From Thermoanaerobaculia bacterium (GTDB lineage: Bacteria; Acidobacteriota; Thermoanaerobaculia; Gp7-AA8), in the NCBI GenBank assembly GCA_036522835.1, contig DATDFB010000057.1, positions 3,906-67,905 of the forward strand: a stretch of 64,000 nt of DNA. Reading direction: 5' to 3'. Position 1 is the first letter of the stretch. Every line of letters starts with the position of its first letter. The notes below the pieces were generated by a model. That model was given only the letters and a program-made list of their open reading frames with translations. It was not told the DNA's origin and did no database searches. Below are positions 1 to 64,000 of this stretch, in pieces. Both the position numbers and the translations under genes were made by a program.

Positions 1-427
1 CCTGCGAGACGGTATTGAACACCGACTCCACTTCCTTCCGCTGCACGATCGTCCCCTGGTCGGCGTCGGTCGAGGTCTTGACCAGGCGGAGGTTCGAGTT
101 CACGGCGTTCTCGCGCGACTGCTTGTTGCGCATGAAGTCGATGGCCACGTTCGTCACCATGCGGTACAGCCAGGTGTCGAACGCGTATTGCGGATCGTAT
201 TTCTCGAGGTTCTCCCACAGCTTGATGAAGACGAGCTGGGAGATGTCCTTGGCGTCCTCGGAATTGCCGATGATGCGGTAGCAGAGGGAGTAGACCTTCG
301 ACGTTTTGCGCCGGACCAGCGCCTCGAACGCGTCGGGGTCGCCGCCCCGAATCGTTTCCACGAGCTGCCGGTCATCGGGTTCGACGGTCTCTTTGGTCGG
401 GATCATCAGGCGGAGTTCCGCTGCCAT
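1..427 (-). CDS. ECF-type RNA polymerase sigma-70 family factor (5' part; 3' end lies beyond window start)
   Basis: Minus-strand translation from ATG at 427: MAAELRLMIP...DPDAFEALVRR...LCYRIIGNSEDAKDISQLVFIKLWENLEKYDPQYAFDTWLYRMVTNVAIDFMRNK (sigma-70 region 2 signature). Not in ORF track because no stop in window. Confidence 0.7.
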   Translation of the reverse strand, partial: MAAELRLMIPTKETVEPDDRQLVETIRGGDPDAFEALVRRKTSKVYSLCYRIIGNSEDAKDISQLVFIKLWENLEKYDPQYAFDTWLYRMVTNVAIDFMRNKQSRENAVNSNLRLVKTSTDADQGTIVQRKEVESVFNTVSQ

Positions 428-521
428 CGTAGACACAATTACGAGGGCCGTCGAGGAAACGTCTAGTCCGCCGCGAAACATTGCCGAAAATCGATTAGCC
501 CCTTAAAATCGAGGCACTTTC

Positions 522-1829
522 ATGCGGGTACTCATCGTCGGGCAAGGCGCGCGCGAGCACGCGATCGCCTGGAAACTCAAGCAATCCCCTCTGGTCAAAG
601 AGCTTTACGCCGCCCCGGGGAACGCCGGCATCGCCCAGGTGGCGGACTGCGTCAACATCGGCGTGGCCGACATCATCGAGCTGGCGGACTTCGCCGAGGG
701 GCTGAAGATCGACCTCACGGTCGTCGGCCCCGAGCTCCCCCTCACCCTAGGCATCGTCGACGAGTTCCAAAAGCGCGGCCTGGCCTGCTTCGGCCCCACC
801 CGGCTCGCCTCCGAGCTCGAAGGCTCGAAGATCTTCTCCAAGGAATTCATGCGCAAGTATTCGATCCCGACCGCCGAGGCCGTCACCTGCGCCTCGATGG
901 ACGAGGCGAAGAGCGCGCTGAAAAAGATGGGCTATCCGGCCGTGCTGAAGGTCGACGGCCTCGCCGCCGGCAAGGGCGTGGTCATCGTCAAGAAGCCGTC
1001 CGACGCCGACGAGTTCCTGCACACGGTCTTCGGCGAGAAGAAGTTCGGCAACGCGGCCGACCGCATCCTCGTCGAGGAGTTTCTGACCGGCGACGAAGTC
1101 TCGTTCATGGCCATCACCGACGGAAAGCGCACCGTGCCCCTCGCCGCGGCAAAGGATTACAAGACCGCGCTCGACGGCGACCTCGGGCCGAACACCGGCG
1201 GCATGGGGGCGCACTCGCCCGCGGTCGTGTTGAGCGGCGACATGGCCGGCGAGGTGATGAAGACCATCATCCTGCCGACCGTGGCGGGCATGGCCACCGA
1301 GGGGCGGCCATACACCGGCGTGCTCTACGCGGGGCTGATGCTGACGCCGAACGGCCCGAAAGTGCTCGAGTACAACTGCCGCTTCGGCGATCCGGAGACG
1401 CAGGTGCAGATGCTGCGGCTCGAGGATGACCTCGCCGACGTCTGCCTCAAATCCGCCCGCGGCAACCTCGGGGACACGAAGCTGGCGTGGCGCAAGGAAG
1501 CGGCGGCGTGCGTCGTCATCGCCGTCGAGGGCTACCCCGACGAGTTCGCGAAGGGGCAGGAAGTGGCCATCGATCCGGTCGACGACGAGGCTGTCGTGAT
1601 CTTCCACGGAGGCACGATCCCGCGCGGCGGGAAGATGATCAACGTGGCCGGCCGCGTGGCCAGCGTCTGCGCCCGCGGCGCGACGCTCACGGAGGCGCTG
1701 GTCAAGGCCTATCAGAACGTGTCGAAGGTGCGATTCGAGGGAGCGCGCTACCGCCGCGACATCGGCTACCGCGCGCTCGAGAACCGCGCGCGCATCTACA
1801 GCGGTACGTTCCCGAGCGTGACGACGTGA
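522..1829 (+). CDS. purD: phosphoribosylamine--glycine ligase
   Basis: 435 aa, MRVLIVGQGAREHAIAWKL..., ATP-grasp, full-length PurD architecture. Confidence 0.93.
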   Translation: MRVLIVGQGAREHAIAWKLKQSPLVKELYAAPGNAGIAQVADCVNIGVADIIELADFAEGLKIDLTVVGPELPLTLGIVDEFQKRGLACFGPTRLASELEGSKIFSKEFMRKYSIPTAEAVTCASMDEAKSALKKMGYPAVLKVDGLAAGKGVVIVKKPSDADEFLHTVFGEKKFGNAADRILVEEFLTGDEVSFMAITDGKRTVPLAAAKDYKTALDGDLGPNTGGMGAHSPAVVLSGDMAGEVMKTIILPTVAGMATEGRPYTGVLYAGLMLTPNGPKVLEYNCRFGDPETQVQMLRLEDDLADVCLKSARGNLGDTKLAWRKEAAACVVIAVEGYPDEFAKGQEVAIDPVDDEAVVIFHGGTIPRGGKMINVAGRVASVCARGATLTEALVKAYQNVSKVRFEGARYRRDIGYRALENRARIYSGTFPSVTT

Positions 1830-2335
1830 CCGCGCCGTTCGTTTGCATCGTCATGGGCTCCGACTCCGACGCCGAGGTCATGGCGCAGGCGTGCGCGGCG
1901 CTCGACGAGCTGGGCGTCCAGTACGAGATGAAGGTGGCGTCGGCGCACCGTTCGCCGGAGCGGACGAAGCAGGTCATCGACGAGGCCGAGCGCGGCGGCG
2001 CGGCGGTCTTCATCGCCGGCGCCGGCATGGCCGCGCATCTGCCGGGCGTCGTGGCCAGCTTCACGACGAAGCCGGTCATCGGCGTGCCGCTCGCGGGAGG
2101 CGCGCTGCAGGGCTTCGACGCGCTGCTGGCGATCGTGCAGATGCCGCCGGGGATTCCGGTGGCGACGGTCGCGGTCGGCGGGGCGCGGAACGCGGGCGTG
2201 CTGGCGGCGCAGATCATGGCCGCGTCCGACGCGGCGCTGGCGGCGCGCTTGAAAGAACAGCGGGTCAAGATGGCCGAGGCGGTGGCGCAGAAGTCGAAGA
2301 AGGTGGAAAAGTCGACGCGTAGAGTGTCATCCTGA
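1826..2335 (+). CDS. purE: N5-carboxyaminoimidazole ribonucleotide mutase
   Basis: GTG at 1826 overlaps purD stop (GTGA); VTAPFVCIVMGSDSD...KPVIGVPL...GIPVATVAVG, ~169 aa class I PurE. Stop codon lies inside repeat element 2326-2403. Confidence 0.88.
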   Translation: MTAPFVCIVMGSDSDAEVMAQACAALDELGVQYEMKVASAHRSPERTKQVIDEAERGGAAVFIAGAGMAAHLPGVVASFTTKPVIGVPLAGGALQGFDALLAIVQMPPGIPVATVAVGGARNAGVLAAQIMAASDAALAARLKEQRVKMAEAVAQKSKKVEKSTRRVSS

Positions 2336-2403
2336 GTCGCGCAGACGGCGAAGGATCCCCTCGGCGGGGGGTTCCTCACCGTCTGCGCGGCTCGGAATGA
2401 CAC
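2326..2403. repeat. palindromic repeat element, family 2 (GTCATYCYGAG...CGGRATGACAC), copy A
   Basis: ~78-nt imperfect palindrome gtcatcctgagtcgcgcagacggcgaaggatcccc/ggggttcctcaccgtctgcgcggctcggaatgacac; related copies at 18403-18479, 45111-45213, half copy 37757-37787. Confidence 0.75.
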
Positions 2404-3308
2404 ACGCACCGCACGCGCATGCCGACCTATCGCGCAAGCTCCTCATCGCCACGATCGCCACGGCCGTCTTCGTCGTCGTCGAGCTGATCGCCGGCATCGC
2501 CGCCAACTCCCTCGCGCTCATCGGCGACGCCTTCCACAACTTCACCGACTCGCTCGCGCTGGTCCTTGCGCTCGTGGCCGTGCGCATCGAGCGGCGGCCG
2601 GCAAACGCCACCAAGACCTACGGGTATCACCGCGCCGGCGTGCTCGCCGCGTTCATCAACTCCGGGACGCTCGTCGCCTTCACGATCTACATCTTCTACG
2701 AAGCGTGGCACCGGCTGCGCGTGCCGCACGCCGTCGACAGCCGGGCCATGCTCGTCGTCGCCGCGGTCGCGTTCGCGCTCAACGCCGCCATCACCTGGTG
2801 GCTGCACGACGAAGGGCGCGAAGACCTCAACGTCCGCAGCGCCGTGCTGCACATGCTCGGCGATGCGGCGTCGTCGGTCGGCATCGTCATCGCCGCGCTG
2901 CTCATCGCCCGCACCGGCCGGCCGTTCTGGGACCCGGCCATGTCGGTCTTGATCGGCATCCTGATTTTGTGGAGCAGCTTCGGCGTGCTGCGCGAGGCGG
3001 TGAATCTGTTGCTCGAAGGGACGCCGCCGGGCATCGATCCCGGCGCGGTCACGCGCGCCATCGAGTCGGTCGAGGGCATTCTCGGCGTGCACCACCTGCA
3101 CATCTGGGGGCTCGGCTCCGCGCGGCGCGCGCTCTCCGCGCACCTCATCGTCGGCGACGTGCCGCTCGCGGCCACGAGCCAGCTCCTCGGCCGCGTGAAC
3201 GCGCTGCTGCACGACCAGTACGGCATCGAGCACACCACCATTCAGTTCGAGCTCGCCGATTGCCCCGAGGAGGATCCGTACTGCTTGCCTATTTCGCGGG
3301 AGTCGTGA
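2397..3308 (+). CDS. cation diffusion facilitator family transporter (CzcD-like)
   Basis: 303 aa; 6 TM N-domain with HxxxD (IGDAFHNFTD), C-terminal cytoplasmic domain; ATG embedded in right arm of repeat 2326-2403. Confidence 0.85.
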   Translation: MTHAPHAHADLSRKLLIATIATAVFVVVELIAGIAANSLALIGDAFHNFTDSLALVLALVAVRIERRPANATKTYGYHRAGVLAAFINSGTLVAFTIYIFYEAWHRLRVPHAVDSRAMLVVAAVAFALNAAITWWLHDEGREDLNVRSAVLHMLGDAASSVGIVIAALLIARTGRPFWDPAMSVLIGILILWSSFGVLREAVNLLLEGTPPGIDPGAVTRAIESVEGILGVHHLHIWGLGSARRALSAHLIVGDVPLAATSQLLGRVNALLHDQYGIEHTTIQFELADCPEEDPYCLPISRES

Positions 3309-4788
3309 CCGTCACCTTCGTCACGCCGAACGGCAGCAGCATCGCGAAGTTCGGCGCGACGGCGTAGAACGGGCGGAGGTCGATCGGATTGCCGAGGAGC
3401 GCCGTGCCCGCTTTCGCACAGAGATCGCCCGTGCGGAGCATGTTCTCGATCGGGCGCTTCACGCGCATGGTCGGATAGAGCGCGTTCACCTCGTCGCGCA
3501 GGTTGCCTTGCGGCTTCTCTTTGTACTCCTTCGTGAACGACGTGACGGCGAGCTGATTGCCTTTCAGCTCCGCCTGCCAGGCCACGTGCGGCGCGCCCTC
3601 GGACGGGAAGCCGTCGTACCCGCCGTGGAAGAGAACCCCCGCCGGCGTCACCTCGGCGGCCATGTCGATGAGGTGTCCGCACGCGGCGGCGTTGACGTAT
3701 GACACATCCTGCCTGGCGATGCGATTCTGCGCGTCGTAGGTGTAGCGCGACGTGACGGCCTGCCCGTCGAGCACGAGCTCCTCGCGGTCGAGCAGCCACG
3801 CCTCGCCCGCTTTGTGCGCTCGGAAGTCGAGGAGGCCGGCGCGCTCGAGGTAGTCGGCGCCCTGCACGAGGCCCGGCCCGCTCAGGATCTCGCCGTCGTA
3901 CGTCCACCCCTCGCGCTTGCGCGCGTCCTGGATCTGCTTCTGCTTCACCGGCGTGTAGCGAAGGTCGTCGAACGGCACGCACGACAGCGTCTCGTTTCTG
4001 GCGACGCGGTCGTCGGCGTAGAACGACGTGCGCGTCGCGCCGTCGCTGCACGCGCGCGCATTCGCGTACGGCCCGTGCCAGCAGCGCGGGCACCACATCG
4101 CCCCCGTGGGGAGGCGGAGGCCGCAGAACGAGCAGACGATCTTCGTCTTCATGTCGTCGATCTCGCTCTCGAGCGCGAGGATGTGCGGCTCGATGTCCGC
4201 CTTTGACGCGGCGTCGAGGCCGGCGTAGCGGTGGAAGCGCTCCGCGGCCGTCGCCAAGTCGCCGCGCTTCTCGAAGATCACCGCCTCGTTGTAGACCGGC
4301 GCCGGGTCGTTCGGCCGCTTCTGCTCCGCGTCCTGAAAGAGCTTGAGCGCGGCGTCGTAGTCGCCCTTTTGGTAGAGGAAGCGGCCGCGCGTGAAGATCT
4401 CCGTGTACTCGTCCTCGGCCTGTTTCTTCTTCTGCAGCTCGCGCTGGAAGTCGAGCTCGAGCTGGAGCTTGGCGAGGTTCTCCTTTTCCGGTCCGGCCGG
4501 GTAGAGCTGGTTGTAGCGGTCGACTTTCTGCTGGGCCTCGGAGACGCGCCCGGCCTTGGCGAGCGTGAGGGCCATGTCGTACAGCACGCCGGCGACGTCG
4601 GGCTGCAACTGATCGGCCTTCGCGAACTGCGCGTAGGCCGCGGTGTAGTCCTTCATCGAATAGAACTTCTGGCCGAAGAAGACGGCCTTGGTGAACTCGT
4701 CCTCCGGCTGCTGCGCAAGACCGAATGCAGAATGCAGGATGCAGAATGCAGAAACGAGCAGCACCGCTCGCCATTCTGCATTTTGCAT
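3289..4788 (-). CDS. TPR-repeat protein with CxxC zinc-ribbon (MWCPRCW) and C-terminal domain; start uncertain
   Basis: Downstream part of track ORF 3289..6636. TPR units (KAVFFGQKFYSMKDYTAAYAQFAKADQLQP...); putative start MQNAEWRAVLLVSAFCILHSAFG at 4788 is encoded by repeat element 4723-4804; alternative start 4656 would truncate a TPR. Confidence 0.55.
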   Translation of the reverse strand: MQNAEWRAVLLVSAFCILHSAFGLAQQPEDEFTKAVFFGQKFYSMKDYTAAYAQFAKADQLQPDVAGVLYDMALTLAKAGRVSEAQQKVDRYNQLYPAGPEKENLAKLQLELDFQRELQKKKQAEDEYTEIFTRGRFLYQKGDYDAALKLFQDAEQKRPNDPAPVYNEAVIFEKRGDLATAAERFHRYAGLDAASKADIEPHILALESEIDDMKTKIVCSFCGLRLPTGAMWCPRCWHGPYANARACSDGATRTSFYADDRVARNETLSCVPFDDLRYTPVKQKQIQDARKREGWTYDGEILSGPGLVQGADYLERAGLLDFRAHKAGEAWLLDREELVLDGQAVTSRYTYDAQNRIARQDVSYVNAAACGHLIDMAAEVTPAGVLFHGGYDGFPSEGAPHVAWQAELKGNQLAVTSFTKEYKEKPQGNLRDEVNALYPTMRVKRPIENMLRTGDLCAKAGTALLGNPIDLRPFYAVAPNFAMLLPFGVTKVTVTTPAK

Positions 4789-4804
4789 TCTGCATTCTGC
4801 ATTC
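4723..4804. repeat. palindromic element, family 1 ((GCAGAAT)n heptamer arms), copy 1
   Basis: gaatgcagaatgcaggatgcagaatgcagaaa ...loop... ttctgcattttgcattctgcattctgcattc; diverged relative of copies at 16334-16425 and 19818-19925. Confidence 0.7.
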
Positions 4805-5915
4805 ATTGCAGCAGCGCCTCCACCACCCCGCCCACCCAATCGTCGATCACCGGCGACGTTGCCAGATACGAGTAGAGTGCGTGGCGCTTCTGCTCCGACG
4901 GCGCGCTCGGGTTGCGCAGCACGCCCGCAGGATCGGGCATCAGGTCGACCACGACGTCGCGCGCGTCGCGCGGCGCCCAGTGCGAGGGCATGTCGCTGCC
5001 GAAGAGCTTCGACACGAGCGCAAGGCGGTCGCTTTCGCCGTGCGCGGCGCGCGCGGCGGCGGCGAGGCGGCCCTTCGAGCTCTCGATGAGCATGCGAAGA
5101 TTGGATAGCACCTGCAGCCGGCGCGTGCAGGCCTCGAGGATCTTGACGTCGGAGAGGGCCGTGCTGGCGGCGAGGATCTTCTGGATGCGGTCGGTCTCGA
5201 CGGAGATGAACGCGTCGGCCGGATCGTCGGCAGGGGGCGCCGGCTCGTCGACCTTCACCTCCGGCGTGGCCGGCGTGGCCACCGGCGCGGGCGGCATGGC
5301 CGGCGTCGGCACGATCTCGGCGAGCGGCAGATCGGAGATGGCCGGCGCATCGCCGATCTCGCTCTTCGGCATGCGCAGATCGGCCGGCTCGTTGGCGATC
5401 GCCGCCGGCGGCGGAGCGGGCGGCAGCGGCACGAGCTTCGCCGCACCGAACGGCGAGCCCGCCGGCGCGGCGGGGTCGCGCATCAAATCCGAATCCGTCG
5501 GCACTTCGGCGTCCATCAGCCGCTCGCGCACGCGCAGCCGCGTGTCGCCTGCCTGGCGCAGTTGAGCGTTGCGGGCCACGTCGTTGAGGTACGTCGCGCT
5601 CATGTCGCAGTGGCAGGGGCCGAAGTTGTCGGGCAGGTAGCGCTTGTCGTTGCGCTGGCGGTAGAAGTCGACGACCGCGGCGTTGTGGCGCATGGCCGCG
5701 TCGCGGGCGCGCTCGCAGGCGGCCTGCGAGGCGAACTGGTTGATGCCCGAAAACTCGTTGAAGCCGCGTAGTTCCGGGTTGTACATCTGCACGTGGTAGT
5801 GGAAGACGTCGCAGTGCGCCGGGGGCGTCGCAGAAGGCGGGCAGAGCAGCGCCTGCCCGAGGGCCGAGCCCGCCGTCACCGCCGCCACGAGAAAAACGCT
5901 TACGCGAAGCCGCAT
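4803..5915 (-). CDS. hypothetical secreted Pro/Ala-rich protein
   Basis: Start refined to MRLRVSVFLVAAVTAGSALGQA (signal peptide); Cys-rich N-domain, PAPPPAA.. linker, C-terminal domain. The 18 upstream residues of the track ORF are translation of repeat 5916-5975. Confidence 0.5.
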   Translation of the reverse strand: MRLRVSVFLVAAVTAGSALGQALLCPPSATPPAHCDVFHYHVQMYNPELRGFNEFSGINQFASQAACERARDAAMRHNAAVVDFYRQRNDKRYLPDNFGPCHCDMSATYLNDVARNAQLRQAGDTRLRVRERLMDAEVPTDSDLMRDPAAPAGSPFGAAKLVPLPPAPPPAAIANEPADLRMPKSEIGDAPAISDLPLAEIVPTPAMPPAPVATPATPEVKVDEPAPPADDPADAFISVETDRIQKILAASTALSDVKILEACTRRLQVLSNLRMLIESSKGRLAAAARAAHGESDRLALVSKLFGSDMPSHWAPRDARDVVVDLMPDPAGVLRNPSAPSEQKRHALYSYLATSPVIDDWVGGVVEALLQ

Positions 5916-5975
5916 GTGGAGCGCGCCGGCCATGCCGGCGCCGTAAGAGCGGCGGCATGGCCGCCGCACTCCACA
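5916..5975. repeat. double-hairpin GC-rich repeat, family 3 (TGTGGAG-[GCGCCGGCCATGCCGGCGC]-[GCGGCGGCATGGCCGCCGC]-CACTCCACA)
   Basis: Two internal hairpins inside outer inverted repeat; immediately 5' of start codon of 4803..5915. Confidence 0.65.
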
Positions 5976-6039
5976 GAATATACGACTTCAACACCGCGGC
6001 CCCTCTCGTCGTACCGCTGGCGACGAAAGGAGAACCTCC

Positions 6040-6507
6040 ATGAACAAGAAGCACCTCACCATCGCCGGAGTGATCGCGGCGCTCGTCCTCGTCGCGGCGC
6101 CCTTCGCGCTCGCCCAGCGGATGCACGGCGCGGCTCGCGGCGGCCCCGGCAGCGACCTCGGCGGCGTGATGTTCCTCGGGCACCTCCAGCGCGCCAAGCA
6201 CGCCCTCGGCCTCTCGGACCAGCAGGTCACCGACATCGAGACCATCTTCCGCGACCTGCGCACGCAGAACCAGACCTACCGCGACTCGCTTCACGGCGCG
6301 ATGGGCGAGATTGCCACCACGCTCATCAACAATCCGAACGATCTCGCGGCGGCGCAGGCGCTGCTCGACAAGCAGGAAGCGACCGAGCATCAGATGAAAG
6401 TCAACGCCCTGCAGGCGGCGTCGAAGGCGCTCAACGTCCTGACGCCCGATCAGCGCGCCAAGCTCGGCGACTTCATCAAGGAGCATCACGGCCCGATGGC
6501 GCGGTAA
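6040..6507 (+). CDS. periplasmic LTXXQ-motif protein (CpxP/Spy/ZraP-like)
   Basis: Signal peptide MNKKHLTIAGVIAALVLVAAPFALAQ; LSDQQVTDIETIF and LTPDQRAKLGDFIKEH (LTXXQ motifs). Confidence 0.7.
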   Translation: MNKKHLTIAGVIAALVLVAAPFALAQRMHGAARGGPGSDLGGVMFLGHLQRAKHALGLSDQQVTDIETIFRDLRTQNQTYRDSLHGAMGEIATTLINNPNDLAAAQALLDKQEATEHQMKVNALQAASKALNVLTPDQRAKLGDFIKEHHGPMAR

Positions 6508-6511
6508 GACG

Positions 6512-7153
6512 ATGGAACTGGCGGCTGTCAACGGAGCCCTGCTCCTCGATCGTCTAAGCTGGGTAGTGACGGCAGGATTCGAGACACTGCAACAGCCCGG
6601 CGACACCTTCGAGCAGCGCGCGATCGACGCGGTCAAACGCGGCGACGCATCGGCGTACGACTATCTCGTGTCAAAATACATGAAACGAGTGGTGTCGATC
6701 GCCTGGGGAATCGTGCGCAACGCGCACGACGCGGAAGACCTCGCGCAGGAGGCTTTCGTGAAGGCCTACCAGACCATCGGCCGCTTCAAGACGGGACAAC
6801 CTTTCGGTCCGTGGATCTATCGAATCGTGACGAACCTTTCATTGGACGTGGTCAAGCATCGCAAGCGCTTCCGCCACGAAGAGCTGCGCGACGTCGAGCC
6901 GGCGGCCCGCCGCGACGAGGCCGATCTGCCGGCGCGCGCGAACGAGCTGTCGGCGCGCATCGACGAGGCCATCGAGTCGCTGCCGGAGATGCAGCGCATC
7001 GTGGCCCGGCTCTACCTGGTCGAGGAGTTCAGCCACACCGAGATCGCGGAGATGACCAATCTGAGCGAGGGGACGGTGCGCTCGCACCTCTCCCTCGCGC
7101 GCGGAAAGCTCAAAGAGCGATTGAGCGATTTGTACGGAGAAGACCATGAGTGA
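6512..7153 (+). CDS. ECF sigma factor (sigma-24 family)
   Basis: Region 2 (DLAQEAFVKAYQTIGRF...FGPWIYRIVTNLSLDVVKHRK) and region 4 (LPEMQRIVARLYLVEEFSHTEIAEMTNLSEGTVRSHLSLARGKLKE). Confidence 0.85.
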   Translation: MELAAVNGALLLDRLSWVVTAGFETLQQPGDTFEQRAIDAVKRGDASAYDYLVSKYMKRVVSIAWGIVRNAHDAEDLAQEAFVKAYQTIGRFKTGQPFGPWIYRIVTNLSLDVVKHRKRFRHEELRDVEPAARRDEADLPARANELSARIDEAIESLPEMQRIVARLYLVEEFSHTEIAEMTNLSEGTVRSHLSLARGKLKERLSDLYGEDHE

Positions 7154-7448
7154 CGACAACTTCCTGGAGCGCCTCCGCGGCGACGCGCGGCAGCTTCGCT
7201 ACGAGCCCGGCGACTTCGCCTTCGCGCGCCTGCAGGCGCGCGTGCGCGAGCGCCTCACCCAGCCGACCGCGGCCCAGTTTCTGGCGTCGTGGTTCCGGCC
7301 GCTCTCCGCGTCGCTGGCGGCGCTGTCGCTGGTAGCGGCCCTCGGCACGGCCTACTATGTCGACACGCGCGACCAGGTGACGATGGACTCCATGGCATCG
7401 AACTCCGTCGAGATCACGGTGGACGGGGCCACGTACAGTGTCGACTAG
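7146..7448 (+). CDS. putative membrane-anchored anti-sigma factor
   Basis: ATG overlaps sigma stop (ATGA); 100 aa with single C-proximal TM (LSASLAALSLVAALGTAYYV); positional inference only. Confidence 0.45.
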   Translation: MSDDNFLERLRGDARQLRYEPGDFAFARLQARVRERLTQPTAAQFLASWFRPLSASLAALSLVAALGTAYYVDTRDQVTMDSMASNSVEITVDGATYSVD

Positions 7449-7854
7449 CCCCCGCGCCGTGGCGGCGCTGCTGATCGTGGCGGCGCTCATCGCCGGCATC
7501 GTCGTCGGCGTGGCCGGCGACCGCCTCTACATGATGCGGCGCGTGCCGCATCCGCCGCGATTCATGTCCGACCGGTTCGTCGAGCACCTCGATCGCGAGC
7601 TGCAGCTCACGCCGCAACAGCGCGACGCGGTCAAGCAGATCAGCGAGCGCCACCGCCAGCGCATCCAGGCGCTCTCCGACAGCATCCGTCCGCAGATGCG
7701 CCAGGAGCTCGACGCCATGAACGCGGAGATCGAGAACGTGCTGAACCCCGATCAGCAGAAGAAGTTCCGCGAGCTGTCGTCGCGGATGCACCGCCGGCGC
7801 GGCTCGCGCAGCGGCATGCCGCCCGCGGGTAGTCCGCCGCCGCCGCAGCCCTAA
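7438..7854 (+). CDS. membrane-anchored LTXXQ-motif periplasmic protein (CpxP/Spy-like)
   Basis: N-terminal TM (AVAALLIVAALIAGIVVGVAG); LTPQQRDAVKQI and LNPDQQKKFREL motifs; alternative start codon per ORF track. Confidence 0.6.
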   Translation: MSTSPRAVAALLIVAALIAGIVVGVAGDRLYMMRRVPHPPRFMSDRFVEHLDRELQLTPQQRDAVKQISERHRQRIQALSDSIRPQMRQELDAMNAEIENVLNPDQQKKFRELSSRMHRRRGSRSGMPPAGSPPPPQP

Positions 7855-9077
7855 CGCGCTGAGTCCGGCCGCACGCGCAAAAAGAACGTGCAGGCCTTCC
7901 CCGTCTTCGACTCCACCCACACCGAGCCGGAGTGGGCCACGGCGAATTCGCGCACTTTGAAGAGGCCGCGGCCGGTGCGCTCGGCGGCGTTCGGGTTCCA
8001 GACGAACGACGGCTCGAAGATCGCCGCGCGCAGATCCTCGGGGACGACCGGGCCGTTGTCCATCACGAAGAACAGCAGCAGCGGACGCCCCTTGTGCTCC
8101 ATCCAGCGCACGCCGACGACGACCTGCCCGCCCGCCGGCACGTAGTGCAGCGAGTTGTCCATCAGAATGCCGAGGGTGTCGGCGAGCTGGTCGTGGTTGC
8201 GGAAGCGCTCTTCGAGATCGGGAACGTCGACCTGCAGGTGGATCCCTTTGAGATCGGCGAACTGCTGGAAGCGGTTGGCGACGGTATGCACGACGTCGAC
8301 GACTTTCGGGATGCGCGTCTCCGGCGCCGGCTCCTCGACCTCGGGGGCCATCTCCAGCGACGAGAGGACCTGATCGATCGTCCCGGCGGCGTCGTCGAGC
8401 AGCGGATCGCTGTTGCGCTTGCGCGACGCGGCGATCATGGAGTCGCGCAGGAAGCGCATCGGCATCAGCACGGTCTCGCGCACGAAGGCGACGAAGGAAG
8501 CGTGCGATTCGCTGGCCGAGTCCGCCGGACGGAAGACGAGCACCGCGCCGCTCGCGCCGCCGGAGAGCGGGACGAGCGAGTAGATGATGTTCTGGTTGCC
8601 GATGTGCAGCGCCGAGGTGGCCGGCACGGAAAGCTCGCCGATGTGCAGCCCCGCCAGCGCCTCGATCTGCTTGACCGTGCCGAGGTCCGACTGCGCGACG
8701 CCGAAGAGCTTCTTGGCCTGCGACGTGACGAACTTCACGCCGCGGTCGGGCCCGAGGACGATCGAGGCGACGCCGGCGGCGATCAGCACGTTGGCGACGC
8801 TGGTGATCGCCAGCGAAGCCGACTCGACGGGGAAGGGAACGACGGGGGCTTTCGGGAACGCATCGGGAGCCACCGCCGGCGCGGTCGCTTGCGCCGCCGA
8901 TCCCTCGCCTCGCGAGGCGGGGAGAGGGTGGCGCGAAGCGCCGGGGGAGGGGCCGACGTTCGGCACCGCGGTCGTACCGCTCTCCGTCTTCGCTTTCGGT
9001 TTCCGCGGCTTATCGCATTTCTCGCAGAGAATGCCTTCCGAGATCGCCGCGCCGCACATGAAGCACTTGGAGGCCAT
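7851..9077 (-). CDS. histidine-kinase-like ATPase (HATPase_c) protein with N-terminal zinc ribbon
   Basis: CFMCGAAISEGILCEKCDKP; hydrophobic segment; C-terminal N/G1/G2 boxes (ILMDNSLHY, VMDNGPVVPE, GRGLF); no canonical H-box recognised. Confidence 0.6.
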   Translation of the reverse strand: MASKCFMCGAAISEGILCEKCDKPRKPKAKTESGTTAVPNVGPSPGASRHPLPASRGEGSAAQATAPAVAPDAFPKAPVVPFPVESASLAITSVANVLIAAGVASIVLGPDRGVKFVTSQAKKLFGVAQSDLGTVKQIEALAGLHIGELSVPATSALHIGNQNIIYSLVPLSGGASGAVLVFRPADSASESHASFVAFVRETVLMPMRFLRDSMIAASRKRNSDPLLDDAAGTIDQVLSSLEMAPEVEEPAPETRIPKVVDVVHTVANRFQQFADLKGIHLQVDVPDLEERFRNHDQLADTLGILMDNSLHYVPAGGQVVVGVRWMEHKGRPLLLFFVMDNGPVVPEDLRAAIFEPSFVWNPNAAERTGRGLFKVREFAVAHSGSVWVESKTGKACTFFLRVRPDSAR

Positions 9078-9123
9078 TGAGGGTCACCGATCTTAGCAAA
9101 TCACGGTAGACTCCGCGCCCGCC

Positions 9124-9972
9124 ATGGAAAAAATCGTCGTCATCGGCGCCGGGACGATGGGCAACGGCATCGCCCACGTCGCCGCCGCCTCCGGGTTCCC
9201 CGTCACGCTCATCGACGTCGGCGACGAACTGCTCCGCCGCGCCGTCGACACCATCTCCGCAAACCTCCAGCGCGGCGTCGACAAAGGAAAAATGACCGCC
9301 GAGGAGAAGCAGGCGGTCCTAGGGCGGATCAACGCCGTCACCGGATTCGAGGCCGCCGCCGAGGCGGACATCGTCATCGAAGCCATCGTCGAGAACCTGG
9401 CCGCGAAAATCTCACTCTTCCAAAAGCTCGATAGCCTCGCCCCGCCGGAGTGCCTCCTGGCCTCGAACACGTCGTCGATCTCCATCACCAAGATCGCCGC
9501 GGCGACAAAGCGGCCGGAGAAGGTCATCGGCATGCACTTCATGAACCCGGTGCCGGTGATGACGCTCGTGGAGATCATCCGCGGCATCGCCACCTCGGAC
9601 GAGACCTACGCGAAAACCGAGGACCTCGCCAAGCGCATGGGGAAGACGCCGGTCGAAGCGAACGACTATCCCGGCTTCGTCTCCAACCGCGTCCTCATGC
9701 CGATGATCAACGAGGCCGTCTTCGCGCTGTACGAAGGCGTGGCCGGCAAGGAAGCGATCGACAGCGTGATGAAGCTGGGGATGAATCACCCGATGGGGCC
9801 GCTGACGCTCGCCGACTTCGTCGGCCTCGATGTCTGCCTGGCGGTCATGCGCGTGCTCGAGGAAGGCTTCGGCGATCCGAAATACCGCCCGTGCCCGTTA
9901 CTCGTAAAGATGGTGGATGCGGGGTGGCTGGGGAGGAAAACGGGAAGAGGGTTCTACGACTACCGAAAATGA
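9124..9972 (+). CDS. hbd: 3-hydroxybutyryl-CoA / 3-hydroxyacyl-CoA dehydrogenase
   Basis: [17 protein letters not shown] Rossmann; 282 aa full-length Hbd family. Confidence 0.9.
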
Positions 9973-10045
9973 CGGGAGGTCGATTTCTCGATTCTGAATT
10001 CGGAATTCCAAGTTTCGCAATTCCGGGGCCTGCCTCCCGTGTTTT
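9971..10045 (+). terminator. possible hairpin terminator downstream of hbd
   Basis: gacgggagg ... cctcccgtgtttt with internal gaattcggaattc palindrome; long loop, weak call. Confidence 0.25.
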
Positions 10046-10060
10046 AATCCGCACTCGAAC

Positions 10061-11929
10061 ATGCTCTGTCAATCCTGCAGCGCCTACAACGACGACGAAC
10101 GCGAGTTCTGCTACCGCTGCCAGAACAAGCTCATGGTCCTCTCCGGCGTCACCTCGTTCGAGGAAGACGAGATCGAGGACTACGAGGAAGAAGAGGATCT
10201 TTCCCTCGACGAGCACCTGCTCGAGCGCGTCTCGGCGATCGAGGAGATCGTCAAGCGCTCCGCCGAGACGCTGCGCACCGTCGTCGACGCCGTGCAGAAG
10301 CATGAGCGCGCCAACTTCATCAACCAAACGGGCCTGCTCTCGGTCAAGGAGCTCCTGGAGAAGAAGAACCTCGTCTCCTCCGACGAGCTCGTAGAGCTGT
10401 GGGAATCGAAGATGGGCGAGCAGATGCTCGCGCTGGAAAAGAAGCAGCGCTTCACCGAGCGCCGCGACCGCATGGTCTCGCTCTTCCGCAAGGGCGACAA
10501 GCGCGAGCGCTTCCTCCAGCACGTCGGCGAGGCCGCCGCGGCGTTCGACGGCTTCGATCCCGACCGCGGAATGAAGGCGCTCGAGGAGGCCTTCAAGCTC
10601 GACCGCGACAACTACGAGCTCTCCTTCTTCCTCGGCGAGATGTTCTTCAACGACGGCAACGTCGACCGCGCCAAGCACTACCTCGAGCGCACGCTCGAAG
10701 TGCAGCCCGACCACTTCGACGCCGCCGTCTTCTACGGCGTGCTGCTGCACGAACGGCAGGATCTCAAGGGCGCCGAGCGCTGGCTGCGCCGCGCCATCCA
10801 GATCTCCCAAGACTCGTTCCTCCCCTACTTCTCCCTCGGCGCGATCTACGCGCGCAAAGGAAAGCTGCTGCGCGCGCAGAAGTTCCTGGAGAAGGCCATC
10901 CAGATCGAGGCCATCCCGCAGGCCTACTTCCTCCTCGGTACGATCTTCTACGACAAGGGCCAGCTCGAGCGGGCCATCCGCTCGTTCCAGAACGCGCTGA
11001 AGCTCGATCCCGAGTACGAAGAGGCGATTTACCACCTCGGCCTCTGCTATCTCGACCGCAACTGGAACCGCAAGGCCATCCAGTGCTTCCAGGAGGCGCT
11101 GGAGCTCAATCCCAACAAGATGGAGTACCAGCAGGCGGTCAAGATCTACGAGGGGATCTCCGGCCACACGCCGCTCGAAGGGCCGGCCGCGACGGAGTTC
11201 GGCGAGGCGGAGACGCTGGTCACGCAGGGCAATTACATCGAGGCGCTCGATCATTACCGCCAGGCCGCGCAGGAAGAGCCGGAGAACGTCAACATCCTGA
11301 TGCCGTACGCGCTCCTCTGCTCGCACCTCGACATGAACGGCGAGGCCATCGCGGTGGCGCGGCGGATCCTCAAGCAGAAGCCGACCGAGGTCGTGGCCGC
11401 GGCCGCGTACACGACGCTCGTGGAAGCGCTGCGCGCCGAGGGGAATTACAAGGAAGCGAATCGAGCGCTCGAGGAGATGCTCGGCGAGTACACGTCGAAC
11501 TACGCGAAGTCGATCGCCTACTACGAGAAGGCTTACAACCTCGCCGAGATGGAAGAGAGCCTCGACGAAGCGCTGGAGAGCGCGCAACTGGCCCTGCGCT
11601 ACTCGCCGAAGGAGCTCAAACAGTTCCCCCTCGCCGCTCTCGGCTGGGTCTACTTCAAGCGCCGCGATTTCTCGAACGCCGTCGATTTCCTGACCAAGTC
11701 CGCTGACCTCGGTCCGACGGCGACGAATCTCATGCACCTCGGGATGGCGTTGCTCGAAAGCGGCCAGAAGGACCGCGCCCGCCAGGTCTTCCGCCGCGCC
11801 AAGAGCTTCAAGACGAAGGGCGCCGGCCTGGAGGAGAAGATCCTCGAGCAGGTGCGCTCGACGACGAAGCTGATCGACCGGTTGCACGCGCGGCGGCGGC
11901 GGGCGGCGGCGAAGCCGAGCGAGCGGTAA
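10061..11929 (+). CDS. TPR-repeat protein with N-terminal zinc ribbon
   Basis: MLCQSCSAYNDDEREFCYRCQ; multiple TPR units across 622 aa. Confidence 0.8.
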   Translation: MLCQSCSAYNDDEREFCYRCQNKLMVLSGVTSFEEDEIEDYEEEEDLSLDEHLLERVSAIEEIVKRSAETLRTVVDAVQKHERANFINQTGLLSVKELLEKKNLVSSDELVELWESKMGEQMLALEKKQRFTERRDRMVSLFRKGDKRERFLQHVGEAAAAFDGFDPDRGMKALEEAFKLDRDNYELSFFLGEMFFNDGNVDRAKHYLERTLEVQPDHFDAAVFYGVLLHERQDLKGAERWLRRAIQISQDSFLPYFSLGAIYARKGKLLRAQKFLEKAIQIEAIPQAYFLLGTIFYDKGQLERAIRSFQNALKLDPEYEEAIYHLGLCYLDRNWNRKAIQCFQEALELNPNKMEYQQAVKIYEGISGHTPLEGPAATEFGEAETLVTQGNYIEALDHYRQAAQEEPENVNILMPYALLCSHLDMNGEAIAVARRILKQKPTEVVAAAAYTTLVEALRAEGNYKEANRALEEMLGEYTSNYAKSIAYYEKAYNLAEMEESLDEALESAQLALRYSPKELKQFPLAALGWVYFKRRDFSNAVDFLTKSADLGPTATNLMHLGMALLESGQKDRARQVFRRAKSFKTKGAGLEEKILEQVRSTTKLIDRLHARRRRAAAKPSER

Positions 11930-11934
11930 GCCCT

Positions 11935-11958
11935 GGAGTGCGGCGGCCGCACTCCACA
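11935..11958. repeat. family 3 repeat, minimal single-stem derivative (GGAGTGCGGCGGCCGCACTCCACA)
   Basis: Outer arms of family 3 with internal hairpins deleted; just 3' of TPR gene stop. Confidence 0.5.
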
Positions 11959-11978
11959 AACCTTCGTCGTTCGCCGCG

Positions 11979-13505
11979 TCAGCGGTTCGACGAGAGCCGG
12001 ATCGTTCCCTCTTCCGCGTACAGCTCGAGCCTCTCGCCGCCGCCGTTGATCTTGCCGGTGGCGTGCACCTTCGTCCTCCCGCCAACCTGCTCCTTGCGGA
12101 TCTGCAGGCCGTTGAAGTCGGAGACGATCGGGTCGGCGTCGGCATCCGCGGTGAAGACCGTGGCGTCGACCTCGGCGCCGAAGCGCGAGGTGAGGTTGAG
12201 GATCACGTTGCCGCGCGCGGTGCGGGCGGTGATGCGCTGCGTGCGCTGCGTCGGGTCGGAGGTAATGGTGATGTCGCCCGAGCGCGTGTCGGCGTCGATC
12301 GGGCCGGCAGCCTGGCGGACGATGATGTCGCCGCCGAGCGATCTGAGCGTGGTCGGACCGCCGGTGTACTGCACCTCGACGATGCCGCCGTCGGTCGTGA
12401 TCGTGCCGCCGACGCGCGCGGCGCGCACGAGGATGCGCCCCACGCCGGTGTGCGCGGTCAGCCCCGCCATGGCCTCGGTGATGCTGATCGGGCCGCCGAC
12501 CGACGTGGCGTTCAGCTCCCCGTAGACCGTGCCGAGCTCGATCGCCCCCGCGCCGGTGAAGACGCGCAGCGCGCCGCGCGCTTCGCCGACCTGGATGTCG
12601 GCAACGCGCTGGGAGATCTCCATCGGCCCCTGCACGGTGGGGATCTGCACGCGCATCATCTGCGGGACCGCCGCCATCGGATCGCCGATCGTGCGCACCA
12701 GATCGCGCACCGAGCGCGCCGTCGACCCGTTCTCGCCGTTGGCCAGGATGGCCACACGGCCGAGCATCGTCCCCGTCACCAGGCGCGGCCCGCCGGGCGC
12801 GTTCACGCTGCCGTGGAAGACGCGTCCTTCCCAACGGCCGCGCAGCGGCAGCGTGGTCCAGAGGTCGCCGCGCAACGTGTCGGCAATCCAGTCGAAGTTC
12901 GAATCGAGCGGGAGATGCACCTCGATGTTGGCGTTGATGGCGTTGATCTGCGCGTGCGACACCGGCTTGGTCGTGTAGTTGTAGACGATGCGGCCGTTGG
13001 TCGAATCGACGATGGACGCGCCGGTGACGTTGTCGAACACGATCGTGCTGCTGAAGGCCTTCACCGTCACGTTGCCCATGATGTTGGAGACGTGGACCTG
13101 GTCGGCGCTCGTGGTCAGCACGCGCACGTGCACGGTCTTCGGCACGCGCACCGTGTATTTGACGCTGCTGCTCCAGCGCGGGCTGCGCAGCGGCGGCACG
13201 ACCGTCTTCACCACGCACTGGTGGGGGTTGTTGCAGTCGAAGTTGATGCTCGTGTTCTCGCGGGCCTCGTCGCGCGACTGGCGGTCGACGGCGATGATCG
13301 TCGTCACCGCGCTGATCGTCGCCTTGGCGCCGTCGACGCCGAAGATCTCGATCGTGCCGTCGGGATTGTCGATCCAGAACGTGCCGGCGATTTCGAGCGG
13401 ATACGTCTTGGTGACCGGGCCCTCGACGTACACATGGTTCGCGGCGCTGAGCGGGAGCGCGAGAGTCAGGAGCGCGGCGGCGAGTAGAGGGACCTGTCTC
13501 ATCAC
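11979..13505 (-). CDS. secreted beta-rich protein, DUF4097/putative-adhesin-like
   Basis: Signal peptide MMRQVPLLAAALLTLALPLSA; repetitive G/T/V-rich beta segments; 4-nt overlap with upstream anti-sigma gene. Confidence 0.55.
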   Translation of the reverse strand: MMRQVPLLAAALLTLALPLSAANHVYVEGPVTKTYPLEIAGTFWIDNPDGTIEIFGVDGAKATISAVTTIIAVDRQSRDEARENTSINFDCNNPHQCVVKTVVPPLRSPRWSSSVKYTVRVPKTVHVRVLTTSADQVHVSNIMGNVTVKAFSSTIVFDNVTGASIVDSTNGRIVYNYTTKPVSHAQINAINANIEVHLPLDSNFDWIADTLRGDLWTTLPLRGRWEGRVFHGSVNAPGGPRLVTGTMLGRVAILANGENGSTARSVRDLVRTIGDPMAAVPQMMRVQIPTVQGPMEISQRVADIQVGEARGALRVFTGAGAIELGTVYGELNATSVGGPISITEAMAGLTAHTGVGRILVRAARVGGTITTDGGIVEVQYTGGPTTLRSLGGDIIVRQAAGPIDADTRSGDITITSDPTQRTQRITARTARGNVILNLTSRFGAEVDATVFTADADADPIVSDFNGLQIRKEQVGGRTKVHATGKINGGGERLELYAEEGTIRLSSNR

Positions 13506-14542
13506 GGTTTGACGCTGCCGAGCGCCTCCGCCGCTTTGACTCGGACGTACATGTTCTCGTCGTCCTGCGCAGCCTTGGCGCGCAGCGTGTCGAGCGTGGC
13601 CGGGTCGGCCTGGCCGCCCTTCTTGAGCAGATTCGAGAGGGCCTCTACGGCTTTGAGGCGCACGGCGGGATTGGGATCGGTCTTCAGCGCCTGGATCAGC
13701 GCCTCCCGCGAGTCGCTCGTCGCGCCGCCCGCGGGCAGATTCGTCAGCGTCTCCACGGCCTTGATGCGCACGCCCTCGTGCGTGTCGTTGCGGAGGACGT
13801 TGGCCAGGGCGCGGGTGATCTCCGGATCGGCGTTGCCGGGCTGCGAGTACGTCGAGCGCACCCAGTCGATGGCCCGCGACTGCGACGGGGCCATGCGGTC
13901 CTCGTTCTCAAGGACGTAGCGCATCAGCCGCACCATGGTCTTGTCGGTTGGACGGCCGGTGACGGTCATGTGCGAGGTGATGTCGAACGAGACGCCGATC
14001 TGGTCGTCCGGCGCATTGAGCTGCGTGAAGCTCACGTTTTGGATGTCGGGACGCCCTTCGATCACCGGGCTGATGGAGTTGGCCGGCAGCACGCGCGATT
14101 CGGCGATGGAGAACGCGGCCGGCTGGTACGGCGTTGCGCTCGTGATCTTCGCCTCGGTCGTCGTCTGCGTTGCCGGCTTGTCGAAAACCGTCGTCGACGA
14201 CGTCGTCGTGCGATGTCCCGCCAAGTACGACCCGCCCGCGATCACGACGACCGCGGCGGCCTGCGCAAGCCAGCGGAACGCTGGCCGGCGACGAAACGGG
14301 ACGACGTCCGCCGATTCGACGGGAGGGTTCACGCGGTTGAGGAACTCCTGCTTCATGCGCGGCGGGACTTCGAGCTCGGGCAGTTGCTCGAGGAAGCTCC
14401 ACGTCTCGCGGTAGCCCGTCCACTCCTCGCCGCACGCCGCGCACTGCTCGATGTGCTGGTGCGTGGTCTCTCGCCGCACCGGGTCGAGCGACTCGGTCAA
14501 GAGCAGCGGCATCTGTTCGCGCATCAGAGTGCAGTCAGACAT
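13502..14542 (-). CDS. zinc-finger anti-sigma factor with TM and C-terminal HEAT-like repeats
   Basis: N-terminal HxxxCxxC (HQHIEQCAACGEEW), TM (AAVVVIAGGSYLAG), C-terminal HEAT repeats (VRIKAVETLTNL, VRLKAVEALSNL, VRVKAAEALGSV); coupled to sigma gene upstream. Confidence 0.6.
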   Translation of the reverse strand: MSDCTLMREQMPLLLTESLDPVRRETTHQHIEQCAACGEEWTGYRETWSFLEQLPELEVPPRMKQEFLNRVNPPVESADVVPFRRRPAFRWLAQAAAVVVIAGGSYLAGHRTTTSSTTVFDKPATQTTTEAKITSATPYQPAAFSIAESRVLPANSISPVIEGRPDIQNVSFTQLNAPDDQIGVSFDITSHMTVTGRPTDKTMVRLMRYVLENEDRMAPSQSRAIDWVRSTYSQPGNADPEITRALANVLRNDTHEGVRIKAVETLTNLPAGGATSDSREALIQALKTDPNPAVRLKAVEALSNLLKKGGQADPATLDTLRAKAAQDDENMYVRVKAAEALGSVKP

Positions 14543-15135
14543 CGTTCACCTCCGCTCGCCTCGCCGGTGAGCGCTTTCTTCAACACTTCCATGGCCCGGA
14601 ACACGCGCGTCTTCACCGCCCCCTCCGAGCATCCTGCGATCTGCGCGATCTCCGCGTACGACAGCCCCTGGTAGCGCGAGAGCAGGATGGCTTCGCGCTG
14701 GTCCGGAGTCAGGAACTGCAGCGCTTTCTGGATCCTCAGTTGGTTCTCGCGCTGCTCGAGCCGGTGATGGGGCGACTCGGACTGGCTGGCCGGCAGCGTC
14801 ACCAGAGCATCGTCCGAGTCCTTCGGCTTGTTGTCCCCTTTGCGCAGGTAGTCGCGGCACCAATTGGCCGCGATGGAAAAGAGCCAGGTGGAGAGCTTTG
14901 CCTCTCCATTGAACTGGTTGGCGTGCTTGAGCATCTTGACAAAGACTTCCTGGGTCGCGTCTTCCGCTGCCTCGCTGTTCCGGAGGAAGCGGTAGGTGAA
15001 GTTGTAAATCCGGCCTGAATAACGGTCGTAGATCTCCGAGGCGGGGGAGAAGTCGCCCGCCTGAACGATGCGCATGAGCTCCTGATCGCTCAGGGACTTC
15101 ATCTCCCTCGGTTCTCTCTGCTTCGACGCGGACAT
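14524..15135 (-). CDS. ECF sigma factor
   Basis: Start chosen at MSASKQREPREMKSLSDQEL (avoids overlap with 15146..16309); region 2 (EDATQEVFVKMLKHANQF...STWLFSIAANWCRDYLRK) and region 4 (LTPDQREAILLSRYQGLSYAEIAQIAGCSEGAVKTRVFRA). Confidence 0.8.
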   Translation of the reverse strand: MSASKQREPREMKSLSDQELMRIVQAGDFSPASEIYDRYSGRIYNFTYRFLRNSEAAEDATQEVFVKMLKHANQFNGEAKLSTWLFSIAANWCRDYLRKGDNKPKDSDDALVTLPASQSESPHHRLEQRENQLRIQKALQFLTPDQREAILLSRYQGLSYAEIAQIAGCSEGAVKTRVFRAMEVLKKALTGEASGGERCLTAL

Positions 15136-15145
15136 GTCGGAAAGG

Positions 15146-16309
15146 TTACGGGCCGGCTGTTTGGAGTTGCGCAACAGCCGCCGGAGCGCCTTCATTGCGC
15201 TCGACCGAGGCGATCACCAGGGCGAAGAGGTCGAGCATGGCCAGAAAGACCTCGGTGTCGCCGAAGTTGAACTCGAACATCCCCGCGACGACGAGCCCGA
15301 CCGTAATGGCCACGCCGAGCTCGGCATATTTCGAGCCCCAGCCTCGGGCGCATTCCCTCAGAAAGAGCGCGATCAACACGACGTACGCGGCGAGCCCGAG
15401 AATGCCGCGCTCGGCCCAGAGCTGCACGAGGTTGTTGTGCAGGTGCGGGATGCGGAAGCGCGGCGCGTCGGGCTTGCGGTAGAGCGGATAGACCTCTTTC
15501 ATGTTGCCCGGGCCGACGCCGAGGACCGGAACGTCTTTGATGATCTCCACGCCGCCTTCGAACATGCGGATCCGGTCGAAGTTCGACGACTGCTTCGTGT
15601 CGAAGGCCGACAGGACCCGGGCGAAGTACGGCAGGGGGAGGAAAGTGATGACGAGGATGCCGGCCGGCACGGCCCAGGCAAGAAGGCGCGGCCGCTTCAG
15701 CGTGGCGAGCACGACGACGGCGACGAGCCAGCCGAGCCAGGCGCTGCGGGTGAAGGTCATGAGCAGCGTGAGCGTGGTCAGGATCGTGCCGCCCAGGAGC
15801 CAGAGGTTGCGGCGGTCGTGAATCCAGAGGACGAGGAAGATCAGCGCCACCGGCAGCATCAGCCCCGAATAGGTCATCACGTGCGCGGCCGGGCCGGTGA
15901 TGCGGTGCTCGAGATCGCGCTGGTGCAGTGCGAAATACTGCACAAAGCCGTAAAGCGAGGAGAAGACGCCGAAGGCGAGGAAGGTCTTCAGGGCCATCTC
16001 TTTGGTCCTCGGCACGTTCCTGAACAGGATGAGCGCGGCGGGAAAGAGCAGGCACTTCAACCACAGCGCGCTCTCGCCGAAGGCATGCTTCGACGCGCCG
16101 TTGGCGATGGAGGAGACCGAGGAGTCGAGCGCGTAGACGAAGAGCGGGAAGTAGAGGACGTGGAAGGAGGGTTTGATCTCGCCTTTCCAGATCAGCCAGG
16201 CGAGCGTGCCGATCATCAGAACGACGCCGAGCTCCGAGGAGGCGATCCAGCCGGCGCAGAAGATGTGGGCGAGGTAGAAGAAAGTCGCGAGTGCAACGCC
16301 GCGGGACAT
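15146..16309 (-). CDS. O-antigen ligase/polymerase family (Wzy_C-like) membrane protein
   Basis: 387 aa, ~10 TM, periplasmic loop with TFTRSAWLG motif region. Confidence 0.7.
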   Translation of the reverse strand: MSRGVALATFFYLAHIFCAGWIASSELGVVLMIGTLAWLIWKGEIKPSFHVLYFPLFVYALDSSVSSIANGASKHAFGESALWLKCLLFPAALILFRNVPRTKEMALKTFLAFGVFSSLYGFVQYFALHQRDLEHRITGPAAHVMTYSGLMLPVALIFLVLWIHDRRNLWLLGGTILTTLTLLMTFTRSAWLGWLVAVVVLATLKRPRLLAWAVPAGILVITFLPLPYFARVLSAFDTKQSSNFDRIRMFEGGVEIIKDVPVLGVGPGNMKEVYPLYRKPDAPRFRIPHLHNNLVQLWAERGILGLAAYVVLIALFLRECARGWGSKYAELGVAITVGLVVAGMFEFNFGDTEVFLAMLDLFALVIASVERNEGAPAAVAQLQTAGP

Positions 16310-16333
16310 GGCGCGTTACGCCCGCATACCACG

Positions 16334-16425
16334 GAAACTTAGAACGCAGAATGCGAATGCAGAATGAAGAAAGCTTCGCCGGCGATTTCTCAATTCTGCA
16401 TTCGCATTCTGCGTTCTGAATTTCC
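16334..16425. repeat. palindromic element, family 1, copy 2
   Basis: gaaacttagaacgcagaatgcgaatgcagaatgaagaaa ... tctcaattctgcattcgcattctgcgttctgaatttcc; near-identical to 19818-19925. Confidence 0.8.
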
Positions 16426-16446
16426 GTGGGCCGAAAGCAGGCGAGC

Positions 16447-16707
16447 TCACATCTCCTCGAATGCCTCGTCCACCAGCATCACCGGGATGTCACTGACGAT
16501 CGGGTAGATCCGGTGGCACTTGACGCACTGCAGGCCCTGCTCGACGACGGGCTCCTCGCCGCGGAACTTCTCCCGGAACTTGTCGCGCACGGCCGCGCTC
16601 CGCTCCGCCGACAGCGGCACCATGCGCACCTCTTCCTTGCACAGCGGGCAGGCGAGGATCTCGAGCAGTTCCGTGTCGATGGCCATGGGCGGCGCGAAGT
16701 GTAGCAT
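16447..16707 (-). CDS. Trm112 family (DUF343) small protein
   Basis: LLEILACPLCKEEV...LQCVKCHRIYPIVSDIPVMLVDEA. Confidence 0.75.
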   Translation of the reverse strand: MLHFAPPMAIDTELLEILACPLCKEEVRMVPLSAERSAAVRDKFREKFRGEEPVVEQGLQCVKCHRIYPIVSDIPVMLVDEAFEEM

Positions 16708-16717
16708 TCGCGGCGCA

Positions 16718-17776
16718 ATGCGAGTCCTGCACCTCGCCGCCGGAAACCGCTGGACCGGAGCCGCCGCGCCGGCGTTCGCCGAGGTGGCGGCGCTGCGCGA
16801 GGCGGGAGTCGATGCGCACTACGCCTACGTCGGCGGCTACAAGCTCGAGCAGAAGCTCGCCCACGTCGGCTTCGCCCACCCCGCGATCGCCAAGGCGCAG
16901 AATCCGCTGTCGTTCCTGCGCACAGCCACGAGGCTCGAGCACCTCATCGACCACCACGGCTTCGACGTCGTGCACGCGCACCTCACCTACGATCACGTGC
17001 TGGCGCGGTTCATCGCCAAGCGGGAGAAGGTGCGGATCGTGCGGACGTTCCACTCCCGGCGGGTGATCCGCGGCGACGTCTTCACGCGGGCGCTCGTCCG
17101 GCGCACCGACGCGATTTGCGTGATCAACGACGCGCTCGCCGAGGCGGCGCCGATCCGCGGCCGTTTCGCGCTCTACACACCGCCGCCGCTCGACACGCGG
17201 CAATTCACGCCCGAGGGGCCGGACTTGCGCGGGGCCTACGGCGTCGAGGGCGATGCGCTGCTCCTCGTCGCCATCGGCAAGCTCGATCCCGCGCGCGGCT
17301 TCGAGGACGTGCTGCGGACGTACGCACTGGTACGGCAGGCCATCGCCACGGCGCGGCTGATGATCATCGGCCACGGCCCGCACCGCCCGGCGCTCGAAGC
17401 GCTGGCGAGCTCGCTGCAAATCGAGCCGATCTGGGCCGGTTATCACGAGGACGATCTCGCCGAGCACTACCGCGCCGCCGACGTGCTGCTCTTCACCGCG
17501 CGCGGCTCCGACGAGGGCCACCGCGCCGTGATCGAGGCGATGGGCTGCGGCGTCGTGCCGGCGACGTATCGCCTCGACGGCATGCCCGCGATCCTCGGCG
17601 AGCTCGGCGCGGAGTCGCTGGCGGCGTCGCCGGCGCCGCAGGCGCTGGCCGAGCGCGTGATCGCCATCGCCCAAGGCGATCTCGCCGCATCGCGCCGCGC
17701 GGCGTTCGCACGGTCGGCGGAGTTTTCGTACGGGAAGGCCGCGGAGCGGCTGATGAAGCTGTACGAGTCGCTCTAA
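16718..17776 (+). CDS. glycosyltransferase family 4 (GT-B)
   Basis: Start refined to MRVLHLAAGNRWTGAA; C-terminal EG.. VIEAMGCGVVPA motif region; upstream 66 residues of track ORF are antisense to Trm112 gene. Confidence 0.8.
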   Translation: MRVLHLAAGNRWTGAAAPAFAEVAALREAGVDAHYAYVGGYKLEQKLAHVGFAHPAIAKAQNPLSFLRTATRLEHLIDHHGFDVVHAHLTYDHVLARFIAKREKVRIVRTFHSRRVIRGDVFTRALVRRTDAICVINDALAEAAPIRGRFALYTPPPLDTRQFTPEGPDLRGAYGVEGDALLLVAIGKLDPARGFEDVLRTYALVRQAIATARLMIIGHGPHRPALEALASSLQIEPIWAGYHEDDLAEHYRAADVLLFTARGSDEGHRAVIEAMGCGVVPATYRLDGMPAILGELGAESLAASPAPQALAERVIAIAQGDLAASRRAAFARSAEFSYGKAAERLMKLYESL

Positions 17777-26720: not shown

Positions 26721-27841
26721 GAATCGGCATCACCTGCTACCCCACCTTCGGCGGCTCCGGCGTGGTAGCCACGGAGCTCGGCATCGCTCTGGCCAAGATG
26801 GGCGACGACGTCCACTTCATCAGCTACGCGCCGCCGTCGCGGCTCAACATCCTCCACGAGCGCGTGCGCTTCCACGAAGTCACGGTCACGCCGTATCCGC
26901 TCTTCGATCCGTTCCCGCCGTACACGCTGGCGCTGGCGACGAAGATGGCGGAGATCGCCGAGTACGAGCGCCTCGACGTGCTGCACGTGCACTACGCGAT
27001 CCCGCACGCCATCAGCGCCCACCTCGCCCGCGAGATCCTCGGCGACAAGATGCGCTTCGTCACCACCCTGCACGGCACCGACATCACCCTCGTCGGGCGC
27101 GACGCGTCGTATCTGCCGATCACGAAGTTCGGCATCGAAGTCTCCGACGGCGTCACGGCCGTGTCGCATTGGCTGCGCGACGAGACGGAGAAGAACTTCG
27201 GCACGAAGAAGGAGATCGCCGTCATCCCGAACTTCGTCGATCCGCTGCGCTTCCAGCGCCACGAGAGCGCGTTCTGCCACCTCTTCGGCGACGCCGGCGA
27301 CCGCCTCCTCTGCCACGTCTCGAACTTCCGTCCCGTGAAGCGGATCATGGACGTGCTGGCCGTCTTCGAGCGCGTGCTGCGCGTGATCCCGAGCCGCCTG
27401 GTGATGATCGGCGACGGCCCCGACCGTTCCAAGGCCGAGGCGTTCTGCCGTCAACATCATTTGAAGGACCGCGTCTTTTTCCTCGGCAATGTTCCGAATC
27501 TCGAAGAGATCGTCGGCGCCAGCGACGTGTTCCTCCTGCCCAGCGAGCACGAGTCGTTCGGCATGGCCGCGCTGGAGGCGATGGCCTCGGAAGTCCCGGT
27601 CATCGCCACGCGCGCGGGCGGACTGCCCGAGGTCGTGGTCGACGGCGAGACCGGATACCTCCTGCCGGTCGGCGACGTCGACGCCATGGCCGAGCGCGCC
27701 ATCGCCATCCTCACCGACAAGGTCCTGCAGCGCCGCCTCGGGCGCGCCGGACGCGCGCTGGCGGAGGAGCAGTTCAACGTGAACCGCGTCGTGCCGATGT
27801 ACCGCGAGTTCTATGAGAAGTTCCTGGTTCTTCGTTCTTAG
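26717..27841 (+). CDS. bshA: N-acetyl-alpha-D-glucosaminyl L-malate synthase BshA (GT4)
   Basis: GTG start overlapping bshB stop; RIGITCYPTFGGSGVVATELG ... EHESFGMAALEAMASEVPVIATRAGGLPEVV. Confidence 0.8.
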   Translation: MRIGITCYPTFGGSGVVATELGIALAKMGDDVHFISYAPPSRLNILHERVRFHEVTVTPYPLFDPFPPYTLALATKMAEIAEYERLDVLHVHYAIPHAISAHLAREILGDKMRFVTTLHGTDITLVGRDASYLPITKFGIEVSDGVTAVSHWLRDETEKNFGTKKEIAVIPNFVDPLRFQRHESAFCHLFGDAGDRLLCHVSNFRPVKRIMDVLAVFERVLRVIPSRLVMIGDGPDRSKAEAFCRQHHLKDRVFFLGNVPNLEEIVGASDVFLLPSEHESFGMAALEAMASEVPVIATRAGGLPEVVVDGETGYLLPVGDVDAMAERAIAILTDKVLQRRLGRAGRALAEEQFNVNRVVPMYREFYEKFLVLRS

Positions 27842-29892
27842 TTCTTGGTTGGTCGGGCGTAGATCTCCGCGTAGTTCTCGTACGAATTCAGCACCTTGCG
27901 CACGTAGTCCTTCGTCTCGTCGAAGCTGACGGCGGTGAGGAAGAAGTCGTCGCCGGGGCCGGCGGCGAGGCGCGACCAGAGCGCGGCCTGCTTCGGGCCG
28001 GCGTTGTAGGCGGCGGCGATCTTGTAGCGGTCGCCGCCGAGCTCTTTCGACAGCGTGGCCACGTACTTCGCGCCCAGGCGGATGACGACGCGCGGGTCGT
28101 AGAGATCGTCTTCGTCGACGTCGACGAGGCCGATGTCGCGGCCGATCTGCCGCGCCGTGGTGATGATGAGCTGCAGGAGACCTCGCGCCGCCGCCTCCGA
28201 CTTCGCGCGCGGATCGAAGCGCGACTCCTCGCGCATGATGGCGAAAAGCAGCGTCGGATCGGCGCTGTAGCTCTTCGCGTCGGCCTCGATGAAGCTCGCG
28301 AAGTAGCGCGGATAGAGCAGCTCGCGGACGACGCGCGGGAGGAGCTGCGGGACGAAGTCGTCGGGCACGCCGTTCATCACCGTCTCGATGGCGCGGATCG
28401 ACTCGTGCGAGGCATTGCCGAGGTTCAGGGCGAGCGATTGCGTGAGGCCGCTCTGCATGGGGTGCAGCGGCCAGATCTTCGGGATGTCGTCGGCCGCCTC
28501 GTCGAAGAGGCCCATGGCCATGAGCTGTTCGGCGCGCGAGGCATCGGGCGGGAGAGGGACGTGCGGGAAGGGGAGCGGCTTCAGGTCGAGGACGGCCTTG
28601 TACGGCGGCTTCTGTTGGTAGCTCGCGGCAATTTGCTTCAGGTCCGGCTGGAAATGCAGCCGCTGCCGCGCGAAGTAGGCGAAGTGCGTCGGCACGGTGG
28701 CGTGGATGACCCGGAGATAGGCCTCGCGCGACGCCTGCGGATTCGACGACTCCAGCGCGCGGCCGCGCCAGTAGTCGATCTCGTACGGATCGAATTTGTC
28801 GAGCAGGTTCCGCGGGATGGCGTTCAGCGTGACGACGCACGCGCCGGCGTTCCCCGCGCCGAGCATGCCGACGGCGTAGGCGAGCGAGGCGTCGACGAGC
28901 GCGCGGTCCTTCGGGAAGAGCTTGCGCATCGCCGCCAGATCCGCCGCCGCATCGGCAAAGCGCCGCTGCTTAAGGCGCGTGCGCAAACGCTGCGTCAACG
29001 CGGCGGCGGTCGAGGCCGTGCGCGCCGGCACGGCGATGGCCTGCGTCATGAGCTGCTCCGCGCCGGCGTCATTCCCCTGCAGTTGCGCGGCGCGCGCGGC
29101 ATGCCAGAGGAAGGTAATCTTCATTGCCGCGCTCTTCGTCTGCTGCGCGCCGCGGAGGTACGTCGCCTGCGCCTGCGCAAACTTTTCGTCGCCGTAGTAG
29201 GCGCGGCCGATCGAAAAGGTGATGTCGTCGCTCGGCGGCACGGAACCGAGCAGCGCCACGGCGCGGTCGAAGTGGCGGTGGTTGAGCATGGCCGTGCCGA
29301 GGAGAATTCTCTGTGGCGGCGTGAGCCGCGCGCGCAGCTCCGCCGTGTCGAGAGCGCGCGCGACGTGCTCCGCGGCGTCGTCCATCGTGCCGCCGGCGAG
29401 GATGGCCAGACACGCCGCGCCGTTCCGCGACGCTTCGGCGAGGCGCGCCTGAATGTCGCGTGACGGCGGAAGCCGCTGCGCGAACGCCGACAGCCGCTGC
29501 GGGTCCTTCATGAGGTATTCGACTTCGTCCTCGATGGCTTGCTGGCGATAGAACGCGTGCGGGTACTCGAAGATCAGCGTTTGCCGGTCGCGGCTCGCCG
29601 CCTCGCCGTCCTCGATCTCGGCCTTGTGGTAGAGCGCAAGGTCGCGGAAGGGATTCCCCGGCGCGAGGAACGGCGCCAGCTCTTTCGCCGCGGCAGCGCG
29701 CTCATTGCGGTCGACGAGAAGCCGGGCACGGAGGTACGAGGGCGCCGGCGCAGCCGGCAGCGCCGTCCTCTCGACACGAAAGACCCGCCGGCGCGCCACG
29801 CGCTGCCGCGCGGCGACGATCCCGAGAATGACGACGATCAGGATGAGGGCAGCAAGGGCGGAAAGGAGAAGGACGAGTCGTTTCTTCGTCAA
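27838..29892 (-). CDS. lytic transglycosylase (Slt family) domain protein
   Basis: N-terminal TM, superhelical domain, SLT motif AIMREESRFDPRAKSEAAARGLLQLI ... AYNAGP. Confidence 0.85.
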   Translation of the reverse strand: MTKKRLVLLLSALAALILIVVILGIVAARQRVARRRVFRVERTALPAAPAPSYLRARLLVDRNERAAAAKELAPFLAPGNPFRDLALYHKAEIEDGEAASRDRQTLIFEYPHAFYRQQAIEDEVEYLMKDPQRLSAFAQRLPPSRDIQARLAEASRNGAACLAILAGGTMDDAAEHVARALDTAELRARLTPPQRILLGTAMLNHRHFDRAVALLGSVPPSDDITFSIGRAYYGDEKFAQAQATYLRGAQQTKSAAMKITFLWHAARAAQLQGNDAGAEQLMTQAIAVPARTASTAAALTQRLRTRLKQRRFADAAADLAAMRKLFPKDRALVDASLAYAVGMLGAGNAGACVVTLNAIPRNLLDKFDPYEIDYWRGRALESSNPQASREAYLRVIHATVPTHFAYFARQRLHFQPDLKQIAASYQQKPPYKAVLDLKPLPFPHVPLPPDASRAEQLMAMGLFDEAADDIPKIWPLHPMQSGLTQSLALNLGNASHESIRAIETVMNGVPDDFVPQLLPRVVRELLYPRYFASFIEADAKSYSADPTLLFAIMREESRFDPRAKSEAAARGLLQLIITTARQIGRDIGLVDVDEDDLYDPRVVIRLGAKYVATLSKELGGDRYKIAAAYNAGPKQAALWSRLAAGPGDDFFLTAVSFDETKDYVRKVLNSYENYAEIYARPTKN

Positions 29893-30338
29893 ACGTCATC
29901 TCGGGCCAGCGTTCCCGACAGAACTGCGTGCGGGGCGCGCCTGAGAATCTCGTTCTTAGCAATCGCGTAGCCAAGGATCGCGTCGACCAGCACCCGCCGC
30001 CCGTCCGCGGAGAGCAGCACCAGAATCTTCCGCTTGATCTCGCGGATCTCCACGATCTCCTCCCAGCGCAGCCACCGCCCCGGCTTCCCGAGCCACGACA
30101 GCACGCGGTTCTCGTACATCACGCCGTCGTCGCTGAAATAGATGTGGTCGCCGTACTGCACCGCCGCCGCGGCGAGCGTGCCGAGGAAGAGGAGCACCAG
30201 CACCGTCAGCGTGAACGGCTCGATCTCCTTCGCGCCGTGCGAGAGGTAGTCGAACACCAGCGCCGCCGAGGCGAACGTCGCCGCGCAGGAGATGAGCCGC
30301 GCGATGGGCGTTCGGTCGAAGCGGAGGATACGGTTCAT
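29889..30338 (-). CDS. hypothetical membrane protein
   Basis: 149 aa, two TM then soluble domain; 4-nt overlap with slt gene. Confidence 0.45.
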   Translation of the reverse strand: MNRILRFDRTPIARLISCAATFASAALVFDYLSHGAKEIEPFTLTVLVLLFLGTLAAAAVQYGDHIYFSDDGVMYENRVLSWLGKPGRWLRWEEIVEIREIKRKILVLLSADGRRVLVDAILGYAIAKNEILRRAPHAVLSGTLARDDV

Positions 30339-30363
30339 GTATGGCGTAGAACGAATTGTGCGG

Positions 30364-30439
30364 GGTTCTTAGTTCTTAGTTCTTGGTTCTTAAGTTTTGC
30401 CGAAACCCAAGAACCTAACAACATAAGAACCTAAGAACC
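30364..30439. repeat. inverted repeat built from tandem GTTCTTAG/GTTCTTGG octamers
   Basis: ggttcttagttcttagttcttggttcttaagtt-ttgccgaa-acccaagaacctaacaacataagaacctaagaacc in divergent promoter region of proS; motif shared with 27826-27852 and flanks of 56436-56715. Confidence 0.6.
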
Positions 30440-30456
30440 ACTACAATCCCCCGCCC

Positions 30457-32157
30457 ATGCGCTGGAGCCAGTCCTTCATTCACACCCTGCGCGAAGTTCC
30501 GGCCGACGCGGACGTCGTCAGCCAGAGACTGATGATGCGCGCCGGCATGATCCGCAAAGTAGCCGCCGGAATTTACACCTATCTCCCCCTCGGCCTCCGT
30601 TCGATGCAGAAGCTCGAGGCCATCATCCGCGAGGAGATGAACCGCGCCGGCGCGGTGGAGCTCCTCGGGCCGACCATCCACCCGGGCGAGTTGTGGATGG
30701 AGTCGGGACGCTGGCAGCGCTACGGCAAGGAGCTCCTGCGCATCAAAGACCGCCACGAGCGCGACTTCGTCTACGGCCCCACGGCCGAGGAGGTCGTGAC
30801 CGACGCCGTGCGGAACACGCTCAACTCCTATCGACAGCTCCCGATCAACCTCTATCAGATCCAGACCAAGTTTCGCGACGAAGTGCGGCCCCGCTTCGGC
30901 CTCATGCGCGGGCGCGAGTTCACCATGAAGGACGCGTACTCCTTCCACGCCACGGCATCGTCGCTCGACGAGACGTACGAGAAGATGCGCGACGCCTACA
31001 GCGCCATCTTCCGCCGCTGCGCGCTCGACCACGTGCCGGTCGAGGCCGACACCGGCAACATCGGCGGCAGCGCCTCGCACGAGTTCATGGTGCTGGCGCA
31101 GTCGGGCGAGGACGCGGTCGTGTCGTGCCCCAACTGCCGCTACGGCGCGAACGTGGAGAAGGCCACGTCGAAGTTCTTCCTCGACGAGCCGGAGCCCGCG
31201 CCGATGGAAGCGATGGCCGAATTGCACACGCCGGGAACGCAGACGATCGACGACGTCGGCCGCTTCCTCGGCAAGCCGACCTCGCAGCTCGTCAAGACCC
31301 TCGTCTTCGACACCGACAAAGGGTGTCTGATGGTCCTCGTGCGCGGCGACCGCGAGGGGAACGAGGTCAAGATCAAGAACGTCTCCGGCGCCGAGTGGAT
31401 GGAGATGATGCCCGACGCGCGCTTCGAGGAGGCCACGGGCGGCCCGGTCGGCTATTGCGGTCCGGTCGGGACGAAGGCGGCACGCGTGATCGCCGACGTA
31501 TCGCTCAAAGGCCACGTCAACTGGATCGTCGGTGGCAATAAGAAGGACTACCACCTCGGCGGCGCGAATCCCGGCCGCGACTTCCCCGAGCCGGAGTACG
31601 CCGACGTCACGACCGTCTTCGCCGGCGATCCCTGTCCGCGCTGCGGCACGCCGCTGGAGATCAACCGCGGCATCGAGGTCGGCCATGTGTTCAAGCTCGG
31701 AACGAAGTACTCCGAGCCGATGGGCTGCACGTTCCTCGATGAGAACGGCGAGCGCAAGCCGATGATCATGGGCTGCTACGGCTTGGGCGTCGGCCGCACG
31801 GTCGCCGCCGCGGTGGAGCAGAGCCACGACGACGACGGCATCATCTGGCCGATCCCGATCGCGCCGTACACCGTCGTCGTGACCGCGCTCGGCAAAGAGG
31901 AGAGCGTGCGCGCGACGGCCGAGGAGGTCTACGCGAAGCTCCTGGCCGCCGGCGTCGACGTGCTCTTCGACGACCGCGACGAGCGCCCCGGCGTGAAGTT
32001 CAAGGACGCGGATCTGATCGGTTTTCCGCTGCGCATCGCCGTCGGCGCGAAGAGCCTGGCGAACGGCGTCATCGAGTGGAGCTGGCGCAAGGATCGCGCG
32101 AAGCAGCTCGGGCCGCCGGGCGAGGTGGTGGAGACGGTCATAACGGCCGCTCGGTAG
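30457..32157 (+). CDS. proS: proline--tRNA ligase (bacterial type with editing domain)
   Basis: 566 aa; class II motifs, FRDE...RPRFGLMRGREFTMKDAYSFH; stop TAG lies in repeat 32153-32209. Confidence 0.95.
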   Translation: MRWSQSFIHTLREVPADADVVSQRLMMRAGMIRKVAAGIYTYLPLGLRSMQKLEAIIREEMNRAGAVELLGPTIHPGELWMESGRWQRYGKELLRIKDRHERDFVYGPTAEEVVTDAVRNTLNSYRQLPINLYQIQTKFRDEVRPRFGLMRGREFTMKDAYSFHATASSLDETYEKMRDAYSAIFRRCALDHVPVEADTGNIGGSASHEFMVLAQSGEDAVVSCPNCRYGANVEKATSKFFLDEPEPAPMEAMAELHTPGTQTIDDVGRFLGKPTSQLVKTLVFDTDKGCLMVLVRGDREGNEVKIKNVSGAEWMEMMPDARFEEATGGPVGYCGPVGTKAARVIADVSLKGHVNWIVGGNKKDYHLGGANPGRDFPEPEYADVTTVFAGDPCPRCGTPLEINRGIEVGHVFKLGTKYSEPMGCTFLDENGERKPMIMGCYGLGVGRTVAAAVEQSHDDDGIIWPIPIAPYTVVVTALGKEESVRATAEEVYAKLLAAGVDVLFDDRDERPGVKFKDADLIGFPLRIAVGAKSLANGVIEWSWRKDRAKQLGPPGEVVETVITAAR

Positions 32158-32209
32158 GGGCGCACGGCGTGCGCCCTCAGCGTCCGGGCGCACGCCGTGC
32201 GCCCCTACC
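32153..32209. repeat. double-hairpin GC repeat, family 4 (GGTAGGGG-[GCGCACGGCGTGCGC]-x-[GCGCACGCCGTGCGC]-CCCCTACC)
   Basis: Two hairpins within outer inverted repeat; same architecture as family 3. Confidence 0.7.
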
Positions 32210-32224
32210 TGTTATCCTTTTCCT

Positions 32225-33607
32225 ATGCGCAAGACCTTTCTTTTGCTCGCGTTAACTGCGGCTCTGCCCGCCTTTGCCCAGAACACCGACATCGAGTCCC
32301 TCTCCGGCCTGCAATTCAATTTCGGCAACCCCGGCGCCCGCTCCCTCGGCATGGGCGGCGCGTTCCTCGGCCTCGCCGACGACGCCTCGGCCGCCGAGGC
32401 GAACCCGGCCGGGCTCACCATCCTGCGCAAGCCCGAGGTCTCCATCGAGATCCGCAACTACGTCGAGCAGCAGACCTTCACCACCACCGGCACCTATCCG
32501 GACATCAGCCGCACCGACTTCAACCATTACAGCCAGCGCGTCCCCATCACCTTCGCCAGCGCGGTTTACCCGTACAAGAACGCCACCTTCGGCCTCTACT
32601 ACCACGAGGCGCTGCGCAATCAAGGCTCGGGGCAGGTCATCCCCATCCGCAACGAATTCAGCGGCGCGGTGACGGCCGACGTCCCGAACTTCTACCTCGC
32701 CAAGGGCGGGACCGCTCCGGTCACGCGCGATCAGTGCATCGCCATCAACGTCGCGGCGAAGGACGACTTCGCCTGCCTGCAGTACACCATCCTTCCGTTC
32801 CTCAGCGCGCTCGACGTCACCGAGCGCACGTTCGGCCTGGCCGGCGCGTACAAGATCGGCAAGTTCTCCTTCGGCGGCACCGTGCGCTACCAGCGCTTCA
32901 ACGAGACCGCGTTCACCTTCCGCGTCACGCCGGACTTCGATTTCTCGTCGATCTCCGTGCAGGCCACGAGTGACATCCGTGAGAACAGCGACAAGGCGAA
33001 GGACGTCAGCGACGTCACCTTCACCGCGGGCGTGAAGTGGACGCCGAACGACCGCTTCAGCGCCGGCGCGGTCTACAAGCAGGGGGCGCGCTACAAGGCC
33101 CCCACCTTCGCCGCGAACGAGGATACAAACTTCGACTTCGTCAAAGTCTCCGACACGACCTTCCACATCCCCGACATCTTCGGCGCCGGCGTTTCCGTCC
33201 GGCCCATCCCGGTGCTGACGGTCAACGTCGACGCCGTGCGGGTGAAGTACTCGAACCTCGTCGACAACTTCGTCTCCATCAACGAGTCGGTGCGCGAGAT
33301 CGACCAAGCCTACAAGGCTCCCGACGTCACGGAGCTCCACGCCGGCGCGGAGTACTTCTTCGCGACGAAGATTCCGCTGGCGCTGCGCGTCGGCTGGTGG
33401 CACGACCCGGCGCACTCGATCGAATACCGCGGACCGCTGAGCACGCCCGACCGCGTCGCCGCGGCGATCCTCTACCCGCGCGGCGAGTCGCAGAACCACC
33501 GCTCCATCGGCGCGGGATTAGCGTGGCCGCGATTCCAGGTTGATGCCGCGTATGACACCTCACCGCACTACAAGGTCGCCTCGGTTTCGATGGTTGCTCG
33601 TTTCTAG
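32225..33607 (+). CDS. outer-membrane beta-barrel protein (FadL/TodX-like, hypothetical)
   Basis: Signal peptide MRKTFLLLALTAALPAFAQ; alternating beta strands; C-terminal ...VARF (terminal Phe). Confidence 0.55.
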   Translation: MRKTFLLLALTAALPAFAQNTDIESLSGLQFNFGNPGARSLGMGGAFLGLADDASAAEANPAGLTILRKPEVSIEIRNYVEQQTFTTTGTYPDISRTDFNHYSQRVPITFASAVYPYKNATFGLYYHEALRNQGSGQVIPIRNEFSGAVTADVPNFYLAKGGTAPVTRDQCIAINVAAKDDFACLQYTILPFLSALDVTERTFGLAGAYKIGKFSFGGTVRYQRFNETAFTFRVTPDFDFSSISVQATSDIRENSDKAKDVSDVTFTAGVKWTPNDRFSAGAVYKQGARYKAPTFAANEDTNFDFVKVSDTTFHIPDIFGAGVSVRPIPVLTVNVDAVRVKYSNLVDNFVSINESVREIDQAYKAPDVTELHAGAEYFFATKIPLALRVGWWHDPAHSIEYRGPLSTPDRVAAAILYPRGESQNHRSIGAGLAWPRFQVDAAYDTSPHYKVASVSMVARF

Positions 33608-35519
33608 CGCGCTGCTCGTCTGCGCGCTCGCGGCGAGCGCGCAGGTGCAGGAATCGATCACCGTCAACCTCATCGAAGTGCCGGTGACGGTCGTCGACTC
33701 GAGCGGCAACCCGGTCCGCGGGCTCACCGCCGCGAACTTCAAGCTCTACGACCAGGGGAAAGAGGTCGCCGTCAGCTCGGTCGACACAATCGACTTCGCC
33801 TCGAAGGAGTCGATGAGCGCGGTCTCGCCGCTGAATCCGGCGGCGCGGCGCAAGTTCCTCGTCCTCTTCGATCTTTCCTTCTCGAAGCCGTCGTCGCTGG
33901 CGCGCGCGCAGGAGGCGGCGCGGGCGTTCGTGACCAAGTCGGTGCAGCCGCGCGACCTCGTCGGCGTCGGCACGGTCGACAAGCGCGGCTTCCGCCTCGT
34001 TGCCTCGTTCACCACGGACCGCAAGCTCGTCGCCGACGCGATCGCCAATCCGGCGCAGATGAAGACGGACGATCCGCTGCACCTCGGCCGCAGCGGCATC
34101 GCCTTCGAGCTCTCCGACCATTCGAGCGAGACCGGGAAAGGGAGAGCGGCGATGGGCGACGAGAACGTCGCCGCGCTCATGGCCGACTCCATGCGCCAGA
34201 ACCGCGAGACCGCGCGCGCCGAGGCCGAGAAGGAGATGGACTTCCTCGGCGACCTGGCCAAAACGCTGCGCAGCATCCCGGGGAAGAAGCAGGTCGTCTT
34301 CCTCTCCGAGGGCTTCGACCCGCGCTTCATTTCCGGAAGCGACGCGCGCGAGGACCTCACCTACCAGGCCAGCGTCTTCGATACGAGCGACGACAAACGC
34401 TTCGGCTCGAACAGCGCCTCCACGACACTGCGGCGGATGGCCGACGCCTTCCGCGGCTCCGACGTCGTTCTGCACGCGCTCGACATCCAGGGTCTGCGCG
34501 TCGACAACAGCATCGAGGGCGGCTTCGTCAACAGCAACGACTCGCTGCGCCTCCTGGCCCAGCCGACCGGCGGCATGGTCTTCAAGAACGCGAACAAGAT
34601 CGAGACCGACTTCGAGCGCCTCATGAAGACGGAGGAAGTCGTCTACGTGCTGTCGTTTCAGGCGCCGGCGTCGAAGCCCGGCAAGTTCCACGACCTGAAG
34701 GTGAAGCTCGTCAACGTCCCGGGCGGCGCGAAGGCCTTCGCGCGCGCCGGCTACTACGAGAGCGGCAGCGAGACGCAGCAGGAGCGCACGATGACGAATG
34801 CCGAGATCGTGATGAACGACGTGGAGCAGAAGGACTTCCGCACCGCGTCGCTCGCCGCGGCGTTCCCGACGATGACGGATGCGGCGCAGGTGCCGGTCAT
34901 CGTCGAGATCAGCGGCACCGACCTCGAGAAACAGAACGCCGTCGACTTCTACGTCTACGCATTCGATGAAGAGGGGACGGTGCGCGACCGCCTCTACCAG
35001 CGCGTGACGCTCGACCTAGGCAAGGTCGGCGCGAAGCTGCGCGCGAACGGCCTGAAGTACTGGGCCACGCTGTCGCTGCCGCCGGGCAAGTACGCGGTGA
35101 AGACGCTCGTCCTGGCCGGAGCGAAGAAAGGCTTCGCGCGCGCCGACGTCGTCGTCCCCGCGTCCAACCAGCTCACCGCCGCGCCGATCTTCGTCGACGA
35201 CAGCTCGGCCAATTGGGTGCTGGTGAAGGGAACGTCGCACGCGCAGGCGGCGGCGTATCCGTTCGACCTCAGCGGCGAGCATTTCATCCCCGCCGCCACG
35301 GCGCGCACGAAGCGCTTCGCCGTCTTCGTGCCGAACGCGAAGCCGGAGGACGTCACCTTCGAGACGACGCCGAAGGTGAAGTTCCTCGGCGCGGCAAAGA
35401 GCGGGGGGGCGACGGCGCTGGTGATGGAGCTCGACCAGGCGGTAAAGGACGTGGAGCTGACGATCCGCAAGAAGGGCGTGGCCACGCCGGAGAAGATTCC
35501 GCTGCACATCGTGCAGTAA
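33552..35519 (+). CDS. VWA-domain secreted protein with VWFA-related Acidobacterial domain N-terminus
   Basis: Signal peptide then ESITVNLIEVPVTVVDSSGNPVRGLTAANFKLYDQGKEV (TIGR03436-like), VWA region (KKQVVFLSEGFD). Start 33552 inferred; overlaps OMP gene end. Confidence 0.7.
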   Translation: MTPHRTTRSPRFRWLLVSSALLVCALAASAQVQESITVNLIEVPVTVVDSSGNPVRGLTAANFKLYDQGKEVAVSSVDTIDFASKESMSAVSPLNPAARRKFLVLFDLSFSKPSSLARAQEAARAFVTKSVQPRDLVGVGTVDKRGFRLVASFTTDRKLVADAIANPAQMKTDDPLHLGRSGIAFELSDHSSETGKGRAAMGDENVAALMADSMRQNRETARAEAEKEMDFLGDLAKTLRSIPGKKQVVFLSEGFDPRFISGSDAREDLTYQASVFDTSDDKRFGSNSASTTLRRMADAFRGSDVVLHALDIQGLRVDNSIEGGFVNSNDSLRLLAQPTGGMVFKNANKIETDFERLMKTEEVVYVLSFQAPASKPGKFHDLKVKLVNVPGGAKAFARAGYYESGSETQQERTMTNAEIVMNDVEQKDFRTASLAAAFPTMTDAAQVPVIVEISGTDLEKQNAVDFYVYAFDEEGTVRDRLYQRVTLDLGKVGAKLRANGLKYWATLSLPPGKYAVKTLVLAGAKKGFARADVVVPASNQLTAAPIFVDDSSANWVLVKGTSHAQAAAYPFDLSGEHFIPAATARTKRFAVFVPNAKPEDVTFETTPKVKFLGAAKSGGATALVMELDQAVKDVELTIRKKGVATPEKIPLHIVQ

Positions 35520-35521
35520 CG

Positions 35522-36145
35522 TCACCGTGCGGCGGCGAGCGAATCCAGCGGAACGTCGAGGAGCTCGAATTTCTCCCAACCCTTGAAGTCGTAGTGCCAC
35601 CACTCCGACGGCAACGGCTCGAAGCCGTGTCGCGTCATGACCTCGCGCAACCTGGCGCGGTTGGCGATGGCCTCGGCGGGGAGATCGTTGAAGTCGTTCC
35701 GCGCGCGCGGCGTGAAGTCGTCGAAGCCGGTCGGCATCAGGAGCTCCTTGCCGGTCTCGAGGTCGATGAGCGTCAGATCGACGGCCGCGCCGCGGTTGTG
35801 CCGCGAGCCCTTCTTCGGGTCGGCGACATAGTCGGGATTCTTGATCGGCTCCCACATCGCCACCGTCACGCGGTAGGGGCGGTAGGCGTCCCAGACTTTC
35901 AGCCCGAGGCGTTGCGGCGCGAGCTCGCGCTCGACATCGGCGAGCGCCGCGGCCACCGGCGCGCGGAGGTAGGCCTTCGCCACCGGATACAGCTGCGTGT
36001 GCATGAAGTTGTTCGTCGTGGCGTAGCGGAGGTCGAGGGCGACGCCGGTGGTGGAAAGGTCGATCATCTCCCGCGGGTCGACGCTGCGCGCCACGCGCGG
36101 GCCGGTGGCGCAGGCGATCAGCAGGAGCAGCAGAAGCCGCTTCAT
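35522..36145 (-). CDS. D-alanyl-D-alanine dipeptidase (VanX/DdpX, peptidase M15D)
   Basis: Signal peptide; SRHNRGAAVDLTL and EWWHYDF motifs. Confidence 0.85.
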   Translation of the reverse strand: MKRLLLLLLIACATGPRVARSVDPREMIDLSTTGVALDLRYATTNNFMHTQLYPVAKAYLRAPVAAALADVERELAPQRLGLKVWDAYRPYRVTVAMWEPIKNPDYVADPKKGSRHNRGAAVDLTLIDLETGKELLMPTGFDDFTPRARNDFNDLPAEAIANRARLREVMTRHGFEPLPSEWWHYDFKGWEKFELLDVPLDSLAAAR

Positions 36146-36165
36146 TCGAAGACATAATACCGGCC

Positions 36166-37332
36166 GTGGAATTCGACATCTTCTTCTCGATCTGCCAGAC
36201 GGAGGTCGACGGGTATCTGCCCGACGAGCGAACGATGTTCGCGAATTTCTTCGAGCAGGTCGAGCTCGCCGACCGTCTCGGCTTCGGCACGGCGTGGGTG
36301 GCGGAGAGCCATCTTTCGACCGAGGTGCAGAAGACCAATCCCGGCGCGGTCATTCCGCACTTCGTCGGGGAGATCGGGCTCAACACCGACATCCTGCAGC
36401 TCGCGCACCGCGTCTTCGCGCGCACGAAGCGGATCGGCGTCGGCTCAGCGATCCTGAACATCCTCTGCAACGGCGGGCCGATTGCGCATGCGGAGCGGAT
36501 CAAGACGTTCCTGGCTTTGCACGGGCTCGACCCCGAGGAGCGGCGCACGCTGACGATCGGCTTCGCCTCGGGGCGCTTCCCGTTCATCAACGTGCCGTAC
36601 GGCGTCGTGCCGCGGAATCCGGTCGAGAGCGCGGCGTGGCCCGTGGTCAAGAACAAGATTTTCGAAGAGGCGACGGAGATTTTTCTCCGCCTGCTCAAAG
36701 GGGAGACGCTCAACTCGACGATGATCGCCCCGCGCGTGCTGCGGCGCGGCGACTTCCGCTCCGAGGAGGACTGGCAGCGCGTGCTCGAAGCGCACGGGCA
36801 GTACGTCGACGACGTGCCGCTCGCGCCACGCTGGACGTTCCCGAACCTGAAGATCGTTCCGCAGGAGTCGCGCATGGACCTCCTGCGACTCTCCATCGGG
36901 TCGCACGACCCGGCGCTGCAGGCGTTCGCGAACACGTTCCTGCCGGTCGGCGTCTTCAATCTCTCCATCACGCCGGGAAAAGAGATCGAGGAGACGAACC
37001 GTCGGATGCTGACGCAGTACCACGGCGGCGGATGGGAGCGGCGCCTCATGCCGCGCACGGTGCTCGTTTTTCCGAACGAGGCGGAGGCGACGACGGCGCT
37101 CTCGAACTACTGGCGCGCGCTGGAGGGGACGCTCGACGAGGAAAAGGTGCGCCGGGCCACGAACAACGCGCTCGTCGGCGACGCCGGGACGATCGCGCGG
37201 CAGATGCGGGAACGCTTCGATCCCGCGGACCGTTTGATGCTCTGGTTCGACTTCAACAACCACGACTCCAAGCGCGTGATGCAGAGCATGGACGACTTCA
37301 TGACCAAGGTGGCGCCGAGCTTCGCCGGATGA
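36166..37332 (+). CDS. LLM-class flavin-dependent oxidoreductase (luciferase-like)
   Basis: 388 aa TIM-barrel LLM family, FGTAWVAESHL. Confidence 0.8.
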   Translation: MEFDIFFSICQTEVDGYLPDERTMFANFFEQVELADRLGFGTAWVAESHLSTEVQKTNPGAVIPHFVGEIGLNTDILQLAHRVFARTKRIGVGSAILNILCNGGPIAHAERIKTFLALHGLDPEERRTLTIGFASGRFPFINVPYGVVPRNPVESAAWPVVKNKIFEEATEIFLRLLKGETLNSTMIAPRVLRRGDFRSEEDWQRVLEAHGQYVDDVPLAPRWTFPNLKIVPQESRMDLLRLSIGSHDPALQAFANTFLPVGVFNLSITPGKEIEETNRRMLTQYHGGGWERRLMPRTVLVFPNEAEATTALSNYWRALEGTLDEEKVRRATNNALVGDAGTIARQMRERFDPADRLMLWFDFNNHDSKRVMQSMDDFMTKVAPSFAG

Positions 37333-39167
37333 TCCGCCGCACGCTGCTGCTCTTCGCCGCCAATCTCGTGCTCTTCACGCTGCTGCGGGTGGCGTTTCTC
37401 CTGGTCTTCGGCCATCGCCTGGCCGGGAACGATCTTCTGCGCGCCTTTTACCTCGGATTGAAATTCGACGCGCGGCTGGCGGCGCTGGTCGTCGCGCCGA
37501 TCGCGATTTTCGGCACGCGCCGCGCGGCGACGATCGTCTTCGCAATCTTCGAGCTCATCGTCCTCCTCTGCTACGCCATCGACTTCGGCTCGTACGCGTA
37601 CGTCCACCAGCGCGTGAACGCCAGCGAGCTGGAGTTCCTCCGCAATCCGCTGATCTCGCTGCACATGGTGTGGGAGTCGTACCACGTCGTCTGGTTCGGG
37701 CTGGGCATCCTGCTGTTCCTCGCGGCGCTCGTGTTCGCGCTGCGCGGCGGCGACGTGTCATCCCGAGCGCAGCGAGGGATCCCCCGCGACCCGCTCTGGC
37801 AGCGCATCGCCCTCATCGTCTTTCTTCTGGCGTGCATCTACGGCAAGGCCTCGCGCTACCCGCTGCGCTGGAGCGACGCCTACGTCGCACGCGATCCCTT
37901 CGCCGCGGAGCTCGCGCTCAACCCGCCGCAGTTCCTCTTCGAGACGATGCGCGAGGAGCCGGTGAAGCTCGACGAGAACCGCGTGCGGCGGCTCTACCCG
38001 GTCATGGCCGCGTATGCCGGAGTCGATCGCCCCGATCCGAAATCGCTGTCGCTGGCGCGCACGCCGAGGCTCTTTCCGCAGACCACCGGGGCGCCCAACG
38101 TCGTCGTCATCCAGCTCGAGTCCTTCGCGGCGTTCAAGAGCGGCGCGTTCGGCAACCGCGCCAACGGCTGCCCGAACGTCGACCGCCTGGCGCGCGAGGG
38201 GCTGCTCTTCACGAACTACTACTCCCCCTCGGAGAAGACCGCGCGCGCGCTCTATGCCGCCGTCTTCGGCATGGCCGACGTGAGCCCGTGGCAGGCCGCC
38301 GGCAACAACCCCATGGCGGTCGACCAGTACACGATCATCAACGCCTTCCGCGGCTACGAGAAGTATTTCTTCCTCGGCGGGAGCGCGAACTGGTCGAACA
38401 TCCGCGGGATGCTCGCGCACAATATCGACGGACTGAAGATCTTCGAGGAAGGCTCGTACAAAGCGAAGCCGGTCGACGTCTGGGGCGTGACGGACGAAGA
38501 GGTGTTCCTCACGGCGAGCGACGAGCTCTCGAAACAGCGCAAGCCATTCTTCGCGCTGATCCTGACCTCCGGCAATCACCGCCCCTACACCGTGCCGAAG
38601 GAGACGCACGGCTACGCGCGCGAGATCCTGTCGAACGAAGACCTGCGCGCGAACGGCTTCGAGTCGAACGACGAGTACAACTCCTTCCGCTACCTCGACC
38701 ACGCCGTCGGCCTCTTTTTCGAGAAGGCCGAGAAGGAGCCGTGGTTCAAGAACACCGTCTTTGTTCTCTACGGCGACCACGGCACGCGCACCGGCGCGCC
38801 CGGCGAAGCGCTCACGCTCGGCGACCTCTCGCTCATCGTCTACCACGTGCCGATGATCATCTACGCGCCCGGCTTCAACGTGCCGCCGCGCAGGATCGAC
38901 ATCGCCGCGAGCCACATGGACCTGATGCCGACGATCGCGAGCTTTTGCGGAGTGCCGTACCGCAATCAGACGCTGGGCATCGATCTCTTCGATCCGAATT
39001 CCGCCGGACACTCGGCAGCGTTCGTTTTTACAACGTTTCGCCAGCCGCCCACCCTCGGCCTGGTCGAAGGCGCGCGCTACACGATCGTAAAATCGGGGAC
39101 GAGCAACACCCTTCCGGAAGCGTTTTATGAGTTTTCTCGTTGGCTGATGCTGCACAATAAACCGTAA
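37329..39167 (+). CDS. LTA-synthase/phosphoglycerol-transferase family sulfatase-like membrane protein
   Basis: ATGA-coupled; N-terminal 5 TM + extracytoplasmic alkaline-phosphatase-superfamily domain (VVVIQLESF...YGDHG). Confidence 0.78.
   Translation: MIRRTLLLFAANLVLFTLLRVAFLLVFGHRLAGNDLLRAFYLGLKFDARLAALVVAPIAIFGTRRAATIVFAIFELIVLLCYAIDFGSYAYVHQRVNASELEFLRNPLISLHMVWESYHVVWFGLGILLFLAALVFALRGGDVSSRAQRGIPRDPLWQRIALIVFLLACIYGKASRYPLRWSDAYVARDPFAAELALNPPQFLFETMREEPVKLDENRVRRLYPVMAAYAGVDRPDPKSLSLARTPRLFPQTTGAPNVVVIQLESFAAFKSGAFGNRANGCPNVDRLAREGLLFTNYYSPSEKTARALYAAVFGMADVSPWQAAGNNPMAVDQYTIINAFRGYEKYFFLGGSANWSNIRGMLAHNIDGLKIFEEGSYKAKPVDVWGVTDEEVFLTASDELSKQRKPFFALILTSGNHRPYTVPKETHGYAREILSNEDLRANGFESNDEYNSFRYLDHAVGLFFEKAEKEPWFKNTVFVLYGDHGTRTGAPGEALTLGDLSLIVYHVPMIIYAPGFNVPPRRIDIAASHMDLMPTIASFCGVPYRNQTLGIDLFDPNSAGHSAAFVFTTFRQPPTLGLVEGARYTIVKSGTSNTLPEAFYEFSRWLMLHNKP
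37757..37787. repeat. half copy of family 2 element inside LtaS-like CDS
   Basis: gtcatcccgagcgcagcgagggatccccc encodes VSSRAQRGIP in frame in a loop of the TM domain. Confidence 0.55.
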
Positions 39168-39177
39168 TCGCAAACGA

Positions 39178-39207
39178 CAGCGGCGGCATGGCCGCCGCAC
39201 TCCACAA
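39178..39207. repeat. family 3 repeat, single-hairpin copy (CAGCGGCGGCATGGCCGCCG-CACTCCACA)
   Basis: Ends at the A of hflX ATG. Confidence 0.6.
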
Positions 39208-40460
39208 TGCCTGAAACTGCCATCGCCGTAGGACTTCTCCTGCCGGACACATCGCGTACCGTCGCCGACGAGCACCTCGACGAGCTCGAGAAACTGATCG
39301 AGACGGCCGGCGGCAACGTCGTCGCCAAAATGCTGGCCCGCCGCCCCGCGCCCGATCCCGCCACCTTCGTCGGCAAGGGGAAGGCGGAAGAGATCAAGGT
39401 CATCGCCGAGAATCACGGCGCGCAGCTCGTGGTCTTCGACGACGACTTGAGCCCCGCGCAGGTGCGCAACCTCGAGAAGATCACGGGCGTCAAGGTCATC
39501 GACCGCAGCGGCCTCATTCTCGACATCTTCGCCGGCCGCGCGCGCAGCCGCGAGGCGCGCACGCAGGTGGAGCTGGCGCAGCTCGAGTACACGCTGCCGC
39601 GCCTCACCCGCGCCTGGACGCACCTGGAGCGGCAGGCCGGCGGCATCGGCACGCGCGGCGTCGGCGAGACGCAGATCGAGCTCGACCGCCGCATCATCCG
39701 CAACCGCATCGCCCACCTCAAAGAAGAGCTGCGCAAGATCGAGCGGACGCGCGTCACGCAGCGCAAGGCGCGCAGCAGCGCCTTCACCGTCGCGCTGGTC
39801 GGCTACACGAATGCCGGGAAGTCGACGCTCTTCAACCAGCTCACGCGCGGCGGCGCCGAGGCGGTCGACAAGCTGTTCGCCACGCTCGATGCGAAGTCGC
39901 AGCGCGCCGCGTTCGAGATGCCGCGCGAGACCGTCGTCATCGACACCGTCGGCTTCATCCGCAAGCTGCCGCACAACCTCGTGGCCTCGTTCCGCTCGAC
40001 GATGGAGGAGGCGGTCGCCGCCGACCTCGTGCTGCACGTCATCGATGTGAGCCATCCACAGTACGAAGAGCAGCGCACCGTCGCCGAGGAAGTGTTGAAA
40101 GAGCTCGGCGTGCCGGCGGAGCGGGTCATGGAGGTCTACAACAAAGTCGACCGCGCCGAGACCATGATCCGCCGCAAGGGCGCCGTCGGCGTGTCCGCGC
40201 TGACGGGGCGGAACATCGACAAGCTGGTCGATGCCATCCGGCAGCGCGAGCTCGAAGGCGGCGAGGTCGTGCAGCTCGAGATCCCGCACTCCGAGCCGAA
40301 GCTCCTGGCGGAGCTGCACGAGACCGCGGTGGTGTACGCGCAGACGGCATCCGACGACATCACGGCCGTCACGGCGTGGCTGCCGTTCGAGGTCCTGCCG
40401 CGATTCACCGAGTACCGGCGGCCCGACGTGGCCGCCGCCGCGCGCGCGACGCTCAGGTGA
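39207..40460 (+). CDS. hflX: GTPase HflX
   Basis: 417 aa; HflX N-domain + G-domain (GYTNAGKSTLFN, DTVGF, NKVD). Confidence 0.9.
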   Translation: MPETAIAVGLLLPDTSRTVADEHLDELEKLIETAGGNVVAKMLARRPAPDPATFVGKGKAEEIKVIAENHGAQLVVFDDDLSPAQVRNLEKITGVKVIDRSGLILDIFAGRARSREARTQVELAQLEYTLPRLTRAWTHLERQAGGIGTRGVGETQIELDRRIIRNRIAHLKEELRKIERTRVTQRKARSSAFTVALVGYTNAGKSTLFNQLTRGGAEAVDKLFATLDAKSQRAAFEMPRETVVIDTVGFIRKLPHNLVASFRSTMEEAVAADLVLHVIDVSHPQYEEQRTVAEEVLKELGVPAERVMEVYNKVDRAETMIRRKGAVGVSALTGRNIDKLVDAIRQRELEGGEVVQLEIPHSEPKLLAELHETAVVYAQTASDDITAVTAWLPFEVLPRFTEYRRPDVAAAARATLR

Positions 40461-41532
40461 TCGTGCGCAAGCGGTCGTTGATGACGCGCGTCCGCCCGCC
40501 GGCGTTGATGCGCAGCTCGAGACCCGGCTTGCCGTCCAGATCGGACGCGCCGAGGTACGTCCATGCCGCGCCGGCCGTGTAGGTGAAGCTCGATCCGTCG
40601 GCATCGTGGTAGATGTCGATGGCGCTTCCCACGTTGAACACGAGATCGTTGCCGGGCCGCCCATCGGTGTCGACGGCGTCGACCAGCGTCCACCCTTTCG
40701 TGCTGACGAGGTGGCTCGTCACGGTGCCGCCGGCGTCGTGAATGATGCGAACGGCCGATCCGATGTTGAGAATCAGCTCCGCGCCCGCCTTGCCGTCGAG
40801 ATCGGCGGCGCGCATGAACTTCCACGAGCTGCCGCCGTCGTAGTCCCTCGACGCGCCCGTGCCGGCGTGAACGATCCGGATTTTGGAGCCGAGATTCAGC
40901 ACCAACTCCGCGCCCGGCAGTCCGTCGAGCTCCGCCGAGGTGACCAACGCCCACGCCGGCCCGAGAGCCGGAAAATCGACGACGCTGTTGCTGCCGTCGC
41001 GGATCACGCGGAGCGTCGATCCGAGATTCACCGCCAGCTCGGCGCCCGGCTTCCCGTCGAGCTCCGCGATCGTGACGACCGTCCAGACCGGGCCGAGATT
41101 CGCAGTATCGCTCGAGGTGCCGGCCGCGTCGTGAATGATGCGGATCGTCGAGCCGAGGTTCAGCACGAGCTCCGCGCCGGCTTTGCCGTCGGTATCCACC
41201 GTGGCGATCAGCTTCCACGCCGCCGCCGCGTTGTAGTCCTGCATCTTGCCGGTCGCGTCGCGGATCACGCGGATCTTCGCGCCGAGATTGAGCACGAGCT
41301 CCAGGCCGGGTCGGCCGTCGAGATCGGCCGCGCCCGCGAAGGCCCACCCGGCGCCGGCGGCGTACGTGTTCGACGTTCCGTTCGCGCGCTGCACGCGGAT
41401 CGTGGCGCCCTCGTTGAAGACCTTCTCGGCCGCACCGTCGCCGTTCGTGTCCCAACTGCCCATCAGGATGCTGCCGGCAGCCATGGCATCCGAGGCGAGG
41501 AGAAAGAGGGTCAGGAGCCGGAGAAACCGCAT
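40453..41532 (-). CDS. secreted FG-GAP-like beta-propeller repeat protein
   Basis: Signal peptide MRFLRLLTLFLLASDAMAAG; nine ~37-aa repeats (ADLDGKPGAELVLNLGSxIRIIHDAxG...). 8-nt convergent overlap with hflX. Confidence 0.6.
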   Translation of the reverse strand: MRFLRLLTLFLLASDAMAAGSILMGSWDTNGDGAAEKVFNEGATIRVQRANGTSNTYAAGAGWAFAGAADLDGRPGLELVLNLGAKIRVIRDATGKMQDYNAAAAWKLIATVDTDGKAGAELVLNLGSTIRIIHDAAGTSSDTANLGPVWTVVTIAELDGKPGAELAVNLGSTLRVIRDGSNSVVDFPALGPAWALVTSAELDGLPGAELVLNLGSKIRIVHAGTGASRDYDGGSSWKFMRAADLDGKAGAELILNIGSAVRIIHDAGGTVTSHLVSTKGWTLVDAVDTDGRPGNDLVFNVGSAIDIYHDADGSSFTYTAGAAWTYLGASDLDGKPGLELRINAGGRTRVINDRLRTIT

Positions 41533-41599
41533 CGAAACTCCTGTCGTTTCGTACAGATGACGTCGCGCGCGGCCCAAACGTGATAGGAATCAGGAAGCG

Positions 41600-42088
41600 A
41601 TGAAAATCCGTCCAGCCGAGGCGAAGGACCGCCCGCGCATCCGCGAGATCCTCGTTGCCACGGCGCGATTCACGGACGACGAGATCCGCGCCGCGGTCGA
41701 GCTCGTCGACCACTACCTCGACCATCCCGCCCGCTCCGAATACCTCACCTTCGTTCTCGAGTCGCCCGAGAGCGGCCCCAGCCGCCAGGTGCAGGGCTAC
41801 GTCACTTACGGCGCTACGCCGAAGACCGAGGGCGTGTTCGATCTCTACTGGATCGCCGTCGACCCGCGGCACCAGGGGCAGGGCTTCGGACAGCTTCTTC
41901 TACGCTTCGTAGAGAACGAAGTGCGCCGGCACCGAGGCAGAATGTTGCTCATCGAGACCTCGTCGAAGGAAAGTTATTCGTCGACGTTGCGCTTTTACCA
42001 ACGCAGCGGTTACGACGAGATCTCGCGAATTAAAGACTTCTACCGCATCGAGTGCGACAAAATCGTCTTCTGTAAGAAATTCGCATGA
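41600..42088 (+). CDS. GNAT family N-acetyltransferase
   Basis: 162 aa; HQGQGFGQLLL acetyl-CoA binding motif. Confidence 0.8.
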   Translation: MKIRPAEAKDRPRIREILVATARFTDDEIRAAVELVDHYLDHPARSEYLTFVLESPESGPSRQVQGYVTYGATPKTEGVFDLYWIAVDPRHQGQGFGQLLLRFVENEVRRHRGRMLLIETSSKESYSSTLRFYQRSGYDEISRIKDFYRIECDKIVFCKKFA

Positions 42089-42873
42089 GCCCGAACCTGA
42101 CCCTTTACGCCGCACTCGGCCTCTACGCCGCCGGCACGCTGATGGCCTTGGCGTCGCTGTTCGGGCGGCGTTTGCAGACGCCGGCGCTGGTGCTGATGCT
42201 GGCCGGGTTCGTCAGCCACACGGTCTGGATCGGGACGATTTGCGTGCGCACGCACCACCCGCCGCTCACGAACCTGCCGGAGATCGCGGCGTTCCTGTCG
42301 TGGACGGTGTTCGTCGTGGAGCTGGTGCTGCTGTTCAAGTACCGCGTGCACGCGGCGTCGTTCTTCGTCTACCCGCTCGTGCTGATGCTCCTGACCGTCT
42401 CGGCCGTCGTGCACGAGCCGTTCGCGCTGGCCGGCCCGACGGCGCAGTCGAAGCTCTTCACGACGCACATCCTCCTCTCGACGGTCGGCGTGGCCGCACT
42501 GCTCATCGGCGTCGCGTTCAATGCGCTGGCCTGGATGCAAGACCGGTCGCTCAAGTCGAAGCACCGCGGGCGGACGTGGGAGTGGATCCCGAGCCTCAAC
42601 GTCTGCAAGACGCTGAGTTACCGGGCGCTGGCCGTCGGCTTCAGCATCTACACGCTCGGGATTCTGACGGGGATTCTCTGGTCCTACCGCACGACTTCGG
42701 AGCTGCTCGACCTGCGCGTCAAGCAGGTCGGCGCGATCGTGGCGTGGGTGCTCTTCGCAACGCTCCTGCAGTCGTACGTCAGCGGCGCGTATCGCGCGCG
42801 GAGGGCCATGGTGATCTCGGCCTGCGCGCTCGTGGCGGTGCTCGTGGCCATTTTGGGGATCCGGCATGTCTGA
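42085..42873 (+). CDS. CcsA-like cytochrome c assembly / HemX-like membrane protein
   Basis: 8 TM, W-rich segment; positioned immediately upstream of hemA as in hemAXCD operons. Confidence 0.65.
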   Translation: MSPNLTLYAALGLYAAGTLMALASLFGRRLQTPALVLMLAGFVSHTVWIGTICVRTHHPPLTNLPEIAAFLSWTVFVVELVLLFKYRVHAASFFVYPLVLMLLTVSAVVHEPFALAGPTAQSKLFTTHILLSTVGVAALLIGVAFNALAWMQDRSLKSKHRGRTWEWIPSLNVCKTLSYRALAVGFSIYTLGILTGILWSYRTTSELLDLRVKQVGAIVAWVLFATLLQSYVSGAYRARRAMVISACALVAVLVAILGIRHV

Positions 42874-43079
42874 GCAGAACGCTCGCACTCTGCCAACGCT
42901 CGGGAGAACGACCGGGAGGCCTCCGGCGGGCGGGCACGGCCCGCAGCGTTTGTTGGCGCGCAAATCATGTTTCCTGCGAAACCCGTACGTTCGGCCGGAG
43001 GCAACCAGCGCTGCGGGCCGCGCCCGCCCGCCGGAGGCCCTTCGTCGTCCCCTGCGTTGGCAGAGTGCGAGCGTTCTGC
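42874..43079. promoter_or_regulatory. 206-nt nested perfect-stem hairpin element filling the hemX-hemA gap
   Basis: Outer 26-bp arms gcagaacgctcgcactctgccaacgc / gcgttggcagagtgcgagcgttctgc; inner arms gggaggcctccggcgggcgggc / gcccgcccgccggaggccc; third stem cggcccgcagcg / cgctgcgggccg. Confidence 0.6.
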
Positions 43080-43092
43080 ACGGGAGGGCGAC

Positions 43093-44355
43093 ATGGCCCT
43101 GATCGCCATCGGCCTCAACCACCGCACTGCCCCCGTGGACGTGCGCGAGCGGCTCAGCGTGGCCGAGTCGAAGCTGCCGGAGTTGATCGCGAGCCTCACG
43201 GCCATGAGCGGCGTCGACGGCGGCGCCATCGTCTCGACCTGCAACCGCGTCGAGACCTACGTCTCCGCCTCGAGCGAAGACATCATCGAAGCGGTCGTCG
43301 ACTGGCTCGCCGAGCGCGCCGGCGCCGACCGGGCCGAGATCGAGAAGCACCTCTACATCCTTCGCCACGGCGACGTGGTCAAGCACCTCTTCCGCGTGGC
43401 CGCGGGGCTCGACTCGATGATTGTCGGCGAGCCGCAGATCCACGGCCAGGTGCGCGCGGCGTTCCTGGAGTCGCAGCGCTGCGGCGCGCTCGACGCACTG
43501 CTGATGCACGTCTTCGAGCAGACCATGCGCGTGGCCAAGAAGATCCGCACCGACACCGGCATCGGCGAGCACGCCGTCTCCGTGCCGTACGCCGCGGTGG
43601 AGCTGGCGAAGAAGATCTTCGGCGAGCTCGACGGCCTGCAGGCGCTGCTCCTCGGCGCGGGCGACATCGGCGAGCTAACGGCGGAGCACCTCGCGGGCTC
43701 GGGTGTGCGCCAGATCTTCGTGGCCAACCGCGCCTACGAGCGCGGCGTGCAGCTCGCCGAGCGCTTCGGCGGCGCGGCCATCCAGTTCAGCGCTGTCGAG
43801 CCGTACCTGGCCACGTGCGACATCGTCATCGCCTCGACCGCAGCGCCGCACTTCGTCATCGAGCGCGGCCAGGTCGCGCGCGCGCTGGAGTCGCGGAAGA
43901 TGAAGAACCTCTTCCTCATCGACCTGAGCGTGCCGCGCAACATCGACCCGGCCATCGCCAAGGTCGAGGGCGCCTATCTCTACAACATCGACGACCTCCA
44001 GCTCGTGGCCGAGTCGAACCGCGAGCTGCGCATGAAGAAGGCCCAGCAGGCGGAGGAGATCGTGGCGCGCGAGGTGGAGTCGTTCCGCCGCCGCATCGCC
44101 GCCATGGACGCGGTGCCGACGATCGTCGAGCTGCAGCAGCGCCTCGAGGAGATCCGCGCCACGGAGCTGGAACGGTGCCTCCGCCGCGTCGGCCCGATCA
44201 CCGCCGAGCAGCGCGAGGCCATCGAGATGATGACCACGCAGATGGTCAACAAGATCCTCCACTACCCGATCCTCCAGCTCAAGGAAGCCGACGAGCCGCA
44301 GGAGCAGCGCGAGTCGCTCCGCAAGACGATTCGAAAGATCTTCGGGCTGCGATGA
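43093..44355 (+). CDS. hemA: glutamyl-tRNA reductase
   Basis: MALIAIGLNHRTAPVDVRERL ... CNRVE ... 420 aa. Confidence 0.92.
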   Translation: MALIAIGLNHRTAPVDVRERLSVAESKLPELIASLTAMSGVDGGAIVSTCNRVETYVSASSEDIIEAVVDWLAERAGADRAEIEKHLYILRHGDVVKHLFRVAAGLDSMIVGEPQIHGQVRAAFLESQRCGALDALLMHVFEQTMRVAKKIRTDTGIGEHAVSVPYAAVELAKKIFGELDGLQALLLGAGDIGELTAEHLAGSGVRQIFVANRAYERGVQLAERFGGAAIQFSAVEPYLATCDIVIASTAAPHFVIERGQVARALESRKMKNLFLIDLSVPRNIDPAIAKVEGAYLYNIDDLQLVAESNRELRMKKAQQAEEIVAREVESFRRRIAAMDAVPTIVELQQRLEEIRATELERCLRRVGPITAEQREAIEMMTTQMVNKILHYPILQLKEADEPQEQRESLRKTIRKIFGLR

Positions 44356-45356
44356 GCGAGACAATCCGCATCGGCACGCGCGGCAGCCAACTCGCGCTCT
44401 GGCAAGCCAACGAAGTGTCGAACCGGCTCAGCGAAATCGGCTACCGGCCGGAGATCGCGGTCATCAAGACGACGGGCGACAAGCGCACCGACGTGCCGCT
44501 GTCGTCGGTCGGCGGCAAGGGCCTCTTCATCAAGGAGCTCGAGGAGGCGCTGGCGCGGCGCGAGATCGATGTGGCCGTGCACTCGCTCAAGGACGTGCCG
44601 TCGCTCGTCCCCGAGCCGTTCGTGCTGGCCGGCTTCCTCGAGCGCGCCGACGCCCGCGACGCCTGGGTGCAGCTCGACGGCACGCGCATCGAGGAGCTGG
44701 CTGCAGGCGCGGTCGTCGGCACGAGCGCGCCGCGGCGGCGCGCGCAACTGCGGCTGCTCTTTCCGTCGCTCACGCTCGAGGAGATGCGCGGCAACGTCGA
44801 CACGCGCATCAATAAACTGCGCGCCGGCTTGTACGACGGCGCGGTGCTGGCGTCGGCCGGACTCATTCGACTCGGCCGTTCCAGCGAGATCACCGCGCAG
44901 TTCGACGTCGACCAGATGGTGCCGGCCGCGGGGCAGGGCATCGTCACGATCGAGTGCAACAAAGACGACGATCGCGCGCGCCAGGCCGCCGCGGCGATCA
45001 ACCACCATCCCAGCGAGGCCGCGGCGCGCGCCGAGCGCGGCGTGCTGCAGAAGTTCGGCGAGGCGCTCGACTGCTACTCCGCCGTGGCCGTGCATGCGAC
45101 GTGGGCCCGTGTCATTCCGCGTCGCGAAGACGGCGAGGAGTCCCGTGCACACGACGACGGCGATGCTCCGTCGGCAGGAGATCCTTCGCCGTCTTCGCGG
45201 CTCGGGATGACACGTCTCAAGATCCGCGCGTTCTTCGGCGAGCTCGAAGGCGAGCGCCATTTGCACGTCACGCGCGAAGGCGACGAGGCCGACGCCGTCG
45301 TGCAGCAAGTCTTCGACGAGCTCGTCGACCGCGGAGCCATGGAGCTGCTCAAGTGA
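44352..45356 (+). CDS. hemC: hydroxymethylbilane synthase (porphobilinogen deaminase), with in-frame repeat insertion
   Basis: IRIGTRGSQLALWQA; 334 aa, ~35 aa longer than typical HemC because of insertion 45111-45213; ATGA-coupled to hemA. Confidence 0.9.
   Translation: MSETIRIGTRGSQLALWQANEVSNRLSEIGYRPEIAVIKTTGDKRTDVPLSSVGGKGLFIKELEEALARREIDVAVHSLKDVPSLVPEPFVLAGFLERADARDAWVQLDGTRIEELAAGAVVGTSAPRRRAQLRLLFPSLTLEEMRGNVDTRINKLRAGLYDGAVLASAGLIRLGRSSEITAQFDVDQMVPAAGQGIVTIECNKDDDRARQAAAAINHHPSEAAARAERGVLQKFGEALDCYSAVAVHATWARVIPRREDGEESRAHDDGDAPSAGDPSPSSRLGMTRLKIRAFFGELEGERHLHVTREGDEADAVVQQVFDELVDRGAMELLK
45111..45213. repeat. family 2 palindromic element, copy C, in frame inside hemC
   Basis: gtcattccgcgtcgcgaagacggcgaggagtccc...ggagatccttcgccgtcttcgcggctcgggatgacac encodes VIPRREDGEESRAHDDGDAPSAGDPSPSSRLGMT. 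Confidence 0.8.
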
Positions 45357-53984: not shown

Positions 53985-56016
53985 CATCCCTGTTGGCAAC
54001 GGCTCGTTGCTCGTTGCCTTCGATGCCAAGTACCGCCTCGCCGACATCTACTTCCCCCATGTCGGCCACGAGAACCACAGCGGCGCGCGCTTCCGCTTCG
54101 GCATCTTCGCCGACGGCGTTTGCAGTTGGATCGAGGACGACCGCTGGCAGCGCACGCTCGGGTACCTGCGCGACACGATCGTCAGCGACGTGGTGGCCGA
54201 GAACGCCGAGCTGGGCCTGCGCCTGCGCTGCCACGACGCCGTCGATGCCGACGCCAACGTCTACGTCCGCAAAATCGTGGTGCGCAACACGCGCGACGAC
54301 GCCCGCACGGTGAAGTTCTTCTTCCACCACGACTTCAACCTCTACGGCAACCCGAACGGCGACACGGCCATGTTCGATCCCGACTCGGCGAGCGTCATCC
54401 ACTACAAGATGAAGCGCTACTTCCTCGTCAGCGCCGGCACGGATGCGCGCAGCGGCATCGACGAGTACGCATGCGGGCGGAGCGGCATCGGCGGCGAGGA
54501 GGGGACGTGGCGCGACGCCGAGGATGGCGCGCTGTCGATGAATGCCATTCAGCAGGGGTCGGTCGACTCGACGATCGCCATCAGCGTCGACATCGAAGCG
54601 CACGGCAGCGCCACCGTCTACTACTGGATCTGCGCCGGCGCGCGCTACGGCGAAGTGCGCGAGCTCGACCGCTACGTGCGCGAGGAGACGCCGGCGCGCA
54701 TCATCGCCCGCACCGCGTCGCTTTGGTACACGTGGGTCAACAAGAACGGCGAGGATCTCTCCGACCTGCCCGAGGAGATCGGCGATCTCTACCGGCGCTC
54801 GCTCCTGGTCGTGCAGACGCAGTGCGACCACGAGGGCGGCATCACCGCCGCGAACGACTCCGACATCGAGTGGAGCCACAACGATCACTACTCGTACGTC
54901 TGGCCGCGCGACGGCGCCTTCGTCGCCGACGCCATGGACCGCGCCGGCTTCCACGCCCTGGCGCGGCGCTTCCTACAGTTCGCGCACGACTCGATCTCCA
55001 GCGAAGGCTACTTCCTGCACAAGTACGCGCCCGACGGCTCGGTGGCGTCGGCGTGGAACCCGTGGGTACGCCGCGGCAAGAAACAACTCCCCATTCAGGA
55101 AGACGAGACCGCGCTGATCCTCTGGCTCGTGGCGCGGCACTACGAGCGGACGCGCGACCTCGAGTTCGTCCGGGCCGTCTACCGGCGCCTGGTCGTGCAG
55201 CCGGCGGAGTTCATGATCGACTTCCGCGATCCGCTCACGCATCTGCCGCAGCCGTCGTTCGACATCTGGGAGGAGCGGCAGGGCGTCTTCACCTTCACCT
55301 GCGCCGCGGTCTCCGCGGGGTTGCGCGCCGCCTCGGAGCTCGCCAACCTGTTCAACGAGCAGGAGCGGCGCAACCGCTACGCGCGCGCGGCGGCCGAGGT
55401 GCGCGATGCCATCGTGCGGCATCTGTGGCTCGAACAGGAGGGGCGCTTCGCGCGCGGCCTGGCGCTGCGCGACGACGACACGCTCGAGCTCGACGCCACG
55501 ATCGACGCCTCGGCGTTCGGTACGTTCTACCTCGACGTCTTTCCGGCGGAGAGCGCCATGGTGGAGGGCACGATGCGCGCCGTGCGCGAGGCGCTGTGGA
55601 TCTCGACGGAGACCGGCGGCGTGGCCCGTTACGAGCGCGACCGCTACCAGCGCACGAGCAACGATGACGAGAGCATCGCCGGGAACCCGTGGCTGATCTG
55701 CACGCTCTGGCTGGCCGAGCACGCCGTGGCGCGGGCGACGTCCGTGGCGGAGCTGCAATCGGCGCTCGACCTGGTGCGCTGGGCGCGCTCGAAGGCGCGG
55801 CCGTCGCTGGTGTTGCCCGAGCAGATCGATCCGTCGACGGGCGCGCCGCTCTCCGTCGCGCCGTTCACGTGGAGTCACGCGCAGGTGATCTCGGTCGTGC
55901 GCGGCTACCTCGACGCGCTTCGTTTTCTGCGCCGCGAATCGCGCGACAACGCCGCGCGCGGCGAGGAAAAAATCGCGCGCGATCATCCCGTTGACAAACC
56001 GAAATGGTTTCCATAG
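53974..56016 (+). CDS. glycoside hydrolase family 15 protein (glucoamylase/trehalase-like)
   Basis: 680 aa; N-terminal beta-sandwich + (alpha/alpha)6 domain with YVWPRDGAF motif. Confidence 0.82.
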   Translation: MPRDIPVGNGSLLVAFDAKYRLADIYFPHVGHENHSGARFRFGIFADGVCSWIEDDRWQRTLGYLRDTIVSDVVAENAELGLRLRCHDAVDADANVYVRKIVVRNTRDDARTVKFFFHHDFNLYGNPNGDTAMFDPDSASVIHYKMKRYFLVSAGTDARSGIDEYACGRSGIGGEEGTWRDAEDGALSMNAIQQGSVDSTIAISVDIEAHGSATVYYWICAGARYGEVRELDRYVREETPARIIARTASLWYTWVNKNGEDLSDLPEEIGDLYRRSLLVVQTQCDHEGGITAANDSDIEWSHNDHYSYVWPRDGAFVADAMDRAGFHALARRFLQFAHDSISSEGYFLHKYAPDGSVASAWNPWVRRGKKQLPIQEDETALILWLVARHYERTRDLEFVRAVYRRLVVQPAEFMIDFRDPLTHLPQPSFDIWEERQGVFTFTCAAVSAGLRAASELANLFNEQERRNRYARAAAEVRDAIVRHLWLEQEGRFARGLALRDDDTLELDATIDASAFGTFYLDVFPAESAMVEGTMRAVREALWISTETGGVARYERDRYQRTSNDDESIAGNPWLICTLWLAEHAVARATSVAELQSALDLVRWARSKARPSLVLPEQIDPSTGAPLSVAPFTWSHAQVISVVRGYLDALRFLRRESRDNAARGEEKIARDHPVDKPKWFP

Positions 56017-56067
56017 ATTGTCGAAACCGGCTTAAAACAAGGGGTTTCGCACAGGAGGAAGGCGTAT

Positions 56068-56373
56068 ATGGCAGGAAAAGGTGACGTCATCAACGAGATC
56101 GCCGACCAGGCTGGGATCTCGAAGAAGGAAGCGGCCGCAGCGTTCGACGCATTCGTCAGCTACATCTCCGGCTCGTGCCAGCGAGGCGAGCGCTGCTCGA
56201 TCCCAGGGCTCGGCAGCTTCTCCGTCTCGCAGCGCAAGGCGCGCGAGGGCCGCAACCCCCGCACGAACGAAAAGATCACCATCCCGGCATCGAAGAACGT
56301 CCGCTTCAAGGCCGGCAAGGACCTCAAGGACGCCGTAAACGTTTCCGGTAAGCGGGGGTCGAAGAAGAAGTAG
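56068..56373 (+). CDS. HU family nucleoid-associated DNA-binding protein
   Basis: GLGSFSVSQRKAREGRNPRTNEKITIPASKNVRFKAGKDLK + Lys-rich tail. Confidence 0.85.
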   Translation: MAGKGDVINEIADQAGISKKEAAAAFDAFVSYISGSCQRGERCSIPGLGSFSVSQRKAREGRNPRTNEKITIPASKNVRFKAGKDLKDAVNVSGKRGSKKK

Positions 56374-56404
56374 CCCGTCACCTGCCAGAAGCCTGCGATG
56401 AACG

Positions 56405-56431
56405 AGCGCTCCGGGAAGCCGGAGCGTTTTT
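56405..56431 (+). terminator. rho-independent terminator after HU gene
   Basis: gagcgctccgg-gaag-ccggagcg followed by TTTTT. Confidence 0.6.
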
Positions 56432-56435
56432 CGTT

Positions 56436-56715
56436 TAAGTTGTTAGGTTCGCAGGTTGTTACGTTCTTCACCGATCGAAGAGCGCACGCTTCCGATCGAA
56501 GAACGAACGCTTCAATCGGAATCGTGCGCTCTTCGATTTTAATCGTACGCTCTTCGATCTTTATCGCGCGCTCTTCGATCTTTATCGCGCGCTCTTCGAT
56601 CGGAATCGCGCGCTCTTCGATCGGAATGGCGCACTCTTCGATCGGAATCGTGCGTTCTTCGGTTGCAAGCGTGCGTTCTTCGAAAACAACCTAAGAACTC
56701 AACAACTTAACAACC
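56436..56715. repeat. composite element: ~30-bp terminal inverted repeats flanking two inverted + eight direct 21-bp repeats (CGCGCTCTTCGATCNNAATCG)
   Basis: Direct units at 56525, 56546, 56567, 56588, 56609, 56630, 56651, 56672; inverted units at 56471 and 56489; every unit has TTCGATC. TIRs ttaagttgttaggttcgcaggttgtt / aacaacctaagaactcaacaacttaa. Confidence 0.8.
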
Positions 56716-56723
56716 GGATCACC

Positions 56724-57749
56724 TCAAACCCACGCCCGCGGTACGAACAACGTCTCATACAACTTGATCGCGTACCGATCCGTCATCCCGGCCACGAAGT
56801 CGATGGCCAGCCGCTCGGTCGTCTCTTCGCTGTTCACCGGCAGGTACTCCTCGGGGTGGGCGACGACGTACTCGAAGAGCGCGGTGACGATGCGCTTCGC
56901 TTTTTCCAATTCGTCGCGCACGGCGGGGATGAGGTACATGTGCTCGAACATGTAGCGGCGTAGCTCTTCGAGCGCCTCCAGCACCTCGGCCGACATGCGG
57001 ATCGCCTCGTAGCCGCAGGCGAGCGTCTGGGCGACGACGTCGCGCACCATGCGGTCGATGCGCTGGCTGCCGGTGGGGCCGAGCGTGTCGCGGATCGCCT
57101 TCGGGATGTCGTCCTCGGTCAAGAGGCCGGCGCGGATGCCGTCGTCGATGTCGTGGTTCACGTAGGCGACGATGTCGGAGATGCGCACGATGTCGCCCTC
57201 GAGCGTGAGCGCCCGGGAGCGCGGCCGCGAGCGCAGCAACTCTCCCTTCTCGCCCTTCGAATGTTTGAGGATGCCGTCGCGCACTTCGATCGTGAGGTTG
57301 AGGCCGCGGCCGTCGTTCTCCAGCACCTCCACGACGCGCACCGACTGCCGGTAGTGATCGAAGCCGCCGCGCACGAGCTTATTGAGCGCCGCCTCGCCGG
57401 CGTGCCCGAACGCGGAGTGCCCGAGGTCGTGGCCGAGACCGATGGCCTCGGTGAGCACTTCGTTGAGGCGCAGCGACTTCGCGATCGTGCGCGCGATCTG
57501 CGTCACCTCCAGCACGTGCGTCAGGCGCGTGCGGTAGTGGTCGCCCTCGGGTGCGAGGAACACCTGCGTCTTGTGCTTGAGGCGCCGGAAGGCCTTGCAG
57601 TGAATGATGCGGTCGCGGTCGCGCTGGTAGGAGGGGCGGAGGTCGTCCTCCGGCTCGGCGCGGTCGCGGCCGCGCGTGCCGGCGCTCTTCGCGGCGCGCG
57701 GGTGAAACGTCTCGGCTTCGATTTGCTCGAGGGTCTCGCGGATCGTCAC
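56724..57749 (-). CDS. dgt: dGTP triphosphohydrolase-like HD-domain protein
   Basis: HCKAFRRLKHKTQVF...HVLEVTQIARTIA...LGHDLGHSAFGHAGE. Confidence 0.85.
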   Translation of the reverse strand: MTIRETLEQIEAETFHPRAAKSAGTRGRDRAEPEDDLRPSYQRDRDRIIHCKAFRRLKHKTQVFLAPEGDHYRTRLTHVLEVTQIARTIAKSLRLNEVLTEAIGLGHDLGHSAFGHAGEAALNKLVRGGFDHYRQSVRVVEVLENDGRGLNLTIEVRDGILKHSKGEKGELLRSRPRSRALTLEGDIVRISDIVAYVNHDIDDGIRAGLLTEDDIPKAIRDTLGPTGSQRIDRMVRDVVAQTLACGYEAIRMSAEVLEALEELRRYMFEHMYLIPAVRDELEKAKRIVTALFEYVVAHPEEYLPVNSEETTERLAIDFVAGMTDRYAIKLYETLFVPRAWV

Positions 57750-57762
57750 CGCGGCAATCGTA

Positions 57763-59337
57763 TCAGTGCCGCGCCGCGCGGCGGCGCACGTTCGGCGCCG
57801 GCGGGATCACCAGCAGCGTCACGCTCTTCGCCGGCAGCGTGAGCGAGAGCGCGCCGCCGCTGACGGCGACGTCGGCTAGGCGCGCGACGTGAGTGCCGGA
57901 GGCGAGCTGCCACCGCTGCGCGTTCGCGGCGGCGTTGAAGTTCGACAACTTGACGGCTGCCGCCGTCGTGCCGCTGAGGACTTTCACGATCATCACCGTG
58001 AGCGCGTTGTCGGACGAGCGCTGCGCGGCGAAGACGGCGACATCGTCCGGATTCGGGCCGCCGGCGCCGACCGAGGTGTCGCCGAACGCCGACTTCGCGC
58101 CGTCGTAGTTGCGATAGATCTTGATCGCGTCGTACGCCGGCGAGCCGGCAGCGGGCGTCGTCCAGCGCGCGGCGAGGTCGAGGCCCTCGCGGCCGAAGAT
58201 GCCGAGGACGTCCGCCTGCGCCGTGGCGCCGTTCATGTTCCCCTCGGCGCCCCAGTTGTACTCGGTGATCCCGATCGGCAGTCCCGCCGCCCACTCGCGC
58301 ATGCGCGGAATCAGCCGCACCGTGTCGCCGATCCACGACTCATCGACGTACTTCGGGTCCCACAGCGAGCGCGTGGAGCGGTTGCGGCGGAGCTGCATGG
58401 CCGTGGAGAGGTCGTCGCTGAGCTCGCCGCTTTGCGGGTAATAGTGCACGGTGACGACGTCGAGCAGCCCGCGCAACTGCGAGACGAGCCACGGCACGGA
58501 CTCCGCGCCGCCGTGCGCCGTGCGGTCGGGAAAGCTCGACCAGTCGTGCGCCGCGGCCCACTGCTGGTCGTAGCCGCTGTAGAAGTACCCGGCCCAGCCC
58601 CACTCCTCGGGGCCGCAGATCAGCGCATTCGGGTCGGTGGCGCGGATGCGCTGGGCGTGATCGCGCATCTTCGCCAGCACTTCGTCCATCGTTGCGCCGG
58701 CCGGGTGCACGTCGCGGTGCGTGGCGTGCCAGATCGACGGCTCGTTGTCGAGCAGGTACCAGCGCACGCCGCCCCACTGCGTGACGAGATGTTGCACCCA
58801 GGCCTGCTGGAAGAGCGCGTCGACCGGCATGTTCGCGTCGTTTGGATCGTTGCCGCCGATCTCGCTGCCGTTCGCGCGCACGCCGTTGCCGGCGTCAGGC
58901 ATGTATGGGTCGGTGGACTGCTGCGCGCCGTACTTCGCCACGGAGAAGCTCGCCAGCTTGGCGCGGTTCGGACCGAGCTTCGCCGTCCAGCCGATCATGG
59001 GGATGGTGATCATCGGCTGCGCGCCGGCCGACTTCGTGTCGCGGATGAACGCGTCGGCGCTCTCGCCGGCGAGCGCGCTGGTCTCGCCGATCGACTCGTA
59101 GAACCAGTCGGCGGCGCGGTTGGCGGCGTTGAGCTGCCAGTTGTAGCGCGTCGCGGCGTTGCCGCCGGAGCGGTTCAGCGGGACGTTGAGGTCGGCCAGT
59201 TGCGCCGCCGTGGCGAAGGCGACCCCGTAGACGTTCGGATTGATCGGATGGCGATTCGCGGCCGCGTCGACGTTGATGGCGATCTGCGCGAAAAGCGCCG
59301 GCGCGAAGAAGAGCGCGGCGAGCACACTCCAGCCCAA
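57763..59337 (-). CDS. secreted glycoside hydrolase, GH44-like
   Basis: Signal peptide; NRSGGNAATRYNWQLNAANRAADWFYES and LLDNEPSIWHATHRDVHP resemble GH44 catalytic TIM barrel; C-terminal beta domain. Confidence 0.55.
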   Translation of the reverse strand: MGWSVLAALFFAPALFAQIAINVDAAANRHPINPNVYGVAFATAAQLADLNVPLNRSGGNAATRYNWQLNAANRAADWFYESIGETSALAGESADAFIRDTKSAGAQPMITIPMIGWTAKLGPNRAKLASFSVAKYGAQQSTDPYMPDAGNGVRANGSEIGGNDPNDANMPVDALFQQAWVQHLVTQWGGVRWYLLDNEPSIWHATHRDVHPAGATMDEVLAKMRDHAQRIRATDPNALICGPEEWGWAGYFYSGYDQQWAAAHDWSSFPDRTAHGGAESVPWLVSQLRGLLDVVTVHYYPQSGELSDDLSTAMQLRRNRSTRSLWDPKYVDESWIGDTVRLIPRMREWAAGLPIGITEYNWGAEGNMNGATAQADVLGIFGREGLDLAARWTTPAAGSPAYDAIKIYRNYDGAKSAFGDTSVGAGGPNPDDVAVFAAQRSSDNALTVMIVKVLSGTTAAAVKLSNFNAAANAQRWQLASGTHVARLADVAVSGGALSLTLPAKSVTLLVIPPAPNVRRRAARH

Positions 59338-59423
59338 GTACGCCGGCCAGTGCGTGTGAGCGTTCGCGCCGTGAAGGATTGGGGCAATCTAGGCTTCCGT
59401 CGCTGGAGAAGAGGTGAGCCAGC

Positions 59424-59855
59424 TCACAAACGGAGCTCCAGGAAGCGCGAGCCCTCGACGGGATTGAAGCGATACGGCGCGATGTCGGTGAAGCCGAGCT
59501 CCTCGTACAGCGCCATGGCCGCGCGCATCTGCGGCAGCGTATCGAGGCGCATCCGCTCGTAGCCGCGGCGCCGCGCCTCGGCGATGACGGCCTCCGCCAG
59601 CGCGCGGCCGAGGCCGCGGCCGCGGGCGGTGGGGCGGACGTAGAGGCGCTTCATCTCGCAGATGCGCTCGTCAATCCGGCGCAGCGCCACACAGCCGCCG
59701 GCGTCGCCGGCGACGAAGATGCACTCGTAAAACTCGCCGAGATGCGCGAGCTCGTCGTCGAAGTTCTGGAATCCGAGGTCGACGCCGAGCGACGCCGCGT
59801 ACTCGAGGAAGAGCTCGCGGACGACGCCGAGATCGCGCGCGGGAGCGATGGTCAT
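59424..59855 (-). CDS. GNAT family N-acetyltransferase
   Basis: Start refined to [10 protein letters not shown]; [14 protein letters not shown] motif; rest of track ORF is antisense artefact. Confidence 0.75.
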
Positions 59856-59864
59856 TCGCCGATA

Positions 59865-60854
59865 ATGCGCAGCGCTTCGATGCGACGCAAGCTGATGGAG
59901 ATCCTCGCGGAGCCCGGCACGGGCGCGCCGCTGCGGCTGGAGGTGACGCGCGGCTCCGGCGACGTCGTCGAGGAAGGCGCGCTCGTCTCCGAGACGAAGC
60001 GCTATCCGATCGCCGGCGGCATTCCGCGCTTCGTCGAGCCCGACAACTACGCGGCGTCGTTCGGCCAGCAGTGGAACGCCTTCCGCGAAGTGCAGCTCGA
60101 CTCGGCGAACGGCGCGTCGTATTCGCGGCGGCGCTTCGACGCCGAGGTTGGGTGGGCGGAGGATGAGCTGCGCGGGAAGTGGCTGCTCGACGCCGGCTGC
60201 GGCGCCGGACGCTTCGCCGAGGTGAGCGCGGCGCGCGGGGCGAACCTCGTCGCGCTCGATCTCTCCTCGGCCGTCGATGCCGCGGCCAAAACGCTCGCGC
60301 GCTTTCCGAACGCCGACGTCGTGCAGGGGAGCATCCTCGATCCGCCGTTCCGCCGCGGCGCGTTCGACTTCTGCTATTGCATCGGCGTCATCCAGCACAC
60401 CCCCGACCCGCCGCGGGCCATCCGCACGCTCGCCGGCGCCGTGCGCCCCGGCGGAAAGTTCGCGTTCACGATGTACGGGCGGCGCTGGTACACGAAGCTC
60501 TATGCGAAGTACCTGGTGCGCCCGCTGACGAAGCGGATGCGGCCGGCCACGCTGCTGGCGGCGATCGAGACGACGATGCCGTTCTTCTTCCCGCTGACCG
60601 ACGCCTTGTTCCGCGCGCCGCTCATCGGAAAGCTCGCCGGCTTCACCATTCCGATCGCGAACGATCCGTCGATGACGGAGCTCACGCGCGAGCAGCGCTA
60701 CCGCCTGGCCATCCTCGACACCTTCGACATGCTCGCGCCGCAGCACGACCACCCGATGACGTGGCAGGAGATGGAGCGCGAGCTGCGCGCGGCGGGAGCG
60801 GCGCGGTGGGAGTTCAGGAGCCGGGTGCCGGTGGTCGTGTCAGGAGTCCGCTAG
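59865..60854 (+). CDS. class I SAM-dependent methyltransferase with N-terminal Trm112-like zinc-ribbon-derived domain
   Basis: [14 protein letters not shown]...[14 protein letters not shown]; [11 protein letters not shown] motif I. Start 59865 or 59880. Confidence 0.7.
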
Positions 60855-61631
60855 CTCGCCCCGCAGCGTCGTCACCGCCTGGCCGCCGAGCTTGACCCGG
60901 TCGCCGGCGAGCCGCACGCGCAGCTCGCCGCCGCGCCGGGAAACCTGCAGCGCGCGCATTTCCGTCTTGCCGAGACGCGCGGACCAGAACGGCGCGAGGC
61001 AGCAGTGCGCGCTGCCGGTGACCGGATCCTCGGGGACGCCGGCGGCTGGGGCGAAGAAGCGCGAGACGAAGTCGGCGCCGTCCGTCGACGCCTTGCTCGT
61101 CACCATCACGCCGCGCGCCTGGATCTGCGCCAGCCGCGCGAAGTCGGGCTGCAGGGCACGCACCTCGTCCTCGGAATCGACTTCGACGAGGTAGTCGAGC
61201 TCGTTGCGGCCGACGTAGGCCGCGCGTTGCACGCCGAGCGACGGCAGCAGGCCATCCGGCGGCGCGGTCTCTCGTTCCCTCAACGCGGGGAAGTCGAGCT
61301 CGATCCACTCCCCGTCGCGCGATGCCGTCAACGCGCCGCTCAGCGTGTAGAAGCGCGCAACGTCGTTCGCGCCGAGCCGCCCCTCCTCCCACAGCGCGTG
61401 CGCGCTGCCGAGCGTGGCGTGGCCGCAGAGCTTCACCTCGACCGAGGGGGTGAACCAGCGCAGCGACCAGCCGTCGCCGCGCGGGAGGAGGAACGCCGTC
61501 TCGGAGAGATTCATCTCCGCGGCGACGTTCCTCATCCACTCATCGCCGCGCTCGCGGTCGAGAAAGCAGACCGCCGCGGGGTTGCCGCGGAACGGCTCGG
61601 ACGTGAACGCGTCGACCTGGATCAGGCGCAT
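60840..61631 (-). CDS. PhzF family phenazine-biosynthesis-like isomerase
   Basis: 263 aa; FTSEPFRGNPAAV ... DPVTGSAHCCLAPFW. Confidence 0.82.
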   Translation of the reverse strand: MRLIQVDAFTSEPFRGNPAAVCFLDRERGDEWMRNVAAEMNLSETAFLLPRGDGWSLRWFTPSVEVKLCGHATLGSAHALWEEGRLGANDVARFYTLSGALTASRDGEWIELDFPALRERETAPPDGLLPSLGVQRAAYVGRNELDYLVEVDSEDEVRALQPDFARLAQIQARGVMVTSKASTDGADFVSRFFAPAAGVPEDPVTGSAHCCLAPFWSARLGKTEMRALQVSRRGGELRVRLAGDRVKLGGQAVTTLRGELADS

Positions 61632-62420
61632 CTAGAACCCCGGAACCTTCGCCGCTTTCTTGTACAGCAGCCAGACCACGAAAAAGCCGAGAACGATCAC
61701 GCCGGCGGCGTATGCGTCGCGCGCGGCATTGCTGAACATCGGGAAGTAGTGGTTGCTGAGCATGAACAGCACCAGCGGCACCGACATGTACGTGTTGTGC
61801 CGCGAGCGCAGCCCGGCGATCTTCACCTCGGCCGAGTCGGCCGGCAGCGGCGTCCCCGCCTTCGTCGCGGCGATGATCTTTTTCTGGTACGGCCAGATCA
61901 GCATCCAGACATTGAGCGCCATCGTCGTGCCGAAGGTCATGCCGCCGTGGATGTAGAGCGCGCGGCCGCCGTAATGGCCGACGCACTCCAGGAGAGCCCA
62001 AACGCCGGCATAGAGCACCAGACAGATCGCCGCGCCGACGACCTTGTTCGGAAGCGCCTTCATGATCGCGTTGTAGACCACGAAGCCGACGGCGAGCGTG
62101 ACCAGGTAGATGGCCAGCCAGAGCCAGGGGTTGTTGTCGGCGTGGTTGTCGTCGAAGAGCTGCTTCCGTTCGGAGTAGTAGACAAGTCCAGCCAGGACGA
62201 AGCCGGTGATCCAGGTCCAGGCCGCGCCCCAGCGGAACCAGAACAGCGCGCGCGGCATTAGCTCGGGGTTGACGGCGCGCTTGGTCGGGCCGTCGATCTT
62301 GCCCTGGAACGGGCCGTTGACCCAGTTGAAGAACCAGAGATGGCCGATCCAGGCGATGGCGGCGATCACGTGAGCCCAGCGAAAGAAGAGGTTGAGTAGC
62401 GTGTTCAGCGGTTCATTCAT
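61632..62420 (-). CDS. hypothetical integral membrane protein
   Basis: 262 aa, ~6 TM, His/Trp-rich first helix (WIGHLWFFNW); family not recognised. Confidence 0.45.
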   Translation of the reverse strand: MNEPLNTLLNLFFRWAHVIAAIAWIGHLWFFNWVNGPFQGKIDGPTKRAVNPELMPRALFWFRWGAAWTWITGFVLAGLVYYSERKQLFDDNHADNNPWLWLAIYLVTLAVGFVVYNAIMKALPNKVVGAAICLVLYAGVWALLECVGHYGGRALYIHGGMTFGTTMALNVWMLIWPYQKKIIAATKAGTPLPADSAEVKIAGLRSRHNTYMSVPLVLFMLSNHYFPMFSNAARDAYAAGVIVLGFFVVWLLYKKAAKVPGF

Positions 62421-62468
62421 GCGCCCTCCTCAAAGATCTGTCGTTTGGAGTAGCCTGCCGCCGATTAT

Positions 62469-63158
62469 ATGGAATTCCAAGAACGCATCGCCGTCATCAC
62501 CGGCGCGTCGAGCGGCATCGGCGCCAGTTGCGCGCGGAAACTCGCCGAGCGCGGCGCCCGCGTCGTCCTCTTCGCCCGCTCGCTCGACAAGCTGCGCGAG
62601 ATCGCCGCGCGGCACGAAGACCGCATGCTCGCCGTCTCCGGCGACGTGGCCGAGGAAGCCGACATCGAGCGTCTCTTCGCGGAGACGGAGTCGCGCTTCG
62701 GCGCGTGCGACCTCCTGATCAACAACGCCGGCATGATCGATCCGAAGCCGATGGAAGCGACGAGCGCGGACGACTGGGACCGCATGTTCGCGGTGAACGT
62801 CCGCGGCGCGTTCCTCTGCGCGCGGCGCGCGCTGCGGGCGATGCCGGGCGGCGCGGCGATCGTCAACGTCGCCTCGATCTCCGGCGTGGCCGGCCCGGAG
62901 AAGTTCCCCGGCTGGATCTCCTACTGCGCGAGCAAGGGGGCGGTGATCTCCATGACCGAGGCGATGGCGGTGGAGCTGAAGGGGCGTGGCGTGCGCGTGA
63001 ACTGCGTGAGCCCCGGCTCGGTCGACACGAAGATGTGGGCGGAGGCGAGCGGAGGCGCGCCCGCGGACATGACGCCGGACGAGGTCGCGGAAACGATTCT
63101 CTTTCTGGCCTCGGAGCGCTCGCGGCCGATGAACGGACAGAACGTCAATGTGTGGTGA
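62469..63158 (+). CDS. SDR family oxidoreductase
   Basis: ITGASSGIG, NNAG, YxxxK (YCASK). Confidence 0.9.
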   Translation: MEFQERIAVITGASSGIGASCARKLAERGARVVLFARSLDKLREIAARHEDRMLAVSGDVAEEADIERLFAETESRFGACDLLINNAGMIDPKPMEATSADDWDRMFAVNVRGAFLCARRALRAMPGGAAIVNVASISGVAGPEKFPGWISYCASKGAVISMTEAMAVELKGRGVRVNCVSPGSVDTKMWAEASGGAPADMTPDEVAETILFLASERSRPMNGQNVNVW

Positions 63159-63170
63159 CGGGCGCAGATC

Positions 63171-64000: not shown

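Follow-up and report, generated by a model that had tools for sequence, protein, structure and literature searches.

Rickettsia palindromic elements (RPEs), which Ogata and colleagues are said to have described in 2000, are reportedly palindromic repeats that stand in frame in housekeeping genes and are tolerated in surface loops; a summary is given in PMC10969869. Two of them, RPE-4 and RPE-6, are counted among the CGTC-tagged REPs in the survey that described this kind of repeat, where TGTC and CCTC are listed as tag variants (Di Nocera, De Gregorio & Rocco, 2013, BMC Genomics 14:522; PMC3733652). As the survey describes them, CGTC REPs have a stem of 8-9 bp that begins with A-T and T-A pairs, a loop of 4-5 nt and a short unpaired 3' tail with the consensus CCA, and they occur in several phyla, mostly as head-to-head dimers with variable spacers (PMC3733652). 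They lie near or overlap ORF ends, include intragenic in-frame copies and have no known transposase, while the ends of GTAG REPs supply stop codons (TAG) (PMC3733652). The REPIN literature describes REPINs as moved by RAYTs and their populations as lineage-specific and vertically inherited (Bertels & Rainey, 2011; PMC3116915, PMC3337134). In E. coli, REPs no more than 15 nt from a stop codon lower translation, according to a study cited in PMC12306157 (Liang, Rudd & Deutscher, 2015).

The repeat considered here lies between purE and a czcD-like cation-efflux (CDF) gene in a 64-kb stretch of Thermoanaerobaculia DNA (the window), where it is called copy A. With a probability that we put at roughly three in four, copy A consists of two TGTC-tagged hairpin repeats of REP type joined head to head, a piece of non-autonomous, REPIN-like selfish DNA. 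Read at the level of sequence, it occupies a junction at which the two genes once overlapped, and it provides both the purE stop and the only usable start of the CDF gene. The features of this junction are as follows.

2324..2403, copy A: two hairpin arms of the long type, TGTC-tagged and set head to head as a dimer (nhmmer arm E values 4e-11 and 3e-08)
~2324-2358, ~2359-2369 and ~2370-2403, sub-parts of copy A: left arm, spacer and right arm
1826..2335, plus strand: purE, AIR carboxylase / N5-CAIR mutase family, 169 aa (Pfam AIRC, 3.8e-60; gene call in L001/L002)
2333..2335, plus strand: purE stop codon TGA, within the conserved left terminus GTGTCATCCTGAG
2397..2399, plus strand: CDF (czcD-like) start codon ATG, in cggaATGacac, within the conserved right terminus CTCGGAATGACAC
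2397..3308, plus strand: CDF cation-efflux gene, 303 aa (Pfam Cation_efflux and ZT_dimer)

An earlier note on this DNA had placed the palindrome at 2326-2403; its right end stands, and its left end lies two bases further left, at 2324, which gives a near-perfect hairpin of 80 nt (2324-2403). Inverted-repeat analysis resolves it into arms of 37 nt each (2324-2360 and 2367-2403) that are 81% complementary around a 6-nt centre, and folding of the corresponding RNA gives a single hairpin of -63.1 kcal/mol (z = -9.6; 0 of 200 shuffles as stable). On the purE side the junction reads ...ACG CGT AGA GTG TCA TCC TGA, then GTCGCGCAGACGGCGAAGGATCCCC TCGGCG GGGGGTTCCTCACCGTCTGCGCGGCTCGGA, and the CDF side continues after GGGGGTTCCTCACCGTCTGCGCGGCTCGGA with ATG ACA CAC GCA... 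The element-derived end of purE is GTG TCA TCC TGA (2324-2335), which takes in the stop codon and the three sense codons before it, and the AGA codon at 2321-2323 is likewise missing in most relatives. The same note had assigned the purE TGA to the left arm of the palindrome and the CDF ATG to its right arm. Both assignments were borne out: the TGA lies inside GTGTCATCCTGAG by sequence and by two independent gene calls, in a frame fixed by a GC3 frame plot and by homology, and the ATG at 2397-2399 is the only in-frame start, the same start being called in L007. It is the first ATG, GTG or TTG past the upstream in-frame stop, the next 90 nt hold no other in-frame start, and a Shine-Dalgarno sequence is absent before it. 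The junction is identical in two independent metagenome assemblies (L001 and L002), with purD at 522-1829, purE at 1826-2335 and the CDF gene at 2397-3308. Against five relatives the CDF gene has a dN/dS of 0.19-0.25, indicating purifying selection, and it is a working gene whose only usable start codon is repeat-derived.

Relatives in which the purD-purE-CDF synteny is kept show what the junction looks like with and without the element. The PurE C-termini of 60 relatives mostly read ...KSKKVE[RK]STR*, to which the window adds RVSS*, the VSS* being the element's GTG TCA TCC TGA. By PurD/CDF identity the loci fall in the order ((window, L127, L003, L005), L128, L007), L129. The closest relative among the matches listed (L127, PurE 96% identical) is element-free, and its purE and CDF genes share 20 nt, the CDF start being GTG; L003 is element-free as well and has the same 20-nt overlap and GTG start, and in the element-free L128 the purE TAG and the CDF GTG directly abut. 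In L005 the purE-CDF junction is occupied by an unrelated palindromic repeat. L007 carries the same element with the same spacing, so that purE ends in STRPVSS* on the element's TGA and the CDF call starts at the element's ATG. An independent insertion in L129 lies straight after STR, giving STRVSS*, and the CDF gene there retains its own ATG 8 nt past the element. Because the element-free relatives have tight, abutting or overlapping junctions, insertion of the element remodelled the gene ends, and the donation of both codons claimed earlier is real; the gene ends differ in the element-free relatives, and absence of the element with unchanged gene ends was not seen among them.

The distribution of the element at junction A is patchy and departs from the PurD/CDF similarity tree: both the window and the more distant L007 have it, and L127, L003 and L128 lack it, a pattern that calls for multiple losses, recurrent insertion at one point, or recombination. 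One shared event for the window and L007 copies appears to be favoured by their identical spacing, their identical arm types and their related spacers, the window spacer corresponding to that of L007 minus 24 nt. A shared event is made less certain by comparable spacers elsewhere and by the patchiness of the tree.

The behaviour seen at purE is common in the family. In a survey of 208 element ends in high-GC loci, 15 ends are entered by a clearly coding ORF, and in 12 of these 15 it is the GTG frame that is used (p = 3e-4 for a null of one third), a count in which orthologous loci, the window and L007, may figure twice. Nine of the 12 ORFs end at the TGA of GTG TCA TCC TGA and three at a TAG five codons in; the purE-type VSS* ending recurs in L007, in L129 and at 7 more loci. 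ATGACAC serves unambiguously as a start codon in the window and L007 only, while at L034, where the element separates two glycosyltransferase genes, the stop lies in the left end and the start may be the element's ATG or a GTG that follows it by 9 nt. As far as these sequences go, the family thus donates stops repeatedly and starts rarely. The insertions that persist would be those that leave both flanking genes translatable, and survival of this kind would favour the reading frame that closes the upstream ORF three codons into the element. The frame bias at gene ends, together with the repeated independent insertions at identical sites, makes target choice and selection testable. The case also carries a warning for annotation, as short C-terminal tails such as ...VSS* and N-termini such as MT... 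in these genomes are repeat-derived.

A second dimer, copy B, lies between a LigB+RidA gene and a cyclase gene.

18401..18479, copy B: hetero-dimer of a long-type arm (18401-18435) and a short-type arm (18453-18479)
18485-18487, minus strand: stop codon of the LigB+RidA gene, the upstream neighbour of copy B (Pfam LigB and Ribonuc_L-PSP)
18396-18394, minus strand: start codon ATG of the cyclase gene (Pfam Cyclase)
18392..18396, minus strand: ATGAC with the cyclase start codon, representing the ancestral ATGA(C) junction, which is present here in two direct copies, by comparison with L132-L134, L137 and L138
18484..18488, minus strand: ATGAC carrying the LigB+RidA stop codon TGA, the other direct copy of that junction

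Copy B had been said to behave likewise, a claim that holds in part. The element does occupy the gap between two co-oriented genes, taking up 79 of the 88 intergenic bases between LigB+RidA and cyclase, both on the minus strand, but it donates neither codon: with ATGAC present on either side of copy B, each gene kept its own signal. In the five closest element-free relatives (cyclase 94-74% identical) the upstream stop and the cyclase start overlap as ATGA. The same junction in L136 reads ...gtATGACACgcgcATGAGC, which looks like an element end left after deletion of an L135-type insert. The duplication of ATGAC is treated as specific to this locus, since target-site duplications, whether adjacent or offset, showed no excess over permuted flanks in 124 copies.

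Seven arms occur in the window, distributed over four loci, three of which (A, B and D) are inverted dimers with their tags outward and one of which (C) is a single arm. The two remaining loci are intragenic.

37755..37783, plus strand, copy C: single short-type arm, in frame in a gene of the LTA-synthase/sulfatase family (E 7e-09)
45109..45213, plus strand, copy D: dimer of 105 nt (35 codons), in frame in hemC (hydroxymethylbilane synthase, 44352-45356)

The unit of the family is a hairpin of 27-35 nt with the order (G)TGTC, ATYCY, GA, helix-loop-helix, GA, RGRAT and C, in which ATYCY and RGRAT form a 5-bp stem, followed by tandem G.A/A.G and a variable inner helix, and two inverted units joined by a variable spacer make up a palindrome of 70-105 nt. 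The Y positions are complementary to the R positions in 141 of 148 distinct arms, and all four pair combinations are used. Pairing extends to 93.5% of cells in 41 long arms and to 26-44% in slid controls; changes on both sides occur at 5 of 9 pairs, and the observed covariation score was reached by 0 of 500 shuffles. Columns 6/33 of the long arm are A-U in 30 of the 41, and columns 7/32 are U-A in all 41. Short arms consist of 5 bp, G.A/A.G and 2 bp with a 3-nt loop (9 stacked positions), and long arms of 5, 2 and 4 with a 6-nt loop. GCGNAGC forms a very stable DNA mini-hairpin, and the short arms contain this motif. When arms are anchored on their inner motif (n = 245), TGTC precedes 236 of them (GTGTC 216, TTGTC 11, CTGTC 7, ATGTC 2) and CGTC 7, counts shaped by the scan from which most of these arms came, as it required GTGTC; the bases that follow the arm are CT in 152 and CC in 87, that is, C and then C or T. 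Arm subtypes are mixed within one element in copy B and in L013, and single arms exist, which identifies the arm as the unit and the palindrome as its inverted doublet. The GTG/CAC tips were also considered as a split GTGCAC target, a proposal that was rejected because TGTC stays with the inner-motif-anchored arms and the reading frames do not fit.

Outside the window, the pattern GTGTCATYCYGAG-N45-75-CTCRGRATGACAC was sought in one genome per species (596 Gb), where ~0.07-0.13 matches are expected by chance, and it was found end to end in at least 119 genome stretches. The hosts belong to at least 12 phyla and carry the element at unrelated loci, with the 13-nt ends conserved across them. They include Acidobacteriota (Thermoanaerobaculia, Terriglobia), Chloroflexota, Gemmatimonadales, Nitrospiraceae, Binatia and Desulfatirhabdium, as well as Alpha-, Beta- and Gammaproteobacteria, Bacteroidota, Clostridia, Chthoniobacter and a Peribacterales (CPR) genome. 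Among close relatives the element shows presence/absence polymorphism at orthologous sites. Its ends are sharp and the flanks beyond the tag are unconserved, and in ~10 of 124 copies the palindrome runs on into the flanks, which may mark insertions into hairpins that were already there. No shared target motif was found among the empty sites. The same sites (junction A, the hemC loop and the sulfatase-family loop) have been struck repeatedly, although the closest relatives are empty there. The whole window gave no Rfam match at gathering thresholds, and the element itself, taken to E values of up to 10, returned mostly miRNA precursors at 13-38 bits, against gathering thresholds of 47-268. A full-text literature search with the repeat core sequence returned unrelated primers only.

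In its unpaired TGTC tag, its A-T/T-A start and its head-to-head dimers, as well as in its intragenic in-frame copies and its overlap with ORF ends, the window family resembles the CGTC REPs. It differs from them in that its stem, of similar dimensions, is not a plain helix of 8-9 bp but is interrupted by tandem G.A/A.G and continued by a second helix, and in that Acidobacteriota, Chloroflexota, Firmicutes and others are not among the hosts named for CGTC repeats. No consensus string matching the window family was found in the supplements (PMC3733652). The family is filed as a new member, and possibly a new family, of the CGTC/TGTC-tagged REP kind, one that may yet coincide with one of CGTC-1 to CGTC-4, and it extends this superfamily to many more phyla. 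Whereas GTAG REP ends contribute a TAG, the window family donates a TGA from its TCATCCTGA end, plus a start codon. With REPINs it shares the arrangement of two inverted REP hairpins and a short spacer as one larger hairpin, and it shares their non-autonomy, the lack of target duplication, the many copies per genome and the occurrence of singlets as remnants. The tag, however, is (G)TGTC rather than GTAG, and the ends are conserved across phyla, in contrast to the lineage-specific, vertically inherited populations portrayed in the REPIN literature. A further difference is that no RAYT was found: when ~1 Mb of loci was searched for IS200/RAYT-like ORFs with a crude HUH...Y motif, there were 0 hits, a result that is uninformative as a negative.

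Insertion of the element probably proceeded by a single-stranded DNA route of the HUH or tyrosine-transposase-like type, given the lack of duplication and the DNA-hairpin-like form of the arms. Once in place at junction A, the element would also affect translation of the CDF gene. In the stem, the ATG at 2397 pairs with CAT at 2328-2330, which lies three bases outside the TGA, opposite the last codons of purE, and the folding model gives this ATG a probability of being unpaired of 0.04 in free mRNA and of ~0.5 with a ribosome on the purE stop. With the start buried in a stem of -63 kcal/mol and no Shine-Dalgarno sequence, translation of the CDF gene most likely relies on the opening of the stem by ribosomes as they terminate on purE, and such structure-mediated coupling would replace the ancestral coupling by overlap. 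Even with the ribosome modelled, the ATG is still only ~50% accessible. In the coat-replicase pair of MS2, translational coupling works through an RNA structure that occludes the start codon. Copy A is predicted from folding to resemble it, in that the downstream start would be sequestered by the upstream coding sequence and opened by translating ribosomes; it differs in that the occluding structure was supplied ready-made by a mobile repeat. Effects of REP/BIME sequences on expression in E. coli were reportedly described by Newbury in 1987. Like those sequences, copy A is a stable intercistronic hairpin at a stop codon or no more than 15 nt from it, and by analogy it would be expected to protect the upstream mRNA and to slow terminating ribosomes; the hairpin may thereby damp purE termination or output, or stabilise the mRNA upstream. 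It differs from the E. coli elements in that its stop lies inside the stem and the start of the next gene lies on the stem's opposite strand.

A hairpin of this stability between co-oriented genes could also be read as a dedicated intercistronic RNA module, selected as an RNase site or as a barrier to 3'-exonucleases that allows differential expression of the cistrons; the earlier note had proposed much the same, an mRNA processing or stability spacer. This account draws on the exact placement of copies A and B between co-oriented genes, on the very stable RNA hairpins and the compensatory changes in the arms, and on the effects of REPs and of Correia/ERIC sequences, which alter mRNA decay or are cut by RNase III or RNase E (PMC3733652, PMC10969869). 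As the reason for the element's presence it is nevertheless improbable, and that part of the earlier note found no support. Two of the four window loci, in hemC and in the sulfatase-family gene, lie within coding sequence; the closest relatives have a direct overlap in place of the element at both junctions; L005 has an unrelated repeat at junction A; and a symmetric palindrome of this kind recurs at unrelated loci in at least 12 phyla. The covariation, moreover, is seen at the level of the single arm, where a DNA hairpin explains it equally well, and there is neither a U-tract nor an Rfam family. Being patchy among close relatives, present also in coding sequence and without a terminator tail, the element is not a dedicated intercistronic device, and effects on mRNA stability or processing are possible as a by-product, by analogy with other REPs. 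It is also highly unlikely that the hairpin acts as an intrinsic terminator or attenuator which ends the purD-purE transcript and leaves the CDF gene separately transcribed or silent. A strong GC-rich hairpin right after a gene end would suit such a function, but no T-run follows the stem of copy A on either strand (the post-stem sequence is acacgcaccgc), a scan of 1700-2900 gave 0 terminator-like and 0 promoter-like sites, the CDF start codon lies within the hairpin, and the CDF gene is under purifying selection.

The junction might alternatively be an illusion of annotation, the actual start of the CDF gene or stop of purE being at other positions or the CDF gene being in decay, and the lack of a Shine-Dalgarno sequence before ATG 2397 would fit this, as would the frequent mis-annotation of N-termini that contain REPs, as stated in the CGTC survey (PMC3733652). 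The chance of this is slight in the extreme: no other in-frame ATG, GTG or TTG occurs from the upstream stop (2253 frame) to +90 nt, with a later start the Pfam domain, which begins at residue 15, would lose its first part, the dN/dS of the CDF gene is ~0.2, the purE frame is unambiguous by GC3 and homology, and the two independent assemblies agree on the junction. Nor is the element at all likely to be a classical MITE, a deletion derivative of an IS with a DDE transposase that is moved in trans through its terminal inverted repeats. Its size of 70-105 bp, its conserved inverted ends around a variable centre and its presence/absence polymorphism are all MITE-like, but a target-site duplication occurs at no offset, the individual arms are hairpins in their own right and show compensatory changes, a solitary arm (copy C) and mixed arm subtypes in one element both occur, and no IS bearing these ends was met in ~1 Mb of loci. 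A functional reading of another sort would make the element a portable stop-hairpin-start cassette (GTG TCA TCC TGA...ATG ACA C) that preserves or tunes coupling and is spread by a shared inserting enzyme with a preference for site or structure. The conservation of the 13-nt ends in at least 12 phyla and the repeated striking of the same sites would point to such a widely shared enzyme, and if the reading were true, an upstream stop and a downstream start would be put face to face in one stem when overlapping genes split; it is an unlikely account all the same.

Taken as REPIN-like selfish DNA, the reading preferred here, the element shows a hairpin repeat that rewrote both ends of a junction, from overlapping stop and start to a repeat-encoded stop and start, with the downstream gene still under selection. 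Donation of stop plus start and the conversion of an overlap into a hairpin are a well-documented illustration of known selfish DNA and not a new principle or regulatory device. What the window adds is an example of REP-type DNA that remodels both operon junctions and protein loops in soil Acidobacteriota. The in-frame insertions at tolerant sites, a 35-aa insert in HemC and a loop of the sulfatase-family protein, liken the family to RPEs by behaviour; the differences are that the window host is free-living and soil Acidobacteriota-like, not an obligate intracellular bacterium, and that RPE-1 is longer (~150 bp). Copy C encodes VSSRAQRGIP in a loop between membrane segments and stands where relatives have the short loop KRDAVTAK, the window reading GDVSSRAQRGIP; an 84%-identical relative has a full dimer at this point and 94-95%-identical relatives have none. 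The window HemC has 334 aa and is identical to an NCBI protein from a Thermoanaerobaculia MAG, whereas its ~25 closest relatives have 300 aa and are without the 35 residues. Empty-site hemC DNA (L130) comes from the same assembly as L128, in which junction A is empty too. In other lineages the same hemC loop has received independent inserts of the repeat (P0150, P0151, P0154, P0222; L131), and in P0201 a repeat insert lies at the HemC C-terminus. In the structural model of the window HemC, the insert forms a coil of low confidence, placed at a beta-hairpin tip between strands 244-254 and 286-296.

The repeat is a TGTC-tagged hairpin of the REP type whose left end reads GTG TCA TCC TGA. Of the 15 ORFs that run into it (among the matches listed for loci L008–L126, recovered by the end-to-end pattern scan), 12 enter in the GTG frame. 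Such ORFs usually stop directly after V-S-S; many C-termini in these genomes are therefore encoded by the repeat. At a glycosyltransferase locus (L034, 1838-1922), a dimer of two inverted arms exactly fills the gap between two co-oriented GT4-like genes, the second case of this kind. The stop codon of the upstream gene lies within the left end of the element, and the downstream gene starts either at the ATG of the element or at a GTG 9 nt further on.

Two copies of the repeat are located in frame within genes of the window:

45109-45213, complete dimer of 105 nt inside hemC (44352-45356), encoding hydroxymethylbilane synthase
37755-37783, single arm encoding VSSRAQRGIP inside an LTA-synthase/sulfatase-family gene (37329-39167)

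The hemC dimer adds 35 residues (RVIPRREDGEESRAHDDGDAPSAGDPSPSSRLGMT) to hydroxymethylbilane synthase that are absent from about 25 closest relatives, and in several more distant lineages the repeat has been inserted independently into the same β-hairpin loop. In one hemC of another genome (L131, 1335-1535), a duplicated stretch of ~60 nt of hemC coding sequence, a second copy of ...RKFGAPLDLYSGAGVNA, lies between an incomplete arm and a complete dimer, which suggests a local rearrangement associated with the repeat within an ORF that remains intact. In the sulfatase-family protein, the arm-encoded residues replace a short loop between membrane segments; this loop holds a full dimer in a relative that is 84% identical (P0256) and no repeat in relatives at 94-95% identity.

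At the purE-CDF junction of a related locus (L005, 10502-10625), the position of the element is occupied by a different, unrelated palindromic repeat, gagccctcgccccgcttgcggggagagggtg...cccctcatccgg...ccttctccccgcaggcggggcgaagg, and this junction thus collects unrelated repeats. Between the RidA-domain and cyclase genes of another relative (L136, about 355-392) sits gtATGACACgcgcATGAGC, composed of the terminal heptamer of the repeat and a gcgc spacer identical to that following the element(s) in L135 (1-153), and it may represent a deletion footprint.

Among the matches listed, the flanks extend the inverted symmetry of the element by 4-12 nt in about 10 of 124 copies, where about 0.5 would be expected, including:

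L017, 1640-1760, copy with symmetric flanks
L023, 435-560, copy with symmetric flanks
L035, 3753-3851, copy with symmetric flanks
L040, 3707-3825, copy with symmetric flanks

Such copies have the appearance of insertions into the middle of a hairpin that was already there.

In the purE operon of the window, the end of purD overlaps the start of purE by 4 nt (1826-1829); this tight type of junction persists upstream of the element, and its downstream counterpart is disrupted by it.

What the first reader, a model, noticed from the sequence alone, without database searches (positions are those of the whole stretch)
42874..43079. A 206-nt nested triple-stem hairpin fills the entire hemX-hemA intergenic gap
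Perfect 26-bp outer stem (gcagaacgctcgcactctgccaacgc), ~20-bp middle stem (gggaggcctccggcgggcgggc) and 12-bp inner stem (cggcccgcagcg) surround a ~60-nt loop. It starts 1 nt after the hemX-like stop and ends 13 nt before the hemA ATG. Such an extended structure is either a MITE with long TIRs or a cis-regulatory RNA (attenuator or processing site) controlling hemA expression within the hemXACD transcript.
Basis: seen in the sequence. Interest (0 to 1): 0.5.

Follow-up and report, generated by a model that had tools for sequence, protein, structure and literature searches.

The report
Mobile palindromic repeat between hemX and hemA
The 206-base hairpin between hemX and hemA is real, but it is a recently inserted copy of a selfish palindromic repeat scattered through the genomes of soil Thermoanaerobaculia, not a conserved RNA switch for haem synthesis.

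Summary
Window 42874-43079 is a near-perfect 206-nt palindrome with a perfect 26-bp outer stem. It folds far better than shuffles on both strands. It starts right after the hemX-like stop and ends 13 nt before the hemA ATG.

The regulatory interpretation is not supported. Relatives with 87-88% identical HemA have no spacer: the two genes are 9 nt apart or overlap. A 93% relative carries a different repeat at the same junction. Only a 95% relative shares this element.

The inner 154 nt (42902-43055) belong to a repeat family. Its 26-nt arm motif occurs in at least 120 metagenome stretches from Thermoanaerobaculia, often several per contig, in ~153-nt and ~120-nt size classes. The outer stem is part of a rarer ~206-nt long form found at four other loci.

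Copies have no target-site duplication and no orientation bias relative to neighbouring genes. They lie mostly between convergent genes, abut stop codons, and leave solo arms. A close relative has a copy where the window has an empty site.

Best reading: a non-autonomous REPIN/MITE-like element. Any effect on hemX/hemA expression is incidental and untested. This is a new family of a known kind, of modest interest.

The parts
42085..42873 (+). hemX-like gene (CcsA/CcsB-type cytochrome c assembly family membrane protein, 262 aa). Its TGA stop (42871-42873) directly abuts the element.
   Evidence: PF01578 Cytochrom_C_asm in the gene table. TIGR03144 ccsB scores 82.7 bits, below its cutoff. The last codons read CAT GTC TGA here and in L004, but CAT GCG TGA / CAT GCT TAG in relatives without the element.
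42874..43079 (.). The whole 206-nt long-form palindromic repeat element. This is the hairpin of the finding.
   Evidence: Fold z-scores are -12.9 (+ strand) and -11.5 (- strand). The element is present in L001 and L004 and absent in L008 and L009. It aligns end to end with long-form copies at four other loci, with compensatory changes in 11 pairs.
42874..42899 (+). Left outer arm (26 nt, GCAGAACGCTCGCACTCTGCCAACGC). It is the terminal extension specific to the long-form subfamily.
   Evidence: It is an exact inverted copy of 43054-43079. The motif GCRGAACGSNYGC has 14 matches in 1.07 Mb, and 10 of them lie directly outside a core copy.
43054..43079 (-). Right outer arm (26 nt), the perfect complement of the left outer arm.
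42902..43055 (+). Family core (~154 nt, long-loop class). It comprises two ~50-nt inverted arms and the centre.
   Evidence: A profile HMM was built from 76 metagenome copies, with the window and L004 excluded. It hits 42904-43053 on the + strand with E = 1.1e-34 and 116 bits, against 80 bits on the - strand.
42923..42948 (+). Left invariant arm module CCGGCGGGCGGGCACGGCCCGCAGCG. It contains its own short hairpin, GCGGGC-ACG-GCCCGC.
   Evidence: The pattern has at least 120 metagenome stretches. Coordinated four-position changes in two copies preserve both the local and the long-range pairing.
43009..43034 (-). Right invariant arm module, 86 nt start-to-start from the left one.
   Evidence: The spacing classes are 85-86 nt (24 copies) and 51-53 nt (26 copies). 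The window falls in the 86-nt class.
42950..43004 (+). It is homologous to the conserved long-loop consensus TTTGTCTTCGCGTAAATCGCG..GTTCAGGCTAGGCCAAC and gives the element its orientation.
   Evidence: Alignment A5. The HMM strand preference is 116 against 80 bits. Small internal hairpins covary, for example GGCTAGGCC against GCCTATGGC in 44 and 24 copies.
43082..43088 (+). Shine-Dalgarno GGGAGGG of hemA. It lies outside the hairpin, and a similar purine-rich Shine-Dalgarno-like sequence sits at this position in two relatives that lack this element.
   Evidence: Sequence. L006 has CGGAGGTG and L008 has TGAGGTGA before the ATG.
43093..44355 (+). hemA (glutamyl-tRNA reductase, 420 aa).
   Evidence: TIGR01035, E = 6.4e-131. 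It is 100% identical to a protein named from a Thermoanaerobaculia MAG.

Best explanation
The hairpin is one copy of a non-autonomous, palindromic mobile repeat family of Thermoanaerobaculia (Acidobacteriota).

Anatomy (shown):
- Two ~50-nt inverted arms, each ending in a pyrimidine, 6-7 purines and CGAC.
- Each arm carries an almost invariant 26-nt module with its own short hairpin.
- The arms flank a conserved asymmetric centre of ~55 nt. In a deletion-like subfamily the centre is ~25 nt.
- The window copy is a rarer long form with an extra 26-28-nt terminal extension on each side. That extension is the 'outer stem'.

History (shown): the element inserted into the originally spacer-less hemX-hemA junction in the common ancestor of this strain and its 95% relative. 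It therefore created the gap that it 'fills'.

Mobility mechanism (inferred): the element has no target-site duplication, its arms are kept complementary by compensatory changes, and solo arms are left as remnants. I infer that it moves as a single-stranded hairpin handled by a trans-acting enzyme, as REPINs are by RAYT (HUH/Y1) transposases. No such enzyme was found.

Effect on the operon (inferred, untested): the element is co-transcribed and would form a very stable stem immediately after the hemX stop codon and 2 nt before the hemA Shine-Dalgarno. It probably replaces translational coupling with independent initiation. It could also serve as an RNase III or stability determinant, as Correia and ERIC elements do. 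This would be a by-product, not an evolved haem or iron sensor.
For: Presence and absence across relatives:
- The spacer is 219 nt in the window, L001 and L004 (95% HemA).
- It is 156 nt of unrelated sequence in L006 (93%).
- It is 9 nt in L008 (88%), and the genes overlap in L009 (87%).

Family membership:
There are up to 4 copies per locus.
- In total there are 123 paired copies and 26 solo arms in 868 kb.
- A family HMM built without the window hits 42904-43053 at E = 1e-34.
- The one copy-rich host contig tested (L102, by its MetRS) is Thermoanaerobaculia.

Long form: homologous outer arms flank cores at L011, L047, L060, L068 and L120. 11 pairs keep pairing through double changes.

Mobility:
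- L096 is ~90% identical to window 12691-22205. It carries a 163-nt copy exactly where the window has an empty site (17776|17777).
- The same locus carries a short copy (L015), a long copy (L070) or a half copy (L110) in different genomes.

Other properties:
- No target-site duplication above control in 116 copies, nor at the filled/empty site in L096.
- Gene context: 37 convergent, 21 tandem (11 in one orientation, 10 in the other) and 5 divergent.
- G:T-type (231) and A:C-type (214) arm mismatches are balanced, so neither strand is favoured.
- Local arm hairpins are kept by four coordinated changes.
- In 92 of 123 flanks, the stop codon of a gene reading into the element lies within -12 to +8 nt of its end. 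The genome is so compact that convergent genes overlap (gene table).
- No Rfam match.
Against: - No transposase was linked to the family. Ten ORFs bracketed by copies are ordinary genes, plus one unrelated IS481-like element that had inserted into a copy. A crude HUH...YxxNP motif scan of 1.07 Mb found nothing.
- Only one copy is present in the 64-kb window. The outer-arm pattern is single-locus in the species-representative MAG. The copy number in this particular genome is therefore unknown.
- The arms (~50 nt) and the strongly conserved asymmetric centre are larger and more conserved than in described REPINs. That leaves room for a host-level or RNA-level function of the family.
- Between the window and L004, the 12 differences are more structure-preserving than chance would give: 2 compensated pairs, 3 G.U wobbles on the mRNA strand and 1 mismatch. 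This could reflect selection on the transcribed hairpin at this locus.
Confidence: 0.88

Rival explanations
1. A dedicated cis-regulatory RNA (attenuator, riboswitch-like sensor or programmed processing site) evolved to control hemA within the hemX-hemA-hemC-hemD transcript.
For: - It lies exactly between two co-oriented genes of one pathway, 2 nt from the hemA Shine-Dalgarno.
- The fold is extremely stable.
- The differences between the window and L004 mostly preserve pairing on the mRNA strand: 2 compensated pairs and 3 G.U wobbles.
Against: - It is absent from relatives with 87-88% identical HemA, where the genes abut or overlap. A different repeat takes its place in a 93% relative.
- The same sequence occurs at least 120 times next to unrelated genes, mostly between convergent genes and in either orientation.
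- It folds equally well on the antisense strand.
- No U-tract follows the stem, and there is no Rfam match.
Confidence: 0.03
2. A classical MITE: an internally deleted derivative of a DDE-transposase insertion sequence, mobilised in trans through its terminal inverted repeats in the manner of Correia/CREE elements.
For: - It has long terminal inverted repeats, a size of 120-206 nt and many copies.
- It has two size classes related by an internal deletion (~153 and ~120 nt). This is much like CREE at 153-157 and 104-108 bp (PMC2649163).
Against: - Flanking direct repeats are no more frequent than in shuffled flank pairs.
- They are absent at the filled/empty site in L096.
- No IS with matching ends was found in 1.07 Mb. 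The only transposase next to a copy has its own unrelated ends and a 6-bp duplication inside the copy.
- A 1-2-nt duplication could not be excluded.
Confidence: 0.2
3. The family has been co-opted by the host as a gene-end structural element: a bidirectional terminator or insulator between convergent genes, or an mRNA 3'-end stabiliser. The hemX-hemA copy would then act as an intra-operon processing or stability site that sets the hemX:hemA ratio.
For: - 59% of copies sit between convergent genes, and stop codons abut the element ends.
- The genome otherwise has no room for terminators.
- The arms are almost invariant across hosts whose housekeeping proteins (HemA, MetRS) are only ~73-75% identical to their nearest named Thermoanaerobaculia homologues.
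- Each arm contains a GC hairpin followed by GTTTGTT.
Against: - The distribution is also what purifying selection against gene disruption gives for any selfish repeat in a compact genome.
- Copies are gained, halved and lost between close relatives.
- There is no orientation bias in tandem contexts.
- A terminator inside the hem operon would be harmful unless it is leaky.
Confidence: 0.2
4. Assembly artefact: a chimeric palindrome created by the assembler.
For: Three assemblies break inside the element.
Against: The full element is assembled identically or near-identically in independent JGI and NCBI assemblies. Over a hundred homologous copies exist in other contigs.
Confidence: 0.01

Closest known systems
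REPINs (REP doublets forming hairpins) mobilised by RAYT transposases, Pseudomonas/Enterobacteria (Bertels & Rainey 2011, PMC3116915; Bertels et al. 2017, PMC5581495)
   Same: - Two highly conserved modules lie in inverted orientation at a fixed spacing, separated by a less constrained spacer.
- The whole element forms a long hairpin.
- Compensatory changes keep the pairing.
- It is extragenic, with many copies.
- Solo modules occur as defunct remnants.
- No target duplication.
- The family is shared by Thermoanaerobaculia hosts with quite divergent housekeeping proteins.
   Different: - The arms (~50 nt, up to ~78 nt in the long form) and the total length (120-206 nt) are larger.
- The centre is strongly conserved and asymmetric.
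- No GTAG-type 5' tetranucleotide was recognised.
- No RAYT gene was found.
- The host is an uncultured class of Acidobacteriota, and I found no description of such repeats for it in the held literature.
Correia repeat enclosed elements (CREE/NEMIS) of Neisseria (PMC2649163)
   Same: - There are two size classes differing by an internal segment (153-157 / 104-108 bp against ~153 / ~120 nt here).
- Inverted-repeat ends surround a directional core.
- Insertion polymorphism occurs between close strains.
- When transcribed, the hairpin is a substrate for RNase III. This is a plausible consequence for the hemX-hemA copy.
   Different: - CREE duplicate a TA target; no duplication is seen here.
- CREE ends can create promoters. 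No sigma-70-like promoter is detected in or around this element.
- There is no sequence similarity.
   Same: Long imperfect palindromes inserted in transcribed intergenic regions, including inside operons. There the RNA hairpin changes the stability of flanking cistrons.
   Different: A different host and sequence. The expression effect is experimentally shown for ERIC but not for this family.
Rickettsia palindromic elements (RPE); relevant to the neighbouring hemC insertion; comparison from my own knowledge
   Same: Palindromic repeats that insert in frame into protein-coding genes and are translated as extra peptide segments.
   Different: The hemX-hemA element itself is intergenic. The hemC insert belongs to another repeat family of the same genome.

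Membership tests
Thermoanaerobaculia palindromic repeat family (defined here) | Significant match to a profile built from independent copies | tested here: met
   An HMM built from 76 metagenome copies (window and L004 excluded) hits window 42904-43053 with E = 1.1e-34 and 116 bits.
Thermoanaerobaculia palindromic repeat family (defined here) | Two invariant 26-nt modules in inverted orientation at 85-86 or 51-53 nt start-to-start | tested here: met
   Window modules lie at 42923-42948 (+) and 43009-43034 (-), spaced 86 nt.
Thermoanaerobaculia palindromic repeat family (defined here) | Multiple copies in the same genome as the window | not testable with these tools
   Only 64 kb of this genome is available, and it holds one copy. 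A ~90%-identical relative (L096) has a copy at another locus.
REPIN / REP-RAYT system | REP doublet: two conserved modules in inverted orientation with a spacer, forming a hairpin, with compensatory changes | tested here: met
   The definition is taken from PMC3116915.
REPIN / REP-RAYT system | Each module is itself a short palindrome (REP) | tested here: met
   The module contains the hairpin GCGGGC-NCG-GCCCGC. Two copies carry G->C and C->G at both stem positions in both arms.
REPIN / REP-RAYT system | A single-copy RAYT (Y1/HUH transposase, PF01797) gene flanked by the repeats | tested here: inconclusive
   None was found among 10 ORFs bracketed by copies. A crude motif scan of 1.07 Mb of six-frame translations gave no hit. 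No complete genome could be scanned.
REPIN / REP-RAYT system | Extragenic, many copies, solo modules as remnants, no target duplication | tested here: met
   123 doublets and 26 solo arms. No target-site duplication. Copies lie at gene ends.
Classical MITE (DDE IS-derived, e.g. Correia/CREE) | Terminal inverted repeats | tested here: met
Classical MITE (DDE IS-derived, e.g. Correia/CREE) | Target-site duplication flanking each copy | tested here: not met
   Direct repeats of 3 nt or more are no more frequent than in shuffled flank pairs. None is seen at the filled/empty pair in L096. A 1-2-nt duplication is not excluded.
Classical MITE (DDE IS-derived, e.g. Correia/CREE) | A parent IS sharing the terminal repeats | tested here: inconclusive
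   None was found in 1.07 Mb. The IS481-like element in L048 has unrelated ends and interrupts a copy.
hemA-specific cis-regulatory RNA (attenuator, riboswitch or leader) | Conserved at the orthologous position in related genomes | tested here: not met
   It is absent in L008 and L009, and an unrelated repeat occupies the position in L006.
hemA-specific cis-regulatory RNA (attenuator, riboswitch or leader) | Strand-specific structure or a match to a curated RNA family | tested here: not met
   Both strands fold equally well. Rfam gives no hit at gathering score and only sub-threshold miRNA hairpin noise. The family shows no orientation bias and no G:U asymmetry.
Intrinsic (Rho-independent) terminator | GC-rich stem immediately followed by a U-tract | tested here: not met
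   The hairpin is followed by ACGGGAGGGCGAC. The only terminator-like hit is a 6-bp sub-hairpin inside the left arm.

The most novel reading that the evidence does not exclude
The family could be a long-lived REPIN-like population in Acidobacteriota, a phylum for which I found no such system described. It would be vertically maintained by an unidentified domesticated enzyme and exploited by these ultra-compact genomes as the only hairpin-forming gene-end signal. Its ends supply stop codons when it lands on overlapping gene termini. At hemX-hemA it would act as an RNase III or ribosome-stalling site that decouples and re-balances the two cistrons.
Probability: 0.15. Interest if true: 0.55.

Novelty: new member of a known kind. 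Interest (0 to 1): 0.3.

Why it matters
For annotation, this prevents a false 'haem riboregulator' call. It also gives a profile-ready definition of a repeat family that breaks assemblies of soil Thermoanaerobaculia MAGs and can mislead ORF calling. For example, there is an in-frame ATG at 42967 inside the element.

Biologically, it shows that these very compact genomes are colonised by several palindromic repeat families. These families insert precisely at gene ends, inside operons and even in frame inside hemC, and they turn over between strains that are 90-95% identical.

If a cognate enzyme is found, the family would extend REPIN-RAYT-type systems to Acidobacteriota. The expression consequences for the hem operon are testable but are probably incidental.

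Tried and rejected
- Rfam, whole window at gathering score and the element at E <= 10: nothing, apart from sub-threshold miRNA hairpin models.
- Second copy in the window or in five hem loci, by blastn and by HMM: none.
- Outer-arm pattern in 185,579 species genomes: only the orthologous locus of the 95% relative.
- Target-site duplication: none above control.
- 'The core inserted into a pre-existing independent palindrome': rejected for this copy, because the outer-arm motif is found almost only next to cores. A few other copies do have unrelated flanking inverted repeats (L017, L123, L028/L038), and these remain unexplained.
- Orientation bias and G:U asymmetry as signs of an RNA function: none. 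My first k-mer orientation call was unreliable for the window and was replaced by alignment and HMM.
- Parent transposase: ORFs bracketed by copies are housekeeping genes. The one transposase found is an unrelated IS481-like insertion into a copy. The RAYT motif regex found nothing.
- Promoter supplied by the element: no sigma-70-like site.
- Viral contigs and plasmids: no match.
- My early note that the left arm of L004 has 'uncompensated' changes was wrong for RNA. Most of the changes are wobble-compatible or compensated.

Full report
**1. Observation**

The sequence at 42874-43079 is as described.
- The 26-mer GCAGAACGCTCGCACTCTGCCAACGC occurs once on each strand, at the two ends of the interval, and nowhere else in the window. 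None is expected by chance.
- Inverted-repeat detection gives 59-nt arms (78% complementary) and inner 38-nt arms (92% complementary).
- As RNA, 42860-43100 folds to -181 kcal/mol (z = -12.9). The reverse complement folds to -178 kcal/mol (z = -11.5). As single-stranded DNA the 206 nt give z = -15.4.
- It is therefore a DNA palindrome, not a strand-specific fold.
- It begins at the first base after the TGA of a Cytochrom_C_asm (HemX/CcsA-like) ORF. It ends 13 nt before the ATG of hemA (TIGR01035, E = 6e-131). A GGGAGGG Shine-Dalgarno lies in between.
- hemC and a fused TP_methylase/HEM4 gene follow on the same strand.
- The element is present in independent assemblies. Three other assemblies stop inside it.

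**2. Organism and orthologous junctions**

HemA is identical to a protein named from a Thermoanaerobaculia MAG, and all named homologues are Thermoanaerobaculia or Acidobacteriota. I fetched syntenic loci from a graded series of relatives and aligned the junctions.

| Locus | HemA identity | hemX-hemA junction |
|---|---|---|
| L004 | 95% | same 206-nt element, 94% identical |
| L006 | 93% | 156 nt of unrelated sequence |
| L008 | 88% | 9 nt between stop and start |
| L009 | 87% | the genes overlap |

- The L006 spacer is itself a member of another repeat family. It has copies in L044, L021, L082, L119 and at window 8902-8953.
- The ancestral state is therefore a tightly coupled gene pair without a spacer.
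- The hairpin is a recent insertion that created the gap it fills. A different repeat has hit the same junction independently.

**3. A repeat family**

- No second copy exists in the window.
- The outer-arm pattern is found in only one of 185,579 species genomes, at the orthologous locus.
- In the 868 kb fetched there are 123 paired copies (116 distinct) and 26 solo arms. They fall into two classes: ~153 nt with a conserved ~60-nt centre, and ~120 nt with a ~26-nt centre that looks like an internal deletion.
- A profile built from 76 long copies, without the window, hits 42904-43053 at E = 1e-34. It scores 36 bits better on the + strand, which orients the copy.
- The MetRS of a copy-rich contig is again Thermoanaerobaculia.
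- There are no matches in viral contigs or plasmids.

**4. The outer stem**

- In most copies the family ends at a pyrimidine followed by 6-7 purines and CGAC. The flanks show no inverted repeat.
- The motif GCRGAACGSNYGC occurs 14 times in 1.07 Mb, and ten of these are immediately outside a core: the window, L004, both ends of L011, L047, L060, L068 and L120.
- Six such long-form copies from five loci align end to end. Eleven pairs, mostly in the outer stem, keep pairing through changes on both sides.
- The whole 206-nt hairpin is therefore a long-form member of the family, not a core inserted into an unrelated palindrome.
- About 11% of copies have some flank complementarity, against 0.5% in controls. 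A few of these (L017, L123, L028/L038) have outer repeats of unrelated sequence, which I cannot explain.

**5. Behaviour of the family**

- Mobility, first case. L096 is ~90% identical to window 12691-22205. It has a 163-nt copy exactly between two convergent genes whose stop codons overlap in the window (empty site 17776|17777). There is no duplication, and the element end CTGAGCAGAACG gives one gene a new TGA.
- Mobility, second case. One locus carries a short copy (L015), a long copy (L070) or only a right arm (L110) in different genomes. L035 and L106 show a full copy against a half copy.
- No target-site duplication above shuffled-pair controls.
- Context: 37 convergent, 21 tandem (11 against 10 by orientation) and 5 divergent.
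- Arm mismatches are balanced between G:T-type (231) and A:C-type (214), so neither strand is favoured.
- Stop codons of genes reading into a copy end within -12 to +8 nt of its boundary in 92 of 123 flanks.
- The gene table shows convergent genes overlapping or 3 nt apart. 'Filling the entire gap' is therefore the rule for this family in these compact genomes.
- Each arm contains its own hairpin, GCGGGC-NCG-GCCCGC. The variable N is a loop base. Two copies changed both stem positions in both arms.
- One copy (L048) is interrupted by an IS481-like element with its own ends and a 6-bp duplication, so that IS is a guest and not the parent.

**6. Mechanism**

Shown: the element is a member of a dispersed, polymorphic palindromic repeat family that recently inserted at hemX-hemA.

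Inferred, mobility:
- The architecture is two inverted conserved modules, each a small palindrome, at fixed spacing. It has compensatory maintenance of the hairpin, solo remnants and no duplication.
- This matches REPINs as defined by Bertels & Rainey (PMC3116915), which RAYT transposases mobilise (PMC5581495).
- I could not find a RAYT, but no complete genome could be scanned.

Inferred, expression:
- The two size classes and the transcribed-hairpin consequences resemble Correia elements. Those are RNase III substrates, but they duplicate TA (PMC2649163).
- The element must be transcribed with the operon, since the ancestral genes were coupled.
- Its stem starts at the stop codon of hemX and ends 2 nt before the hemA Shine-Dalgarno, which stays free.
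- The likely effects are loss of translational coupling and possible RNase III cleavage or altered stability.
- A hairpin this close to a stop codon may impede the terminating ribosome. REP sequences within ~15 nt of stop codons are reported to do this in E. coli (my own recollection; I could not retrieve the paper).
- No promoter-like site and no U-tract terminator are associated with the hairpin.

**7. What speaks for a local function**

- The window and L004 differ at 12 of 206 positions: two compensated pairs, three G.U wobbles on the mRNA strand, one mismatch, and two changes that lengthen the stem in L004. Both versions fold equally well.
- This is more structure-preserving than chance. 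However, the same is seen between paralogous copies, and it is also seen in REPINs, where it is ascribed to the needs of the element itself.
- L004's variant left arm resembles the arms of other copies (L060, L047), so exchange between copies is an alternative source.

**8. Verdict**

The MITE-like alternative is supported, with the qualification that the element looks REPIN-like rather than IS-derived. The dedicated hemA regulator is not supported. I found no description of such repeats in Thermoanaerobaculia or Acidobacteriota in the held literature. It is a new family of a known kind.

Noticed in passing
window 45108-45214 (inside hemC, 44352-45356): A 107-nt palindrome of a different repeat family sits inside hemC. 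It is read through in frame as a 34-aa insert (RVIPRREDGEESRAHDDGDAPSAGDPSPSSRLGMTR region), about 10 residues after the conserved Cys. HemC is 334 aa here and in L001-L003, but 300 aa in L004, L006, L008 and L009. The insertion is therefore strain-specific and resembles Rickettsia RPE.
   Followed up: yes
window 18397-18483 and 2324-2361; also L100, L074, L009: Further copies or arms of the 'hemC-insert' repeat family (GTCATTCCGCG...GAAGACGGCGAGGAGTCC). The ~87-nt copy at 18397-18483 is absent from the ~90%-identical relative L096, another insertion polymorphism.
   Followed up: partly
window 16329-16429, 19814-19928, 4723-4804: AT-richer palindromic elements built on GCAGAATGC/GAATGCAGAA motifs. 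The first two are copies of one ~100-115-nt element (82% identical). Related copies occur in L096, L123, L124 and L068.
   Followed up: partly
window 56471-56683: An array of direct and inverted ~21-nt units (CGATCGAAGAGCGCACGCTTC-like). No copy was found in the fetched loci.
   Followed up: no
L006 9845-10000 (hemX-hemA spacer of the 93% relative); window 8902-8953: The same gene junction is occupied in L006 by a member of a third palindromic repeat family (..CCTCACCC..CTCTCCCCGCACGCGGGGCGAGGG..). Partial copies occur in L044, L021, L082, L119 and in the window.
   Followed up: partly
window 17776|17777 vs L096 4920-5082: An empty site in the window for the hemX-hemA-type family. In the window two convergent genes share overlapping stop codons (CTAA). 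L096 has a 163-nt copy there, without duplication, and the element end supplies a new TGA to one gene.
   Followed up: yes
L048 5121-6424: An IS481-like element (HTH_32 + rve + rve_3, 385 aa) with ~45-nt terminal inverted repeats is inserted into the right arm of a family copy. It has a 6-bp duplication, CGCCCG.
   Followed up: yes
L015 3783-3903, L070 8727-8880, L110 ~990-1015: One orthologous convergent-gene junction carries a short-loop copy, a long-loop copy or only a right arm in three metagenome genomes. This implies replacement, conversion or repeated insertion at the same site.
   Followed up: partly
L017 ~640-845, L123 ~6840-7040, L028 ~2400-2600, L038 ~5790-5980: Some core copies are flanked by 15-25-bp inverted repeats whose sequence is unrelated to the long-form outer arm (for example GATCTGGAGGCGCTTTCCGCCCTCC). 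Their origin is unexplained.
   Followed up: no
window 42967-43092: An ATG inside the element is in frame with hemA and would add 42 codons; the ORF listing reports 42967..44355. This is probably spurious, but it could mislead gene callers. Several database HemA homologues are 446-454 aa instead of ~420.
   Followed up: no
L001 gene table (same genome as the window): The genome is extremely compact. Convergent genes overlap by 7-19 nt or are 3 nt apart, and many co-directional genes overlap by 4 nt. There is therefore almost no native intergenic DNA.
   Followed up: partly

Follow-up and report, generated by a model that had tools for sequence, protein, structure and literature searches.

In-frame insertion of a palindromic repeat element in the hemC gene of a Thermoanaerobaculia bacterium

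The window analysed here is a 64,000-nucleotide stretch of DNA from a Thermoanaerobaculia bacterium (Acidobacteriota). It contains hemC, the 5' end of which overlaps the hemA stop codon and the 3' end of which overlaps the start of a cobA/hemD fusion gene. The product matches the Pfam profile Porphobil_deam (E = 1.9e-77) and, in a PDB sequence search, HemC chains at E ~1e-57. It is 100% identical to NCBI entry HEY6137219.1 (Thermoanaerobaculia MAG), and all invariant HemC residues are present. The features of the gene are as follows.

44352-45356, plus strand: hemC (hydroxymethylbilane synthase), 334 amino acids, carrying the insert.
45109-45213, plus strand: inserted hairpin element, GTGTCATTCCG...CGGGATGACAC, an imperfect palindrome of 105 nt at hemC codons 253/254-288.
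45108-45153, plus strand: left arm of the palindrome, 46 nt, one member of an inverted-repeat pair.
45169-45214, plus strand: right arm of the palindrome, 46 nt, the other member of the pair.

The palindrome is in frame within hemC, as an earlier note on this DNA had claimed, and its ends lie within ~2 nt of those given there. The two 46 nt arms are 78% complementary. The RNA fold of the 126-nt insert region has a calculated energy of -78 kcal/mol, compared with -51.5 ± 4.4 kcal/mol for dinucleotide shuffles (z = -6.0), and none of 200 shuffles folded as stably. The translation across the insert reads ...CYSAVAVHATWA RVIPRREDGEESRAHDDGDAPSAGDPSPSSRLGMT RLKIRAFFG..., in agreement with the peptide and flanks reported earlier. 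The net gain relative to alleles lacking the insert is 102 nt or 34 residues, close to the ~35 residues first proposed. The insert peptide found no match by phmmer among 1.84 billion protein representatives, and a 41-residue insert query gave no candidate with three shared 5-residue words; the peptide is thus not a detectable protein module.

Orthologues were compared, as the earlier note had suggested, and presence/absence polymorphism of the insert was observed directly. The 90% protein cluster of the window HemC comprises three filled members of 334 residues (P0001, P0123 and P0130) and eight empty members of 300 residues. P0123 and P0130 are 98-99% identical to P0001 at the amino-acid level. 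The eight empty alleles, 90-93% identical to the window HemC, read HAT-(I/M)(N/D)-GH-VKIR at this place. All of the next 22 HemC matches have 300 residues except for one of 306; exactly the insert segment is missing from them, and their identity is 74-79% over the full query or 82-87% with the gap discounted. Almost all of the other HemC homologues listed (120 compared) lack the insert, and it is also absent from the loci L005 and L001. No conserved, non-palindromic segment was found at this place in relatives. The filled alleles come from three independent assemblies (an NCBI MAG, JGI 3300044854 and JGI 3300005547), which excludes an assembly artefact. Since they form a small tight group among many empty alleles at every distance, the insertion is the derived state. 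A metagenome-wide search with a DNA pattern combining the hemC flank and an element arm returned only the contig L007 and no further filled alleles. One homologue, P0100 (288 residues, 75% query cover), was considered as an out-of-frame insertion and was rejected; it has a divergent C-terminus and no element.

The DNA at the junction reads ACG ATC AAC GGG CAC GTC AAG in the empty allele and ACG TGG GCC C[GTGTCAT...ATGACAC]GT CTC AAG in the filled allele, with the element in brackets. The four codons flanking the insert differ from those of all empty alleles, so that the exact insertion point has to be deduced and a duplication is not readable there. Simple joining of the nearest empty allele and the element was tried as a junction model and rejected, as it puts a TGA in frame; the loop before insertion must therefore have differed from the present empty alleles. 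Starting from a pre-insertion loop of ACG TGG GCA CGT CTC AAG, the insertion and a single synonymous substitution would yield what is observed.

The hemC element belongs to a repeat family with further members in the window.

2324-2403, no strand assigned: family copy A, ~80 nt, with purE on one side and a cation-efflux gene on the other.
18401-18479, no strand assigned: family copy B, ~79 nt, flanked by two minus-strand genes (cyclase and LigB-RidA).
37755-37787, plus strand: GTGTCATCCCGAGCGCAGCGAGGGATCCCCCGC, a solo arm assigned to the same superfamily and lying in frame within a sulfatase-family gene.

The hemC copy, copy A and copy B have common termini (GTGTCATYCYGAG...CTCGGRATGACAC) and an inner GACGGCGARG motif, and alignment of the three on both strands gave 34 invariant columns. 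The sequence GAAGACGGCGARG, with at most one mismatch, occurs ten times in the window compared with 0.58 occurrences expected. Copies A and B had been described as intergenic members of the same family. The family assignment holds, but neither copy is free-standing: the left arm of copy A contains the stop codon of purE (TGA, 2333-2335), the first ATG (2397) of the next ORF falls in its right arm, and copy B takes up the whole 88-nt spacer within a gene cluster. At the solo arm in the sulfatase-family gene, the window and L006 read GDVSSRAQRGIP, whereas L005, which lacks the arm, reads KRDAVTAK.

Outside the window, an intergenic copy from another Acidobacteriota genome (L074, 26-125) matches the hemC copy at 87% identity across the entire 101 nt, including the centre; stops in all frames flank that copy, and a signal-peptide gene follows it. 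A degenerate pattern of the arm, 28 nt long, was matched exactly by more than 119 stretches from other genomes. Among the matches listed, those from Verrucomicrobiota belong to Chthoniobacterales, Udaeobacter and 'Spartobacteria' (including a 3.98-Mb chromosome) and those from Acidobacteriota to Thermoanaerobaculia (including Candidatus Gilichinskyi) and to 'gp7'. The loci fetched contain ~115-145 family elements of 75-200 nt, with length modes near 90, 120 and 155-170 nt and a G+C content of ~62-67%. The overall form is GTCATYCYGAG...CTCRGRATGAC, with arms of the type GTCATYCYGAG-(short module)-RAGGRAYC around a variable centre. The modules include CCGCG(A/C)AGACGGC, GCTGGCG(A/C)AGCGCGCC and short GCGNAGC-like units, each a potential mini-hairpin judging by its sequence. 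The left and right arms of one element often differ in module type, and solo arms are also found. Position -1 is T in 75% and C in 17% of elements, and position +1 is A in 68%. Outside the conserved termini, complementarity was found only at -1/+1 (T/A) and weakly at position 2, and none farther out. A literature text search with an arm 12-mer returned no description of the repeat, the matches listed concerning unrelated subjects, and the family seems to be undescribed. No Rfam family matched the hemC element at the gathering threshold. Its sole match, below that threshold and due to its being a generic long hairpin, was to a plant miRNA precursor model.

These data bear on the reading that HemC underwent an ordinary lineage-specific loop expansion, or that the gene is an assembly chimera, with only a chance likeness to repeats. 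The length of the loop does vary in relatives; P0015, for instance, has a 6-residue non-palindromic extension in the same HemC loop. Chance likeness is contradicted by the full-length identity to an intergenic copy in another genome, by the number of exact arm matches elsewhere and by the fold z-score, the similarity extending well beyond 20 nt, and a chimera is contradicted by the recurrence of the same insert in three independent assemblies. We give this explanation practically no weight.

The position of the insert in the protein was examined using an AlphaFold2 model of HemC built from 120 homologues (mean pLDDT 90.5, pTM 0.86). The model superposes on the E. coli HMBS structures 1pda and 1ypn with target-normalised TM scores of 0.91-0.92, and the HMBS fold is predicted to be retained with the insert in place. 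Strands 244-254 and 286-296 of the model correspond to the first β-hairpin of domain 3. Residues 255-285 between them are modelled as coil with pLDDT ~51-58. The complementary termini of the element encode ..ARV and MTR.., which are modelled as extra pairs of the hairpin. The cofactor-binding Cys241 is located three residues before the first strand of this hairpin, that is, near one end of an 11-residue strand, so that in the model the insert would lie at the far end, away from the catalytic cleft. The model thus depicts the insert as a floppy loop at a presumably harmless hairpin tip. The model and the alignments agree with the original placement in a short turn of domain 3.

The same turn has received other insertions. 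Among the 120 closest HemC proteins, all internal insertions of more than two residues are in the turn of the first β-hairpin of domain 3, and comparison at the DNA level indicates at least four separate events involving at least two repeat families. L003 (P0033), a single short contig, carries a complete 77-nt copy of the same family together with part of an arm and a repeated segment of hemC. L004 (P0032) and L129 (P0031) have in common a 108-nt copy of a sister subfamily, GTCATCCCGAGCGTCGAGCGAGGGA..., beside which L004 has an additional 21-nt duplication. The hemC insert of L128 (P0120) is an unrelated palindrome, GGAGGACAGGCGATCC...GGATTGCCTGTTCTCC. As the nucleotide positions of the inserts differ within the turn, a selection filter, under which the turn would be the only tolerated place in this essential protein, is favoured over a sequence-specific hot spot.

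Codon differences were counted between pairs of the three filled alleles. The 299 host codons show 24-27 synonymous and 3-6 non-synonymous differences, and the 36 codons of the insert show 0-1 and 1-3, respectively; Fisher tests of the three pairs gave p = 0.016, 0.050 and 0.24. hemC has thus been under strong purifying selection since the insertion, and the insert peptide appears to be drifting; on these counts the insert would evolve roughly neutrally. The window has a C at 45120 (CCGCG, compared with CCGAG in L006 and L007) that breaks one base pair of the hairpin. The fold energy is nevertheless -75 to -79 kcal/mol in all three filled alleles, and this kept stability could reflect either youth or selection.

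These comparisons also bear on whether the insert is translated. T4 gene 60-type bypassing uses take-off and landing codons, and the identical CGT codons at 45108-45110 and 45213-45215, which bracket a strong hairpin, bear a superficial likeness to such a pair. In contrast to gene 60, however, no stop codon follows the putative CGT take-off codon, and all three diverged alleles keep the gap free of stops and in the hemC frame, which makes bypass unnecessary. An intein or a self-splicing intron would be the other ways of removing the insert, but 34 residues and 105 nt are far too small for either. The insert starts with RVIP and ends with LGMT|R, with neither the Cys/Ser N-terminus nor the His-Asn C-terminus of an intein, and no Rfam intron family was matched. 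That hemC is a pseudogene is contradicted by the ~25 synonymous as against 3-6 non-synonymous differences and by the intact invariant residues. An untranslated insert is, in our judgement, very improbable in any of these forms, and the insert is probably translated.

A function acquired by the insert deserves somewhat more consideration. The acidic disordered loop of HemC, or a hairpin in the mRNA, 140 nt before the start of the translationally coupled cobA/hemD gene, might have been co-opted and be under selection, for example for regulating tetrapyrrole flux or for mRNA stability. The insert has survived ~3% nucleotide divergence among the filled alleles with its hairpin energy kept in all three, the same HemC loop bears inserts in other lineages, and hemC overlaps both of its neighbours. 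On the other hand, the amino-acid changes within the insert are non-conservative (R/S, E/K, D/G), and synonymous changes do not outnumber non-synonymous ones, so that nothing in the substitution pattern supports co-option. The window allele has lost a hairpin base pair at 45120, the inserts of other lineages have no peptide in common with this one, close relatives manage without any insert, and the hemC copy has neither a terminator-like T-tail nor an Rfam family match. Co-option is therefore regarded as unlikely.

Insertion in frame is not restricted to hemC. Family elements were screened for spanning ORFs, which were checked with Pfam; only intact ORFs are detectable in this way, so that the screen says nothing about disrupted genes. 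In-frame copies were found in UvrC (L034), within its RNase H-like endonuclease domain; in a hybrid histidine kinase (L044; peptide VIPSAGEGEES...SRLGMT), where the HATPase domain is on one side and the receiver domain on the other; and in a DnaE2-like polymerase (L061), where the copy separates HHH_6 from OB. In these three cases Pfam domains lie on both sides of the insert or span it. In an alpha-amylase-family protein (L078) the copy is N-terminal to the catalytic domain, and the Pfam domain is on the C-terminal side only. A putative further in-frame copy is in a PBP-like ORF (L060). The copies within genes use different frames of the element (VIPS.., RHPE.. and SSRA..). Adaptation of the family to coding was considered and dropped: family elements have on average 1.89 open frames of six compared with 1.99 of six in composition-matched shuffles, i.e. 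no excess, and their compatibility with coding is therefore passive. In-frame insertion is a habit of the family and not an adaptation.

Signs of mobility were sought in the flanks and in 1.02 Mb of loci. Identical flanks of 2, 3, 4 and 5 nt occur at 4, 1, 1 and 0 of 113 elements, respectively, and the hemC junction shows no target-site duplication beyond a possible CGT. In these 1.02 Mb, the genes lying between arms spaced 250-3000 nt from each other are ordinary ones, purC for example, and not transposases. A tblastn search of the same loci with IS200 TnpA and E. coli YafM (approximate query sequences) gave one weak match (E = 0.018), an HUH-like ORF in L045 (6352-6975) with no arms beside it. 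No autonomous partner and no arm-flanked Y1, HUH or RAYT gene was found in the 1.02 Mb. In anatomy the elements are closer to REP doublets (REPINs) or to ends of the IS200/IS605 type than to DDE-type MITEs. Our low-confidence guess, based on the lack of duplications, the potential mini-hairpin of each arm and the occurrence of solo arms, is that the mobiliser is an HUH/Y1 enzyme (RAYT- or IS200-like) that recognises single-strand hairpins.

With a probability of roughly 0.8, the hemC insert is a non-autonomous hairpin repeat that was inserted once and has been tolerated in frame as a neutral or slightly deleterious passenger, kept by a selection filter. The insertion would have occurred in hemC of the ancestor of the lineage comprising the window, L006 and L007. 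Having a length that is a multiple of three and no stops in the hemC frame, the insert would be read through by ribosomes. Its termini (..ARV and MTR..) would lengthen the domain 3 hairpin by about three residue pairs, and the central ~31 residues, rich in acidic residues, Pro and Ser, would form a disordered loop. HemC would stay functional and the insert peptide would be free of detectable selection, so that the insert could persist as a passenger of little or no cost. The filter would act through lethality: insertions elsewhere or out of frame would kill an essential gene and hence would never be seen.

Palindromes in frame within genes are a classic feature of Rickettsia. According to a 2024 review, the Rickettsia palindromic elements (RPEs; Ogata et al., 2000, 2002) are reported to code for a conserved peptide, and close to half of them are in ORFs (PMC10969869). 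RPEs are palindromes of ~100-150 nt found between genes and in frame in housekeeping genes, at surface-exposed sites compatible with the fold and function of the protein (PMC10969869), as is the case here. The hemC element behaves in the same way, as an in-frame palindrome in a functional gene at a site that the model predicts to be structurally permissive. Given its host and composition, it is not expected to belong to any of the RPE families (RPE-1 to RPE-10). The present hosts are free-living soil bacteria, the elements have 62-67% G+C, whereas Rickettsia genomes are A+T-rich, and the likeness is one of behaviour only; unlike RPEs, only a few percent of the present copies are in ORFs, their frames vary and they encode no conserved peptide.

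The earlier note had called such an insertion unusual outside Rickettsia, which is overstated: intragenic in-frame REP and MITE insertions are known in many bacteria (PMC3733652; PMC10969869). The 2024 review calls fusions in frame through MITEs within genes 'not unusual' in other bacteria (PMC10969869), and Di Nocera et al. (2013) reported REPs inside genes of many species, with DnaE2, uvrA and further repair genes prominent among the hosts (PMC3733652). In the latter work some REPs supply the stop codons of genes, no dedicated transposase is known for CGTC-class REPs, and REP families are not reported in Acidobacteria, the phylum being named only for TIRYT transposase genes (PMC3733652). Like intragenic GTAG- and CGTC-tagged REPs, the present elements are short palindromes, often inverted dimers, which overlap gene ends, supply stops and sometimes lie wholly in ORFs (PMC3733652). 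DnaE2-like and UvrC genes are hosts here too, as in that catalogue. Unlike REPs, the present arms are longer (~33-45 nt), start with (T/C)GTCATYCYGAG and have no GTAG tag, and a CGTC tag occurs only in the ~17% of units that have C at -1.

The likeness to the REPIN/RAYT system, as portrayed in the same source, consists in two inverted units forming one long hairpin, no target-site duplication and solo units (PMC3733652); the arms of the present family are frequently of different subtypes. In contrast to REPIN/RAYT, the search of the 1.02 Mb revealed no RAYT gene with these arms at its sides, and the GTAG tag is missing. Bacterial MITEs (ERIC, Correia/NEMIS, RUP and Nezha) resemble the family in their small size, lack of coding capacity, terminal inverted repeats and folded transcript, and in fusing occasionally in frame with host ORFs (PMC10969869). 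The family differs from them in having no target-site duplication, and no insertion sequence with the same termini was identified in the 1.02 Mb. In-frame insertion of palindromes is thus a known phenomenon outside Rickettsia, and what appears to be new is a repeat family spanning two phyla.

A wider proposal can be put forward only tentatively, and we consider it rather less likely than its negation. The GTCATYCYGAG...CTCRGRATGAC hairpins of Acidobacteriota and Verrucomicrobiota might constitute an undescribed REPIN-like class without target-site duplications, moved by a hairpin-recognising enzyme and regularly lengthening housekeeping enzymes of soil bacteria with disordered loops (HemC at least three times, UvrC, a DnaE2-like polymerase, a histidine kinase, a PBP-like protein and an amylase-family protein). 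The HemC turn may then even be a true hot spot.

The hemC locus is an unusually clean natural experiment, in which an essential enzyme exists with and without a 34-residue loop derived from a repeat. Filled and empty hemC occur in near-identical genomes, so that the cost or benefit of selfish DNA in a coding sequence would be directly measurable. The repeated inserts mark the β-hairpin turn of HMBS as permissive for loop engineering. In MAG annotations, inserts of this kind lengthen proteins and give rise to spurious low-complexity segments, and orthologue clustering may be confused, as filled and empty proteins are 91-93% identical and differ by 10% in length. RPE-like colonisation of genes extends beyond reduced intracellular genomes to the large genomes of free-living soil bacteria of two phyla.

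Members of the hairpin family found in hemC also touch other genes of the window. The following feature belongs to the same superfamily as the hemC insert:

37755-37787, solo arm, inside a gene for a sulfatase-family membrane protein and in its reading frame

At this site the window and the compared locus L006 read GDVSSRAQRGIP vs KRDAVTAK in the compared locus L005, a net gain of four residues. Copy A (2324-2403) supplies the stop codon of purE (TGA, 2333-2335), so that the final three PurE residues, V-S-S, are derived from the element; the first ATG (2397) of the cation-efflux ORF downstream of purE falls in the right arm of the same copy.

Two further HemC cases, one of them putative, come from other genomes. 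In L003, a HemC locus carried on a single short contig, the loop (1300-1540) consists of a partial element arm, the 21 preceding hemC codons repeated in diverged form (AVLRKFGAPLDLYSGAGVNAS vs GVLQKFGTLLDCYSAVGVHAV) and a complete element, in that order. The arrangement may have been left behind by template switching as the element inserted, or may reflect incorrect assembly of the short contig. The HemC homologue P0086 (318 aa) ends in the C-terminal tail ...VPRVIPSVSEGPGREGERN, which, judged from its sequence, resembles an arm of the element (VIPS = GTCATYCCGAG) in place of the normal hemC stop; if so, the case would be a 3'-end overlap and not an internal insertion.

One candidate transposase-like ORF was recorded on a Verrucomicrobiota contig (L045) that also carries two elements of the hemC-insert family:

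L045 6352-6975, ORF with the HUH-like motif MPDHLHLLM and weak RAYT/YafM similarity

The ORF looks degenerate, and no element arms flank it.

A second palindromic element, distinct from the hemC family, is located between hemA and a cytochrome c assembly gene:

42872-43085, palindromic element of ~214 nt with termini GCAGAACGCTCGCACTCTGCCAACGC...GCGTTGGCAGAGTGCGAGCGTTCTGC

The window and L005 carry it; L006 and the compared loci L007 and L001 do not. This distribution conflicts with that of the hemC insert (window, L006 and L007, not L005) and so indicates recombination, an independent insertion or an excision.

Two larger length differences were observed between the window and the collinear loci:

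40386-41597, segment of ~0.9-1.2 kb containing an ORF on the minus strand (40453-41577)
46811-47113, spacer of ~300 nt located 3' of cobA/hemD

The first is missing from L005 and L006, both otherwise collinear with the window; its ORF encodes a secreted-looking, repeat-built product of 374 aa (..DLDGKPGAELVLNLGS.IRVI.D..). In place of the spacer, L005 has only 4 nt and L006 has ~1.3 kb with a gene for 414 aa on the minus strand. The region after cobA/hemD is an indel hot spot.

A 94-nt tRNA-Cys(GCA) was predicted by ARAGORN at 17605-17698. With no match to the Rfam tRNA models, even at E <= 1, and a fold no better than that of shuffled sequences (z = -1.2), the call, which lies in G+C-rich sequence, is probably spurious.

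Other hairpin repeat families were also identified in the window:

4723-4804, 16329-16429 and 19814-19928, one A+T-richer family of palindromic repeats with GAATGCAGAATGC motifs (arms 44-45 nt, complementarity 89-91%)
5915-5975, 48436-48492 and 51915-51977; 32153-32209 and 53541-53588; 56473-56559, short palindromic repeats

The short repeats represent at least three further families (TGGAGTGCGGCGGCCATGCCGCCGC-type, GGTAGGGGCGCACGGCGTGCGCCC-type and GATCGAAGAGCGCACGCTTC-type). Hairpin repeats are unusually abundant in the source genome.

Follow-up and report, generated by a model that had tools for sequence, protein, structure and literature searches.

Results

A repeat block between convergent HU and dgt genes

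The DNA analysed here, called the window, is a 64-kb stretch with a G+C content of 67%, and the closest homologues of its dGTPase come from soil metagenomes and from metagenome-assembled genomes (MAGs) that are named Thermoanaerobaculia, a class of Acidobacteriota, by NCBI. Within it, a gene for HU (56068-56373, plus strand, PF00216) and a dgt gene for dGTPase (56724-57749, minus strand, HD and HD_assoc domains) converge on a non-coding block of 280 bp at 56435-56714. Besides dgt and HU themselves, the Pfam neighbours within ~13 kb are Ala racemase, SDR, Urate_ox_N, PhzF, a methyltransferase, an acetyltransferase, GH44, GH15, RsmB, Fmt and TPR. The HU gene is followed by an intrinsic terminator (56404-56436, plus strand), found by a terminator scan as an 11-pair stem with seven G-C pairs (56404-56429) and then a T run, which forms the left boundary just outside the element. 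The same scan placed a T run only behind this HU-direction hairpin, and no recognisable intrinsic terminator of dgt was found.

The block was confirmed to consist of 21-bp units set between two imperfect complementary arms, and the original prediction of direct and inverted 21-bp units at this locus was borne out both by TRF and by shift identity, the self-identity of the array being 0.85 at a shift of 21 bp and at most 0.35 at all shifts other than multiples of 21. Eight direct units lie on the plus strand at 56510-56683 (TRF period 21, 8.3 copies, 84% matches, score 187), with the consensus CTTCGATCGGAATCGCGCGCT and with their relationships given by a pairwise unit matrix. Unit 3 has the same sequence as unit 4; unit 5, an exact copy of the consensus, differs from both only at three adjacent bases; and the most diverged are the edge unit 8 (15/21 to consensus) and unit 2 (16/21). 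The units abut head to tail with a start-to-start spacing of exactly 21 bp, so that the prediction was right to set CRISPR aside for want of spacers. The inverted units occupy 56471-56512 on the minus strand; the predicted number of two agrees with the 2.0 copies of the reverse-complement unit that TRF reports (period 21, 56471-56513), although these resolve into one full unit (19/21 to consensus) with a partial unit on each side. Pairs I2-I8, which join inverted to direct units, reach 93% complementarity, and copies of the unit in inverted orientation stand at both ends of the block's interior (pair I1, 60 nt, 75%).

The motif TTCGATC, which every unit had been said to contain, is exact in seven of the ten (direct units 3-7 and both inverted units), whereas units 1, 2 and 8 carry TTCAATC, TTCGATT and TTCGGTT, respectively. 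Short palindromes within each unit, CGATCG and GCGCGC, are phased at two helical turns. A clustering of GATC sites of the Dam/SeqA kind was considered and rejected, since the seven sites in the array are unremarkable given 8.9 GATC per kb throughout the window.

The outer arms are complementary at 85% over 26 nt (56435-56460 with 56685-56710) and at 70% in a 30-nt version, and they carry uncompensated mismatches. These complementary arms correspond to the imperfect ~30-bp terminal inverted repeats of the original prediction, but they are built of tandem 8-mers and are not plain inverted repeats. The left arm (56435-56470) is a low-GC run of GTTGTTAG, GTTCGCAG, GTTGTTAC and GTTCTTCA (pairs I9/I10, direct family D3), and the right arm (56685-56714) consists of AACAACCT, AAGAACTC and AACAACTT followed by AACAAC (TRF period 8, 3.8 copies; pairs I9/I10), its 8-mers being the reverse-complement strand of the left, GTTGTTAG-like type. 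The 30-nt arms are the only low-GC stretches at the locus. They begin with TTAAGTTG and finish with CAACTTAA, both ends of the block reading TTAA, and the right arm ends 9 nt from the dgt stop codon (56724-56726).

An assembly artefact is unlikely, because two independent assemblies of soil metagenomes, each 99.97% identical to the window, carry the array without a base change, and because the longest exact repeat inside it is 33 nt, shorter than the k of 127 and 141 suggested by the contig names (k127_, k141_). Unit copy number is constant across the three near-identical assemblies (99.97%), which represent essentially one strain; a highly unstable minisatellite might be expected to vary, and these three show no variation.

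Open reading frames across the array

A 21-bp unit is seven codons long, and the block could conceivably encode a small protein, either as the plus-strand ORF at 56398-56694 (98 aa, IVRSSIF-type heptads) or in an antisense frame of IEERAIK repeats. The TTT/GGA variation among units falls on one codon of the plus-strand ORF, but this ORF has no Pfam match, its ATG lies inside the stem of the HU terminator, and it is absent from every relative, all of which lack the array; the earlier view that it is not a gene holds. The antisense frame is similar to heptad-type coiled-coil proteins from Clostridium at an E value of about 1e-7, but these are genuine proteins unrelated to the array, and from the TAG at 56691-56693 as far as 56471 the frame lacks a start codon. 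Gene callers gave nothing at this position in L001 or L002, and a six-frame protein query against 5.8 billion proteins returned no array-derived ORFs, only the unrelated Clostridium coiled-coil proteins. The openness of the frames is itself uninformative, because the array leaves the minus-strand continuation in the dgt frame uninterrupted and the other frames largely so. A coding function is therefore judged extremely improbable. Translational read-through from dgt into the array was also considered, as the two share a frame, and was rejected: the second stop codon, TAG at 56691-56693, intervenes, and there is no start codon.

Occurrence of the 21-bp unit

The unit core does not occur outside the array in the 64-kb window, which is the scope within the source genome over which its uniqueness holds; arrays of the same unit could exist beyond it. 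A one-unit pattern gave 49 matches in JGI metagenomes and 32 viral matches in IMG/VR, all of them single chance matches in GC-rich, coding-like DNA, and identity at a 21-bp shift was at most 0.40 in these 81 sequences. No match to the block was found by blastn in plasmid and phage collections. A genome collection was scanned with a permissive pattern, TCTTCGAT three times at 21-bp spacing; among the matches listed, most were seven-residue coding repeats of unrelated taxa, the source genome did not appear, and 21-bp arrays of other Acidobacteriota did (L013/L030 and L036/L070/L093/L101). In the data searched, the 21-bp unit is known from one locus only. Rfam gave no match in the window at gathering score, in agreement with the prediction that the units belong to no known non-coding RNA family, and the only sub-threshold match of a permissive scan was a spurious 5.8S hit (13.6 bits, E = 0.25).

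The dgt-HU slot in relatives

The dgt neighbourhoods of relatives with 84-92% dGTPase identity were compared with the window, and the 21-bp array is absent from every relative examined. What stands between dgt and HU differs from one to the next. L126 and L213-216 (dgt 84-85%) have a 64-nt spacer with the terminator only and no hairpin, L128 (91%) has a plain hairpin of five GTTCTTA and five GAACTAA around a 13-18-nt loop, L129 (91%) has a hairpin of another heptamer, GTTAGCG, and L211 (86%) has a hairpin with 8-mer arms, GAGTTGTC/GAGTTGCA. The slot holds an inserted gene in L123, L124 and L127 (90-92%; Pfam CLIPPER is on record for L124 only) and an acetyltransferase gene in L212 (85%). The HU terminator hairpin is kept throughout, in L126, L128, L129, L124, L211, L212 and L213.

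The hairpin of L128 is orthologous to the outer arms of the block. By blastn, L128 up to position 1237 matches the window from 56683 upwards (the right arm), and L128 from 1256 matches the window from 56468 downwards (the left arm), so that window 56469-56682, a 214-nt interior comprising the whole 21-bp array, stands opposite the 18-nt loop of L128 at 1238-1255. Since the arms of L128 align to those of the window, the entire interior replaces this loop. Judged from these alignments, the outer hairpin predates the split between the window lineage and L128, and the array is younger. When the slot was aligned across relatives with MAFFT, the gap ended up on one side; the blastn coordinates were the more informative. 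Owing to the periodicity of the arms, their individual positions cannot be matched from one relative to another. In dGTPase protein sequence, even the closest relatives with data differ from the window by ~8-9%, and among the relatives at 84-92% dGTPase identity no intermediate stage was found in which a hairpin loop holds one or two 21-bp units.

This distribution bears directly on the function that had been proposed for the block, in which a dimeric protein would occupy the ten phased units in a cooperative manner, as in iterons, a centromere or a nucleoid-protein site, for instance one for HU. The geometry is suggestive: with a spacing of 21 bp all units face the same side of the helix, near-palindromic cores (TTCGATCGGAA and GCGCGC) occur in each, and in combining direct with inverted units the array is reminiscent of parC-type centromeres. 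Yet no relative has a 21-bp array at the orthologous site, and near relatives with the same gene order manage without it, which argues against an origin or a centromere. The search that had been advised for a nearby ParB- or Rep-like gene found none, the Pfam listing of the ~13-kb neighbourhood containing no rep, parA/B or parM/R-like gene. Moreover, no DnaA box (TTATCCACA, up to one mismatch) occurs in the 64-kb window, the motif is nowhere else in the window as a single site, and there is no plasmid or phage similarity. That HU is encoded next door adds little, as HU binds DNA without sequence specificity and adjoins dgt also in relatives that lack the array. Protein binding to the array thus finds no support in these comparisons and seems very unlikely, and a sequence-specific role as iteron or centromere is not supported. 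A replication origin or terminus was likewise rejected, since the cumulative GC-skew minimum at ~54-58 kb coincides with a switch in gene strand, the window lacks a DnaA box, and relatives carry a 64-bp spacer in the same place.

Repeat-armed hairpins elsewhere in the window

At least five low-GC hairpins with complementary tandem 7/8-nt arms were found in the window. One with GAATGCA arms lies at 4723-4804, two with AGAATGC-type arms lie at 16333-16425 and 19815-19945, and a sister of the dgt-HU element, with arms of the same family, lies at 30364-30439, where four GTTCTTA (7-nt units at 30365-30392) pair with 4.5 copies of AACCTAAG across a short loop; a half array is present at 27819-27850. 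The arm motif had been reported to recur at 30364-30439 and 27826-27852, which is correct, and the motif GTTGTTAGGTTC of the dgt-HU element has an exact second copy at 30411-30422. Arms of several unrelated unit sequences, GAATGCA and GTTCTTA/GTTGTTAG, therefore occur within one genome. The sister hairpin has a predicted RNA fold of -33.9 kcal/mol (z = -6.6), and the hairpins just listed all fold far better than shuffled sequences (z from -6.6 to -12.4). They are found between convergent, tandem and divergent genes alike, those at 16.3 kb and 30.4 kb being in divergent positions. By a strict detector, eight repeat-armed hairpins were counted in 210 kb of Acidobacteriota DNA and four in 779 kb from other taxa, a per-base rate ~7 times higher in the Acidobacteriota loci.

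The hairpins at 16.3 kb and 19.8 kb have near-identical ~44-nt arms, with one mismatch, and loops of 13 and 29 nt, which indicates that the arms are the dispersed part and the loop the variable part. Such dispersal invites the reading that the 214-nt interior, or the whole 280-bp block, is a non-autonomous, MITE- or REPIN-like mobile element nested in a hairpin loop, all the more as the block has terminal inverted repeats with TTAA at both ends, shares an arm motif with the 30.4-kb hairpin, and has an interior that starts and finishes with inverted unit copies. However, searches of the window, JGI metagenomes, IMG/VR, plasmids and phages gave no second copy of the interior or of the unit, and the outer arms, with their orthologues in the resident L128 hairpin, are not newly arrived. 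The interior is flanked by neither a split-loop remnant nor a clear target duplication, the TTAA ends are part of the palindrome, and the graded divergence of the units fits duplication in situ. We consider insertion of a mobile element improbable. As far as these comparisons go, the block is most likely a local and recent derivative of a hairpin class that is common in Thermoanaerobaculia genomes and in which each arm is a run of 4-5 tandem units of 7 or 8 nt.

21-bp arrays in other Acidobacteriota

The arrays that the genome scan recovered from other Acidobacteriota MAGs resemble that of the window in phylum, in the 21-bp period, in having 7-15 units and in having no convincing spanning ORF; they differ from it in unit sequence and in occurring at two or three loci per genome. 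One MAG holds both L013, with ~15 units, and L030, with ~9 units. Both start directly after the upstream ORF's apparent stop codon, as read from the sequence, and both adjoin GTTCT-type heptamers, L030 finishing in a partial inverted unit. Their identity at 7- and 14-bp shifts is 0.47-0.55 against a background of 0.25, and by this measure they are demonstrably higher-order repeats of heptamers. The window's own unit, in contrast, has an identity of 0.28 at 7/14-bp shifts against a background of 0.24, which does not support a composition of three related heptamers. A period of 3 x 7 is a simpler possible source of 21 bp than helical phasing, for which the L013 and L030 arrays offer a precedent and not proof.

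In two species-level Thermoanaerobaculia genomes (L070 and L101), a 21-bp array of a different unit occupies a locus that the two have in common, between flanks that are 83% identical. Some such arrays persist, then, which is a point in favour of protein binding. Homology of the window unit to the Thermoanaerobaculia unit CTTCGATGCGTAGCGAACGAT was considered and rejected, as eight of the 14/21 matches were forced by the search and the remainder do not exceed chance.

Predicted structure at the 3' end of dgt

The dgt-sense strand of the block is predicted to fold, as RNA, into a nested stem-loop of -128 kcal/mol (z = -7.9), and the plus strand, as DNA, into a structure of -71.8 kcal/mol (z = -5.95). 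Because the stem has no U tract behind it in the dgt direction and dgt has no recognisable terminator, the dgt transcript probably carries this structure at its 3' end, where the modelled fold could hold up exonucleases or RNA polymerase. Any such effect would be dispensable, given the relatives that have just a 64-nt spacer, and eight units would not be needed for it.

A stem-loop kept by selection, which would end or stabilise the dgt transcript or block read-through into HU antisense, has the position in its favour, starting 9 nt past the stop codon of dgt, a gene without a recognisable terminator of its own, as well as the very stable fold and the recurrence of a hairpin in this slot across lineages (L128, L129 and L211). 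This reading is compatible with an origin by loop expansion but adds a function. The relatives with a 64-nt spacer have no such hairpin at all, similar hairpins at 16.3 and 30.4 kb stand between divergent genes and are not specifically 3'-end devices, and a terminator on the dgt strand would lack its U tract. The mismatches in the arms (85%) are uncompensated, and eight units are not required over a short loop. Selection for the RNA structure is, on balance, unlikely.

Discussion

The block between dgt and HU is best explained as a loop-derived minisatellite within a lineage-specific outgrowth of an ordinary intergenic hairpin, one arm of which was expanded by slippage and any effect of which would be exerted through structure; we put the probability of this reading at about 0.65. 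The starting point would have been an ordinary repeat-armed hairpin between the dgt stop codon and the HU terminator, whose loop became a 21-bp minisatellite in the lineage of the window. The ancestor most likely had a symmetric interior with about two units per arm, and the gain of about six units on one arm, by slipped-strand mispairing during replication, would have produced the present two inverted and eight direct units. Hairpins favour slipped-strand mispairing. The block is a compound imperfect palindrome, and its interior forms a second palindrome whose arms are of unequal length. The symmetry axis of the outer arms lies at 56572.5 and that of the inner pairing at 56505.5, an offset of 67 nt that is close to the 63 nt expected from six 21-bp units added to one arm. 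Slipped-strand duplication typically leaves identical units in the centre and degenerate ones at the edges, a signature that the array carries in its identical or nearly identical central units and its most diverged edge unit 8. Slippage by three heptamers at a time may account for the 21-bp period.

From these patterns we infer the slippage mechanism, transcription through the element and its near-neutrality. Its effect, if any, would be structural: a dgt transcript that runs into the element would carry a very stable stem-loop in its 3' untranslated part, and at the DNA level the element would tend to adopt cruciform or slipped structures in the space where two genes converge.

An unusual possibility, which we hold to be quite unlikely, is that Acidobacteriota, and Thermoanaerobaculia in particular, possess an undescribed class of palindromes of 7/8-nt units that are made or kept by a dedicated activity and mature into 21-bp arrays. 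Copies of the unit and both arms would in that case change together, as where GTTCTTA, GTTAGCG or GAGTTGTC fills one slot, and the activity might lie in a nuclease or transposase specific for hairpins, in repair by template switching, or in a protein that recognises phased units. If this were true, the dgt-HU element would be an intermediate caught in the act and not a neutral accident.

Under loop expansion by slippage, the practical consequence is corrective: despite its likeness to an iteron or centromere, the block should be labelled neither origin nor partition site nor gene, and caution is due from gene callers and repeat-based annotation in metagenome-assembled genomes. It also draws attention to an uncultured soil class with dense repeat-armed hairpins that turn over at fixed slots between conserved genes and at least some of which appear to grow into 21-bp arrays. 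Thermoanaerobaculia genomes could thus serve as a natural system for the origin, homogenisation and expansion of simple repeats and palindromes.

Compared with known repeat systems, the element shares with iterons and parC/parS arrays its units of ~20 bp, its 8-10 repeats in direct and inverted orientation and its spacing of two helical turns; unlike them, it has no cognate rep or par gene, DnaA boxes, unwinding element, conservation in relatives or plasmid match, and it sits in a chromosomal housekeeping context. As in a MITE, there are terminal inverted repeats, but the TTAA ends belong to the palindrome, and while the arm motif recurs, the interior was found to have no second copy in the window or the collections searched. 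The passages on REP, BIME and REPIN sequences in PMC3733652 and PMC3116915 describe dispersed intergenic imperfect palindromes, sometimes in tandem alternating mosaics, and mention proposed effects on mRNA stability, termination and supercoiling. The likeness of the dgt-HU element to these lies in position and palindromy, whereas its arms lack the GTAG/CGTC tag and are themselves tandem repeats, and its 21-bp unit is not a REP-like palindrome. With minisatellites (VNTRs) it has in common head-to-tail non-coding units in the 10-100-bp range, central units that are most alike and restriction to one lineage; it differs in lying, with inverted units, inside a palindrome, and the three near-identical assemblies show no copy-number polymorphism.

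The element would thus probably be a hairpin of a known kind, armed with simple sequence repeats (SSRs), whose loop grew into a minisatellite. Heptamers are the commonest class of 5-11-nt repeats in many bacteria, and polymerase slippage has been proposed as their cause (PMC4679880); examples include the STRR of the cyanobacteria Calothrix and Nostoc and TAACTGA in Beggiatoaceae (PMC4692102; PMC4679880). A 21-bp minisatellite filling a hairpin loop is described in neither PMC4692102 nor PMC4679880. The nearest published parallel is provided by the paired heptameric SSRs of Xanthomonas, where intergenic tandem 7-nt GGGAATC repeats include 70-75 cases per genome of opposite-strand arrays able to form a stem-loop, and where the gene context is the same in related species while length and sequence vary widely (PMC4692102). 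The hairpins of the window and the changing occupants of its slot behave alike: the dgt-HU element, too, has convergent arrays able to form an intergenic stem-loop, and its slot keeps a constant context while length and sequence vary between L128, L129, L211 and the window. The arms of the window, in contrast to the Xanthomonas repeats, are low in GC and not G-rich; the arm period is 8 nt in the dgt-HU element, and 7 nt in the orthologous hairpin of L128 and in the window's sister hairpin at 30365-30392.

The dgt-HU gap in relatives

In relatives of the Thermoanaerobaculia bacterium, the slot running from the dgt stop codon to the HU intrinsic terminator was located at L128 1203-1290, L129 3475-3555, L211 1577-1680 and L126 11027-11090. 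Even among close relatives the repeat unit of the slot hairpin varies (GTTCTTA, GTTAGCG or GAGTTGTC), and some have no hairpin. Within each slot hairpin, every copy in both arms carries the lineage's own version of the unit, implying either concerted change or repeated replacement. The gap between dgt and HU is an insertion hotspot, and whole genes lie within it in L123 (4027-5940), L124 (4063-5112), L127 (2012-2137) and L212 (1256-1780). The product of the L124 gene looks secreted and matches the Pfam family CLIPPER; the L212 gene is an acetyltransferase. Those in L123 and L127 have similar-looking starts, with no Pfam matches recorded for either.

21-bp arrays in other Acidobacteriota

Two 21-bp arrays of the unit GGTTCTGGGGTCTTCGATCGA, one of about 15 copies (L013 3360-3720) and one of about 9 copies (L030 5577-5790), are found on a single 580-kb contig of the Acidobacteriota MAG MFD02840.bin.1.7. 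Both start directly after the apparent stop codon of the upstream ORF, both are adjoined by GTTCTGA/GGTTCTG heptamers, and the L030 array terminates in a partial inverted unit. Because a clear sub-periodicity is present at 7 and 14 nt, these two arrays are higher-order repeats of heptamers.

A further 21-bp unit, CTTCGATGCGYAGCGAACGAT, which differs from that of the window, is present in 7-15 copies in other Thermoanaerobaculia MAGs. Three loci bear it in a single MAG, Chersky.31_28 (L036 5878-6117, L070 1-157 and L093 1560-1804), and a fourth array is located in SMAG_U12840 (L101 176-482). The flanks of L070 and L101 are 83% identical, and two species-level genomes therefore have the array at the same locus. 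None of the four arrays is spanned by a convincing ORF. Judged from the look of its sequence, a putative cheR-type methyltransferase gene lies ∼100 bp downstream of the L093 array.

A 63-bp period, equal to three 21-bp units, slightly outscores the 21-bp period in Tandem Repeats Finder both for the eight direct units in the window (56510-56683; 208 vs 187) and for the L036 array (5879-6121; 326 vs 294), a hint that both arrays may have one more tier of higher-order repeats.

Other repeats in the window

At 4723-4804 of the window, 4.4 copies of GAATGCA and 4.7 copies of CATTCTG form a near-perfect hairpin (-63.6 kcal/mol, z = -10.7), the right arm of which extends into the stop codon of a minus-strand gene (end 4803). 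A half array of AGTTCTT heptamers lacking a partner arm is located at 27819-27850, where it supplies the final codons and TAG stop of a plus-strand gene (end 27841). A convergent gene, 27838-29892, also has its end within this half array.

ARAGORN called a 94-nt tRNA-Cys(GCA) at 17605-17698 and no other tRNA in the 64 kb; its length and its position inside a predicted ORF (16520-17776) suggest that the call is a false positive.

A palindromic element of roughly 100 nt is present in two copies, at 16322-16436 and 19806-19936. The arms, CCACGGAAA-TTAGAACGCAGAATGCGAATGCAGAATGAAGAAA plus its complement, are about 44 nt long and differ by one mismatch between the copies, whereas the loops are of unequal length (13 nt in the first copy and 29 nt in the second). 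Such near-identical arms around unlike loops show that the pair belongs to a dispersed REPIN- or MITE-like family within the genome.
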